A program made the translations under genes and the position numbers. The notes beneath the pieces are model-generated. The model saw only the letters and a list, made by a program, of their open reading frames with translations, was not told the origin of the DNA and searched no databases. From Chloroflexota bacterium (GTDB taxonomy: Bacteria > Chloroflexota > DTOL01 > JACQYG01): 45,838 bases of DNA. Each line of letters begins with the position of its first letter. Position 1 is the stretch's first letter. Positions 1 through 45,838 of this stretch are shown here, piece by piece. The DNA is taken from assembly GCA_040754915.1 (NCBI GenBank), contig JBFMCB010000002.1, positions 1-45,838 on the forward strand, in the 5' to 3' direction.

Positions 1-356
1 GCCAGGCGCCGCTGGCCCAGCGGCGCCGCCTCTTGGACAAACACATCCAGGCCTGTCCTGATTGTCGAACCCTCCTCACCCAACTCGAGGACCCGTTGGA
101 TCTGGCCGAGGCCCTGGCTCCAGCAGCGCTCCGCCCCGAAGTCCAGGACAAGATCCTGGCCACGGTCATCCAGGCCGGCGCGGCGCGCATCCTGGCTGCG
201 CCGACCAAGGGCAAGGCAAGGCACGCTGCCCTGGAAACCCCCGCCAGCGAAGCCCCGGGCCTGCCCCGTTGGCAGTTGCTCCTCTTCATCCTGCTCCTGG
301 CCGCCGTGGCCGCGGTGTACATCGCCCTAGCCTACTACCTTCTGGGGGGCAGTTAG
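1..356 (+). CDS. Zinc-finger (ZAS-type) anti-sigma factor with C-terminal TM helix; 5' end cut by window edge
   Basis: Frame is open from nt 3. It has an H-x3-C-x2-C motif (HIQACPDC), an Ala/Pro-rich linker and one hydrophobic helix ([23 protein letters not shown]). Confidence 0.5.
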
Positions 357-835
357 CCCACCTGTTCCAGGACGATGGTGCCGCTCTTCCCGCCGCTCTT
401 TCTGACCAGCCGCACCAGCTGGATGGACATGCCCCGATCCACCGCCTTACACATGTCGTAAATGGTCAAGGCGGCCACGCACACCGCCGTGAGCGCTTCC
501 ATCTCGGTGCCGGTCTTGCCGGTGGTCCTGGCCCTGGCCGAGATGTGCACGGTGCCCTCGGCCTCATCCAGATCAAAAGAGAGATCCACCCCGGTCAGGC
601 TCAGTGGGTGGCAGAGCGGGATGAGCTCACTGGTCTTCTTGGCGGCCATGATGCCGGCCAGCTCAGCCACTGCCAACACGTCCCCTTTGGCTAGACGGCC
701 CTCTTTGATCAAGGCCAGGGTGGCGGGTTGCATGGTCACCTGTCCCCGGGCCACAGCCTCTCGAGCGGTGTCGGGCTTGCTGCCCACCTCCACCATCCGA
801 GCCCGTCCCGCGGCGTCGAAGTGCGTTAGCCCCAT
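353..835 (-). CDS. moaC: Cyclic pyranopterin monophosphate synthase MoaC
   Basis: 160 aa with a typical MoaC core ([29 protein letters not shown]). It lies directly downstream of moaA. Confidence 0.9.
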
Positions 836-848
836 AGGCTTTCTCCCC

Positions 849-1889
849 TCACCCGCCGATCTCGGACATAATGCGACTCCTGGGCACCTGCCGCTGCTGC
901 AGGCGGTGACGTTCTGGTTTGGCCACCACCGCCTGCACGATGAGCCCCTTCAATTCCTCCACGGTGGCCCCCGCTCGCAAGGGTGCCCGCAGGTCGATCT
1001 CGTCTTCTGACAGGAGACAGGGACGCAATCGCCCGTCAGCGGTCAGGCGCAGGCGGTTGCACTGGTAGCAGAAATGCTCGCTCACCGGCGAGATGAACCC
1101 CACCGTGCCCCGGGCACCCGAAAGGCGGTAGTAGCGGGCTGGGCCGTTTCCCCCGACAAGCTTCGCCGGCTCCAGGGGTCCTAGATCAGATTCGATGGTC
1201 TGGACCATCTCCGCCACCGGGACAAAGCCGCCCGGCAGAGCAACATCGGCCGGGTCGCCTGCTCCAGGGGAAGGGGCCAGGCACTCTTCGCCCAGGGGCA
1301 TGAGCTCGATGAACCGCACGTGCCAGTCCTGCACCAGGGTAGTGCCCGCGATGTCTACCACCTCGTCCAGGTTCAGGCCGCGTACCACCACAGTGTTGAT
1401 CTTCAGGGGAGCAAGCCCAGCCTCCTGCGCCGCGGCGATGCCCTGCAACACCGGCTCCAAATCACCGTAGCGGGTGATCTGGCGGAAGCGCTGGGGTCGC
1501 AGGGTATCCAGGCTCACGTTGACCCGCCTCAGACCGGCCCGGGCCAGCTCTCGGGCGTACCGGGAGAGCAGTGCCCCGTTGGTGGTCAGGGCCAGATCGT
1601 CGATGCCTGGTACGTGAGAGAGAGCTCTCACCAGCTCCTCAAGCTGAGGCCGCACCAGGGGCTCGCCGCCGGTGAGGCGCACCTTGCTGATGCCCAGGCT
1701 GGCTGCTGCCCGAACCACCAGGGCGATCTCCTCGTAGCGCAGGATCTCCTCCCGGCTTCTCACGGGGACGCCGTTGGGCGGCATGCAGTAGACACAGCGA
1801 TAGTTGCAGCGGTCGGTGACCGCTACCCGCAGGTAGCTGATGGGGCGGTTATAGGAGTCGTTCAGGCACGAGCGATTGGAAGCATCCAT
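849..1889 (-). CDS. moaA: GTP 3',8-cyclase MoaA (radical SAM)
   Basis: Contains CNYRCVYC (CX3CX2C) near the N-terminus. Length (346 aa) and the C-terminal Cys cluster ([13 protein letters not shown]) fit MoaA. Confidence 0.9.
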
Positions 1890-1922
1890 TTTAATAGACC
1901 TTTGCCAACGGCTAAGATGCCT

Positions 1923-2333
1923 TCAAAGAGCCGCCTGGCGCTTGAAGCAGCCCAACTGGCACTCCACGATGTGATAGCCCAGGCCGGCCACGGCATTGGC
2001 GGCCTCCAACCTGGATATCCCCCGGTCTTGGGCGATACGGAACACGCTGGCGCAGGAGACGTCTCCGCCGGAAGCCAGGTGGCGGATGCGAGAGGAACGG
2101 TCTAAGGGCACCTCCCGCGCCGGGGCCAGGATCTTGCCCCCTCTCCCGCGGCCCGTTTCGTACCCGAAGAGGCCCAGTTGGCACTTCGATATGCGCACCC
2201 CCAGAGCATCGGCGGCCTGTCCGATCTGGAGGGGCTCTACCCCCAACTCCTGGGCCAGCCGGAAGGCCACGGCACAAGGCAGCCGGCCCTCCACCAGGGA
2301 GTCATTGATGCGCGAGACCATCTCCGCGCTCAT
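1923..2333 (-). CDS. Hypothetical small protein with an internal two-fold repeat; first gene of the moa operon
   Basis: Two about 45 aa repeats each carry two Cys (LPCAVAFRLAQELGV...ISKCQLGLF and VSCASVFRIAQDRGI...IVECQLGCF). An AAAGGAG SD sits 7 nt before the ATG. I do not recognise the family. Confidence 0.55.
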   Translation of the reverse strand: MSAEMVSRINDSLVEGRLPCAVAFRLAQELGVEPLQIGQAADALGVRISKCQLGLFGYETGRGRGGKILAPAREVPLDRSSRIRHLASGGDVSCASVFRIAQDRGISRLEAANAVAGLGYHIVECQLGCFKRQAAL

Positions 2334-2593
2334 GCTTGCGCTCCTTTGCTGGTATCAGCGTCACCGCCGGGAGGCCCCAGGGAACGAAAAAGCCAGCACC
2401 CGGGGAGGAAGTGCTGGCCAGGCAAAGGGCCGAAGGCCTGAGCCGGCTTGCCTTCTCCTTTCCAGGGCGGGGGGCACCGGCGTTTCCACCGGCACCGTGG
2501 AGGGGTAACAGATCGTTAACCCTACTGCGGCTATCGACCATAGCTTACGCTTTAGGTCAGATAACTCGGAGAAACAGGCCATTCGATTGTCGC
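2334..2593 (-). promoter_or_regulatory. Long structured 5' leader; candidate molybdenum-cofactor (Moco) riboswitch
   Basis: About 260 nt separate the predicted promoter from the first moa-operon ATG. The leader has a 10 bp helix capped by a GAAA tetraloop (GGUGCCGGUG-GAAA-CGCCGGUGCC). It also has CUCCGAG, CUGGAAAGGAG and GCCUCCCGG...CAAAGGAG elements that resemble my recollection of the Moco motif next to moaA. Not verified against a covariance model. Confidence 0.4.
2387..2419 (-). terminator. Terminator-like hairpin inside the moa leader (possible attenuator)
   Basis: The minus-strand RNA reads GCCAGCAC-(11 nt loop)-GUGCUGGC followed by UUUUU, about 55 nt upstream of the first ATG. Confidence 0.4.
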
Positions 2594-2599
2594 GCGTAG

Positions 2600-2628
2600 A
2601 ATATATCACGAGGGAGCGAGGGAGTCAA
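2600..2628 (-). promoter_or_regulatory. Sigma-70-type promoter for the moa leader/operon
   Basis: Minus strand reads TTGACT, a 17 nt spacer, then TATATT. Confidence 0.5.
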
Positions 2629-2692
2629 GGCGCTGGCTTACTTGCTAGAAAGAAAGAATTGTTCGACGCCATCTTGCGGCAGCCAGGCCGGC

Positions 2693-3208
2693 CTATTTGT
2701 AGCGTTTGACCTCAAAGCGATAGAGTTGCACCGGCTCGTCGGGGCCGATACCAGCCTTGCGGCGGGCGATGTCCACCTGGTATTCCACCGTGTCCACCCC
2801 CTCTAGGTCCGGCAGGAGCAGCCCTTTGCGCCAGCCAGACTGAACGATGACGCCGTAGCGTTTGGGATCCAGGTCGGCATAGCCGGCCACCGGCTCCGGC
2901 TCGGAGAGCACGTCCACCGAGATCTCCAGCTCCTCGAGCTCATCAGGCTGCACCGGGTAGAAGCGGGGATCCTGGGTAGCGGAGCTCACAGCGTTCTGGA
3001 TTATCTCCTGGGCCACGTTCTCCCTGGTGGGCTGAAAAGTGCCGATGCAGCCCCGGAGCTCGCCGTGCTTGTGCAGAGACACAAACACCCCCGCCCGGGC
3101 TCGCATCTCGGGGGTGAGCTCCACCGGCGGGCTGGGCTTCTTCCGGTGGCGCACGTAACCCTCGATGGTGTCTTTAGCCAATTGGACCAAGGGGTGCAAA
3201 TCGGCCAT
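2693..3208 (-). CDS. amrA: AMMECR1-domain protein (AmmeMemoRadiSam system protein A)
   Basis: Contains the LRGCIGTF motif. The 171 aa protein is clustered with Memo-like and radical SAM partners. Confidence 0.85.
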
Positions 3209-3250
3209 CTTTGCCCTCCTCGTTCAAACCAGTCCTAAAAACCACCCCCG

Positions 3251-4090
3251 CTATGCCGACCTTGTCACCGCCGCCGCGCCGTAGCCGACCACCCGCCAAC
3301 GATCTCCAGTGACATCGCCGGAATTCGCGTACTTCAAAATGGTCACTTTGTCCCCACCCAGGGCCTTGGTGGCCAGCAGTACGGTCGCTATTGGCCCTGC
3401 GCCACAGGCCTCACACTTGCCGGTGGCCACGTCTCGGGCGAAGCCCACCGCATCGTATCTTTCAATATCCTCCAGAGCGCGGCGATCCAGCTTGGTGGCC
3501 CGATCGTAGTCGTAGAAGTGCGAGAGGTCCGAACTGGCCACGAACAACGCGTTGCCTTGACTGAACACCCCCGCCAGCACCTGGGCCAGGCCCTGACAGG
3601 TCTCGATGGACTGGTTCTCCATCATCAAGGGGACCAACTTGAACTCCGAGAGCGTCATCTGCAGGAAAGGCAACTGGATCTCCAGGGAGTGTTCCTGGTC
3701 CTGGCCGATGAAGTCCAGGGTCATCTGTTCGTGGACTCGCTCCACCAGGTCCACGGCCACCTCCACCAGCCCCAGGGGCGTGCGATAATAGCGCTTTTTG
3801 GTAACCAGCACGCCACCGTAGTAGGGGCGGTGGCTGGGGCTCAGGATGATCACGATGGGGTAGCTTTTTCCCTTAAGCAGCTTATAGGAGTAAGCAGCCA
3901 CCTGGCCGGAGTAGACGTACCCGGCATGGGGGGCCACCAGGCCTAATAGTGTGCCCGGGAGCTCCCGATCGGGAACCTTCTCCAGGTAGTCGCCCACCTC
4001 TTTGGCCAGCCGGACCGGATCGCCCGGATACCACGTCCCGGCGATGGCCGATTCCCGAATGTCCTTGGCGTTTATCCTGGCTTCGTTCAT
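3251..4090 (-). CDS. amrB: Memo-like protein (AmmeMemoRadiSam system protein B)
   Basis: Contains AGTWYPG and APHAGYVYSG motifs. I prefer the ATG at 4090, which has a GGAGGT SD, over the TTG at 4165 in the ORF track. Confidence 0.85.
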   Translation of the reverse strand: MNEARINAKDIRESAIAGTWYPGDPVRLAKEVGDYLEKVPDRELPGTLLGLVAPHAGYVYSGQVAAYSYKLLKGKSYPIVIILSPSHRPYYGGVLVTKKRYYRTPLGLVEVAVDLVERVHEQMTLDFIGQDQEHSLEIQLPFLQMTLSEFKLVPLMMENQSIETCQGLAQVLAGVFSQGNALFVASSDLSHFYDYDRATKLDRRALEDIERYDAVGFARDVATGKCEACGAGPIATVLLATKALGGDKVTILKYANSGDVTGDRWRVVGYGAAAVTRSA

Positions 4091-4161
4091 GGCGCACCTC
4101 CTGAGCAGCAAGAGAGCGTTGAATTCAAGGCTCTCAGCGACTGAGGACACAAAGCCCAGGC

Positions 4162-5190
4162 TCAACCCCGGATGTTAAGGTCAGCCCCGCAACGCCGGCA
4201 CCGGCCGGCGTCTAACCCCGGGGCCTGGGTGCGGTAGCCCACCCTTTCGATCACCCGGTTGCCGCAGTTGTAGCAGACCGTGTTCTCTGCTGCGTGGCCG
4301 GGGACATTGCCGGTATAGACGAAGCGCAAGCCGACTTCTTTGCCAATGCGGTAGGCCCGCTCCAGCGTGGAGATAGGCGTGGGCGGCAAATGGCTCATCT
4401 GGGCGTGAGGGTAAAACCGCGTCACGTGCCAGGGGGTTTCCGGGCCCAGGCTCTCCAGGATCCATTTCGCCAGGGCGGTCAACTGAGGCTCGTCGTCGTT
4501 GAGCCCGGGGATCACGTTGGTCACCGCCTCCACGTGCATGTTCCACTTCTTCTTAGCCCGCACGGCGCTTTCCAACACTCCCTGCCACTTGGTCAGTCCC
4601 ATGAGCTTCCGGTGGAACTCGGTCGTGAAGCCCTTGATGTCCACCCGAAACGCATCAAGATAGGGGCCAATGGTGTCCAAGGCCTCGGGGGTGATGAAAC
4701 CGTTGGTGACGTAGACGGTATAGAGGCCCTGGGCCTTGGCCAGTCTGGCGCCATCATAGGTGTACTCGAACCAGATAGTGGGCTCATTGTAGGTCCAGGC
4801 GATGCCAGCACAGCGGTATTTCCTGGTGAGGGCGATGGAGTCCTCGGCGGAGAGGTAGCGCTGGCCGCGGAGAAAAATGCCTTCCTCGGGCTCGCAATGG
4901 GAGATCTCCCAGTTCTGGCAATGCCGGCAATGGAAATTGCATCCCCAGGTGCCCAGGGAGAAGACCTCGGTGCCCGGGAAGAAGTGGAAAAGGGGCTTCT
5001 TCTCGATAGGATCCGCCGCAGCCGAGGAGACCAGACCGTAGATCAGGGTGTACAGGGTGCCCTGCCGGTTCGCCCGGACCTTGCAGACGCCGCGCTTCCC
5101 ATTTGGGATCACGCAGCGGAACTGGCACACCTGGCACCGCACCCGGCCGTCATCCAGCGCGTCCCAGAGCATCGCCTCGTGATCGTGCAT
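4162..5190 (-). CDS. amrS: AmmeMemoRadiSam system radical SAM enzyme
   Basis: Contains CNFHCRHC (CX3CX2C) plus N-terminal and C-terminal Cys clusters (CQVCQFRC, CYNCGN...CRRCG). Confidence 0.85.
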   Translation of the reverse strand: MHDHEAMLWDALDDGRVRCQVCQFRCVIPNGKRGVCKVRANRQGTLYTLIYGLVSSAAADPIEKKPLFHFFPGTEVFSLGTWGCNFHCRHCQNWEISHCEPEEGIFLRGQRYLSAEDSIALTRKYRCAGIAWTYNEPTIWFEYTYDGARLAKAQGLYTVYVTNGFITPEALDTIGPYLDAFRVDIKGFTTEFHRKLMGLTKWQGVLESAVRAKKKWNMHVEAVTNVIPGLNDDEPQLTALAKWILESLGPETPWHVTRFYPHAQMSHLPPTPISTLERAYRIGKEVGLRFVYTGNVPGHAAENTVCYNCGNRVIERVGYRTQAPGLDAGRCRRCGADLNIRG

Positions 5191-5235
5191 GGTTCTTAGC
5201 CCGTCAGACCTATACCTGCTCCAACGATTTATAAC

Positions 5236-5265
5236 ATTGTATCACAACATGGTGAAGATTGGCAA
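5236..5265 (-). promoter_or_regulatory. Candidate promoter for the amrS-amrB-amrA operon
   Basis: Minus strand reads TTGCCA, an 18 nt spacer, then TACAAT. Confidence 0.3.
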
Positions 5266-5284
5266 AACTGACCGGGGAGTACCA

Positions 5285-6430
5285 CTATGAAAGTCTTAGG
5301 AGTTGCCGGGCGATCACCAGCCGCTGGATCTCGGAGGTGCCTTCGCCGATCTCGCATAGGCGTGCGTCGCGCCAGTAGCGTTCCACCGGGTACTCTTTAG
5401 TATAGCCATAGCCGCCGAAGATTTGGATGGCCTTGTTGCAGGCCCGGTCGGCGACCTCGGAGGCGAAGAGCTTGGCCATGGCCGCCTCCTTGGTGAAGCG
5501 GGCACCCTTATCCCTCAGAAAGGCGGCGCGGTACACCATCAGCCGGGCAGCCTCGATTTCGGTGGCCATGTCCGCCAGCATCCACTGGATGGCCTGGAAA
5601 CGGCTGATGGGTTGGCCGAACTGCACCCGCCCCTGGGAGTACTTCAAAGCCGCATCCAGGGCCGCCTGGGCCAGGCCCACCGCCATGGCGCCGATGCCGA
5701 TGCGGCCGCCGTCCAGACACACCAGCGCCTGCCGGAAGCCGTCGTTCTCTCTGCCCAGGAGGTTATGGACCGGCACCCGGCAGTCCTGGAAGAAGAGCTG
5801 GCTGGTGACGGAGGCCCGGAGCCCCAGCTTGTCCTCGTTGCGCCCCGGCGTGAAGCCCGGGGTGTCCTTCTCCACGACGATGGCGCTTATCCCCTTCGTG
5901 CCCTTTCCTTTGTCGGTGACGGCGGTGAGGACCACGGTGCCGGCGATGGCACCGGAGGTGATGAAGGTCTTTTGGCCGTTGATGACCCAATGATCCCCGT
6001 CGCGGATGGCGGTGGTCCTGATCGCCCCGGCATCGGAGCCGGCCTCAGGCTCGGTGAGGCCGAAGGCGCCCAGCATCTCGCCCCGGGCCAGGGGCCTCAG
6101 GTGGCGCTCCTTCTGCTCCTCGGTGCCAAAGAGGTAGATCGGCATGGCTCCCAGGGAGACGTGGGCGGACATGGTGATTCCCAGGGAGCCAGAGGCCCGG
6201 GAGATTTCCTCCACGCCGATGGCGAAGCTCACCGCGTCGCCGCCCGCCCCGCCATATCTCTCCGGAAATGGCAGCCCAAGAAGGCCCAGCTCGGCCATCT
6301 TGCGGATTATCTCCCAGGGGAAGCGCTCGGCCTGGTCGATCTCGCCGGCGACGGGCTCGATCTCCTTCTGGGCGAAATCGTGGACGGTGTCGCGGATGAG
6401 CTGTTGCTCCGGCGTGAGCTCAAAGTCCAT
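5285..6430 (-). CDS. Acyl-CoA dehydrogenase (short/medium-chain type)
   Basis: 381 aa with typical ACAD segments ([53 protein letters not shown]). Confidence 0.9.
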
Positions 6431-6449
6431 CGGTACCTCCTCCCTGTGG

Positions 6450-6908
6450 TCACTGCCCCTTCCGCGCCACCAGCACTGTCCACTCGCCTCGCTGGGTCGT
6501 CTCGCCTTTTTGATTCACCAGGGCTGCCTGAAAGACCACGATGCCCGCCTGGTCACCCAGGGGCTTTTTCCTGGCGACTTTCGCCTTCAGGGAGACTGTG
6601 TCGCCCAAGAAGATGGGCTTGGCGAACTTCCACTCCAGGCCCATGAAGGCCAGGGCGGTGCCTTCGATAAAGCCCACCCGTCCGCCCAGGCCCGAGGCGA
6701 CGGCAAGCCCCAGGAGCCCGTGGGCAATGCGGGCACCGAAAGGCGTGGTTTTAGCGAACTCCGCGTCGGTGTGCAGTTGATTGTAGTCCCCGGACAGGGC
6801 GGCGAAGGCCACCACGTCGGCCTCGGTGACGGTGCGGCCGGGGGAGATGTACTCCTCTCCGATCTCAAACTCGTCGAAATAGTGGCCTCGGGACGAAGAT
6901 TCTGTCAT
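6450..6908 (-). CDS. MaoC-like (R)-specific enoyl-CoA hydratase / hot-dog dehydratase
   Basis: Contains [13 protein letters not shown]...FGARIAHG, a typical MaoC dehydratase motif. Confidence 0.85.
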
Positions 6909-6983
6909 TGACCTCTCCTCAACACTAAATCCAGGTCGGGGGCGATGTCCGCCCCACCGCTGCTATCGGATTCTTTATTAGCA

Positions 6984-7427
6984 TCACACCGGCACGAAAT
7001 AGACGTCATTGGCGTTCCACTCCACCAGGCGCTTAAAGCGAGCCTTCACCGGCATGCCGATCACGATGTCCTCGGGCTTTACCCCCACCAGTCTGGACAA
7101 GAAGACCGTGTCGATGCCCGGGAACTCCACGTACACGAGGATAAAGGGCAGGTCGTTCAAGAAGGCCTCGCCAGCGAAATGCAGCACGGAGTAGGTGTGG
7201 ACCTTACCCTCAGTGGGTGCCTCGAACCAGTGACATTTGGCCCCGCACCTGCCGCAATCCCGCCGGGGCGGGAGCCAGGTGGCACCGCAACTGGGACAAC
7301 GGCTGGCGTAGAGCTTTTGCTCTTTCAGGCCCAGGAAAAACTGGCTCACCTCGCCGTAGCTGTGAATGTACTCGATGCGGTAGGGCCGCCCGATCATCAG
7401 GGGCTTAAAAGAATATACGTCGGTCAC
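6984..7427 (-). CDS. Zn-ribbon/OB-fold DUF35 protein (thiolase partner)
   Basis: Has a CPSCG...CGRCG zinc ribbon followed by an OB-like C-terminus. It lies immediately downstream of a thiolase-like gene. Confidence 0.8.
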   Translation of the reverse strand: MTDVYSFKPLMIGRPYRIEYIHSYGEVSQFFLGLKEQKLYASRCPSCGATWLPPRRDCGRCGAKCHWFEAPTEGKVHTYSVLHFAGEAFLNDLPFILVYVEFPGIDTVFLSRLVGVKPEDIVIGMPVKARFKRLVEWNANDVYFVPV

Positions 7428-7433
7428 CTTGGC

Positions 7434-8690
7434 TCACCATCCTCTCTCCAAGATGTGCACTGTGATGTAGGTGCCGGTCCCGGCGTGGCTGTGGATCAGC
7501 CCACGGCGGGCGTCCTTGACCTGCAGCCGATCGCTCTTCATATGGTCCTGAATCGTCTCCTGCAACTGCCACAGGGCGAAGACCGCCTGCATGATCCCGG
7601 TGGCGCCCACCGGGTGGCCGCAGGCGATGAGCCCGCCGGAGGGGTTCACCGGGAGCTCGCCGTCCAGGAAAGGCGCCCCGGAGTCCACGAACTTGCCACC
7701 ATCCCCGTACTTGCAAAAGCCCATGTCCTCGTAGGTCTGAAGCTCGCTGGAGGCGTAGGCATCGTGGACCTCGGCGAAGTCGATCTGATGCAGGGGATCA
7801 GTGATGCCGGCCTGCAGGTAGGCCTGGCGAGCCGCCTCCCGCCCGCCCCGGAAGCTGGCCGCCCCCGGCCATTTGCCTTTCAAGTAGGCGTACTTCTCGG
7901 GCTCCTCACCGGGCAGGAGGATGACGTCGCCCCGGGGCCGGTCACCCAGGCGCATGGTATCGGTCCCACACCCCAGACCGGTGATGTACACCGGGCGCCT
8001 GGTGATCTGCTTGGCCTTCTCCTCGCTGGCCAGGATCACGCAGGCCGCACCGTCGGACATCACGCACACCATAGGGCGGGTGATGGGGGTGGCGATCATG
8101 GGGGCGTTCAATACGTCCTGGACGGTGAGGCGCTCGTGCTTCTGAGCGTAGGGGTTGTAGAAGGCATTTTCGTAGTTCTTGACGGCGATGCGGGCGAACT
8201 GCTCGGCGGTGGTGCCGAACTCGTGCATGTGCCGTTGGGCCATGGTGGCGTAGTAGCCGGAGTAGAAGCCGCCCACCGGAAAGTCGAAATCGGTATCCGA
8301 GGCCAGGGCGATGAACTCGTTCCCTTTGGCGGTGCTGACCTCAGACATCTTCTCGAAACCGTAGACCAGGCACACGTCAGAGAGGCCGGAGGCCACGTTC
8401 ATATAGCCGGCCCGGATGCCCAACCCGCCGGTAGCGCCGCCCCCCTCGATGCGCATGCTGGGCTTGGGGCAGAGGCCCAGGTAGTCCTGGGTCAGGGAAT
8501 CGAAGAGGAGCTGGCCGTTGAAGTGATCGGAGAAGTAGGTGCAGATGGAGGAGTCGATGTCCTTGAGCTCCAGCCCGGCGTCGGCCAGGGCCTGGTCGAA
8601 GGCATCCTTGCACATCGCCTCCTGGGTGAGCTCGGGATTGGCCTTGGCGAACTTGGTGATCCCGCCGGAGATCACGCAGACTCTGCGCAT
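7434..8690 (-). CDS. Thiolase-like (SCP-x / nonspecific lipid-transfer type) acetyltransferase
   Basis: Shows thiolase-fold features (VCVMSDGAAC, GGLIACGHPVGATG). I prefer the ATG at 8690, which has a GAGGAGG SD. The 58-codon upstream extension in the ORF track looks non-coding. Confidence 0.85.
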   Translation of the reverse strand: MRRVCVISGGITKFAKANPELTQEAMCKDAFDQALADAGLELKDIDSSICTYFSDHFNGQLLFDSLTQDYLGLCPKPSMRIEGGGATGGLGIRAGYMNVASGLSDVCLVYGFEKMSEVSTAKGNEFIALASDTDFDFPVGGFYSGYYATMAQRHMHEFGTTAEQFARIAVKNYENAFYNPYAQKHERLTVQDVLNAPMIATPITRPMVCVMSDGAACVILASEEKAKQITRRPVYITGLGCGTDTMRLGDRPRGDVILLPGEEPEKYAYLKGKWPGAASFRGGREAARQAYLQAGITDPLHQIDFAEVHDAYASSELQTYEDMGFCKYGDGGKFVDSGAPFLDGELPVNPSGGLIACGHPVGATGIMQAVFALWQLQETIQDHMKSDRLQVKDARRGLIHSHAGTGTYITVHILERGW

Positions 8691-8730
8691 GAAGCAAACC
8701 TCCTCGTTGATTCTCTGCCGGTGGGGACAA

Positions 8731-8750
8731 ATTCTTTTCAAGTAAAGAAA
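8731..8750. repeat. AT-rich palindrome family, copy H (ATTCTTTTCAAGTAAAGAAA)
   Basis: Matches the family consensus at 17 of 20 positions. It lies in the divergent intergenic region, 41 nt upstream of the thiolase ATG. Confidence 0.45.
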
Positions 8751-8835
8751 AATCACCCCCAGCTTTGGTGAGAAATTCCTGCCTATTTTAGCATGAAGCC
8801 AGGGCAAGTCAAGGGAGACTGCCGAGGCCGTCAGC

Positions 8836-8864
8836 TTGTCCCCTGGCCGCGCTTGTGGTATCAT
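8836..8864 (+). promoter_or_regulatory. Candidate extended -10 promoter for the coiled-coil/Wzz/BY-kinase genes
   Basis: Reads TTGTCC, a 17 nt spacer ending in TGg, then TATCAT. Confidence 0.35.
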
Positions 8865-8965
8865 TGGCTAGCCTGCTTCTCCACCGCCCCTAGCTCAACT
8901 CAGGGACGCTTACGGTGAGGCCCTTTAGCTCCTCCCCACCCAGCTCATAAAGAGGAAGGCCGAAT

Positions 8966-10285
8966 ATGGAGAGACCGACGCTCAGTAAAGAGATCACCCT
9001 GGAAGGGCTGGCCAGGCTGGCAGCGTGGCTGGATGAAGAGCACCGCAAAGACCGCGCCGAGATCACACTTTTGCACCAGAAGCTGGACAGCCAACTGGCC
9101 AATAGCCAAAACATGGAGAACCGGCTCAGGGAAACCCAGGTGGCACTGAAGGCCGCACAGGAACAGGTCGAGAGGTGGTGCTCCCTGGGGTCGGAGATCA
9201 CCTCGATCAAGGGCCAACTGGCCCATTGGGAGGAGCGAGACCGGCGGCGCCAGGAGGGAGAGAAAAAAGCCCTGGAGTTAAAGCACCTGGAGCAGGAGCA
9301 AGAGGCCAAGGTGCAGGCAGAGCTACGCCTGGCCCTGGACGCACTGGGCAAGCGCTGCGATTCTCTGGAGGCCAGGTTGGCGCTCCACGCCGAGGAAACA
9401 AAACGAAGCGCCGCCTCTCTGGCCGCCCTGGCCTCTAACGTGGAGGCCTTGACCAGGCAGGCCCTTTCCCTGGCCGAGCGGCTGGGGCAGGTGGAATCCG
9501 AGCGCGTGGGGATTATGGAACGAACGAGCGCATTGGAGTCCATCGGGGAGACGCTCAAAAACCAGCAGGCCCAGTTGACGCAGGCCCTGGCCTTGCTCCA
9601 AAGCGACGTGGAGAATTGGCGCACGGAATTGGCCCGCGCCATAGATGACGTGAGGCAGGCGATGGAACGTGCCTCCAGCCAGGCGCGCCTCGTGGCCACG
9701 GAGGTGGCCCAGAGCAAGCAGGAGATTAGTAAGATTCAAACCCGGGAGGAGAACCTCTATCAGCGCACAGTGGAGATCAGTGGCGTCTTGAAGCATTACG
9801 CCAAGCAACAGACCCAGGACATCGGCGAGCTGACCGCCTTGCGCCAATACATCGAAGAGCTCGTGCGCCAGAATCGAGAACTGAGAGAAAAGGGTCAAAT
9901 TCTAGCTGAGAGGCTGGACAGTGCCGTGGAGCAGGTGAGCCAACTGGCCCGCATCGAGGAGGATTTGAAACAAAACCACGAGCGCCTGGCGCAACTGGAG
10001 GCGCTGACGGAGGACCGCTGGGTCCGGGAGGTCCCGGCACTACAGCTTCTGGCCGAGGCTACCGAGCGGCGAACTCTAGAGCAGGGCGCCGATCTCGAGC
10101 AACTGACCCTAGTGCAGCGGGAGCAAGGGGCCCTCTTGACCAGCCAGGTCAAGCAATGGGAGGAGGATCGGCGCTACCTGCAGCGGCGGGTTGAAGCGTT
10201 GGCCGAGCTCTTCGAGATGCAGAGACGGCGAAGCCTGGCTCACTTGCAGCAAGAGATAAAGGAATGGGAGGATGCGGTTCATTGA
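8966..10285 (+). CDS. Long coiled-coil protein, function unknown
   Basis: 439 aa, rich in E/L/Q/R/A with a heptad-like pattern throughout and no TM segment. A GAGGAAGG SD precedes it. It heads the Wzz/BY-kinase gene string. Confidence 0.6.
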   Translation: MERPTLSKEITLEGLARLAAWLDEEHRKDRAEITLLHQKLDSQLANSQNMENRLRETQVALKAAQEQVERWCSLGSEITSIKGQLAHWEERDRRRQEGEKKALELKHLEQEQEAKVQAELRLALDALGKRCDSLEARLALHAEETKRSAASLAALASNVEALTRQALSLAERLGQVESERVGIMERTSALESIGETLKNQQAQLTQALALLQSDVENWRTELARAIDDVRQAMERASSQARLVATEVAQSKQEISKIQTREENLYQRTVEISGVLKHYAKQQTQDIGELTALRQYIEELVRQNRELREKGQILAERLDSAVEQVSQLARIEEDLKQNHERLAQLEALTEDRWVREVPALQLLAEATERRTLEQGADLEQLTLVQREQGALLTSQVKQWEEDRRYLQRRVEALAELFEMQRRRSLAHLQQEIKEWEDAVH

Positions 10286-10332
10286 CACCCTCAAGGGGCT
10301 TCTGTTATACTCTCGCCGAAAGGCAGGATCCA

Positions 10333-11049
10333 ATGGAACTGAGGCAGTACTGGGACATCCTTTGGCGCCGGGCCTGGGTGGTCCTGGGGCTGGCGCTCTT
10401 GACCCTGGTGGCAAGCGTCCTGGTGAGGCCGACCCGGACCCTGCAATATCAGGCCTCCACGCGGCTGGCGGTGGGCATAAGCCCCGAAGCCGGGGTGGGC
10501 CGATTTTATACCTACGATAATTATTACACGTGGCTCACGGCGGAGTACCTCGCCGACGACCTGGCGGAGGTGGTGAAGAGCCAGGGCTTTGCCCAGGCGG
10601 TGAGCAACCGGATCGGGAGCCCGGTGCCACCAGCGGCGATCACGGGGGCCACTAGCCCCAAGAAACTCCATCGCATCCTGACCATAACCGTCATCATGGC
10701 CGACGCCAACCTGGCTACCCAGGTGGCCCAGGCCGTGGCCTCGGTGCTTCAGGAGGAGGGCGGTCGCTTCTTCGCACAACTCGGCTCCAGCAATGCTGCC
10801 ATAAGCGTTCTGGAGGTGAACCCTGCGACCCCCGTCTCCGGGGGATTCAAGGAGAAACTTGACCTGCCTCTGCGCGTGCTACTGGGATTGGCAGCCGGGG
10901 TGGGATTGGCCTTCTTGCTCGACTACCTGGACGAGTCCGTACGCACCTCGGCCGACCTTGAGTCCTTGGGATTTAGGGTATTGGCAGAGATACCATCCCG
11001 GCCCTCCCGGTGGCGGAGGCTCCTGATCCGCAAAAGCCGCCGGGGATAG
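10333..11049 (+). CDS. Wzz/GumC-like polysaccharide chain-length determinant (BY-kinase modulator type), paralog 1
   Basis: Has an N-terminal MELRQYWDILWRRAWVV... segment plus TM, a periplasmic-type domain, a second TM (LLGLAAGVGLAFLLDYLDE) and a short cytoplasmic tail. Start moved to the ATG at 10333. Confidence 0.7.
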   Translation: MELRQYWDILWRRAWVVLGLALLTLVASVLVRPTRTLQYQASTRLAVGISPEAGVGRFYTYDNYYTWLTAEYLADDLAEVVKSQGFAQAVSNRIGSPVPPAAITGATSPKKLHRILTITVIMADANLATQVAQAVASVLQEEGGRFFAQLGSSNAAISVLEVNPATPVSGGFKEKLDLPLRVLLGLAAGVGLAFLLDYLDESVRTSADLESLGFRVLAEIPSRPSRWRRLLIRKSRRG

Positions 11050-11094
11050 CTCTCGCGGAAATAGGGATGCTAAAAGGGTGACAAGGCATATCTT

Positions 11095-11757
11095 ATGCAA
11101 CTGAGAAGCTATGTGGCGATATTGGTAAAACGTGGCTGGCTCGTGTTGCTTATGGCCTTGGCCGGCCTATTGGGCGCGGTGGCCCTCACCAGAGTGCAGG
11201 TGCCCATCTATCGATCCAGCATCAGGCTCCTGGTGGTGCCGGCGCGGTATGAGCTGGGGGTTAGCCTGGCCGGCAAAAACCTCCTGGGGCAGCTCAGCCT
11301 GGAACTGCAGTCGCCAAACCTGGCGGAGGAGGTCAGTCAGGGGCTCCGGCTGGACGTGCCAGCCCTGGCTCTGCTGGGCTACACCAGGGTGTCCAGCGAG
11401 GAGGACAAATACGTCATCAACCTCAGCGTGGACGACCCGGACCCGGAAAGGGCCCAGATGATCGCCAGCGCCTGGGCTCGGGCGTTTGTGGACCGCTACA
11501 ATGCCCGTAGCCTGGAGGTGGACCGTCGGGATCGGGTGGACGTGGAGATCTACGACAAAGCGACCCCGGCCGAGCTGAATCGCCCGAAGCTGCCCATGAA
11601 CGTGGCCGTGGGCACCCTGGTGGGATTGCTTTTCGGCGTCTTTCTGGTGTTCGGCCTGGAGTATCTGGACGATACCCTGAAAGCCCCGGAGGATGTGGAA
11701 CGCTACGTCGGCCTCACCACCCTGGGCGCCATCCCGGTAGTCGCTGAGAAGGACTAA
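11095..11757 (+). CDS. Wzz-like modulator, paralog 2
   Basis: Same two-TM architecture. Its tail (LEYLDDTLKAPEDVERYVGLTTLGAIP) is nearly identical to that of paralog 3. Confidence 0.75.
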   Translation: MQLRSYVAILVKRGWLVLLMALAGLLGAVALTRVQVPIYRSSIRLLVVPARYELGVSLAGKNLLGQLSLELQSPNLAEEVSQGLRLDVPALALLGYTRVSSEEDKYVINLSVDDPDPERAQMIASAWARAFVDRYNARSLEVDRRDRVDVEIYDKATPAELNRPKLPMNVAVGTLVGLLFGVFLVFGLEYLDDTLKAPEDVERYVGLTTLGAIPVVAEKD

Positions 11758-11759
11758 CG

Positions 11760-12416
11760 ATGGACATCAAAAGCCTTTATCGCCTGCTGCTGAAACGCGG
11801 CTGGATCGTTGTCCTGGTGGCGGCCAGCGCTTGTGCCGGAGCGGTGGTCTCCAGCAAGCTGCAAACGCCTATGTTTCGCTCCACAGTGAAGCTGTTGGTG
11901 CGGCCGGCGCGGTATGACTTCGGCCTCACCGAGGCCGGCAAGCTCCTGATGGGGCAGTTGAGCCTCCGGTTGCAGGCCCCCAGCCTGGCTGAAGAGGTGA
12001 TAGGGCAGCGGGGCCTGATGGTCACGGCCCAGACCCTCTTGCGCCGGGCCAGGGTGGGCACCGAGGAAGGCAAGTATGTGATCCAGCTAAGCGTGGATGA
12101 CCCCGATGCCGGCACGGCCCGGGCCGTGGCCGACACCTGGGCCAAGACCTTTGCCGACCGCTACAATAGCCGCAACAAGGACATCGACCCCCGCGATCGC
12201 ATCAGCGTCGAGATATACGACGCCGCTTCTCCCGCGGAACTCGATCGGCCCAGGACCAGGCTCAATGCCCTGGCCGGGACCCTGCTGGGCCTCATCGTGG
12301 GTGGCCTGGTGGCTGTGGCCCTGGAATATTTGGACGACAGCTTGAAGAACGCCGAGGACGTGGAACGTCACGTTGGCTTGACCACGCTGGGGGCCATCCC
12401 CAGCTCGTCCAGGTGA
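11760..12416 (+). CDS. Wzz-like modulator, paralog 3
   Basis: Clear tandem duplicate of the preceding gene (LSVDDPD, EIYD..SPAEL.RP, LEYLDDSLKNAEDVERHVGLTTLGAIP). Confidence 0.75.
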   Translation: MDIKSLYRLLLKRGWIVVLVAASACAGAVVSSKLQTPMFRSTVKLLVRPARYDFGLTEAGKLLMGQLSLRLQAPSLAEEVIGQRGLMVTAQTLLRRARVGTEEGKYVIQLSVDDPDAGTARAVADTWAKTFADRYNSRNKDIDPRDRISVEIYDAASPAELDRPRTRLNALAGTLLGLIVGGLVAVALEYLDDSLKNAEDVERHVGLTTLGAIPSSSR

Positions 12417-12434
12417 GCTTTACTAGTGAAGAAT
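12415..12434. repeat. AT-rich palindrome family, copy A (GAGCTTTACTAGTGAAGAAT)
   Basis: Matches the consensus at 15 of 20 positions. It spans the stop of Wzz paralog 3 and the GTG start of the BY-kinase. Confidence 0.55.
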
Positions 12435-13163
12435 TTGCCTTTCGCATCGGAGCTAGCCATTCAAGGAGGCAGGCAATTGGTAGAGGAACCCCTTCCCAGG
12501 CTGAACCTGGTCACTGTAACCAACCCTCGGTCGCCGGTCAGCGAGGCCTTTCGGACACTGAGGACAAACATCCAGTTTTCCAGCCTGGACCGGCCGCTCA
12601 AGACCATCCTGGTCACCAGCACCGACCCCGGGGAGGGGAAAAGCACCGTCTTGGCCAACCTGGCAGTGACCATGGCCCAATCAGGCCTGCGCACGGTGGT
12701 GGCGGACTGTGACTTAAGACGCCCCAGCCAGCACCAACTCTTCGGCTTGAGTAATATCAACGGACTGACCTCCATGATGGTGGGTAACGCTCCCATGCAG
12801 GGGGCCTCAATCCAGGATACGGCAGTGCCCAACCTGCGCCTGTTGGCCAGCGGGCCGCTGCCGCCCAACCCATCGGAGTTGCTCGGCTCCCGGCGTATGG
12901 GGGAGATCATCGCGTTCCTGAAGGACCAGGCCGACCTGGTTCTCTTCGATGCCCCACCAATAATCGCCGTAACCGATGCGGCGGTGTTGGCCTCTAAAGT
13001 AGACGGCGTGTTGCTGGTGGTAAATGCTGGCAAGACCAAGCGCGACCTGGCTAGGCGAGCGAAGCTCTTGCTGGACAAAGTGAACGCCAACGTCCTGGGC
13101 GTGGTGCTGAACAACGTGAAGCTGGAAGCCAGCCTGTACCGTTATTACGCCGGCCAGGGATAA
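12426..13163 (+). CDS. CpsD/CapB-family bacterial tyrosine kinase (BY-kinase)
   Basis: Has Walker A (GEGKST), Walker A' (VVADCDLRRP), Walker B (LVLFDAPP) and a C-terminal Tyr cluster (LYRYYAGQG). Confidence 0.85.
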   Translation: MKNLPFASELAIQGGRQLVEEPLPRLNLVTVTNPRSPVSEAFRTLRTNIQFSSLDRPLKTILVTSTDPGEGKSTVLANLAVTMAQSGLRTVVADCDLRRPSQHQLFGLSNINGLTSMMVGNAPMQGASIQDTAVPNLRLLASGPLPPNPSELLGSRRMGEIIAFLKDQADLVLFDAPPIIAVTDAAVLASKVDGVLLVVNAGKTKRDLARRAKLLLDKVNANVLGVVLNNVKLEASLYRYYAGQG

Positions 13164-13179
13164 GGGCCGGCCTGGCCAA

Positions 13180-13199
13180 ACTCTTTACTAGTAAAAAGC
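13180..13199. repeat. AT-rich palindrome family, copy B (ACTCTTTACTAGTAAAAAGC)
   Basis: Carries the exact TTTACTAGTAAA core. It is intergenic, between the BY-kinase and the CDF gene. Confidence 0.65.
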
Positions 13200-13230
13200 T
13201 GCACCAGTACCAAATCTCCGGGGCAAGCCG

Positions 13231-13250
13231 TTTCTTGACTAGTAAATAAT
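13231..13250. repeat. AT-rich palindrome family, copy C (TTTCTTGACTAGTAAATAAT)
   Basis: Matches the consensus at 17 of 20 positions. It overlaps the ATG of the CDF ORF and its centre is 51 bp from copy B. Confidence 0.65.
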
Positions 13251-14664
13251 GGAAGCTGGACATCCAACGTCGGTGACCATAACGCAAGCGGAACAAGAAA
13301 AAAAGACCGTGGCCCTGAGCTCCGTGGCCGCCGCGGTTTTTTTAACCGTGGTGAAGCTCATCGTGGGCTACGCCACCGGCAGCCTGGGCATCATCTCTGA
13401 GGCGGCCCACTCTGCCCTGGACCTGGTGGCCGCCCTTGTCACCTATTTCGCGGTGCGGGTCTCGGACCGGCCGCCGGACCAGGAACACCTCTACGGCCAC
13501 GGCAAGGTGGAGAGCCTCTCCGCCCTCATCGAGACCGCCCTCCTGTTCGTCACCTGCCTCTGGATCATCTACGAGGCCCTGCGACGGCTCCTGGTGTACG
13601 AGGCGCCGGTGGAGGCCAATGTCTGGGGCTTTGGGGTCATGATGCTCTCCATAGCCATCAACGTATCGCGGTCCCAGGCCCTCTCCCGCGTGGCCCGGAA
13701 GTATGGCAGCCAGGCCCTGGAGGCCGACGCCCTGCACTTCTCAAGCGACGTATTGAGCTCGCTGGTGGTCATCGGGGGCCTGGTCTTCGTCCACTTCGGC
13801 TGGACCAGGGCCGACCCCCTGGCTGCCCTGGGTGTGGCCGCCATCGTCATTGTTGCCACCTGGCAACTGGGGAGGCGCACGGTAGACGTGCTGCTGGACC
13901 GGGCCCCGGCGGGTCTGGCGGAGCGCCTCGCCGCCCAGGTGGAACAGATCCCCGGCGTCGAGAATTGCGACCGCCTCCGGGTGCGACGATCGGGTGCCCA
14001 AACCTTCGTGGACATGAACATCTCGGTGGGCCGTACTATCTCCTTCGAGACCGCCCACGCCGTGGCCCTGGCGGTGGAGCATAAGGTCCACGAGTTCCTG
14101 CCCAATGTGGACGTGGTGGTGCACACGGACCCCGCTGAGACCCAGGAGGAATCCATCATCGCCCGCCTCCGCTCCATCGCCGGCAAGCGCCAGCTCCACG
14201 TCCACAACGTCTCGGTGCATGAATCCCACCGCAAATTGCACGTGGACCTGCACCTGGAGGTGGACCAGCACCTGAACCTGAGACAGGCCCACAATATAGC
14301 CAGCCTCTTAGAGGAAGACATCAAAAGGGATATCCCATCCATCGTGGGGCTCAACACCCATATCGAATCCCGCGATACCGGAGTGGTCAATGGCGAGGAC
14401 GTCACCGCCCGGATGCCAGCGGTGGTGCGGGAGATCCGGGCCATTGCCCTGGAGGTGCCAGGGCTGCGGGATTGCCATGCGGTCATCTTGAGAAAGGTCA
14501 ACGGCAATCTGGCTGTATCCATGCATTGCACCCTGGATGAGGAGTTGTCCATGGCCCAGGTCCACCAGGTCTCCACCGAGGTGGAACGCCGCTTGATGAA
14601 CAAGATACCCGACGTGGAACGGGTGATCGTGCACACAGAGCCTTTGCCCCAAGAGGTGGCGTAG
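13249..14664 (+). CDS. Cation diffusion facilitator (CDF) transporter with three tandem cytoplasmic C-terminal domains
   Basis: The TM domain has SEAAHSALD and HFSSD metal-site-like motifs. Three successive about 75 aa alpha/beta repeats follow, ending in VVVHTDP, LNTHIES and VIVHTEP. No SD is seen before the ATG, so the start is uncertain. Confidence 0.8.
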   Translation: MEAGHPTSVTITQAEQEKKTVALSSVAAAVFLTVVKLIVGYATGSLGIISEAAHSALDLVAALVTYFAVRVSDRPPDQEHLYGHGKVESLSALIETALLFVTCLWIIYEALRRLLVYEAPVEANVWGFGVMMLSIAINVSRSQALSRVARKYGSQALEADALHFSSDVLSSLVVIGGLVFVHFGWTRADPLAALGVAAIVIVATWQLGRRTVDVLLDRAPAGLAERLAAQVEQIPGVENCDRLRVRRSGAQTFVDMNISVGRTISFETAHAVALAVEHKVHEFLPNVDVVVHTDPAETQEESIIARLRSIAGKRQLHVHNVSVHESHRKLHVDLHLEVDQHLNLRQAHNIASLLEEDIKRDIPSIVGLNTHIESRDTGVVNGEDVTARMPAVVREIRAIALEVPGLRDCHAVILRKVNGNLAVSMHCTLDEELSMAQVHQVSTEVERRLMNKIPDVERVIVHTEPLPQEVA

Positions 14665-14724
14665 CCCAGCTCCCGTGCGCTGATCCTGTTCTATGGGAAA
14701 TCGCCATGGCTGTGGAGGCACAGG

Positions 14725-15297
14725 ATGGATTCGCTGGAAAGGTACCGGGGGCCTATTCTGGTTCTTTTCCTGGCCTTGGCCCTGGTCGGAGGTGTGGTCC
14801 TGGTCCTCCGCCGACCCGAACCCCAGCCGCTGGAGATCGTCATACCCACTAAGCCCCCCACCGTCAGGCCTGGGCCAATTAAGGTTTTCGTCAACGGGGC
14901 CGTGGTCAAGCCCGACCTATATACATTGCAGCCAGGTGATCGGGTCAAAGACGCCATAGAGGCCGCCGGCGGGGTTTCCCCCGACGCGGATGAGTCCAGG
15001 ATGCCGAACCTGGCCGCCAGGCTCAGCGATGGCCAGCAGGTCTACGTCCCCCGACGTGGCGAGGCCGCCGGGTTCAATGCCCCTGGCGTGTCCGGCCCGC
15101 CGGCCCTGATCAACATCAACACCGCCTCGGGGGCCGAGCTGGACTCGCTCCCCGGCATCGGTCCCACCACCTCCCAGCGCATCATCGAGCACCGTAACAA
15201 GAACGGCCCGTTCCAAAGGATAGAGGAGTTGAAAGAAAAAAAGCTGGTCAATTCCTCTACTTTCGAGCGGATCAAGGAATTGATCACCGTGCAGTAG
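14725..15297 (+). CDS. comEA: Competence protein ComEA (TM + SLBB + helix-hairpin-helix DNA binding)
   Basis: Contains an IKVFVNGAVVKPDLYTLQPGDRV segment (SLBB) and INTASGAELDSLPGIGPTTSQRIIEHR (HhH). Confidence 0.85.
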   Translation: MDSLERYRGPILVLFLALALVGGVVLVLRRPEPQPLEIVIPTKPPTVRPGPIKVFVNGAVVKPDLYTLQPGDRVKDAIEAAGGVSPDADESRMPNLAARLSDGQQVYVPRRGEAAGFNAPGVSGPPALININTASGAELDSLPGIGPTTSQRIIEHRNKNGPFQRIEELKEKKLVNSSTFERIKELITVQ

Positions 15298-15313
15298 CCC
15301 GCTTGAACGAGGC

Positions 15314-15655
15314 ATGATCATCCAGTCCTACGAATTCGGGCGGCTCGTGGTTGGCGGGAAGCTATACACCGCCGATGTCATCATCTATCCTGACCGCGTG
15401 CAGGGCCACTGGCGGCGTCAGGAGGGCCACCGGCTCTCCTGGGAGGACCTCAGTGACGCCCTGGCCGCGAACCCCCAGGTGGTGGTCCTGGGCACCGGCA
15501 GCGCCGGGGCGATGGAGGTCCCCGAATCGGTGATCCAGCGCCTGAGAGCCCGGGGCATCGAAGTGATCGTGGCCCCCACCGGCCAGGCCTGTGCGGAATA
15601 CAACCGGCTTTCGCCGGCGAGTAGAGTGATCGCGGCTTTACATTTGACGTGCTGA
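15314..15655 (+). CDS. Mth938-like (DUF498) domain protein
   Basis: 113 aa with the pattern FGRLVVGGKLYTADVIIYPD...VVVLGTGSAGAMEV...GIEVIV..TGQACAEYN. Confidence 0.65.
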   Translation: MIIQSYEFGRLVVGGKLYTADVIIYPDRVQGHWRRQEGHRLSWEDLSDALAANPQVVVLGTGSAGAMEVPESVIQRLRARGIEVIVAPTGQACAEYNRLSPASRVIAALHLTC

Positions 15656-15734
15656 TAGCACCCGCATCTTCCGCGCCGCCGAGATCCAGGATCGCCCCAG
15701 GGCCCCCGTTGGCTTTGGACACCAGGACTTAGCC

Positions 15735-17465
15735 ATGGACGACTTGATCGGCAAATCGCTGGGGCAATATCGCATCGTGGAGCAACTGGGCCGGGGAGGC
15801 ATGGCCGTGGTTTACAAGGCCTACCAGGCCTCCCTGGACCGTTACGTGGCGATCAAGGTCCTGCCCTTTTTCCAGGCGCAAGACCCCACGGCCATGGAGC
15901 GCTTCTACCGGGAGGCTAGGGCCATTGCCAGGCTGGAACACCCCAACATCCTGACCGTCTTCGACTTCGGCCAGGTCGACGGCACCCTTTACATCGTCAT
16001 GCAGTACGTCGAAGGCGGCACCCTGAAGGAGAGGCTGGGAGCCCCCCTGGATCTGGACGTCGCCGCGAAGATCATCCGCCAGGTGGGCGAGGCCCTGGAG
16101 TACGCCCACGGCCTGGGAGTAGTGCACCGCGACATCAAGCCCAGCAATGTCCTCCTGGCCAAGGGCGACCGGGTGCTGCTCTCTGACTTTGGCCTGGCCA
16201 AGATGATGGAGAGCACCAGTGCCTTGACCAAGGCCGGGGTGGGCATGGGCACCCCCCAGTATATGTCCCCCGAGCAAGGCCGCGGTGAGCCGGTGGACGG
16301 GCGGTCGGACATCTACTCCCTGGGTGTGGTGCTCTACGAGATGCTCACCGGCCAGGTGCCCTTCGATGCCGAGACCCCCCTGGCGGTGGTGCTGAAACAC
16401 CTGAGCACACCGTTGCCTCGACCCCGGGGGCTGAATCCCCAGATTCCAGAGCTGGTGGAACAGGTGATCCTAAAGGCCACCGCTAAGAGCCCGGCCCAAC
16501 GCTACCAGAGCGCCGCGGAGATGGTGGAGGCCTTGCTCCAGGCCTGTGGCATTGCTCGAGCCCTGCTGGAAGCGCCCAGGGTCTCGGCGGCAGAGACGGT
16601 GGCGGTTCCACCGCCGGGGCCGGCCGTTACCGCGCCGGCCCTGTTCCCGCCCTCGGCCATCTCGCCTCCCTCGGTCCCGCCAGTCGTGCCTTCACCGGCC
16701 AGGGCTGCCACCGTTTTCTCCGGAGCGGCGCTGGGCCTCCTGGCTGGGGTGTTGGCCCTGGGCTGCGGCGCCCTGGTCATCCTCGGTCTCCTTACGCCCG
16801 GCAGCCCGGCCCGGTCTCTCCTGACGGCATTTTTGGCCTCTCCCACCGCCACATTTACTAGTAAAGAAACGGAAACGCTGGCCCCTACTCCTTCAGTGAC
16901 CACAGTGGTTACGGTCTCGCCGACGCCAACCACAACGCCCTCGCTCACCCCCACCCGGGCCACCCCCACGGCCATCACCAGCGCCCCGCCGGCCCCCACC
17001 CCTACCTGTGCCATCGCGCCAGCGGCCGACTACGCCAAGGTCTGGAATGCGTTCGGCGGGAGGGGGCGTCTGGGCTGCGCCCTCAATCAAGTCCACCCCA
17101 CCGACGCGGCCTACGAAGCGTTTGAAAACGGCTTCATGTATTGGCGCAAGGATGCGCTGAAGATCTACGTGCTCTACAACGCCGGGACCTGGGCCGAGTA
17201 TACGGACTCGTACAAAGAAGGCGACCCCGAGCCAACCATCACCCCTACGCCGCCGGCGGGAAGGGTGGCGCCCGTGAGAGGCTTTGGCAAGGTCTGGCGC
17301 GAACAACTGGGCGGTGCAAGGAGCGCCCTGGGCTGGGCCACGGCAGCGGAACAGGGGCTTAGCGGGAGCCCGGTGGAGGACTTCCAGCGCGGGGTGATCT
17401 TCACCTGTGGTGGCAAGGGGACCTTCGTGCTTTTTAGGGACAACGGCCGGTGGGCTATGCCTTGA
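15735..17465 (+). CDS. Hanks-type Ser/Thr protein kinase with TM helix, PT-rich linker and LGFP-like extracellular repeats
   Basis: Has HRDIKPSN, DFGLAK and YMSPEQ motifs and a TM segment (AALGLLAGVLALGCGALVILGLL). The C-terminus has two LG...E..F..G-type repeats. Confidence 0.9.
   Translation: MDDLIGKSLGQYRIVEQLGRGGMAVVYKAYQASLDRYVAIKVLPFFQAQDPTAMERFYREARAIARLEHPNILTVFDFGQVDGTLYIVMQYVEGGTLKERLGAPLDLDVAAKIIRQVGEALEYAHGLGVVHRDIKPSNVLLAKGDRVLLSDFGLAKMMESTSALTKAGVGMGTPQYMSPEQGRGEPVDGRSDIYSLGVVLYEMLTGQVPFDAETPLAVVLKHLSTPLPRPRGLNPQIPELVEQVILKATAKSPAQRYQSAAEMVEALLQACGIARALLEAPRVSAAETVAVPPPGPAVTAPALFPPSAISPPSVPPVVPSPARAATVFSGAALGLLAGVLALGCGALVILGLLTPGSPARSLLTAFLASPTATFTSKETETLAPTPSVTTVVTVSPTPTTTPSLTPTRATPTAITSAPPAPTPTCAIAPAADYAKVWNAFGGRGRLGCALNQVHPTDAAYEAFENGFMYWRKDALKIYVLYNAGTWAEYTDSYKEGDPEPTITPTPPAGRVAPVRGFGKVWREQLGGARSALGWATAAEQGLSGSPVEDFQRGVIFTCGGKGTFVLFRDNGRWAMP
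16850..16869. repeat. AT-rich palindrome family, copy D (CACATTTACTAGTAAAGAAA)
   Basis: Carries the exact TTTACTAGTAAAGAAA core. It lies inside the kinase ORF in the post-TM linker and is read as T-F-T-S-K-E. Confidence 0.65.
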
Positions 17466-17535
17466 AGGAGATGTCGAACCCCTACCTCCGGCGGGACCAT
17501 AGACAGGGCCTGAGAACCCCTGGCCCGGGTGCCTC

Positions 17536-19869
17536 ATGACCATCACTCAAATGGGGCTGGCCTGGCTGGCCGGCACGTTCCTGGGGCCTCTCCTGTCCCC
17601 GGCTCACCTCGTTTTCGCCCTTTTGGCTTCCCTCTTGCTCCCCGTCGCCATTTTCCTCTGGAGGAGGCGATTTCCCTGGGCCCTTGGGTTCGCCATGGGC
17701 ATTCTGCTCCTGGGCGCCCTGCGCTATCAGGCTGCCCTTCCCCCGGCAGGTAGCCAGCCGCTCCAGCATTGCCGGGAGCGGGGGCCCGTGGAAATCATCG
17801 GCCGGGTAACCGAGGAGCCCGACGTCCGGGACCGCTGGACTTACCTGAGAGTCCAGGTCGAAGGGCTGACCTGTGGGGATGACCCGGCGCCGGCAGCCGG
17901 GGCGGTTCAGGTGCGAGCGCGCCGCTATCCCGAGTATCGCTACGGGGACGTATTGAGGGTTCGTGGCCAGCTCTCTGAGCCACCGGTCTACGAGGACTTC
18001 TCCTACCGCGACTACCTGGCCCGCAGAGGCATTTATGCCGTGGTCAACGAGCCTCGCATCGAGATCGTGGCCCGGGATAGAGGAAACCCCCTGATCTCCC
18101 GGCTCCTGCAGTTGAAGAGTTCCCTGCACGCCTCCCTGGTCCGGGCCGTGCCCGAGCCCCAGGCGTCGCTCCTGGCGGGGATCCTGCTAGGGCTCAAGCC
18201 AGGCATCCCGGATGACCTCAAAAGGGCCCTGGCGACCACCGCTTTGACCCACATCATCGTCATCTCCGGGTATAACATCAGTGTAATCGCTGGCGCCGTA
18301 GCCAGGGCCACGCGCCAGCTCCTGGGGTATCAGGCGAGCCTGGTCCTGGCCATGGCCTCCATCTTGCTTTTCTTATTCTTCGCGGGCTGGAACCCGCCGG
18401 TGCTCCGGGCCTCGCTCATGTCCGGCCTGACCCTTTTGGCCTCGCTGACCGGCCGCATCAGCTTCACCGAGGATGCCTTAGTCCTAGCTGCCGCAGCCAT
18501 GACGGCTCACGATCCCATGGCCCTCCAGGACCTGAGCTTCCAGCTTTCCTTTCTGGCCACCGCCGGATTGGTGCTGGTGGCGCCATCCATAGAGGGTCGG
18601 CTCGCCTTTCTGCCTCCGGTCCTCCGCGGCCCTTTGGCGGTCAGCCTGGCCGCCCAGGCCATGACGGCACCGCTCATCGCCTACGATTTCCACCAGGTCT
18701 CGTTGGTGGGCCCCCTGGCGAACCTAGTGGCGCTGCCGATTGTGCCCTGGGCCATGCTGACGGGGGCAACGACCGCCGGCGTGGGCCTGCTCTCCCCCGA
18801 CCTGGCCAACGTCTCGGGGTGGACAGCCTGGCTCACCGCCGGAGCAATTGCCTTTTCCGCGCAATCGCTGGGCTCACTGGCCCTGGCCTCCGTGACTCTC
18901 CCCCGGTTCCACGTGGGCTGGGTTTGGCTGTATTTTATCCTGGTGGTGGCGTTTCTATCCCGAGGGAGGCTGGCCGAGCTGGCTTCTTCACTAGTAAAGA
19001 ACGCCCCCCGGCTGGCCCCGGCTCCGCTCAAACCGGTGATCGTCGCTCTCTTGGTTGCGGGCTCGCTGCTCTGGTTGGCGCTCCTGTCGCTCCCGGACGG
19101 CCGCTGGCGCGTGACCTTCCTGGACGTTGGCCAGGGAGATTCCATCCTTATCCAGACCGCCCAGGGTCAGAAGATTCTCGTGGATGGCGGCCCCAGCCCC
19201 TCGGCTATAACCGCCGCCCTGGGTAAAAGGCTGCCGTTCTGGGACCGATCCCTGGACCTGGTGGTGTTGTCGCACCCTCACGAGGATCACCTGGCCGGGC
19301 TGGTGGAGGTATTGAGCCGTTATCACGTGACGGAAGTCCTGGAGCCGCCCAACCTCAAGGGTAATCCCCTGGCCTCGGAGTGGACCAGGCTGGTCCAAAC
19401 CAAAGGGATCAAAGCTGTCGTCGCCGAGAGCGGGCAACTCATCAAGCTGGGCGAAGAAGCCTGGCTGGAGGTCCTGTATCCCAACGAGGACCACAGCACT
19501 TGCTCCGGAAGTGACGCCAACAATTGCTCTATAGTTTTGAGGCTGGTGATCGGTCGTTTCACGGCCCTCCTCCCCGGCGATTTGGAGGCCCCGGGGCAGG
19601 ATAGGCTCCTGGGGCGTGCCGATGATCTCAAGGCCCTGGTGCTCAAAGTGCCCCATCACGGCAGTGCCTCCTCCTTGGATCAGGCCTTTCTCGACCAGGT
19701 CAGCCCCGAAGTTGCCATTCTATCGCTTGGCAAGGAAAACCAGTTCGGCTTCCCCGCCACCTCCTGTCTACGAAAACTGGAGGGGATCAAAGTCTTCCGA
19801 ACTGACCTCCATGGTAATGTGGAGGTCACTACCGACGGCAGAAGTTACTCGATTCGCTGGGATCAATAG
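17536..19869 (+). CDS. comEC: DNA internalization competence protein ComEC/Rec2 (DUF4131 + competence TM domain + metallo-beta-lactamase)
   Basis: 777 aa multi-TM protein with C-terminal FLDVGQGDS and SHPHEDH motifs. Confidence 0.9.
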   Translation: MTITQMGLAWLAGTFLGPLLSPAHLVFALLASLLLPVAIFLWRRRFPWALGFAMGILLLGALRYQAALPPAGSQPLQHCRERGPVEIIGRVTEEPDVRDRWTYLRVQVEGLTCGDDPAPAAGAVQVRARRYPEYRYGDVLRVRGQLSEPPVYEDFSYRDYLARRGIYAVVNEPRIEIVARDRGNPLISRLLQLKSSLHASLVRAVPEPQASLLAGILLGLKPGIPDDLKRALATTALTHIIVISGYNISVIAGAVARATRQLLGYQASLVLAMASILLFLFFAGWNPPVLRASLMSGLTLLASLTGRISFTEDALVLAAAAMTAHDPMALQDLSFQLSFLATAGLVLVAPSIEGRLAFLPPVLRGPLAVSLAAQAMTAPLIAYDFHQVSLVGPLANLVALPIVPWAMLTGATTAGVGLLSPDLANVSGWTAWLTAGAIAFSAQSLGSLALASVTLPRFHVGWVWLYFILVVAFLSRGRLAELASSLVKNAPRLAPAPLKPVIVALLVAGSLLWLALLSLPDGRWRVTFLDVGQGDSILIQTAQGQKILVDGGPSPSAITAALGKRLPFWDRSLDLVVLSHPHEDHLAGLVEVLSRYHVTEVLEPPNLKGNPLASEWTRLVQTKGIKAVVAESGQLIKLGEEAWLEVLYPNEDHSTCSGSDANNCSIVLRLVIGRFTALLPGDLEAPGQDRLLGRADDLKALVLKVPHHGSASSLDQAFLDQVSPEVAILSLGKENQFGFPATSCLRKLEGIKVFRTDLHGNVEVTTDGRSYSIRWDQ
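18983..19002. repeat. AT-rich palindrome family, copy E (CTTCTTCACTAGTAAAGAAC)
   Basis: Matches the consensus at 17 of 20 positions. It lies inside comEC, between the TM domain and the beta-lactamase domain. It is read as S-S-L-V-K-N, a different phase from copy D. Confidence 0.65.
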
Positions 19870-19935
19870 CGCCTGGCTATAGGAAAAAAGTACTACGCGC
19901 CACCTCGATCTTGAGCGTTTTCGAGGGTCACGGTA

Positions 19936-19944
19936 TGTTATAAT
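19936..19944 (+). promoter_or_regulatory. Extended -10 element (TGtTATAAT) upstream of the GGDEF gene
   Basis: TGTTATAAT lies in an AT-rich intergenic patch. No good -35 is present, as is often the case for extended -10 promoters. Confidence 0.35.
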
Positions 19945-19969
19945 TCTATTGTCTTGCCCATTTAATGCG

Positions 19970-19989
19970 TTTCTTTACTAGCAAAGAAC
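19970..19989. repeat. AT-rich palindrome family, copy F (TTTCTTTACTAGCAAAGAAC)
   Basis: Matches the consensus at 18 of 20 positions. It starts 26 nt downstream of the TATAAT and lies about 75 nt upstream of the GGDEF ATG. Confidence 0.7.
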
Positions 19990-20063
19990 GTTTCATGCTG
20001 GTCCCTGGATGGCCTCTCTAAGCCCAGGTCCCGGCATAGTCGTGATGCGGAGCGAACCAGCAA

Positions 20064-21776
20064 ATGTTCGGCTTGGAAGTCGTCTCGTTGGTCACCTCTC
20101 TGATCGCCGTGATCCTCCTCCTGGTGGGCATCTCCTTGTGGCGGCGACGCGATGCCACTTTCTTTACTGGTAAGGAGAAGGGGCTATTGACTTTCCAGGA
20201 GATCGACCGGGAGCTGAACGCCACGTTGGACCCGGGCCAAGTCCTGGATCTGGTCCTGGACCGGGCCATGACCCAGACTGCGGCAGATAGGGGGCTCATC
20301 GCTTTCTTCGACGAGCACAAAGGCAGCTACTTCCTGGTGACCGAGCGCAATTATCCACCGGGCGTTGACCGTTATCGCCAGGAGCCGTGGCCGGCGGAGC
20401 GCGGGATCGTGGGCAGGGTGGCCCGGACCGGCCAGGCGGCGCTCGTCTCCGACGTAAGCCGCGATGGCGACTACGCCTCGGTCTCACCGGACACCCGCTC
20501 CGAGTTGGCCGTGCCCTTCCTTCGACAAGGGCAGGTGATCGGCGTGATCAACCTGGAAAGCGACCGCCTGGCTGCCTTCAACCAGGGGCACCAGGGCTTT
20601 CTGCAGCGTCTTTGCGACCATGCGGCGGTCGCTTTGACCAATGCCCACCTCTACCAACAAGAAGCGCGGCAAGCCAGGCTCCTACAACAAAAGGCCAATC
20701 AACTGGCCGAGATCCTCAAGGTCGGCAACGCCCTGAAAGCGAACCTGAGCCTGCCGGACGTCCTGGAACAGATCACCAGGGCCGTTACCTCTAGCCTGGG
20801 GTTCAACCTGGCCTTGCTGAGCCTGGTGGATGAGGATGATCCTACGGTCCTGAAACGCGTGGCCGGTGCTGGGCTGGATCCCGCCACCTTCGAGCAGTTG
20901 AGGGCAACGTCTGTTCCGTTGTCGCAATACCAGCGGATCATGCAGGAGCGATTCCGCATAAGTCAGTCCTACTACGTTAGCCACTCGCATCCGGAGATCT
21001 GGGAAGGGGTTAGCGGGGTCTTCGTGCCGGACCTGGGAGAGAGAAGAGAGGGCGAATGGCAGTCCAACGATGCGCTTTTCGTCCCCTTGATGGGCACCGA
21101 CGGCAGGATCATCGGGATACTCTCTGTGGACGATCCGGTGGACCGCATGGTGCCCACCCTGGAGACCATCGAAGGCCTGGAGGTCTTCGCCAACCAGGCG
21201 GCAATTGCCATCGAGAACGCTAAGCTCTATGAGCAGGCCAGGCGCCTGGCCATCACCGATGGCTTAACCGGTCTATTCAACAGCCGCTACTTCTACGAGG
21301 CGCTGGAGAAAGAGATGCAGAAGACCGACCGCTATGGTCACCCTCTGTCGCTGATCATCCTAGACCTGGACGATTTCAAGGCCTACAACGATGCCTATGG
21401 CCATCTGGTGGGTGACAACCTGCTGGTGCAGTTGGCCTCGCTCCTCACCAGCATCACCCGAGGCGCGGATATTGTGGCCCGCTATGGGGGAGAGGAGTTT
21501 GCCATCATCGTTCCCGAAACCAGCCTGGAACAGGCCCGGCAACTGGCCGAGCGCATCCGGGTGGCGGTGGAGAACCACGTCTTCATGGTGAGCGGCAGGC
21601 CGCTGGAGACCGCCATCACCGTCAGCGTAGGCGTGGCCGCCTATCCTCAAGGATCCTGGGGCGAAAAACAATTCGTCCAGGCCGCTGACGCTGCGGCCTA
21701 TGCCGCCAAACAGGCCGGGAAAAACCGGGTCTGCATTTACGGGCGAGATGCCCTGCACCCGGCCTTGCAGTTGTAG
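20064..21776 (+). CDS. Membrane-anchored GAF-GAF-GGDEF diguanylate cyclase
   Basis: Has an N-terminal TM segment and two GAF-like regions. The GGEEF active site has an RxxD I-site five residues upstream (RGADIVARYGGEEF). Confidence 0.9.
   Translation: MFGLEVVSLVTSLIAVILLLVGISLWRRRDATFFTGKEKGLLTFQEIDRELNATLDPGQVLDLVLDRAMTQTAADRGLIAFFDEHKGSYFLVTERNYPPGVDRYRQEPWPAERGIVGRVARTGQAALVSDVSRDGDYASVSPDTRSELAVPFLRQGQVIGVINLESDRLAAFNQGHQGFLQRLCDHAAVALTNAHLYQQEARQARLLQQKANQLAEILKVGNALKANLSLPDVLEQITRAVTSSLGFNLALLSLVDEDDPTVLKRVAGAGLDPATFEQLRATSVPLSQYQRIMQERFRISQSYYVSHSHPEIWEGVSGVFVPDLGERREGEWQSNDALFVPLMGTDGRIIGILSVDDPVDRMVPTLETIEGLEVFANQAAIAIENAKLYEQARRLAITDGLTGLFNSRYFYEALEKEMQKTDRYGHPLSLIILDLDDFKAYNDAYGHLVGDNLLVQLASLLTSITRGADIVARYGGEEFAIIVPETSLEQARQLAERIRVAVENHVFMVSGRPLETAITVSVGVAAYPQGSWGEKQFVQAADAAAYAAKQAGKNRVCIYGRDALHPALQL
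20159..20178. repeat. AT-rich palindrome family, copy G (TTTCTTTACTGGTAAGGAGA)
   Basis: Matches the consensus at 17 of 20 positions. It lies inside the GGDEF ORF just after the TM helix, is read as F-F-T-G-K-E, and its centre is 189 bp from copy F. Confidence 0.55.
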
Positions 21777-21875
21777 CTCAGGCCGCAGAGCCCCGATCTT
21801 TCTCTCCGACTTGAGGTCGCGCTCTTCTCCCTGGATTTCTCCGCGGGGTCTGCCTATCCTGGCGCCTGGGCGAGG

Positions 21876-23570
21876 TCAGTCGTCTTCCGGCGTCTTCGTG
21901 GGCTCGGGCGATATCGTGCCTGAAGGCGTCGGGGTAGGGGTCTTAGTGGCCTCCGGGGCCTCCGTCTTGGCTGCTTCGGGCGTCTCCTGCTTCTCCGGCT
22001 CTTTGGTCCCGGTGGGCTCAGGGCTGCGCGTTGCGGTGGGCGTGCGGCTGGGCCTGGGCGTCGGAGATATGCCCGGTATTGGCGATTGAGACGCTGGTGG
22101 CAATGCCTCGCCTTTCTTGACCTTGATCCTCAGCGCCAACGGTGAATCCCCATTCCGAAGCCAAAGAGTGGCTTCCACCTTGCGGCCCACCTGAGCGGTG
22201 GCCTCGCTCTCATCGATAAAGGTATTGGCATCTATCACGAGAAGTCTCCCCGACACCTTCCAGGCCCCAGCGCTGAGCGCCTCAATTTGACCGCTGAGTT
22301 CCTGGAGCCTGGCCTCGTCCTGGACCTTGAACGTCCGGATCTTCCGAGCGTGGATCGTGCCATCGGCCCGGCGGAGCGCCTCCACCTGGGCCGCCAACCC
22401 CACTTTGGCAGAGCCGATGACAATGGTTTCCCCGTCAACTATGATCTTCTTACCGCCGATAACCCAAGCGCCCTTCTCGACCGCGCTGACCTTGCCCTGG
22501 AATTCCACCTCGGCCGCGTGCTCTTCCGGCGTTTCGACCTCGATCTCCAGGGCCAATAGGGTTCCATCCCTCAGATGGGCGATCTCCACCTCCACCGTCC
22601 CGCCAACTGTCGGCTGCCCGCCGGCCATCGCCGTATTTGCGTCCACCAGAATGGTCTTGCCGCTCACCACCCAGGCCTTGCTCCCAGTGCTCTCGACGAT
22701 CCCCAGGAACTCGGATACCATCACCACGTTCTCCACCGGGGCTGGCACGAACCCAGCCAGGACCTTGGGGTTCTCCAAGGCCTGCCGGGCTGCTTGACCC
22801 CCGAAGTGGACCGCGCTCAGGGCTTGGCTGGCGGCCTCCTGCCCCTCCGGGCCGGTGAAGGCTCGTACCTCTCGCAGGCCGACCTCCTGCTGGGCCACCA
22901 GTTGGAGAAAGCGGGCCAGCGTGTCTCGCGACTCACCTTCAGGCAACCGAGAAATGGTATCCAGGATCTTGGAAGTGTAATCTCTCATGGCCAGTAGCGT
23001 ACCGGCGCTGACCTTATGTTCCCGGTTGGCCTGGGCCAAAGCCTCGGTCAAGCGTCGCTGGGCCAGAAGCATGTAGAGGTCGGCCTTGGCCTGCCCATCG
23101 GGTGTCAAGGCGACCTGCGTGGTCTCAGACACCATCTTAACCGGATACAAAGGTGTTCCGGGCAAGCTATCCTGGGCCAGGACGATGGTCCCCGTGCCTA
23201 AGACGATGGCCGCGGCCGCCGAGAGGCCCGCCACCAGCAGCGCCGAGGCCCAGGCCCTGGCCCGGCCGGGCGCTGAAGGCCAACCCACCATCGCCCAGAA
23301 GGGAAGCACATCGAACATGCTGGCCAGCCGGGACCCTTTCTTTCTTTGCGGCATGGAGGCCAGCTTCCTCAGCAGCGCCTGCCTTCCTCTCACCATCGCC
23401 TCCGCCGAGGGCGCCACCGCCGGCAGCGAGCGCAGCACGTCCGCCTGGCGCAACAGCGGTTCCAACTCCTGAGCGTGCTCCGGGAAGGCGTCGAGGCACC
23501 GTTGGACGCTTTCCCCGCCCCGCATCCTGGCCAGACATTCATCTAGAATTGAAGCGAGATCCGCTTTCAT
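21876..23570 (-). CDS. Membrane anti-sigma-like protein (DUF5667-like region plus three DUF5666-like repeats, PT-rich tail)
   Basis: Its start overlaps the ECF sigma gene stop by 4 nt. It has a single TM segment, a PGTPLYPVK region, and three repeats of the type GAWV..GK.I.VD..T. Confidence 0.6.
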   Translation of the reverse strand: MKADLASILDECLARMRGGESVQRCLDAFPEHAQELEPLLRQADVLRSLPAVAPSAEAMVRGRQALLRKLASMPQRKKGSRLASMFDVLPFWAMVGWPSAPGRARAWASALLVAGLSAAAAIVLGTGTIVLAQDSLPGTPLYPVKMVSETTQVALTPDGQAKADLYMLLAQRRLTEALAQANREHKVSAGTLLAMRDYTSKILDTISRLPEGESRDTLARFLQLVAQQEVGLREVRAFTGPEGQEAASQALSAVHFGGQAARQALENPKVLAGFVPAPVENVVMVSEFLGIVESTGSKAWVVSGKTILVDANTAMAGGQPTVGGTVEVEIAHLRDGTLLALEIEVETPEEHAAEVEFQGKVSAVEKGAWVIGGKKIIVDGETIVIGSAKVGLAAQVEALRRADGTIHARKIRTFKVQDEARLQELSGQIEALSAGAWKVSGRLLVIDANTFIDESEATAQVGRKVEATLWLRNGDSPLALRIKVKKGEALPPASQSPIPGISPTPRPSRTPTATRSPEPTGTKEPEKQETPEAAKTEAPEATKTPTPTPSGTISPEPTKTPEDD

Positions 23571-24103
23571 TGTGTTCTCTCCAGGACACGCTTCAGGGAG
23601 GCCAGGGCTCGATGCTGAATGGATTTCACCGCCCCCTCGGTCTTGCCCAAAACCTGAGCCACCCCGCTGCTATCCATTTCCTGGACGAATTTCAAGATAA
23701 GCACCTGTCGCTGGTCCACCGTCAGGTGCTGAAGGGCCCGAAGCAGCTCCTCTTTTTCGATTTTGCTCTGAAGAAGGCCTTCTGAGCTCTCATGGTCCCC
23801 GACGAGGCTCTCTTGCAACGGGAGCTGGCCTCGCCGGCTCTGCTGGCGCAGATGATCCACCACCAGGTTGTGGCCGATGCGATACAACCAGGACACCAAC
23901 GGCAGGCCCCGAGGCGTGTACGAGCTGATAGCCTCGAGCGCCCGCAGGAAAACCTCCGCGGCCAGGTCTTCGGCTTCGGAGGCGCCTCTCAGTTGGTAGT
24001 ACAGGTAATTATAGATCTGCTGGTAGTGACGGTCATAGATCTGCGCCCATGCTTGAGCATCGTTTGCCTTGAGCCGGTCGACCAGAAGCACCTCATCGGT
24101 CAC
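23567..24103 (-). CDS. ECF (sigma-70 family) RNA polymerase sigma factor
   Basis: Has region 2 (IYNYLYYQL..., AEDLAAEVFLRAL) and region 4 (QRQVLILKFVQEMDSSGVAQVLGKTEGAVKSIQHRAL). Confidence 0.85.
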   Translation of the reverse strand: MTDEVLLVDRLKANDAQAWAQIYDRHYQQIYNYLYYQLRGASEAEDLAAEVFLRALEAISSYTPRGLPLVSWLYRIGHNLVVDHLRQQSRRGQLPLQESLVGDHESSEGLLQSKIEKEELLRALQHLTVDQRQVLILKFVQEMDSSGVAQVLGKTEGAVKSIQHRALASLKRVLERTQ

Positions 24104-24391
24104 GGGAAGACTCCTTCAAGCAGGCGAGTCGGCGGGCATGAATGATGCAAGTCGTCTTCTCGTGCACCATTATAACGAAATGGCTCCACAAAAGATACTG
24201 GGCCGGCCACACACCTCAATTCAACCCTCTGGCCTTTTGGTTGGATATTTGCTATAGTATCCCCATGCCAGTCCCAGACACTCACCGGCAAACAAATATA
24301 ACGTCCAAAAGGCCCTCTGGATACCGTTTCTTGGCACCGGATTCAACCGCTGGTACGATCAGCGGCTGCCCGAAGGGCATCAGGAGCAAAG

Positions 24392-25423
24392 TTGGCAGAT
24401 TCCCCACCTAGATTGTATCTTTTCCACGGCTCGGATGAGTATTCCAGCCATCTAGAGCTAAAGAGGTTCAAGGCCAAGTTGGGTGACGCGGCCATCGTTG
24501 CGCTCAACACCACTGTGCTGGAGGGCATGCGAGTGGCACCTCAGGACCTGGTGGCGGCGTGTAATGCCATGCCCTTCCTGAGCGATCGCCGCCTGGTAGT
24601 GGTGACTGGGCTCGCAGCGAGGTTGGCTCCCCCAAGGCTAGTGAGAGGCACCGAGAACGCTGCCCGGCGCAAGAAAACGTCTGCTGATCAGGACCTTACT
24701 GGTTTCCTGACCACCTTTCTACCGGATCTGCCCGACTGGACTAGACTGGTGTTCCTGGAGGAAGAGCCCTTAAAGTCTGATCATCCCCTGGTTCGTTTGG
24801 TCCAAGACAGCCACGGATACATCAAGGAGTTCCCCTTGCCAAAAGAGGCCGAACTGACCCCCTGGATCCTTCGCCAGGTCAAGGAGAGGGGCGGAAGGAT
24901 AACGCCTCAGGCCGCCGCCGCGCTGGGGGCCTTCGTGGGCCCGAACCTGCGCTTGTTGTCCCAGGAGATCGACAAGCTCCTGACCGCGGTTGGCGACACC
25001 CGGCCCGTCGAGGTGGAGGACGTGGAGGCCATGGTGAGCTACGCCCGGGAGGGGGATGTCTTCTCCCTGGTGGATGCCCTGGCCTACCGGCAAGGCGCGA
25101 AGGCCCTGAGGACCTTGCATCGGCTGCTGGAGGAGGGCGAGCACCCCGTGGCGCTCCTGCTAATGATCACCCGACATTTCCGGCAGCTTTTGCAGGTGAA
25201 GGAACTGACCGCGAAAGGGGCCAGCCCCGATCGGATCGCGGAGGCGCTGCGCATACACCCTTTTGTGGCCAAGAAAAGCGCGGAGCAGGCCAGGTCCTTT
25301 TCCCTGGAGCAGTTGGAGGGCATCCTGCGCCGTCTATTGGCGGCCGACGCGTCGATCAAGACCGGCAGGGTGAGCGAGATCCTGTCGCTGGACCTCCTGG
25401 TGGCAGAGCTAACCGCGCCATAG
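24392..25423 (+). CDS. holA: DNA polymerase III delta subunit
   Basis: Has an LYLFHGSDEY N-terminus. Length and the comEC-proximal location are typical. The TTG start follows an AGGAG SD. Confidence 0.75.
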   Translation: MADSPPRLYLFHGSDEYSSHLELKRFKAKLGDAAIVALNTTVLEGMRVAPQDLVAACNAMPFLSDRRLVVVTGLAARLAPPRLVRGTENAARRKKTSADQDLTGFLTTFLPDLPDWTRLVFLEEEPLKSDHPLVRLVQDSHGYIKEFPLPKEAELTPWILRQVKERGGRITPQAAAALGAFVGPNLRLLSQEIDKLLTAVGDTRPVEVEDVEAMVSYAREGDVFSLVDALAYRQGAKALRTLHRLLEEGEHPVALLLMITRHFRQLLQVKELTAKGASPDRIAEALRIHPFVAKKSAEQARSFSLEQLEGILRRLLAADASIKTGRVSEILSLDLLVAELTAP

Positions 25424-25581
25424 CGGGGGTGTTGAACGAACGAGCCATGTGGGGACGCCAGAACTTGCTTTGGCCGATCCTTGCCTACAATGAGGCAAAC
25501 CCGAACAAGTTCGGGCGTCCGAAGGGGCCCGATGGGGATATTGATCTTTGTTCAACACTCTAGCCCCCGCACAAGCGTGGT

Positions 25582-25610
25582 TTGACATCGGCAGACCCAT
25601 GCGATATAAT
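25582..25610 (+). promoter_or_regulatory. Perfect-consensus sigma-70 promoter upstream of secD
   Basis: Reads TTGACA, exactly 17 nt of spacer, then TATAAT. Confidence 0.55.
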
Positions 25611-25771
25611 CTACGCCGTTGCCCGAAAGAGGGGTGTCGATCTGATCCTGCTTCGACGCCCGGGCAGCTAAGCACCTGACCGCCTGGCGCCAACCGTCAT
25701 CTTCGCGCCTACCTTGCGCCAAGGGAGGCAACAATGCGCACCGCCAGTCAAACCTGCACCTGGAGAACTTG

Positions 25772-27262
25772 ATGCAGCAACGGAACGTCAATCTGCTCAT
25801 CGGCATCATCGTTATGGCCCTGGTGGCCATCTGGGTGAATCTGCCGGATAACCCGGGCATTCACATTGATTTCGCGGGGATAAAGTACGACCGCGAGATA
25901 AGGGTTCACGAAGGGCTGGATCTCCAGGGAGGCCTGCAGGTGCTGTTGGAGGCCGACGCCACGGCGCTGCCCGACCAGAAGGTCGACCCCAGCACCATGG
26001 AAACGGTGAAAGGCATCATCGAGAACCGGGTCAACGGCCTGGGGGTGACCGAGCCCCTGATACAGTTGCAAGGCGCCAACCGCAGCCGGATCATCGTCGA
26101 GCTGCCAGGCATCAAAGATCCCGACGAGGCGATCAGGATTTTTGGCAAAACCGGTCTCTTGGAGTTCGTGGATAGCGGCTCAACCTTCTTGCCCCGCGGC
26201 ACCCGGATCACTACGGACCATGGCTCCACTGCCCCTGTCACACCCACGGTCACGACGGCCCCATCGGCTACCGTGACCCCGGCTGTGACCGCCACCCAGG
26301 CGCTCACCACCACGGCGCCGGTCACCTCCACCGCCCCGGTGACGCCAACGGCCAAGGTCTACCAGACCATCATGACCGGCAGCGAGATAAAAGATGCTGG
26401 GGTGGGGTTGGATCGACTCCAACGGCCCGCCGTCACTTTTTCCCTCAAGGGCGACGGCCCGAAAAAGTTCGCCGACTTCACCTCGAAAAACGTAGGGCGG
26501 TATCTAGCCATTGTTTTGGATGGGGAGGTCGTGTCCTGCCCAGTGATCAACCAGCCGATCACCGACGGGAGCGGGATCATCGAGGGCGGAGAGCAAGGGT
26601 TCCGGCTCGACGAGGCGAAAAGCCTGGCTGTGGTGCTGAAGTACGGCTCGCTGCCGGTGCCGCTGATCCAAAAGGAGACCCGCACCGTGGGTCCTACTCT
26701 GGGGCAGGAGTCGGTGCAGAAGAGCATTATATCCGGCGCCATTGGCCTGCTCATCGTGGTGCTCTTCATGTTGATCTACTACCGCCTACCGGGGTTGCTG
26801 GCTGACCTGGCCCTGGGCATATATGCTCTCCTGGTATTCGCGTTGTTCAAGCTGATCCCGGTTACCCTAACGCTGCCCGGCATCGCCGGGTTCATCCTCT
26901 CTATCGGCATGGCGGTGGACGCCAACATATTGATCTTCGAGCGCATGAAGGAGGAGATGCGGTCGGGCAAGACCTTGGGCGCCGCCATCGAGGCGGGGTT
27001 CGCCCGGGCCTGGACCTCCATCCGCGATTCCAACTTCTCCACCCTGATCACGTGTGGCATACTGTACTGGTTCGGCGCGAACTTCGGAGCCAGCATCGTC
27101 CGCGGCTTTGCCTTCACCCTGGCCATCGGCGTCCTGGTCAGCATGTTCACCGCCATCACGGTCACGCGCACCTTCCTGCGGTTCACCCAGCAGAGCTGGT
27201 TCCCGCGCCCCCTGGAACAAGAACAGAAGCGCCTGCGCTGGCTGTTGGGCCTCAGCGAGTAG
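25772..27262 (+). CDS. secD: Protein translocase subunit SecD (with PT-rich insertion in the periplasmic head)
   Basis: Has an N-terminal TM segment, a GLDLQGG motif and a six-TM C-terminal bundle (VDANILIFERMKEE). ATG at 25772; the track uses the TTG at 25769. No secF follows. Confidence 0.85.
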   Translation: MQQRNVNLLIGIIVMALVAIWVNLPDNPGIHIDFAGIKYDREIRVHEGLDLQGGLQVLLEADATALPDQKVDPSTMETVKGIIENRVNGLGVTEPLIQLQGANRSRIIVELPGIKDPDEAIRIFGKTGLLEFVDSGSTFLPRGTRITTDHGSTAPVTPTVTTAPSATVTPAVTATQALTTTAPVTSTAPVTPTAKVYQTIMTGSEIKDAGVGLDRLQRPAVTFSLKGDGPKKFADFTSKNVGRYLAIVLDGEVVSCPVINQPITDGSGIIEGGEQGFRLDEAKSLAVVLKYGSLPVPLIQKETRTVGPTLGQESVQKSIISGAIGLLIVVLFMLIYYRLPGLLADLALGIYALLVFALFKLIPVTLTLPGIAGFILSIGMAVDANILIFERMKEEMRSGKTLGAAIEAGFARAWTSIRDSNFSTLITCGILYWFGANFGASIVRGFAFTLAIGVLVSMFTAITVTRTFLRFTQQSWFPRPLEQEQKRLRWLLGLSE

Positions 27263-27347
27263 AGACCAAGAGGAACTGGCCAGCGAGTGTGCCACCGGTA
27301 TCGCTCGCTGGCCCTTCTTGTCTCCAGCACCCGCATAGGAGGTCGGG

Positions 27348-28733
27348 ATGAGCACGCTAGTCAAGGGCGGCATCATAGCGACGGCAGGCGATACCTACGA
27401 GGCCGATATCCTGATCGACAATGGGATCATCGCCCTCATCGGCAACTTCCTGGAGGCCCAGGTGGACCAGGTCATCGACGCCTCGGGGTCCTACGTCCTG
27501 CCGGGGGCGATAGATGCGCACACTCACCTAGAGTTGTCCGTGTCGGGCACGGTCTCCTCAGACGATTTCTACACTGGCACCGTCGCCGCAGCCTGCGGCG
27601 GCACCACCACCATCATCGACTATGCTGACCAGGTGCATGGAGAACCCCTGGCCAAGGGCCTGGAGGCACGTGTGGCCGCCGCCCGCGGCAAGGCCGTCAT
27701 CGACTACGGGTTCCACCTGGTCCTCACCGAGTATAACGCCCGGGTGGCCGAGGAGATGGCGGAGATGGTCAGCGCGGGCGTGTCCAGCTTCAAGTGCTTT
27801 CTGGCCTACAAAGGCCGGACCATGATCGATGACGGGACGCTCCTTGTGCTGCTTTCGCGCTCCAAGGACATAGGCGCGCTGACCTGCGTGCACTGCGAAA
27901 ACGGCGAGGTGATCGCCGTCCTAACGCGGAGGCTTTTGAGCGAGGGAAAGACCAGCACCAGGTACCACCCCGAGAGCCGCCCTCCGGAGGTGGAGGCAGA
28001 GGCCACCGGCCGTGCCATCGCCCTGGCCGAGATGGCCCAGGCGCCGGTCTACATCGTGCATTTGACCACCGCCCAGTCCCTGGAGAAGGTGCGGGCGGCC
28101 AGAGCCAGGGGGCTTACGGTTTACGCCGAGACCTGCCCGCAGTACCTCCTCCTCTCCGCCGACAAGTACGACGAACCTGGCTTCGAGGCGGCCAAATACG
28201 TCATGTCTCCCCCCCTGCGCCCGAGATCGCACCAAGGGGCGCTCTGGACCGGCCTCGTGAATGGCGACATCCAGGTCGTAGCCACGGACCACTGCCCGTT
28301 CAACTTCAAAGAGCAGAAGGAGCTGGGGCGAGAGGATTTCTCACGCATCCCCAACGGCGCCCCGGGCATAGAGACCAGGTTGTATCTATTGTACACCGAG
28401 GGGGTCGCGAAGGGCAGGATCAGCCTGAATCGGTTCGTGGATCTGGTGGCCACCGCGCCGGCCAAGCTCTTCGGGCTATACCCCAAAAAGGGCACCATCG
28501 CCGTGGGCAGCGACGCCGATCTTGTGGTCTGGGATCCCAAGGTCAGGCACGTCCTGAGCGTCGAGACATTGCATCAAAATGTGGACTACGACCCCTACGA
28601 GGGGTTCGAGGCCAGGGGCAAACCCACGGTGGTGATGTCCAGGGGAAAGGTCATCGTAAAAAATGGGACCTTCCTGGGCCAAGCCGGTGCCGGCGAGTTC
28701 CTGCGACGCAAGCCTTACCCCGGCGTCATCTAG
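27348..28733 (+). CDS. hydA: Dihydropyrimidinase / D-hydantoinase
   Basis: Contains GAIDAHTHLEL, the FKCFLAYKG region with the carboxylated Lys, and VATDHCPF. Confidence 0.85.
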   Translation: MSTLVKGGIIATAGDTYEADILIDNGIIALIGNFLEAQVDQVIDASGSYVLPGAIDAHTHLELSVSGTVSSDDFYTGTVAAACGGTTTIIDYADQVHGEPLAKGLEARVAAARGKAVIDYGFHLVLTEYNARVAEEMAEMVSAGVSSFKCFLAYKGRTMIDDGTLLVLLSRSKDIGALTCVHCENGEVIAVLTRRLLSEGKTSTRYHPESRPPEVEAEATGRAIALAEMAQAPVYIVHLTTAQSLEKVRAARARGLTVYAETCPQYLLLSADKYDEPGFEAAKYVMSPPLRPRSHQGALWTGLVNGDIQVVATDHCPFNFKEQKELGREDFSRIPNGAPGIETRLYLLYTEGVAKGRISLNRFVDLVATAPAKLFGLYPKKGTIAVGSDADLVVWDPKVRHVLSVETLHQNVDYDPYEGFEARGKPTVVMSRGKVIVKNGTFLGQAGAGEFLRRKPYPGVI

Positions 28734-28769
28734 GTTACCGTCACCCTGCCACGACGTAGGAGAGACGAG

Positions 28770-29345
28770 TTGAGACTGATCGTGGGGATATCTGGCGCCA
28801 CCGGTGCCATCTACGGGATCCGGCTCCTTCAGGTGCTGCAAAGGGCATCAGGCGTGGAGACCGACCTCATCATCACCGGTCCAGCTCAACAGACCATCGA
28901 ATACGAGACCGAGTGGAGGGTAGAGCAGGTAAAGGCCCTGGCCACCGGTGTCTTCGATGTGGACGACCTGATGGCCGGCCCGTCCAGCGGCTCGTACCGG
29001 CGGGACGGAATGGTGGTCATTCCCTGTAGTATCAAGACCATGTCCGCCCTGGCCTATTCCCACAGCGACAACCTGTTGGTCCGGGCCGGTGACGTGACCT
29101 TGAAAGAGCGCAAGCCCCTGGTCCTGGTGGTGCGGGAATCGCCACTTCACCTGGGTCACCTGCGCAGCATGGCACAGTTGACGGAGATGGGCGCCACCAT
29201 CCTGCCGCCAGTGCCGTCGTTCTATCAGCGCCCCAAGACCATCGACGATATCGTTGACCACACGGTGGCCAGGGTATTGGACTTTTTTAGCATCCCCCAT
29301 GATCTCTCTGCCAGGTGGAAGGGCCTTCCCGGCAATGATGGGTAG
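28770..29345 (+). CDS. ubiX: Flavin prenyltransferase UbiX
   Basis: Contains RLIVGISGATGAIYG and VIPCSIKTMSALA motifs. TTG start. Confidence 0.9.
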   Translation: MRLIVGISGATGAIYGIRLLQVLQRASGVETDLIITGPAQQTIEYETEWRVEQVKALATGVFDVDDLMAGPSSGSYRRDGMVVIPCSIKTMSALAYSHSDNLLVRAGDVTLKERKPLVLVVRESPLHLGHLRSMAQLTEMGATILPPVPSFYQRPKTIDDIVDHTVARVLDFFSIPHDLSARWKGLPGNDG

Positions 29346-29748
29346 AGGCACGAGGACGAGCGCCGGGACCGGGACGCACCGGGTTATTGCGGAGGCCACG
29401 GTCCTGTCCAACGGTGTCAGCGTGATACTGGTTGGAGGCACCTTGCCCCACATCGGCGCGGTGGCCATAGCGGTGCCGCGCCCCAGCCTGGCTGACCCGG
29501 CCATGCCTAGCGCCACCACCTCGGTGTATACCGTGGTAGGGCACAAAGACGACGAGATCGCCCGCCCGGCGGCTCATCTCCTGGCCCAGGAACTGGGCTG
29601 CCTGGCAGTGGTCACGGCGGGGGTACACCTGGATAACGCCACCCCACAAGACGTGGAGCTACTGGTGACCAATGCTCGGCGGGCCAGCGAAAGGTTGGCC
29701 CGCCGGTTGAGGCTCCGTCTCTTTACCGGTAAAGTGAATGGCCTCTAG
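29335..29748 (+). CDS. LpdD-like prenylated-flavin chaperone (UbiD-system accessory protein)
   Basis: The GGTLPHIGAVA and TAGVHLDNAT segments resemble my recollection of LpdD (GGTNPHIGDV, TAGIHVNQIT). Start placed at the ATG at 29335, overlapping the ubiX end by 11 nt. Confidence 0.5.
   Translation: MMGRGTRTSAGTGTHRVIAEATVLSNGVSVILVGGTLPHIGAVAIAVPRPSLADPAMPSATTSVYTVVGHKDDEIARPAAHLLAQELGCLAVVTAGVHLDNATPQDVELLVTNARRASERLARRLRLRLFTGKVNGL
29718..29737. repeat. AT-rich palindrome family, variant copy I (TCTCTTTACCGGTAAAGTGA)
   Basis: The CTTTAC-CG-GTAAAG arms are kept, with a symmetric CTAG-to-CCGG change at the centre. It lies in the last codons of the LpdD-like ORF and is read as L-F-T-G-K-V. 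Confidence 0.4.
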
Positions 29749-29877
29749 CATGGCGCCTGGGCCAGGGACCCGCTGAGGCCTTGAAGCCCGCGTTGACTGA
29801 TGCGTCCTTCACTGGCGGCGCAGGGTCGTCGGACTCCACCCACCCTCTTCTCCTCTTCCAGGCCTTGGCCGGCCAGC

Positions 29878-30087
29878 CTATTGCTTGGGGCTGTGGGGCT
29901 TCATGGCCCACATCATGGCCACCATCAAGAGAGGGCACAGCACGGCGATCAGGAAAGGGCCAAAAGCCCCTAAAGATAGCCCCAGGGCTGGCAATATCAC
30001 CAGTGCTGCCAGCGGCACGAGGCAGCACAGGAGCATGATCAGGCCCATGCGGCCCATGGACCCGCCAGTGGGATGATCGTGGTTCAT
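29878..30087 (-). CDS. Small His/Cys-rich membrane protein (DUF2933-like), paralog 1
   Basis: 69 aa of the form MNHDHP...IMLLCCLVPL...LCPLLM. An AAAGGGGA SD precedes it. It is paralogous to the ORF at 33314..33589. Confidence 0.5.
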   Translation of the reverse strand: MNHDHPTGGSMGRMGLIMLLCCLVPLAALVILPALGLSLGAFGPFLIAVLCPLLMVAMMWAMKPHSPKQ

Positions 30088-30347
30088 CGTTTTTCCCCTT
30101 TGTCTGCAATTATCCGCCTCAGTTCCCGGGTCTCCATTTTGGATCGCTTTTCCTGGCTAGATATAGCGGCTCGCAAGGGTCAGGCGATCGGCGTGGGGCT
30201 CCGCCAGTTGGGCCGTAGCTTTCTCGCCGGAGACGGCGTCCACCAGCGCGGCGCCAGATGCCCGCTCGGAATATGACCGGATCGATGTCTGGAGTGCAGC
30301 CTTAAGGCTGCATTCCCATTCGGGCTATCTCCTGCTCTTCAAAGACG

Positions 30348-30908
30348 CTATCCAATGCCGTTCAGGACCCGCTCCAAATCCCCGCACACCTGACCCAGGC
30401 CCTCTTCCATATAAGGATAGGCCAGCCAGACCGTGCCCACGCCGAAGAGGGTCCCGGTGATGGTGCGCAGCCACCAGGTGCTCTCCCGCCAGCCGAAGAG
30501 CTGGGTGAAGCCGTCAAGGGCCATGGGCGCGATGAAGAGGAGATAGGCCTGCCAGGGAAGGGGACGCAGTCGAGCCCGCACCAGGTCGAAGGCCAGACCA
30601 GCCACCAGGATGGAGCCATAGATGGCCAGGCTGCGATGGTCCAGGGCGGTGGGATAGCCGAAGAGCAGGTAGTGCCGCGACCAGAGCTGGTGGCAGATGA
30701 GCCGATAGGCCAGATATAGAGTCTGAGCCGGAACCGCCCAGCCAGCGCCCATCAAGATCGGCGGGACCAGGGACAGCCCTACGAGCACCCCCATGAAGAG
30801 ATTGAAGAAGGCCAGCCAGTGTCGAGCGAAGGCGAGCACAGCCCGATCCAGAAAGATCACCATCTCCCTCTTCCGGCCCGTCACCTTGGCCTCAGCGGTT
30901 TGCGACAT
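30348..30908 (-). CDS. DUF2085-like polytopic membrane protein
   Basis: Has an ICHQ motif followed by DHRSLAIYG and five or six TM helices. Its start lies 4 nt after the stop of the upstream gene. Confidence 0.45.
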   Translation of the reverse strand: MSQTAEAKVTGRKREMVIFLDRAVLAFARHWLAFFNLFMGVLVGLSLVPPILMGAGWAVPAQTLYLAYRLICHQLWSRHYLLFGYPTALDHRSLAIYGSILVAGLAFDLVRARLRPLPWQAYLLFIAPMALDGFTQLFGWRESTWWLRTITGTLFGVGTVWLAYPYMEEGLGQVCGDLERVLNGIG

Positions 30909-30911
30909 CTC

Positions 30912-33323
30912 TCACCTGTCTCCTCTTGGGTTTCTGGCCACTTCCACCGCGTATGCCGGCCGGAGGGCCGTCCCCCGCTCAGGCGGTTTATGTCTCAGCC
31001 ATCCCCAGGCCACCAGGGCTGCCACACCCAGATAGGCCGCCCCACCCAGCAACTGGCTCCAACTGAACCCCCACAGGATCGCCACGGCTATCCCCAGGGC
31101 GCTGCCGGCCACGGTCATGATGCCGTTGACCCCCCACATCAGGGCTGCAGTGCCCGGCCCGGCCAGATCCTTGGCCATCCTCAGGCCCGATGGAAATGGG
31201 ATGCCCAAGAGGAGTCCCAGTGGGAATATAAGGAGTCCCGCCAGGCCCAGGCGCAGGGTCAGGTGCCAGGCCAGGGCCAGGGCCACCAGTTGGGGCACGA
31301 GCAGGGCCACCGCGATGGTCAATAGGCCCGCTCCCAAGGAGGCCAGGGCCACCAGTCGGGGCAACTTCCCTGACGGGACCCTCCCAGACAGCAGGCTCCC
31401 CAGGCCGCCCGAAGCCAGCAAGAGAAAGATGACAGTCGCCATGGCGGTGGTCGGGTGACCGATGAACAGGGTCAGGCGCTGGATCAGGCTGATCTCCACC
31501 AGCATGAAGCCCGCTCCCAGCAGTGAGAAGTAGGGCACGAGCTTCGCCTTGATCGACGCCTCGGCGCCAGAGCCCCGGCTCAGGGAGGGGTAGCCCCAGG
31601 CTACCAAAAGCCCCAGCAGGAGCAGGAGCGACCACAAGGTCCCGGGAAGCCCCGGTGCGGTGAAGTAGAAGAAGGGCTGATCGTCAGATACTGGTGTCAT
31701 CCTGGCCGGGGTGAACCCCTGAATGAACCCCGGCAGGCTCTGCTGGCCTTCCGCCAGAGGCACGAAGGGCCCAGTGGACTGCAGATGAGGGACAAAGAGC
31801 GGGGTGAGCCCCGCCGCGATGGCGCGTCCCTTCATCTCACCAGCCCCGAAGGGTGAAATGGGCTCACGGCGCAGGATCAAGAGAGGGTACATGGGCGAGG
31901 CGCCGTGCCCCATGGCCACCGCCGGTTTCTTATCGCTGAACATGGCCAGGTGCCGGGTGGCCTGAGCCGTACTCTCCCCCTTTCGTGAGATGGCCGCCAC
32001 CGCGGTGACGAAGGCCCGGGTCAGGTCTCTTTCGTCGTGGAGCTTGAAGATCACCTGGCCCTGAGGCGTCAGGTGGTCCAGGTAGTCCTGGAACGCTTCC
32101 ACAGTGTACAGGTAGTTCTCCGAGAGGGCCAGGCCGTTCATCTCGGCGGCCTGGGCCACGGTCAAGGATAGATAGATGGTGTCGAAACGTTCCAGGCTGC
32201 GCCGCAAGTAGTTGCGTCCCTCACCGACCACGGTTTTCACGCCGGGCAGGTCGTAGACGCCGCCGTTGAAGTCGGCGAAGCGCCGCACTGCCCTCACCGT
32301 GCCCTGGTTGAGCTCCACGGCGGTGATATCCCTGCTGCCGCCAAGGAGGGCCAGAAGCACGTCCTTCCCACCGCCGGGGCCGATGATCAGGGTCTTGCCC
32401 GGCTCTTTCAGGGTGAAGGGGAAGAAGCCGATGTCCCGTTTCAGCGCTGCCACCGGGCCTTCCGGGTAGCGATACATCACCGAGCCGGAGCCACCGTCAA
32501 TGTACACGATCTTCTCGTCGGGCAGGGAGGGCAACTCCACCACGTCGGTCCGGGCAAAGGCGTCCCAGTCGGAGTAGACGATGGAGGCCGGGCGCTTGGG
32601 ATCGTTCAGTTCCAGGGTCATGGGCTTGTCCGCCAATCTGATGCCCCGGAACTCCAGGTCCAGGCCCTGGCCGGTGGCGGTGAGGACCAGGGCCCAGCCC
32701 AGGACCGCCACCCCGGCCAGGTTCGCGGCGAGCTGCCGTGGGGATGTGGGAAGGGAAAAGGCCACGCCAGCCAGGCTCAGGGCGACTATTCCCAGCACGG
32801 CTGTCCCGATGCCGCCCAAGAGGCCCAGAAGGGGCAATGCCAAAAGCACACCGCTGCCGGCGCCAAAGAGATTGCTCCAGTACAGGGAACTGCTCTGTTT
32901 CACGAATCGGGCGAAGACAAGCCCCAGGACCATGCCTGGGGGGAGGAAGACCACCGTGGCCATGGCCAGGTAGATGAGGAACGAATCGAACCAGGTCAGG
33001 CGAACCAGGAGAACCAGAGCGACCAGGGACACGAGGGCCCCGACCCCGGAAAAGGCGGCGGCGGCCCTCAGCGAAGAGGATGAAGAGAGGGGGACCAGGC
33101 GCTTTCGGTACACCAGCAGGCTCCCCAGGCCCAGTCCCAGAATAGCCACCGAGAGCACCAGGAAGACGTACTGATAGGCCAGGAAGACCGAAAGGATCCT
33201 GGTCAGCGATAACTCCAGCGCCATCACGCTCCAGGAGACCAGGAAGACCCCCAGGTGGGTGGCAACCACGTTGCTGCTTATCCCTTGCCCGATTCTCAAA
33301 GACGATCTTTCTCTTAGTGGCAT
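30912..33323 (-). CDS. Spermidine-synthase-like (class I SAM-fold) domain flanked by two polytopic membrane modules
   Basis: The central segment KTLIIGPGGGKDVLLAL...ITAVELN...GEGRNYL fits an aminopropyl/methyltransferase fold. The N- and C-terminal TM bundles are related to each other (LELSLTRILSVF versus LVEISLIQRLTLF). Start moved to the ATG at 33323. Confidence 0.65.
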   Translation of the reverse strand: MPLRERSSLRIGQGISSNVVATHLGVFLVSWSVMALELSLTRILSVFLAYQYVFLVLSVAILGLGLGSLLVYRKRLVPLSSSSSLRAAAAFSGVGALVSLVALVLLVRLTWFDSFLIYLAMATVVFLPPGMVLGLVFARFVKQSSSLYWSNLFGAGSGVLLALPLLGLLGGIGTAVLGIVALSLAGVAFSLPTSPRQLAANLAGVAVLGWALVLTATGQGLDLEFRGIRLADKPMTLELNDPKRPASIVYSDWDAFARTDVVELPSLPDEKIVYIDGGSGSVMYRYPEGPVAALKRDIGFFPFTLKEPGKTLIIGPGGGKDVLLALLGGSRDITAVELNQGTVRAVRRFADFNGGVYDLPGVKTVVGEGRNYLRRSLERFDTIYLSLTVAQAAEMNGLALSENYLYTVEAFQDYLDHLTPQGQVIFKLHDERDLTRAFVTAVAAISRKGESTAQATRHLAMFSDKKPAVAMGHGASPMYPLLILRREPISPFGAGEMKGRAIAAGLTPLFVPHLQSTGPFVPLAEGQQSLPGFIQGFTPARMTPVSDDQPFFYFTAPGLPGTLWSLLLLLGLLVAWGYPSLSRGSGAEASIKAKLVPYFSLLGAGFMLVEISLIQRLTLFIGHPTTAMATVIFLLLASGGLGSLLSGRVPSGKLPRLVALASLGAGLLTIAVALLVPQLVALALAWHLTLRLGLAGLLIFPLGLLLGIPFPSGLRMAKDLAGPGTAALMWGVNGIMTVAGSALGIAVAILWGFSWSQLLGGAAYLGVAALVAWGWLRHKPPERGTALRPAYAVEVARNPRGDR

Positions 33324-33589
33324 TTCGCTGGCCCGCCGTCTCCGGCCCTGGCCGTTCCGCCCTGGCCATCGGAGCTGCTCCCGGTCGCGGCCTTGTCCTG
33401 AGGTCCGGCCACGAAGTGCATCAAGAGCAAATGGCCCAGCGGACAGAGCAGGATCAGGATCACATAGCCCAGGGAGGTCAAGGGCACTCCCAGAACGGTA
33501 ATGGCGGCGAAGGCCACCAGAGGAACCAGGCAGCAAATGAGCATGATCAGCAGGTGTCTATTGTTCATGGAATGACTGGAATGGTCCAT
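33314..33589 (-). CDS. Small His/Cys-rich membrane protein (DUF2933-like), paralog 2
   Basis: 91 aa of the form MDHSSHSMNNRH..IMLICCLVPL...LCPLGHLLLMH. It has an AAGGAGG SD and overlaps the downstream gene start by 10 nt. Confidence 0.5.
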   Translation of the reverse strand: MDHSSHSMNNRHLLIMLICCLVPLVAFAAITVLGVPLTSLGYVILILLCPLGHLLLMHFVAGPQDKAATGSSSDGQGGTARAGDGGPAKCH

Positions 33590-33675
33590 CTCCCGCCTCC
33601 TTATATCCCAGAGACAACTGTGGCTACGAACGGGTGCAGCCTACCACAATCACGGGCGCTTGTATTTAAAAGGGC

Positions 33676-33702
33676 ATTAAGAGGGTGTTAAGATCTGGTT
33701 AA
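33676..33702 (-). promoter_or_regulatory. Three 11-bp-phased direct repeats (TTAAC-N6-TTAAC-N6-TTAAT on the minus strand); candidate OmpR-family binding site
   Basis: Plus strand reads ATTAA-gagggt-GTTAA-gatctg-GTTAA. The repeats lie 87 to 113 nt upstream of the DUF2933-like paralog 2 ATG. Confidence 0.4.
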
Positions 33703-33730
33703 ACTTTGACGTGCCCAATGGTTGACCTCC

Positions 33731-35149
33731 TCATGCCTTCGGCAGGCGGAAAGTAAAGGTGGCGCCCTGCCCCTCCTGGCTCTCCGCCCAGATCTCTCCG
33801 CCCTGGGCGTGCACCAGCTCCCGGACGATGGCCAGCCCCAACCCCACCCCCGGCCGTTCCCGGAGCCTCCGGCCCGCTCCCTGGTAGAATCTCTGGAAGA
33901 CCCGAGGCAGGTCCTGGGCAGCGATGCCCACGCCAGTGTCCGCCACCGCTATGCACACATCATGGCCGGCCTCTTCTGCAGTGACGACAACCTGCCCGCC
34001 GGCAGGGGTGAATTTCAAGGCGTTGTCCATAAGGTTGGCCAGGATCTGCATCAGCCGATCGGCGTCTGCACGTACTAGAGGGATACACCTGGGCACCTGG
34101 GCGGTGAGGCTGATGCTGCGCCCCTGAGCCTCAGCCTGATATCTGGATATGGCTCGGGCGACCACCTCTTCCACCGACACCGCAGACAGGTGAAACTCCG
34201 GCGGCCCGGCCTCCAGCCGGGAAAGCTGCACCAGATCACCGGTGAGCCTCCCCAGCCTGGCCAATTCCTCATCGAGGCCCTGTAGGAGCCGGTTCAGCAT
34301 CCGCGGATCGTCTTTGGCCCCGCGCCGGAGCGTCTCCACGCCGGCGCGCATGGCCCCCACGGGACTCCGCAGCTCGTGAGATAAGTCGGCCAGGAAGCTA
34401 CGCCGGCCCATCTCCAACTCGTCCAGGCGCCGGGCCATCCGGTTAAAGCTGTCACCAAGCTGTTCCAGCTCATCGCCGGTCTTCACCTTCACCTGCTGGG
34501 AGAAGTCTCCCTGGGCCACCGCGTGGGCGGCGAAGCTCAAGGCCTCCACGGGACGGGTGATATTGCCGGCTAGGTGCCAGGCGATGATCACCGCCAGGAC
34601 GCCGACCACCAACACGCTGGAGGCGATGGTCAGTCGAAGCTGGCGCACCGCGGTTTCCACCTCCACCAGGGCGTGGGACAGCCTGATGACGCCCACCACC
34701 TCCCCTTGATGGCGAACCGGCAGGGTCACGTAGAAAGAGTCAGCCTTGAGGACGCCGCTCTCCTGCCTTCCCCGGGTGGCCCTGCCGCGCAGGGCCTCGA
34801 CCACTCCAGGTTCGCTATCCGGCTGGCCGATCCGCCCCCTGTCCCCCTCCCGGGAGGAGGACAGGAGTGTCCCCGTGCGGTCCAGAACCAGTATCCGGGC
34901 CTGGGGCATCATCGGGGTGTCGGGGCTAGCATGGGGGCCCTGAAGGACGATCTCGGTGCGGCCTACCGCCAGGTCGTCTCGCACCCGTTCGGCAATGGCG
35001 ATTCCCTCGGAGGCCAGGTCATCCTGTAAGTGCCTGAGATAGAACTCCTCCAGAGCATACACCAGGTAAAAGCCCAGGGTGGAGAGGGCCAGGGATATGG
35101 GGATGATGTAACTGAGGATAAGTTTCCAGCGCAGCCGTTTAGGCGCCAT
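33731..35149 (-). CDS. Sensor histidine kinase (2 TM, HAMP, HisKA, HATPase_c)
   Basis: Has an H-box (LADLSHELRSP), an N-box (ILANLMDNALKF) and G-boxes (DTGVGI, GVGLGLAI). Confidence 0.9.
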   Translation of the reverse strand: MAPKRLRWKLILSYIIPISLALSTLGFYLVYALEEFYLRHLQDDLASEGIAIAERVRDDLAVGRTEIVLQGPHASPDTPMMPQARILVLDRTGTLLSSSREGDRGRIGQPDSEPGVVEALRGRATRGRQESGVLKADSFYVTLPVRHQGEVVGVIRLSHALVEVETAVRQLRLTIASSVLVVGVLAVIIAWHLAGNITRPVEALSFAAHAVAQGDFSQQVKVKTGDELEQLGDSFNRMARRLDELEMGRRSFLADLSHELRSPVGAMRAGVETLRRGAKDDPRMLNRLLQGLDEELARLGRLTGDLVQLSRLEAGPPEFHLSAVSVEEVVARAISRYQAEAQGRSISLTAQVPRCIPLVRADADRLMQILANLMDNALKFTPAGGQVVVTAEEAGHDVCIAVADTGVGIAAQDLPRVFQRFYQGAGRRLRERPGVGLGLAIVRELVHAQGGEIWAESQEGQGATFTFRLPKA

Positions 35150-35843
35150 CTTTTACCGAGGCAAATCTATAACCGACGCCGCGGACAGTGAGGATGTATT
35201 GCGGCTGGTGGGGGTCTGGTTCGATCTTCTGGCGCAGCCAACGGATGTGCACGTCCAGTGTCTTTGGGTCACCGAAGAAATCCTCGCCCCAGACAGCATC
35301 CAGAAGGGCCTGGCGGTCCACCACGCGCCCGGCGTTGGCCGCCAGGAGTCGCAAAAGCCCGTATCCCTTGGGCGGCAGCGCCACCGGCTTACCTCCAATG
35401 GCCACCTGATGGGCGCATTGGTCGATGGTGATGTCTCCAGCCCGGATCACCTCCGCCGTGGGCAGACCGGCGGCCGGGGCCCTGGCCCGCCGCAACACCG
35501 CCCGCACTCGCGCCAATAGCTCCCCCATGCTGAAGGGCTTGCTGACGTAGTCGTCGGCGCCGATCTCCAGCCCCACGATCCTATCGGTCTCCTCGCCCCT
35601 GGCCGTCAGGAAGATCACCGGCGTCTTGGATTGGGCCTGAACCACCCGGCATACCTCCAGGCCATCCACGCCGGGCAGGCCGATATCAATGATCATCAAC
35701 TCTGGCTTCTCGCGGCGGGCTCTCTCCACACCCTCCTCACCGCTGGCAGCGGAGAGCACGGTGTAGCCCTGTTTCCGCAGATTATAGGTCAGCGAATCCC
35801 GGAGTAGCTGGTTGTCTTCTACGATCAGGATGGTACCGCGCAT
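35139..35843 (-). CDS. OmpR/PhoB-family response regulator
   Basis: Has a receiver domain (LMIIDIGLPGVDG) and a winged-helix C-terminus (TLDVHIRWLRQKIE...ILTVRGVGYRF). Confidence 0.9.
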   Translation of the reverse strand: MRGTILIVEDNQLLRDSLTYNLRKQGYTVLSAASGEEGVERARREKPELMIIDIGLPGVDGLEVCRVVQAQSKTPVIFLTARGEETDRIVGLEIGADDYVSKPFSMGELLARVRAVLRRARAPAAGLPTAEVIRAGDITIDQCAHQVAIGGKPVALPPKGYGLLRLLAANAGRVVDRQALLDAVWGEDFFGDPKTLDVHIRWLRQKIEPDPHQPQYILTVRGVGYRFASVKDGA

Positions 35844-35921
35844 GCGAACCCTCGAAGATGGTCATATCCTGCCGGTAGCCAGCTCTAGCATAGCCTGAAA
35901 ACGAGCGGTTGCCGTTCTTGC

Positions 35922-36779
35922 TCAGAGAGATTGGTAGCGATCGTGAGTTTCTGACCCCAGGAACGTTTCTGGCTGGCTAGCGAACTCACCCCGGCATCCC
36001 TTCGAGCAAAAGTAGTACGTCTGCCCGTTGATCTCCAGCGTCGCCGCCGCCTTCTCTCGCTCCACCGCCATGCCGCATACCGGATCGGTCGCCATCGTCA
36101 CCATCTCCTTGAACCGTCCATCTTCCAGCCAAAGCACCCGGTCGACGATGTCTTTAATCCGCTGGTCGTGGCTAACGATTACCACGCTCCGACCCTGCTC
36201 CTTGGCGATCTGCCGCAACAGCCGCATGATCTCGTGCCCGATCTTCGAATCCAGGTTGGCCGTCGGCTTGTCGGCCAGGATGAGGGCAGAGTCGTTCGCC
36301 AGGGCGCGAGCGATCGCCACCCGTTGCTTTTCGCCGCCGGACAATTTTTCTGGCAGAAAGTTCAGTCGCTCCCCCAGTCCCAGGTCGGTGAGCAGAGCCG
36401 CCGCCTTCTGTTGCGCTGCACCGTGTTTCATGCCAGCCAGCTCTGCGACGATGGCCACGTTCTCCAGCACCGTGAGGGCCGGGAGCAGATTGAAATCCTG
36501 GAAGATGAATCCGAACTGGCGCAGGCGAATGTCGGGCAGGCGGTTTTCCGCCAACGCGCTGATGATTTCGTCATTGAGTTGAATCGTTCCCTCCGTCGGC
36601 TTGAGCAGCGCACCCATCATCGAGAGGAGGGTGGTCTTCCCAGAGCCCGATGGCCCCATGATCAGCACGATCTCGCCCGGCTCAACCGTGAGCGAGACGT
36701 CACGGACGGCTATCACCTCCGTAGCGCCGGAGCCATAGTGTTTAGTCACGTGCGTGATTTGCAATGTTGGGCTGGTCAT
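35922..36779 (-). CDS. MacB/LolD-type ABC ATPase fused to a C-terminal YHS (TRASH-like) metal-binding domain; Walker B Glu replaced by Lys
   Basis: Has Walker A (GPSGSGKTT), signature (LSGGEKQRVAIARAL) and Walker B LILADKPT (codons GAC AAG CCG). The C-terminal segment is DPVCGMAV...GQTYYFCSKGC. Confidence 0.85.
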   Translation of the reverse strand: MTSPTLQITHVTKHYGSGATEVIAVRDVSLTVEPGEIVLIMGPSGSGKTTLLSMMGALLKPTEGTIQLNDEIISALAENRLPDIRLRQFGFIFQDFNLLPALTVLENVAIVAELAGMKHGAAQQKAAALLTDLGLGERLNFLPEKLSGGEKQRVAIARALANDSALILADKPTANLDSKIGHEIMRLLRQIAKEQGRSVVIVSHDQRIKDIVDRVLWLEDGRFKEMVTMATDPVCGMAVEREKAAATLEINGQTYYFCSKGCRGEFASQPETFLGSETHDRYQSL

Positions 36780-37894
36780 TTCACTCCTCTCTGAAATACC
36801 ACGGCCGGGTCAAGCCCGGCGACTTGTTTGATCGGCAGAATCGCCGAGAGCCCGGCGATGACGAGTGACAGGCTGCCAACTTTGAGCAGCGAAGCGCCGC
36901 TGACTTGCAGAGCCAGGTTGAGTCCCAGCCTGGGCACGATCACCGATAGCAGCAGCGTGAAGGCCAACCCCAGGGCGAACCCCAGAGCAGCGCTGTAAAG
37001 CGCTTGCGCCAGGACTACGCGGTACAGACGCCCATTGCGTGCGCCGAGGGCTTTGAGTACGCCATACTCCGCCCGCCGGGCGAATGTGGCGGTGTACACG
37101 GTGAGGGCTATCACCGCCAGCCCGATTAGAAAGCCCACCAGGTTCATGATGGCCACCACGTCGGTGCTCATGTCTTTGATGACCTTGCGCTCCTGTTCAC
37201 TGAATACCAGCCGTGACTGAGCGGTCACTCCTTCAACCTTTGCTTCAATCCGTGCCGCGATTGTCTCTGGCGATTCACCTGGCCTGACCTTCACCAGCAA
37301 AAAACTCACCGCCTGAGCGTTCCCGCGCATCCGTGCGAAGTCCTCCATCGAGATGAATGCCACCGAGTTGACCAGGCTGGCGGTGCCCTCAGACAGGCCA
37401 GCGATTTTGAATTCCTGTCCCAGGATTTTGACCTTGTCCCCTATCTCCATGCCTGACTTTTCCGCTATCCCGCGATCGATAACCGCCTCCCCGGCCGCCG
37501 GGATCGAGACCCCTCTAGCGACGCGCCATGGCCCTCCCACCACGGCTTCCGGCGGCAGGCCAATTACGTAAGCCAGGTTGCGCTCCTGGCCCACGACGAT
37601 CATGTTCGTCAGATACAGTATGGGCGTGACCGATTCGACCCCCGGCACAGCTTTCACCTCGTCCACTGCGGATGCAGAGAGCGAGGAGGAGGCCATGTGC
37701 ATGTTCCGCACCCCCGATTGCGAGACGAAGATATCCGCGCCAGAATGATCGATATAGGCCGTGACCTGCCGTTCTACCCCTACAAAGATCGCGTCCAGTG
37801 AAAGGATTAATAGTAGCGCCAGGGCCACCCCGCCCGCCGAAATCACAAGCCGGACTTTGTTTTGAAAAAGATTGCGATAGGCTAAGCGCAGCAT
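36776..37894 (-). CDS. FtsX/MacB-like ABC permease
   Basis: Starts N-terminally with YRNLFQNKVRL plus a TM segment, followed by a large extracytoplasmic domain and a C-terminal three-TM FtsX bundle (YGVLKALGARN). Confidence 0.8.
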   Translation of the reverse strand: MLRLAYRNLFQNKVRLVISAGGVALALLLILSLDAIFVGVERQVTAYIDHSGADIFVSQSGVRNMHMASSSLSASAVDEVKAVPGVESVTPILYLTNMIVVGQERNLAYVIGLPPEAVVGGPWRVARGVSIPAAGEAVIDRGIAEKSGMEIGDKVKILGQEFKIAGLSEGTASLVNSVAFISMEDFARMRGNAQAVSFLLVKVRPGESPETIAARIEAKVEGVTAQSRLVFSEQERKVIKDMSTDVVAIMNLVGFLIGLAVIALTVYTATFARRAEYGVLKALGARNGRLYRVVLAQALYSAALGFALGLAFTLLLSVIVPRLGLNLALQVSGASLLKVGSLSLVIAGLSAILPIKQVAGLDPAVVFQRGVK

Positions 37895-37900
37895 GTTGCC

Positions 37901-39001
37901 CTACCTCCGGAAGACATCTGCCGGGACAAGCCCGGCGATGACGCGAGCCGGGAAGAACGCCGCCAGCAACGCCATGGCCAATCCGATAGCGAGGGCCCAG
38001 GCTACCGCCGTGGGCTCAAACGCCACCAGAAACTGCGGGCGCAGGGTCATGATCAGTCGGGCCGCGCTGAGGGCAAGCCCTACCCCAGCTATGGAACCTG
38101 TGCTGGTGACGATGAGTGCCTGAGTCGTTACCACTCTATAGAGCACCCCGTTCCTGGCACCAATGGCCTTGAGCACGCCATACTCGCGCTGCCGTTCCAC
38201 GGTGGCCGTGTAGATCACCAATCCCACCACCAGCGTCCCCACGAGAAAGGCAATCCCAACCATCAGCCGGATCGGCGCGCTAAAGTAACGGGCGAAGAGC
38301 TTTTGGTCATTGGTGATCATTTCGTGCTTGAGCAAGGCCTCGCTGCCCGGCAAATCGTCCAGGCGACTCCGCAACTCTTCGAGCGCAATCCCGTCGGACG
38401 GAGACACCAATAGAAAACTCGTCGCCCCCGGCGCACGCAGGAGCGACTCGGCGGCGGTTTTGCGGATGAACAAGAAACTTGTCATCCACGAGGTCGTTCC
38501 CGCCGAGAGCCCAACCACAGTGAACTCCCGCCCCATGATGTCGAATCTATCGCCGAGGGTCATGCCATGCCGCCGGGCCAGCACGCTGTCGAAGACCACC
38601 TCCTCGTCCGCCTTAGGTTCGCGCCCTTCGGCGAGGCGCCATGGGCCGCCGCCGATCGCCGGGTCATACCCCACCAGGTAGGCCGGTTGTTTCTTCCCGT
38701 GAAGGTCGAGGATGATGAACTGGGAGAGGATAGGCACTATCTCTGAGACTCCCTTCACCTTGCGGGCGGAGTCAGCGGTGCCAGCGGCTAGAAGCGAGGT
38801 GGCGCCGAGGAGATTGCTCACCCCCTCCTGGGCCACCACAACCGACCCGGGCGCGTGGTCGAGGTAGGCCGAGAATTGCTGGTACATCCCACTGAGGAAG
38901 CCGTTCAAGAGCAAGATGAGCATCACGGCCAGCGCCACCCCACCCACGCTCAGGGCAAGGCGCGTCTTGTCTTGAAAGAGATTGCGGCGGGCCAGATTCA
39001 T
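37901..39001 (-). CDS. FtsX/MacB-like ABC permease (paralog)
   Basis: Same architecture as the neighbouring permease (RRNLFQDKTRL, YGVLKAIGARN). Confidence 0.8.
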   Translation of the reverse strand: MNLARRNLFQDKTRLALSVGGVALAVMLILLLNGFLSGMYQQFSAYLDHAPGSVVVAQEGVSNLLGATSLLAAGTADSARKVKGVSEIVPILSQFIILDLHGKKQPAYLVGYDPAIGGGPWRLAEGREPKADEEVVFDSVLARRHGMTLGDRFDIMGREFTVVGLSAGTTSWMTSFLFIRKTAAESLLRAPGATSFLLVSPSDGIALEELRSRLDDLPGSEALLKHEMITNDQKLFARYFSAPIRLMVGIAFLVGTLVVGLVIYTATVERQREYGVLKAIGARNGVLYRVVTTQALIVTSTGSIAGVGLALSAARLIMTLRPQFLVAFEPTAVAWALAIGLAMALLAAFFPARVIAGLVPADVFRR

Positions 39002-39075
39002 GTTACGTACCCCAGGTTTCAGATTAAAGTGGCGGATATCTGTCCTGTTATGCGAGAGCAGTGTACACCATCCAG

Positions 39076-39102
39076 GTTAAAGGCAGATTAGCGGCAGTTT
39101 AA
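39076..39102 (-). promoter_or_regulatory. Second set of 11-bp-phased direct repeats (TTAAA-N6-CTAAT-N6-TTAAC on the minus strand)
   Basis: Plus strand reads GTTAA-aggcag-ATTAG-cggcag-TTTAA, 75 to 101 nt upstream of the ABC permease ATG. Orientation and distance match the 33676 set. An inverted copy of ATTAGCGGCAG lies at 39138..39148. Confidence 0.4.
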
Positions 39103-39399
39103 TGTTTGGTGAAACTTCCTTATCACCGATCGTCACGCTGCCGCTAATGTCTTAGGTGTATGATCAGCTTCTGGGTGGACGACGGCTAAAGGCCCCGCCA
39201 GGCAGCAGATTACTCTTGTGCCTGCTTGAGGGCCCCGATTTCGTCCCGCAGGCCCACCAGCCCTCGGACGATGTTCCAGGTGCAGCCAAAAGAGCACCAG
39301 CCAGATCAGGCCACAAGCAACAAAAGGTGCGGACAACAGCAACGATTGGGCTGATGGCCGACGGCCCAGAGCACGCTAGGGGTAAAATGACTTCTCTCC

Positions 39400-39718
39400 G
39401 GGGCAAACAGGGGAGACGACCAGCGGCACGAATTCCGCAAACTGGCGCGGGCGCTCGGCGATGACTATCCCCATTGCCTGGGGCGAACGCCAACCGATGC
39501 TGCCCGGCTCGCCGTTAAGAGACCGCGCAGGTGGCGCAGCATATTGCGTACGAATTCGACGTCGGTTTCGACTACATGCGCCGCAGTCAGGCCAGCAGAT
39601 CGTCGGCGACGTAGGTCAAGGAGAGGAGACGGCTTGAGACGTGCTCATCACCGGCAACCGAGCAAGAGACGGCGGCGTAATCGCCTTGCGCCAGCCAGGT
39701 TTGTAACACGTCCTTCAT
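39400..39718 (-). pseudogene. Possible frameshifted gene remnant
   Basis: A 43-codon minus-strand ORF starts at the ATG at 39718 (MKDVLQTWLAQGDYAAVSCSVAGDEHVSSRLLSLTYVADDLLA) and then stops. Protein-like stretches continue in the other two minus frames (HVVETDVEFVRNMLRHLRGLL; GIVIAERPRQFAEFVPLVV). No intact ORF of convincing composition exists across 39002..39772. Confidence 0.3.
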
Positions 39719-39772
39719 CCATCACCCTGGGTCAGAGTAGCCATGGGGCGGCCTCTTGGGCATGATAGGTGA

Positions 39773-41461
39773 TTAGGTCGGCGCCGGCACGCTTGACGTT
39801 GGGCCTTCTGCTGCCTTCTCAAGCCCTCTTGAGCCATCTTTCTGATAATAGTCTACCAGCGCCGCTACCAACCCTTTTACCGTGTGCTCCTTCGCCACTA
39901 CGTCCACCCGTAGGCCCAGGTCGCGGGCCGTTTGCGCGGTAACAGGGCCAATACAGGCAACAATAGGTGCTTTGGACTTTGGACTTTGGACTTTGGACTC
40001 GAAGAATCCGCGTACCGTAGACGGACTGGTGAAGACGATGGCGTCTATCTGGCCATCCTGTAGCATGGCGCGGATATCGTTGGACGTTGGGTCAGAGGCG
40101 ATTGCCGTGCGATAGGCGACCACCTCGTCCACAAAGGCTCCCTTTTGACGCAGACCCTGGGCCAGGGCCTCCTGGGCGATGTCGGCGCGGGGGAGGAGGA
40201 TACGCTGGCCAGTTGCGTCACCAATGCCTGCGACGGCGGCCTCGGCTATGTGCCTGGCGAGGACAAAATCGGCGTGGAGGCCGTGGGCGGCCAACTCGGC
40301 CGCCGTGGCCAGGCCAATAGCGCAGAGGCGCACGCCGGCAAAGGCGCGGGCGTCCCGTCCTGCCGCTTGCAGTCGATCCCAGACGGCTTTGACCCCGTTG
40401 GCACTGGTGAAGATGACCCAATCGTGAGGGAGAGCCAGGGCCTCATCCAGCGGCGTATTGTCCTCCGTTGGCAAGATCTGGATGACCGGGAAGTCGATGG
40501 GCTCTGCCCCCTGTTCCGCCAGCAGGCAAGAAAGCTCGCTCCTCTGCTCCCGGAAGCGGGTGACTAGGATACGCTTGCCGAAGAGCGGGCGATCCTCGAA
40601 CCACTTCAGCCTTTCTCGCAGCGACACCACTTGGCCCACCACCAGCACGGCCGGTGGATATAATTCCCGGCCCCGCTCCACGATGTCGCCCAAAGTGCCC
40701 ACCACCGTCTCCTGCTGTGGCGTAGTCCCCCAACGCACCAGGGCCACTGGCGTCTCCAGCGAGTATCCTTCTTCCAGCAAAGAGGCCACGATGCTGCCCA
40801 GGTTCTCCACGCCCATCAGGACAATCAGAGTTTCACGTTCCACATTCCACGGTCCACGTTCGCTACCCAGCGTGTCGGCAGATGCCTGACGGCTCTCGGC
40901 GGCCGTCTCCGCGTCCCCGTGTCCCCGTGTTTCCAATTCCGCCCGATGCCCTGAGAAGACAGCAAATGACCGCGCTACACCCCGATGCGTCACCGGGATG
41001 CCGGCATAGGCAGGAGCGGCAATGGCGCTGGTAACACCGGGCACCACCTCGAAGGGGATGCCGGCCTCGGCCAGGGCCAGGGCCTCTTCGCCGCCGCGGC
41101 CAAAAACGAAGGGGTCGCCGCCCTTCAGTCGCACCACAGTCTTGCCCTGCCGGGCCTTCTCCACCAGCAGGCGATTGGTCTCCTTCTGGGATCGGATATG
41201 ATCGCTGCTGGCCTTGCCCACGTAGATGCGTTCGGCCTGAAATGGGGCATAGTCCAGCAGGTGCGGGCTGACCAGACGGTCATAGATGATCACGTCGGCG
41301 CGGCGCAAGCACTCCACACCTTTCACAGTGATGAGACCCGGGTCGCCAGGCCCCGCGCCGACGATATAGACGATGCCTGAAATCAATGCTGTTTCTCCTC
41401 CAGCAACCGTCTCGCCGGCCTCTCCCCCGCTACTCCGGCCTGGCCCACATGCCTTCGCCAT
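39773..41461 (-). CDS. cobA: Fused uroporphyrinogen-III C-methyltransferase / uroporphyrinogen-III synthase (CobA-HemD)
   Basis: The N-terminal part matches the methyltransferase (VYIVGAGPGDPGLITVKG, LKGGDPFVFGRGGEE). The C-terminal about 250 aa are HemD-like. An alternative TTG start at 41386 follows a GGAGGAG SD. Confidence 0.85.
   Translation of the reverse strand: MAKACGPGRSSGGEAGETVAGGETALISGIVYIVGAGPGDPGLITVKGVECLRRADVIIYDRLVSPHLLDYAPFQAERIYVGKASSDHIRSQKETNRLLVEKARQGKTVVRLKGGDPFVFGRGGEEALALAEAGIPFEVVPGVTSAIAAPAYAGIPVTHRGVARSFAVFSGHRAELETRGHGDAETAAESRQASADTLGSERGPWNVERETLIVLMGVENLGSIVASLLEEGYSLETPVALVRWGTTPQQETVVGTLGDIVERGRELYPPAVLVVGQVVSLRERLKWFEDRPLFGKRILVTRFREQRSELSCLLAEQGAEPIDFPVIQILPTEDNTPLDEALALPHDWVIFTSANGVKAVWDRLQAAGRDARAFAGVRLCAIGLATAAELAAHGLHADFVLARHIAEAAVAGIGDATGQRILLPRADIAQEALAQGLRQKGAFVDEVVAYRTAIASDPTSNDIRAMLQDGQIDAIVFTSPSTVRGFFESKVQSPKSKAPIVACIGPVTAQTARDLGLRVDVVAKEHTVKGLVAALVDYYQKDGSRGLEKAAEGPTSSVPAPT
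39971..39998. repeat. Four perfect tandem copies of the heptamer TTTGGAC inside the HemD-like coding region
   Basis: The DNA reads tttggac tttggac tttggac tttggac directly. The minus strand encodes S-K-V-Q-S-P-K-S-K. Confidence 0.9.
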
Positions 41462-41507
41462 GGGCTGTTTTCTCCGCGTTCTTTGCGCGTTTTACGGTGA
41501 GAAATAC

Positions 41508-42146
41508 CTACCCTTCCGCCGCTCGACGCAGGATCGCTTCCGCCTCCTGCCGTGCTGCCGCCTCCTGTCCTTCGCGCAGGAGAGGCAGCAAGGCGTCCAC
41601 CATCTCCTGCCACAGCGCCTTCCGCCGGTTGGCCTGGGGAACGTGGGCCTGCATCCAGGGCCGGTACGCGGCCAGGAGCGCTGCCAATCGCCCGTACTCC
41701 GGGCCCACGGCCGCCGCGATGTCTTTTCGCAGCCGCGCTGCCAGGGCCGGGCTGGCCCCTTCGGTACTGATGGCGATGCTCACCAGCCCCCGGCGCACCA
41801 CGGCTGGGACATGGAAGGTGCAATGGGCCGGGTTGTCCACCGAGTTTATAAGGACATTATGCTCCTGGGCCTCCTGGTACACAGCCTGGTTCACCTGGGG
41901 ATCGTCCGTACAGGCGATGGCCAGGCGCGCTCCGGCCAAGTCGCCGGGCTGGTAGGCGCGGCGCAGGACCGTGATCCGCCCTCGGGCGGCCAGCCCCTCC
42001 AGGCCAGGCGACAGTTGCGGGCTGATCACTATGACCCTGGCGCCGGCCGCCAGCAGTCCCTCCACCCTGCGAGCAGCTACCTCGCCGCCGCCGATGACCA
42101 GAACGCCATTCTTCAGGTTAGCCAACACTACGGGATAGTTGCTCAT
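41508..42146 (-). CDS. Precorrin-2 dehydrogenase / sirohydrochlorin ferrochelatase (SirC/Met8-like)
   Basis: Has an N-terminal Rossmann segment (VLVIGGGEVAARRVEGLLAAGARV). The 212 aa protein lies adjacent to cobA-hemD. Confidence 0.8.
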   Translation of the reverse strand: MSNYPVVLANLKNGVLVIGGGEVAARRVEGLLAAGARVIVISPQLSPGLEGLAARGRITVLRRAYQPGDLAGARLAIACTDDPQVNQAVYQEAQEHNVLINSVDNPAHCTFHVPAVVRRGLVSIAISTEGASPALAARLRKDIAAAVGPEYGRLAALLAAYRPWMQAHVPQANRRKALWQEMVDALLPLLREGQEAAARQEAEAILRRAAEG

Positions 42147-42215
42147 GGCCTTTGATTTTAATTAACCATTGATGCTAGTATTGAGATGGGGACACGCTCG
42201 CCTCCTTGATCCTCC

Positions 42216-42452
42216 TCAGCAAATCGGTTGGGCCTTCTCGACGATGAGTCTGTAGAAGCCACTAACCCGCTCCAGCTTGAGGACCTTGTGTCCCTCGTCT
42301 TTAACGCTCCTTGTCAAATCGCGCACCGGCTCCCCCTCGTCCAGCCAGACCTCTAGCCACTCCCCGCCCCGCAACTCCTCCAGCTTCAGCTTAGTGCGCA
42401 CAAAGTTCAGGGGGCAGACCTCTCCCCGCAAGTCAAGGAGATGGTTGCTCAT
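42216..42452 (-). CDS. TusA/SirA-like sulfur-transfer protein
   Basis: 78 aa containing LDLRGEVCPLNFVRTKLKLEEL (Cys-Pro motif, with the second Pro replaced by Asn). It has an AAGGAGG SD and its start overlaps the upstream gene by 20 nt. Confidence 0.75.
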   Translation of the reverse strand: MSNHLLDLRGEVCPLNFVRTKLKLEELRGGEWLEVWLDEGEPVRDLTRSVKDEGHKVLKLERVSGFYRLIVEKAQPIC

Positions 42453-43632
42453 AATAGACAGCCTCCTTGAACGTGGCCAGGCCGAGACGGTTGATCAGAC
42501 TTCCCAGACGTTCCCCTTTGTTCGCCAACCGGCAGTAGGCAGCCAGGGTCCTCTCGGCCAGATCGACCGCCTGCTCTTCGGAGAGGAACTCGGTGAAAAG
42601 GACGCCGAGCTGAGGCTGGCGGCCCCATTTCCCCCCGACGTAGGCGTTCCAGCCTTCTCGCCTCGCCCGCCAGGAGCCAGTGGGACAATGCATGATGCAG
42701 CGGGCATCGTGGAAGCATCTGCCCCGGTCAATCACCGGCTTCTCATCCACCAACTGAATAGCCTTCCCCGGGCAAAGGTCTACGCAAAGGCCGCAGGCGA
42801 TACATTCATGCCCGTCGGACTCGTCGAAAACCGGCTCCACCGCAGCCATAAAACCCAGGTCGTTCTCCTGGGGTTTGGCGCAGGCGTTGGGGCAGCCGGT
42901 AACCCCCATCTTGAACTTGTGTGGGAGTCCCCGTCGCCCGTAGAGGCGCTCATCGAGCCTTCCGGCGAGGGTATGGGTATCGCCCAGGGCGTGCGAGCAG
43001 ATGGCGGTCCCTTGGCAGGCGGTGACCACCCGCACCCGCGCCCCGCAAGCCCCCAGGCCCAGGCCGACAGTGGCCAGCTCTCCGGTGACGGCATTGAAGT
43101 CGTCCAGACGGATGAAGGGGATCTCGATTCCTTGACGCATGGTGAGGTGGACGTGACCCTTGCCATAGCGCTGGGCTACATCCGCCACCTTCATGAGCTG
43201 CTCGCCGGTGATGTTTCCAACTGGCACCTTCAAGCGCAGGGAGAAGAAGTTGCCCTGTCTCTGCATGATGAAGCCGCCGGCCTTGAGGGCGTTCAGGTCT
43301 ATCGCCTCTCGCTCACGGCCGGCGGGTTCGCCTTCTATAACCAGGCGTTCAGAGCTACCACCGGCAACGGCGGGAATGAAGGCCACCTCGTCGCCATCCC
43401 TGAGGGCGGCAAGGATCCCTGGAGAGATCACCTCCCGGTTAACGAAAATGTTTATATGGCGAAGAACCTCTCCCTTTTCGTTGACCACATGATTCTTGAA
43501 GCCGGGGTAGAGGGCTTCCAGCCCCGCCAGGAGTTCCGCGATGTTGCTGGCCCCCACCTCCACCCTGTCCTTGCCACCGGTGAGGTTGCGCCATGGGCTA
43601 GGAATGTAAACCTTAACGGACATGTGTGTCAT
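42433..43632 (-). CDS. Fusion of a MoaD/ThiS/CysO-like beta-grasp sulfur-carrier domain (ending AVAGG) to a siroheme/[4Fe-4S] sulfite-reductase-like domain with ferredoxin insert
   Basis: Residues about 4 to 92 are VKVYIPSPWRNLTGGKD...GDEVAFIPAVAGG. The reductase part has CQGTAIC...CPNAC (siroheme-cluster Cys pattern) and CIACGLCVDLCP plus CFHDARCIMHCP (ferredoxin-like). The likely start is the second ATG, at 43623. Confidence 0.8.
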   Translation of the reverse strand: MTHMSVKVYIPSPWRNLTGGKDRVEVGASNIAELLAGLEALYPGFKNHVVNEKGEVLRHINIFVNREVISPGILAALRDGDEVAFIPAVAGGSSERLVIEGEPAGREREAIDLNALKAGGFIMQRQGNFFSLRLKVPVGNITGEQLMKVADVAQRYGKGHVHLTMRQGIEIPFIRLDDFNAVTGELATVGLGLGACGARVRVVTACQGTAICSHALGDTHTLAGRLDERLYGRRGLPHKFKMGVTGCPNACAKPQENDLGFMAAVEPVFDESDGHECIACGLCVDLCPGKAIQLVDEKPVIDRGRCFHDARCIMHCPTGSWRARREGWNAYVGGKWGRQPQLGVLFTEFLSEEQAVDLAERTLAAYCRLANKGERLGSLINRLGLATFKEAVYYEQPSP

Positions 43633-43636
43633 CCTC

Positions 43637-44551
43637 TCAGAAGGAAATGGTCAGGTATCGCTCCCCGGTGTCCGGCAGGATGGTGACCACCGTCTTGCCT
43701 GGCCCCAGCCTCCTGGCCACCTGGAGGGCGGCGAAGACGTTAGCCCCCGCGGAGATGCCTACCAGAAGGCCCTCCTCTCGCGCCAGCCTGGCCGCCGTGG
43801 CGTAGGCCTCCTCGTCGGCAACGGCCACGATTTCGTCGATGACCGCACGATTGAGGACGCCGGGGACGAAGCTAGCGCCGATGCCCTGGATGCCGTGCGG
43901 GCCGGCCTTGCCCCCTTGGAGTACAGGGGAACGGGCCGGCTCCACGGCCACGATGAGTACCGAGGGCAGCCGCGCCTTCAACACCTCGCCCACACCGGTA
44001 ATAGTGCCACCGGTGCCCACCCCGGCTACGAAGGCGTCGAGGCGGCCACCGGTGGCCTGCCAGATCTCCTCAGCCGTGGTGCGGCGGTGGACCTCCGGGT
44101 TGGCCGGGTTCAGGAACTGCTGCGGCATGAAGTAGTCCGGGTTCTTTTGCACCAACTCCTCGGCGGCATAGACGGCACCCGACATCACCTCGATGGCGGG
44201 GGTTAGCACCAACTCCGCCCCGAAGCGGGAGAGGAGCTGGCGCCGCTCCAGGCTCACATCCTCAGGCATGGTCACAATCAGGCGGTAGCCCTTCACCGCC
44301 GCCACCATGGCCAGACCGATACCGGTATTGCCGCTCGTTGGTTCCACGATGGTCCCGCCAGGCTTGAGGAACCCCTTCTTTTCCGCATCCTTGATCATGG
44401 CCAGGGCGATCCGATCCTTGACCGAGCCACCAGGGTTACAACTCTCCAGCTTCCCTAGAACGGTGGCTGATCCAGCCCCAGGGAGGCGATTTAGCCGAAT
44501 CAAAGGGGTATCGCCAATGAGCTCCAGGATGCTATTCGCGATCTGTGGCAT
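43637..44551 (-). CDS. cysK: Cysteine synthase (CysK/CysM family, PLP-dependent)
   Basis: Contains [11 protein letters not shown] (PLP Lys) and [10 protein letters not shown]. Start placed at the ATG at 44551. K versus M subtype is not resolved. Confidence 0.9.
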
Positions 44552-44597
44552 TGCTATCCTTCTAATGAAAGCCATCCAGTGACGTGCCACACCGCCC

Positions 44598-45695
44598 CTA
44601 AAGTGGGAAGATCACCCCAAAGATGACCGAGGCTACGAGCAGGGCCAGCACCGTGTTGAAGACCGTGGCGATCATGTAGACCCAGAAGGGCGCGCCACCC
44701 ATCTTCTTGAATTCGGAGAAGTTCAACTCCAGGCCGATGCAGACGAAGGCAAAGTTGAAGGCCCAGTTCTTAATATTGGCGATGCCGGCCAAGGCATCGC
44801 TGGAGAAGATGAGGCTCGCCCCCTTGGCATCCACCAGGGAGCCCAAGACGGAGGCGATGATGAAGCCCAACACGAACTTGGGGAAGCGATCCCAGATGAC
44901 CTTGACGCTGGGTCGCTCCGCGCCCTTCTCCACCATGGTGACGAAGTAGAGGGCCAGGATAAAGGCCACCACGCCAATGAGCGCGTTCTGGGACATCTTG
45001 ACGATGGAGGCGATCCCCTGGGCCTTTTGACTATGGATCGTCCCTGCTCCCACCACGGCCGCCGTGGTGTCAATGTTGCCGCCGAACCAGGCGCCAGCGA
45101 CGGTTGGTGTCAAGCCCAAGGCACTGGCCATGGGTGGCATGATGACCATTAGTGGCAGAGCGGTAATGATCACCAAAGCGATGGTATAGGCCAACTCCTC
45201 CTTCTTGGCCAACACCGAGCCCGCCGCGGCGATAGCCGCCGAGACGCCGCAGATAGAGATGGCCGTGCACATGACCGCCTTCAAGGTAGGCGCCAGCCTG
45301 AAGACGCCGGCCAGCCACCAGGTAAATAGGAAGACGCCGGCGATCATGACCAGGGCCTGGATCACACCGCCACCGCCAGCCTTGACCACGGTGTTGATAT
45401 TGATGCCCAGGCCCAGGAGCACCAGGCCAACCTTTAAGATTAGCTCGGTGCGAATGGCCGGCTTGACGAAGTCTTTGGTCTTAGTCATGGTGAGAATGAC
45501 GTTGCCGGCCAAGCCCAGTACCACTGCCCAAAGGGGATACTCCAGCGACTTGGCCAGGTCAGCCCAGAAGCCCTTCGCTGCCTTGCCCTGGGCCACCGCC
45601 CAGGTAGAGCCTTGCCAGCTTAGCCCGGCGAGCACCAGGATGATCACCAATCCTACCAGCACGCCCAGCCAGTTGGTACCCTTTTTGGTCTCCAT
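44598..45695 (-). CDS. YeiH/UPF0324-family membrane transporter (putative sulfate/sulfur-anion exporter family)
   Basis: A protein of about 10 TM helices with [15 protein letters not shown] and [18 protein letters not shown] segments. Start placed at the ATG at 45695, which has an AGGGGGG SD. Confidence 0.7.
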
Positions 45696-45797
45696 AGATA
45701 GTGCCCCCCTTCTAGTGTCGAGTCTCACAAACAAGTTGAATAAGTATTAAGATGATGGTATCATGGGTCTATCCTTTTGATGTCAAGGAGAAAGCCC

Positions 45798-45838
45798 ATG
45801 AAAACCGGACGACCCAAATCACCGATCATCCTTTCCAA
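45798..45838 (+). CDS. 5' end of an ORF running off the window (MKTGRPKSPIILS...)
   Basis: AAGGAGAAAG SD lies 4 nt before the ATG. Only 13 codons are visible. The GRPK start is reminiscent of HTH or transposase N-termini but cannot be assigned. Confidence 0.3.
   Translation, partial: MKTGRPKSPIILS

What the first reader, a model, noticed from the sequence alone, without database searches (positions are those of the whole stretch)
12415..20178. Recurrent AT-rich 20-bp palindrome (consensus TTTCTTTACTAGTAAAGAAA): seven copies within 8 kb of a GC-rich genome
ACTAGT-centred copies lie at 12415, 13180, 13231, 16850, 18983, 19970 and 20159, with weaker copies at 8731 and 29718. Each matches the consensus TTTCTTTACTAGTAAAGAAA, itself a perfect palindrome, at 15 to 18 of 20 positions. 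In DNA this GC-rich, an almost pure A/T 12-mer core (TTTACTAGTAAA, exact twice and one mismatch in four more) should occur far less than once per window by chance, and CTAG is normally avoided. Copies sit at gene boundaries, in promoter-proximal DNA and inside ORFs. That distribution fits a dimeric DNA-binding protein site (global regulator, partition or condensin-loading type site, nucleoid protein), an uptake or recombination signal, or a tiny structured element. No cognate HTH gene is visible in the window. The neighbouring comEA and comEC genes make an uptake-signal hypothesis worth testing, though it is speculative.
Basis: seen in the sequence. Interest (0 to 1): 0.75.

Follow-up and report, generated by a model that had tools for sequence, protein, structure and literature searches.

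The report
Clustered AT-rich palindrome, probable protein-binding sites
A 20-base AT-rich palindrome really does recur in this GC-rich Chloroflexota contig, most likely as docking sites for one unidentified DNA-binding protein and not as a DNA-uptake signal; the sites evolve about as fast as non-coding DNA.

Summary
Nine sites match TTTCTTTACTAGTAAAGAAA at 15-18 of 20 positions, against none expected. A weight matrix separates them cleanly (21.5 bits or more; next best 9.2). The source is an uncultured Chloroflexota lineage known only from genomes 92-97% identical to it. The next relatives (ComEC 40-43% identical) lack the motif. Adding relatives shows about 13 site loci within 30.5 kb and none in the roughly 45 kb flanking the cluster or 9.8 kb at another locus. 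Isolated single sites occur at other loci.

Sites sit where coding constraint is low: 5' UTRs, junctions inside operons, first or last codons, and inter-domain linkers. The RNA hairpin is weak, the flanks are not conserved, and there are no target duplications, no transposase and no Rfam match.

Sites cover 1.35% of aligned columns but hold 35% of indel events. They accumulate substitutions at about the intergenic rate, and four loci are present or absent among near-identical genomes.

My best reading (about 0.45) is an array of recognition sites for an unidentified dimeric DNA-binding protein acting as operators and elongation roadblocks, similar to phage "stoperators" or KorB sites. The rivals are decaying relics of a tiny palindromic repeat, or a parS-like centromere array. 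The uptake-signal idea fails on density. The cognate protein and the function remain unknown.

The parts
2637..2656 (.). Decayed copy (CTTACTTGCTAGAAAGAAAG, 7.2 bits), just upstream of the promoter and Moco riboswitch of the moa operon
   Evidence: The orthologous position in L142 (8178) scores 23.8 bits and ends 8 nt before a TTGACT-17-TATATT promoter.
6970..6989 (.). Decayed copy (ATTCTTTATTAGCATCACAC) with the right arm lost to a 10-nt deletion. It lies at the junction between the ChsH2-like OB-fold gene and the MaoC gene inside an operon
   Evidence: L142 3810 keeps GTTATTTACAAGTAAAAAAT (25.1 bits). The alignment shows the deletion in the window.
8731..8750 (.). Site ATTCTTTTCAAGTAAAGAAA in the 5' UTR of the minus-strand operon (thiolase, OB-fold, MaoC, acyl-CoA dehydrogenase)
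   Evidence: 3 mismatches. A TTGACT-16-TAAAAT promoter lies at 8812-8785 and the ATG at 8690, so the site is at about +29..+48. The ortholog is present in L142.
12415..12434 (.). Site GAGCTTTACTAGTGAAGAAT between the stop of the third Wzz-like gene and the tyrosine (BY) kinase gene (likely start GTG 12480)
   Evidence: L001 and L028 carry fuller copies; the window has a 3-nt CTT deletion in the left arm.
13180..13199 (.). Site ACTCTTTACTAGTAAAAAGC, 17 nt after the BY-kinase stop and 50-69 nt before the CDF transporter ATG
   Evidence: Present in L001 with indels. In L028 it is replaced by 18 unrelated bases.
13231..13250 (.). Site TTTCTTGACTAGTAAATAAT overlapping the CDF start codon (ATG 13249)
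   Evidence: The L028 ortholog matches the consensus 20 of 20.
16562..16588 (.). Locus empty in the window. L001 has GCTCTTTACTAGTAAAGAAG here, an in-frame swap of 27 nt for 21 nt just after the kinase domain of the Ser/Thr kinase
   Evidence: L002 and L135 share the empty allele. L001 differs over a block of about 100 nt, which suggests an imported allele.
16850..16869 (.). Site CACATTTACTAGTAAAGAAA inside the Ser/Thr kinase gene, in the Pro/Thr-rich linker after the transmembrane helix, read as T-F-T-S-K-E-T
   Evidence: L001 matches 19 of 20. L002 has ACGCCTACCAGCACGGCTACG instead (T-P-T-S-T-A-T).
18983..19002 (.). Site CTTCTTCACTAGTAAAGAAC inside comEC, in a variable loop between the Competence and metallo-beta-lactamase domains, read as S-S-L-V-K-N
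   Evidence: Present in all six relatives. L136 and L137 carry the symmetric change ACTAGT to ATTAAT.
19970..19989 (.). Site TTTCTTTACTAGCAAAGAAC in the leader of the GAF-GGDEF gene, 25 nt after the extended -10 TGTTATAAT (19936-19944)
   Evidence: Unique to the window. L001, L002, L135, L136 and L137 show a remnant of the left arm and a 6-nt gap in the alignment, and L145 has no site at this locus.
20159..20178 (.). Site TTTCTTTACTGGTAAGGAGA inside the GAF-GGDEF gene, just after the N-terminal transmembrane helix, read as T-F-F-T-G-K-E-K
   Evidence: Present in L001, L135, L136, L137 and L145.
29718..29737 (.). Weak site TCTCTTTACCGGTAAAGTGA in the last 10 codons of the PAC_bac/LpdD-like gene
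   Evidence: The L145 ortholog is slightly better at 25.6 bits.

Best explanation
The sites are DNA-level recognition sites for one homodimeric, sequence-specific DNA-binding protein that is not encoded in the window. The protein would read a 12-14 bp core (CTTTACTAGTAAAG) plus T-rich and A-rich shoulders.

The sites have no fixed position relative to promoters. They lie upstream of a -35 element, possibly over one, at +19 to +57 in three leaders, at cistron junctions, and in permissive coding DNA. They are packed about one per 2 kb over roughly 20-30 kb. I therefore think the protein works as a multi-site array: bound dimers repress initiation where they overlap promoters and block elongating RNA polymerase elsewhere. 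This would jointly damp a neighbourhood of operons (Moco synthesis, beta-oxidation-like genes, polysaccharide chain-length and tyrosine-kinase genes, CDF transporter, comEA, Ser/Thr kinase, comEC, diguanylate cyclase) plus scattered single targets. Redundancy within the array would leave each site under weak selection, which would explain the turnover.

Shown: the family is real, it is lineage-specific, it is clustered, where it sits, how it evolves, and that RNA and mobile-element signatures are absent. Inferred: protein binding, dimeric recognition, and the roadblock or repression mechanism.
For: The palindrome is perfect through its centre, with C9/G12 invariant and positions 5-16 about 91% conserved in the nine window sites. 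There are nine sites against none expected. The same family occurs at orthologous and non-orthologous loci in independent assemblies. Only 5 of 13 cluster loci are in coding DNA, against a coding fraction of 0.887 (P = 2e-5). Those in coding DNA use only the two open reading frames of the motif and fall in linkers or gene termini. Sites come in pairs before the CDF gene (51 bp apart) and at the GGDEF gene (189 bp apart). In all three cases with a recognisable promoter upstream in the same leader, the site is at +19 to +57. One site abuts a -35 element. All 13 loci fall in 30.5 kb of a 75-kb contiguous stretch (P = 8e-6). The hairpin is weak (-3.5 kcal/mol) and recurrent uncompensated arm variants such as TTGAC argue against an RNA role. 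A known precedent for many repressor sites in short intergenic spaces that stop elongation is the mycobacteriophage stoperator (PMC9283540).
Against: No cognate gene was found next to any site in about 150 kb of lineage DNA. Sites are not conserved above background: 0.105 substitutions per site, against 0.083 for other intergenic DNA and 0.050 for coding DNA. They also carry 31 of 89 indel events. Four loci are present or absent among 92-97% identical genomes. The flanking genes share no functional theme. There are no expression or binding data.
Confidence: 0.45

Rival explanations
1. The sites are relics, or still-spreading copies, of a very short selfish palindromic repeat (REP-, MITE- or RPE-like, or spread by an unknown copy or conversion process). 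Copies survive only where they do no harm and now decay neutrally.
For: Substitution rate is near neutral and indels are about 26-fold enriched at sites. Arm deletions of 3, 6 and 10 nt are seen. Whole blocks are present or absent at four loci. Coding copies use only the two stop-free frames and sit in linkers or termini, while the third frame (TAC TAG TAA) supplies stop codons in L015 and L023. Neighbouring genes are heterogeneous. Local clustering could reflect local spread.
Against: The unit is only 20 bp with no conserved flanks, no terminal repeats beyond the palindrome and no target-site duplication. 'Empty' alleles are the same length or longer, so the pattern is replacement, not insertion. 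No transposase or RAYT gene is listed in the gene tables of about 95 kb of relatives or in the window. About 55 kb has no copy. The hairpin is far weaker than a REP hairpin. At least two 'gains' sit inside wider divergent blocks that look like recombined alleles. No known mobile element is this small.
Confidence: 0.2
2. The sites form a centromere-like, condensin-loading or nucleoid-occlusion array: a non-canonical parS-type cluster bound by a ParB-, KorB- or Noc-like or other architectural protein. Site position relative to genes would then be irrelevant.
For: A tight cluster of about 13 palindromes in 30 kb with outlying single sites resembles parS arrays. Sites inside genes are tolerated. 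Redundancy would explain weak per-site constraint. The half-site AGTAAA resembles the TGTAAA half-site of the 15-bp AT-rich parS2 of Vibrio cholerae chromosome II (PMC3688505).
Against: No parA or parB, ori-proximal markers or ParB/Srx domain appear in the 75 kb around the cluster. The only ParA-like hit is a bona fide tyrosine autokinase (TIGR01007, 214 bits, with a Tyr-rich C-terminus). There is no GC-skew switch. At least seven further loci outside the cluster carry good sites. Sites decay instead of being strictly kept.
Confidence: 0.12
3. The motif acts in RNA. Because it is a palindrome, transcripts from either strand carry the same sequence, which could form a protein-stabilised hairpin or processing site, or pair with another copy to give a 20-bp duplex for RNase III.
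For: All sites lie in transcribed DNA: leaders, cistron junctions and coding sequence. Two copies directly follow tRNA 3' ends (L125 tRNA-Val; the weak copy after L023 tRNA-Glu). A few arm changes are symmetric (29718 ACCGGT; L136 ATTAAT).
Against: The hairpin is only -3.5 kcal/mol. In their flanks, six of seven window stretches fold no better than shuffles and only 20159 stands out (z = -2.5). Most arm changes are uncompensated, including the recurrent G7/A14 variant. The loop itself is palindromic and is the most conserved part, which points to duplex DNA recognition. No Rfam family matches.
Confidence: 0.07
4. The motif is a DNA uptake signal recognised by the competence machinery encoded nearby (comEA, comEC).
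For: Only the proximity to comEA and comEC and the tolerance of copies inside genes.
Against: Known uptake signals occur about once per kb across the whole genome (established knowledge of Neisseria DUS and Pasteurellaceae USS). Here about 55 kb of lineage DNA has none and the copies are locally clustered. Known signals are not palindromes. ComEA and ComEC are not the specificity determinants in known systems.
Confidence: 0.02
5. The sites are crossover sites for a site-specific recombinase (serine-invertase-type with 9-2-9 symmetry and a central TA, a shufflon, or dif-like modules).
For: The 9-TA-9 layout resembles invertase sites. Sites lie at gene boundaries and are hotspots of sequence change.
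Against: All relatives are collinear with the window across the cluster, with no inversion or deletion between sites. No recombinase gene is nearby. Recombination between the copies inside genes would destroy comEC, the kinase gene and the cyclase gene.
Confidence: 0.03

Closest known systems
Mycobacteriophage cluster A repressor sites ('stoperators', L5 gp71 type)
   Same: More than twenty short sites for one repressor are spread at about one per 2 kb. They lie in promoters and in short intergenic spaces, and are proposed to stop both initiation and elongation (PMC9283540). Density and placement at gene boundaries match the cluster here.
   Different: Stoperators are 13-bp asymmetric sites bound by a monomer and are orientation-dependent. 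They lie in a prophage that encodes its own repressor. Here the site is a 20-bp palindrome in a chromosomal housekeeping neighbourhood, some copies lie inside genes, and no repressor is known.
ParB-parS centromere arrays, including the 15-bp AT-rich parS2 of Vibrio cholerae chromosome II, and KorB operator sites of plasmid RK2
   Same: These are palindromic sites clustered over tens of kb with a few outliers, and positions inside genes are tolerated. The parS2 half-site TGTAAA resembles AGTAAA here. KorB combines partition with global repression at promoter-proximal and distal sites (KorB statement from my own knowledge).
   Different: There is no match to canonical parS, no parAB or korAB genes within 75 kb, the arm spacing differs from parS2, and sites are not strictly conserved.
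Catabolite-responsive elements (cre) of CcpA and similar global LacI-type regulators
   Same: These are 14-16 bp palindromes with a conserved centre. They are found in promoters, leaders and inside genes, where they act as roadblocks, and their target genes are heterogeneous (my own knowledge).
   Different: The sequence is unrelated (central TA step, everted arms). Cre sites are not clustered in one 30-kb neighbourhood, and the family of the binder here is unknown.
REP/BIME elements and in-frame Rickettsia palindromic elements
   Same: These are palindromic, occur at cistron junctions, change rapidly between strains, and (for Rickettsia palindromic elements) tolerate in-frame insertion into genes (my own knowledge).
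   Different: Those units are 35-150 bp with stable hairpins and hundreds of copies, and REPs have an associated RAYT transposase. Here the unit is 20 bp, the hairpin is -3.5 kcal/mol, copy number looks low, and there is no transposase and no insertion signature.
DNA uptake sequences (Neisseria DUS, Pasteurellaceae USS)
   Same: Short motifs tolerated inside genes, in organisms with com genes.
   Different: Those are non-palindromic and spread evenly at about one per kb. The motif here is clustered and is absent from about 55 kb.

Membership tests
Operator set of a dimeric transcription factor (regulon) | Palindromic site of 14-20 bp, over-represented relative to chance | tested here: met
   Nine sites against none expected, with a perfect 20-bp palindromic consensus.
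Operator set of a dimeric transcription factor (regulon) | Sites lie in promoter regions at positions consistent with repression or activation | tested here: inconclusive
   Three sites are at +19 to +57 of recognisable promoters, one abuts a -35 element and one may overlap a -35 element. Five or six others are at junctions inside operons and four are inside genes. No transcription start data are available.
Operator set of a dimeric transcription factor (regulon) | Sites conserved above neighbouring non-coding DNA in relatives | tested here: not met
   0.105 substitutions per site in sites, against 0.083 in other intergenic DNA. Sites carry 35% of indel events. Four loci are present or absent. 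Only genomes 92-97% identical were available, so statistical power is low.
Operator set of a dimeric transcription factor (regulon) | A cognate regulator gene, often next to a site | tested here: not met
   No suitable gene is in the window or the fetched loci. The Fur-family gene 130 nt from the L016 site has its own classic Fur boxes.
ParB-parS centromere | Match to the conserved 16-bp parS (TGTTNCACGTGAAACA) | tested here: not met
   No position within 3 mismatches in about 150 kb of lineage loci.
ParB-parS centromere | Several sites clustered within tens of kb | tested here: met
   About 13 loci in 30.5 kb and none in the 45 kb flanking it (P = 8e-6).
ParB-parS centromere | parA/parB genes and an origin nearby | tested here: not met
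   None in the 75-kb stretch. The ParA-like hit is a tyrosine autokinase. No skew switch is seen.
ParB-parS centromere | ParB binding and spreading | not testable with these tools
   This needs ChIP-seq or in-vitro binding.
REP/RAYT or MITE-type mobile repeat | Stable imperfect hairpin or terminal inverted repeats with a target-site duplication | tested here: not met
   The fold is -3.5 kcal/mol. No conserved flanks or duplications were found at 22 copies.
REP/RAYT or MITE-type mobile repeat | Empty sites differ from filled sites by a clean insertion | tested here: not met
   Alternative alleles are blocks of similar length: 18 versus 21 nt, 27 versus 21, 15 versus 21, and 36 versus 29.
REP/RAYT or MITE-type mobile repeat | High copy number and an associated transposase | tested here: inconclusive
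   No transposase was seen and about 55 kb has no copy.
DNA uptake sequence | Even genome-wide density of about one per kb | tested here: not met
   No sites in W 29.8-45.8 kb, L144 1-9988, L147 1-18800 or L146 1-9780.
Known structured RNA family (Rfam) | Match to a covariance model, or a stable conserved fold | tested here: not met
   The only Rfam hit in the window is the Moco riboswitch at 2438-2583. Folds at six of seven site stretches are no better than shuffles; only 20159 stands out (z = -2.5).
Site-specific recombination sites (invertase, shufflon, dif modules) | Rearrangements between sites and a recombinase gene nearby | tested here: not met
   All relatives are collinear across the cluster and no recombinase was found (6, 7, 33, 34).

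The most novel reading that the evidence does not exclude
The 20-bp palindrome is a self-propagating or conversion-driven 'nano-repeat', smaller than any described mobile or REP-type element. It would replace short stretches of permissive DNA, including in-frame stretches in protein linkers, and then decay. Alternatively, it is the recognition site of a chromosomal, stoperator-like silencing array in Chloroflexota that controls a 20-30 kb neighbourhood of housekeeping operons.
Probability: 0.15. Interest if true: 0.75.

Novelty: new member of a known kind. Interest (0 to 1): 0.42.

Why it matters
If one protein binds these sites, the motif points to an unknown regulator or architectural protein in an uncultured Chloroflexota lineage. 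It would link polysaccharide export, c-di-GMP synthesis, competence genes, metal efflux and Moco synthesis into one controlled neighbourhood. It would also be a chromosomal counterpart of the phage 'stoperator' principle. If the sites are instead decaying copies of a 20-bp repeat, that would raise the question of how so small a palindrome spreads, including in frame into proteins. In both cases the 20-mer is a ready bait for affinity capture or DAP-seq. The practical lesson for genome scans is that a striking, statistically solid motif can still evolve as if neutral.

Tried and rejected
1. Phage origin. The 18-mer scan of viral contigs gave 12 single hits, all in contigs of 32-42% GC, which is chance level.

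2. Deeper conservation. The nearest other lineages (ComEC 40-43% identical, L138-L141) have no motif and different synteny, so no comparison at intermediate distance was possible.

3. ParA next to the sites. The 12426/12480-13163 gene is a tyrosine autokinase, not a partition ATPase.

4. Extended element. 30-nt flanks of 22 copies show no conservation, terminal repeats or duplications. A shared GGTGAGC flank at two loci was not general.

5. Other repeats in the window. Nothing else is noteworthy.

6. Fur operator. The L016 site is near a Fur-family gene, but that gene and efeU carry classic Fur boxes.

7. Candidate binders in the window. The 439-aa protein is all coiled coil. The 329-aa neighbour of the best site is a sigma/anti-sigma fusion. 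Relaxed Pfam scans found no HTH.

8. Literature. Exact-string searches for the core found only primers and spacers. A general search for Chloroflexi motifs found nothing matching.

9. Motif comparisons recalled from memory (BldD, DarR, FapR, DosR, NarL 7-2-7, LacI-type, SmtB 12-2-12, Rok TACTA preference). All differ in arm sequence or spacing, so they are leads only and were not tested.

10. Paired-core scan of viral contigs. It found unrelated phage families with multi-copy TTACTAGTAA, and one LexA-box look-alike. None is informative about this lineage.

Full report
OBSERVATION

The nine stated positions all carry the motif. Mismatches to TTTCTTTACTAGTAAAGAAA are 3, 5, 5, 3, 4, 3, 2, 3 and 5 for 8731, 12415, 13180, 13231, 16850, 18983, 19970, 20159 and 29718. 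The 12-mer core is exact twice and off by one in four more, with 0.00 expected in shuffles. All five ACTAGT hexamers in the window are inside sites. A symmetrised weight matrix scores the nine sites at 21.5-32.8 bits and the next best position at 9.2 bits. Window GC is 0.59-0.67.

ORGANISM AND RELATIVES

ComEC-based searches place the window in an uncultured Chloroflexota lineage. Relatives are L001 (a MAG labelled Ktedonobacter racemifer, 93% nucleotide identity), L002 (groundwater Chloroflexi MAG, 92%), and L135, L136, L137, L142/L147, L144 and L145 (92-97%). The ComEC cluster then drops straight to 43% identity. Those next lineages (L138-L141) have no such motif and different gene order. 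The motif is therefore lineage-specific, and only very shallow comparisons are possible.

THE FAMILY IS WIDER THAN THE WINDOW

It gave 105 chance hits in AT-rich contigs and about ten in contigs of 58-64% GC, seven of them from one sample. L028 is the ortholog of W 12020-13783. L016 is orthologous to L146. The others (L015, L023, L047, L048, L054, L098, L104) match none of the DNA I hold around the window, so they are other loci. A viral scan gave only chance hits.

CLUSTERING

L142 keeps good copies at two loci that are decayed in the window: about 2637, and about 6970 where the window has lost the right arm by a 10-nt deletion. L142 also has a strong site (35 bits) 745 nt beyond the window's left edge. 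L001 has an extra copy at the position of W 16562.

There are no sites in W 29.8-45.8 kb, in 10 kb to the right (L144), in 18.8 kb to the left (L147) or in 9.8 kb beside the fur-locus site (L146). So about 13 loci lie in 30.5 kb of a 75-kb contiguous stretch (P = 8e-6), and 12 of them fall within 21 kb.

PLACEMENT

- 8731 lies at about +29..+48 of a TTGACT-16-TAAAAT promoter, in the leader of a minus-strand beta-oxidation-like operon.
- 19970 starts 25 nt after an extended -10 element.
- The L047 site lies about +38 of TGgTATAAT.
- The moa-locus copy ends 8 nt before a -35 element.
- 12415, 13180/13231, 6970, L048 and L015 are at junctions inside operons, and several overlap a stop codon, a start codon or a ribosome-binding site.
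- The copies inside genes fall in a kinase linker (16850 and L001's extra copy), a variable ComEC loop (18983), the juxtamembrane segment of the diguanylate cyclase (20159) and the tail of a PAC_bac gene (29718).

One frame of the motif reads TAC TAG TAA. It is never used inside a gene, but it supplies the stop codon in L015 and L023. The other two frames read F-T-S-K-E and S-L-L-V-K-K. Only 5 of 13 cluster loci are coding, against a coding fraction of 0.887 (P = 2e-5).

WHAT IT IS NOT

- RNA structure. The hairpin is -3.5 kcal/mol, and six of seven site stretches fold no better than shuffles when their flanks are included. The only Rfam hit in the window is a Moco riboswitch. Most arm changes are uncompensated.
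- Classical mobile element. There are no conserved flanks, terminal repeats or target duplications, and no transposase in the window or in the gene tables of relatives. 'Empty' alleles are blocks of similar length, not clean deletions.
- Canonical parS. There is no match, no parAB genes, and the ParA-like gene is a tyrosine autokinase.
- Uptake signal. The density is far too low and uneven.
- Recombination sites. All relatives are collinear across the cluster.

EVOLUTION

Across 52 kb of pairwise alignment, sites make up 1.35% of the columns but hold 31 of 89 indel events. The substitution rate is 0.105 in sites, 0.083 in other intergenic DNA and 0.050 in coding DNA.

Typical lesions are slippage in CTTCTTT (3 nt, at both 12415 and 16850) and arm deletions of 6 and 10 nt.

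Four of nine comparable loci are present or absent (13180, 16562, 16850, 19970). At 16562 and 16850 the alternative allele sits in a wider divergent block, which suggests old alleles exchanged by recombination and not fresh insertion. At 19970 the 'empty' allele keeps a left-arm remnant.

Individual sites therefore show no detectable purifying selection at this depth. The statistical power is low, and redundancy within an array could produce the same picture.

INTERPRETATION

Perfect symmetry through a highly conserved centre, a weak RNA fold and avoidance of constrained coding DNA point to recognition of duplex DNA by a dimeric protein. Variable position relative to promoters, leader and inter-cistronic locations and the density of about one per 2 kb resemble repressor arrays that also block elongation. 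The mycobacteriophage stoperator is the closest precedent (PMC9283540). KorB sites and CcpA cre roadblocks are further analogues from my own knowledge. I put this reading at about 0.45.

A decaying short palindromic repeat (0.20) explains the neutral evolution better but lacks any known mechanism and any insertion signature. A parS-like architectural array (0.12) explains the clustering and tolerance inside genes, and shares a half-site flavour with Vibrio parS2 (PMC3688505), but it has no partner genes nearby. RNA-level, recombination and uptake readings together get about 0.12.

LIMITS

Only MAG fragments were available. The cognate protein, the genome-wide copy number and any expression effect are unknown.

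Noticed in passing
window 2438-2583 (- strand): Moco (molybdenum cofactor) riboswitch, RF01055, 58.8 bits, upstream of a 143-aa ORF followed by moaA and moaC. A decayed motif copy lies just upstream of its promoter.
   Followed up: partly
window 2693-5241 (- strand): A complete AmmeMemoRadiSam trio (AMMECR1, Memo, radical SAM) next to the moa genes.
   Followed up: no
window 10264-13163: Three tandem Wzz/CspC-type chain-length-determinant paralogs followed by a separate tyrosine autokinase (TIGR01007) with a YRYY tail. They are preceded by a 439-aa protein that is all coiled coil and has no family match.
   Followed up: partly
window 13249-14664: A CDF (FieF/MntE-like) transporter of 471 aa with three matches to the ZT_dimer domain, which is an unusually long cytoplasmic tail.
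   Followed up: no
window 16555-16650 and 16850-16925 (Ser/Thr kinase linker): Blocks of 80-100 nt differ sharply between genomes that are otherwise 92-93% identical. This looks like recombined old alleles in the linkers around the transmembrane helix.
   Followed up: partly
L047 1470-2974: A low-GC (0.37-0.5) island with an SPPY-motif DNA methyltransferase and a putative restriction endonuclease. It sits directly beside a motif copy and the promoter of a radical SAM gene.
   Followed up: no
L172 (viral contig, GC 0.41), and also L165, L150, L156: L172 has ten copies of the 10-mer palindrome TTACTAGTAA in 7.5 kb (about 0.02 expected), at gene boundaries and inside cobT/cobS-like ORFs. Three other phage contigs have 3-4 copies each with their own flanks. 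These appear to be independent phage motif families sharing the same core.
   Followed up: partly
L016 3425-3460 and 2925-2950: Classic Fur boxes (GATAATTGCGAATAATTATCATTATC) precede an efeU/FTR1-like gene and the Fur-family gene. This shows that the nearby motif copy is not the Fur operator.
   Followed up: yes
L142 10480-11469 (its C-terminus corresponds to window 3-353): A 329-aa protein that fuses sigma-70 regions 2 and 4 with a zf-HC2 anti-sigma motif and a transmembrane tail. The best-scoring motif copy lies in its divergent upstream region, shared with a MOSC gene.
   Followed up: partly
L137 end (window 20159-20178); L002 end (about window 19990): Contigs of relatives end exactly at, or just after, motif loci. 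This fits strain heterogeneity or assembly trouble at these palindromes.
   Followed up: no
L125 444-535 (GC 0.55 contig): A motif copy (ATTCTTTACTAGTGAAGAAA) begins at the discriminator base of a tRNA-Val gene. The weak copy in L023 also lies 8 nt after a tRNA-Glu gene. It is unclear whether L125 belongs to the same lineage.
   Followed up: partly
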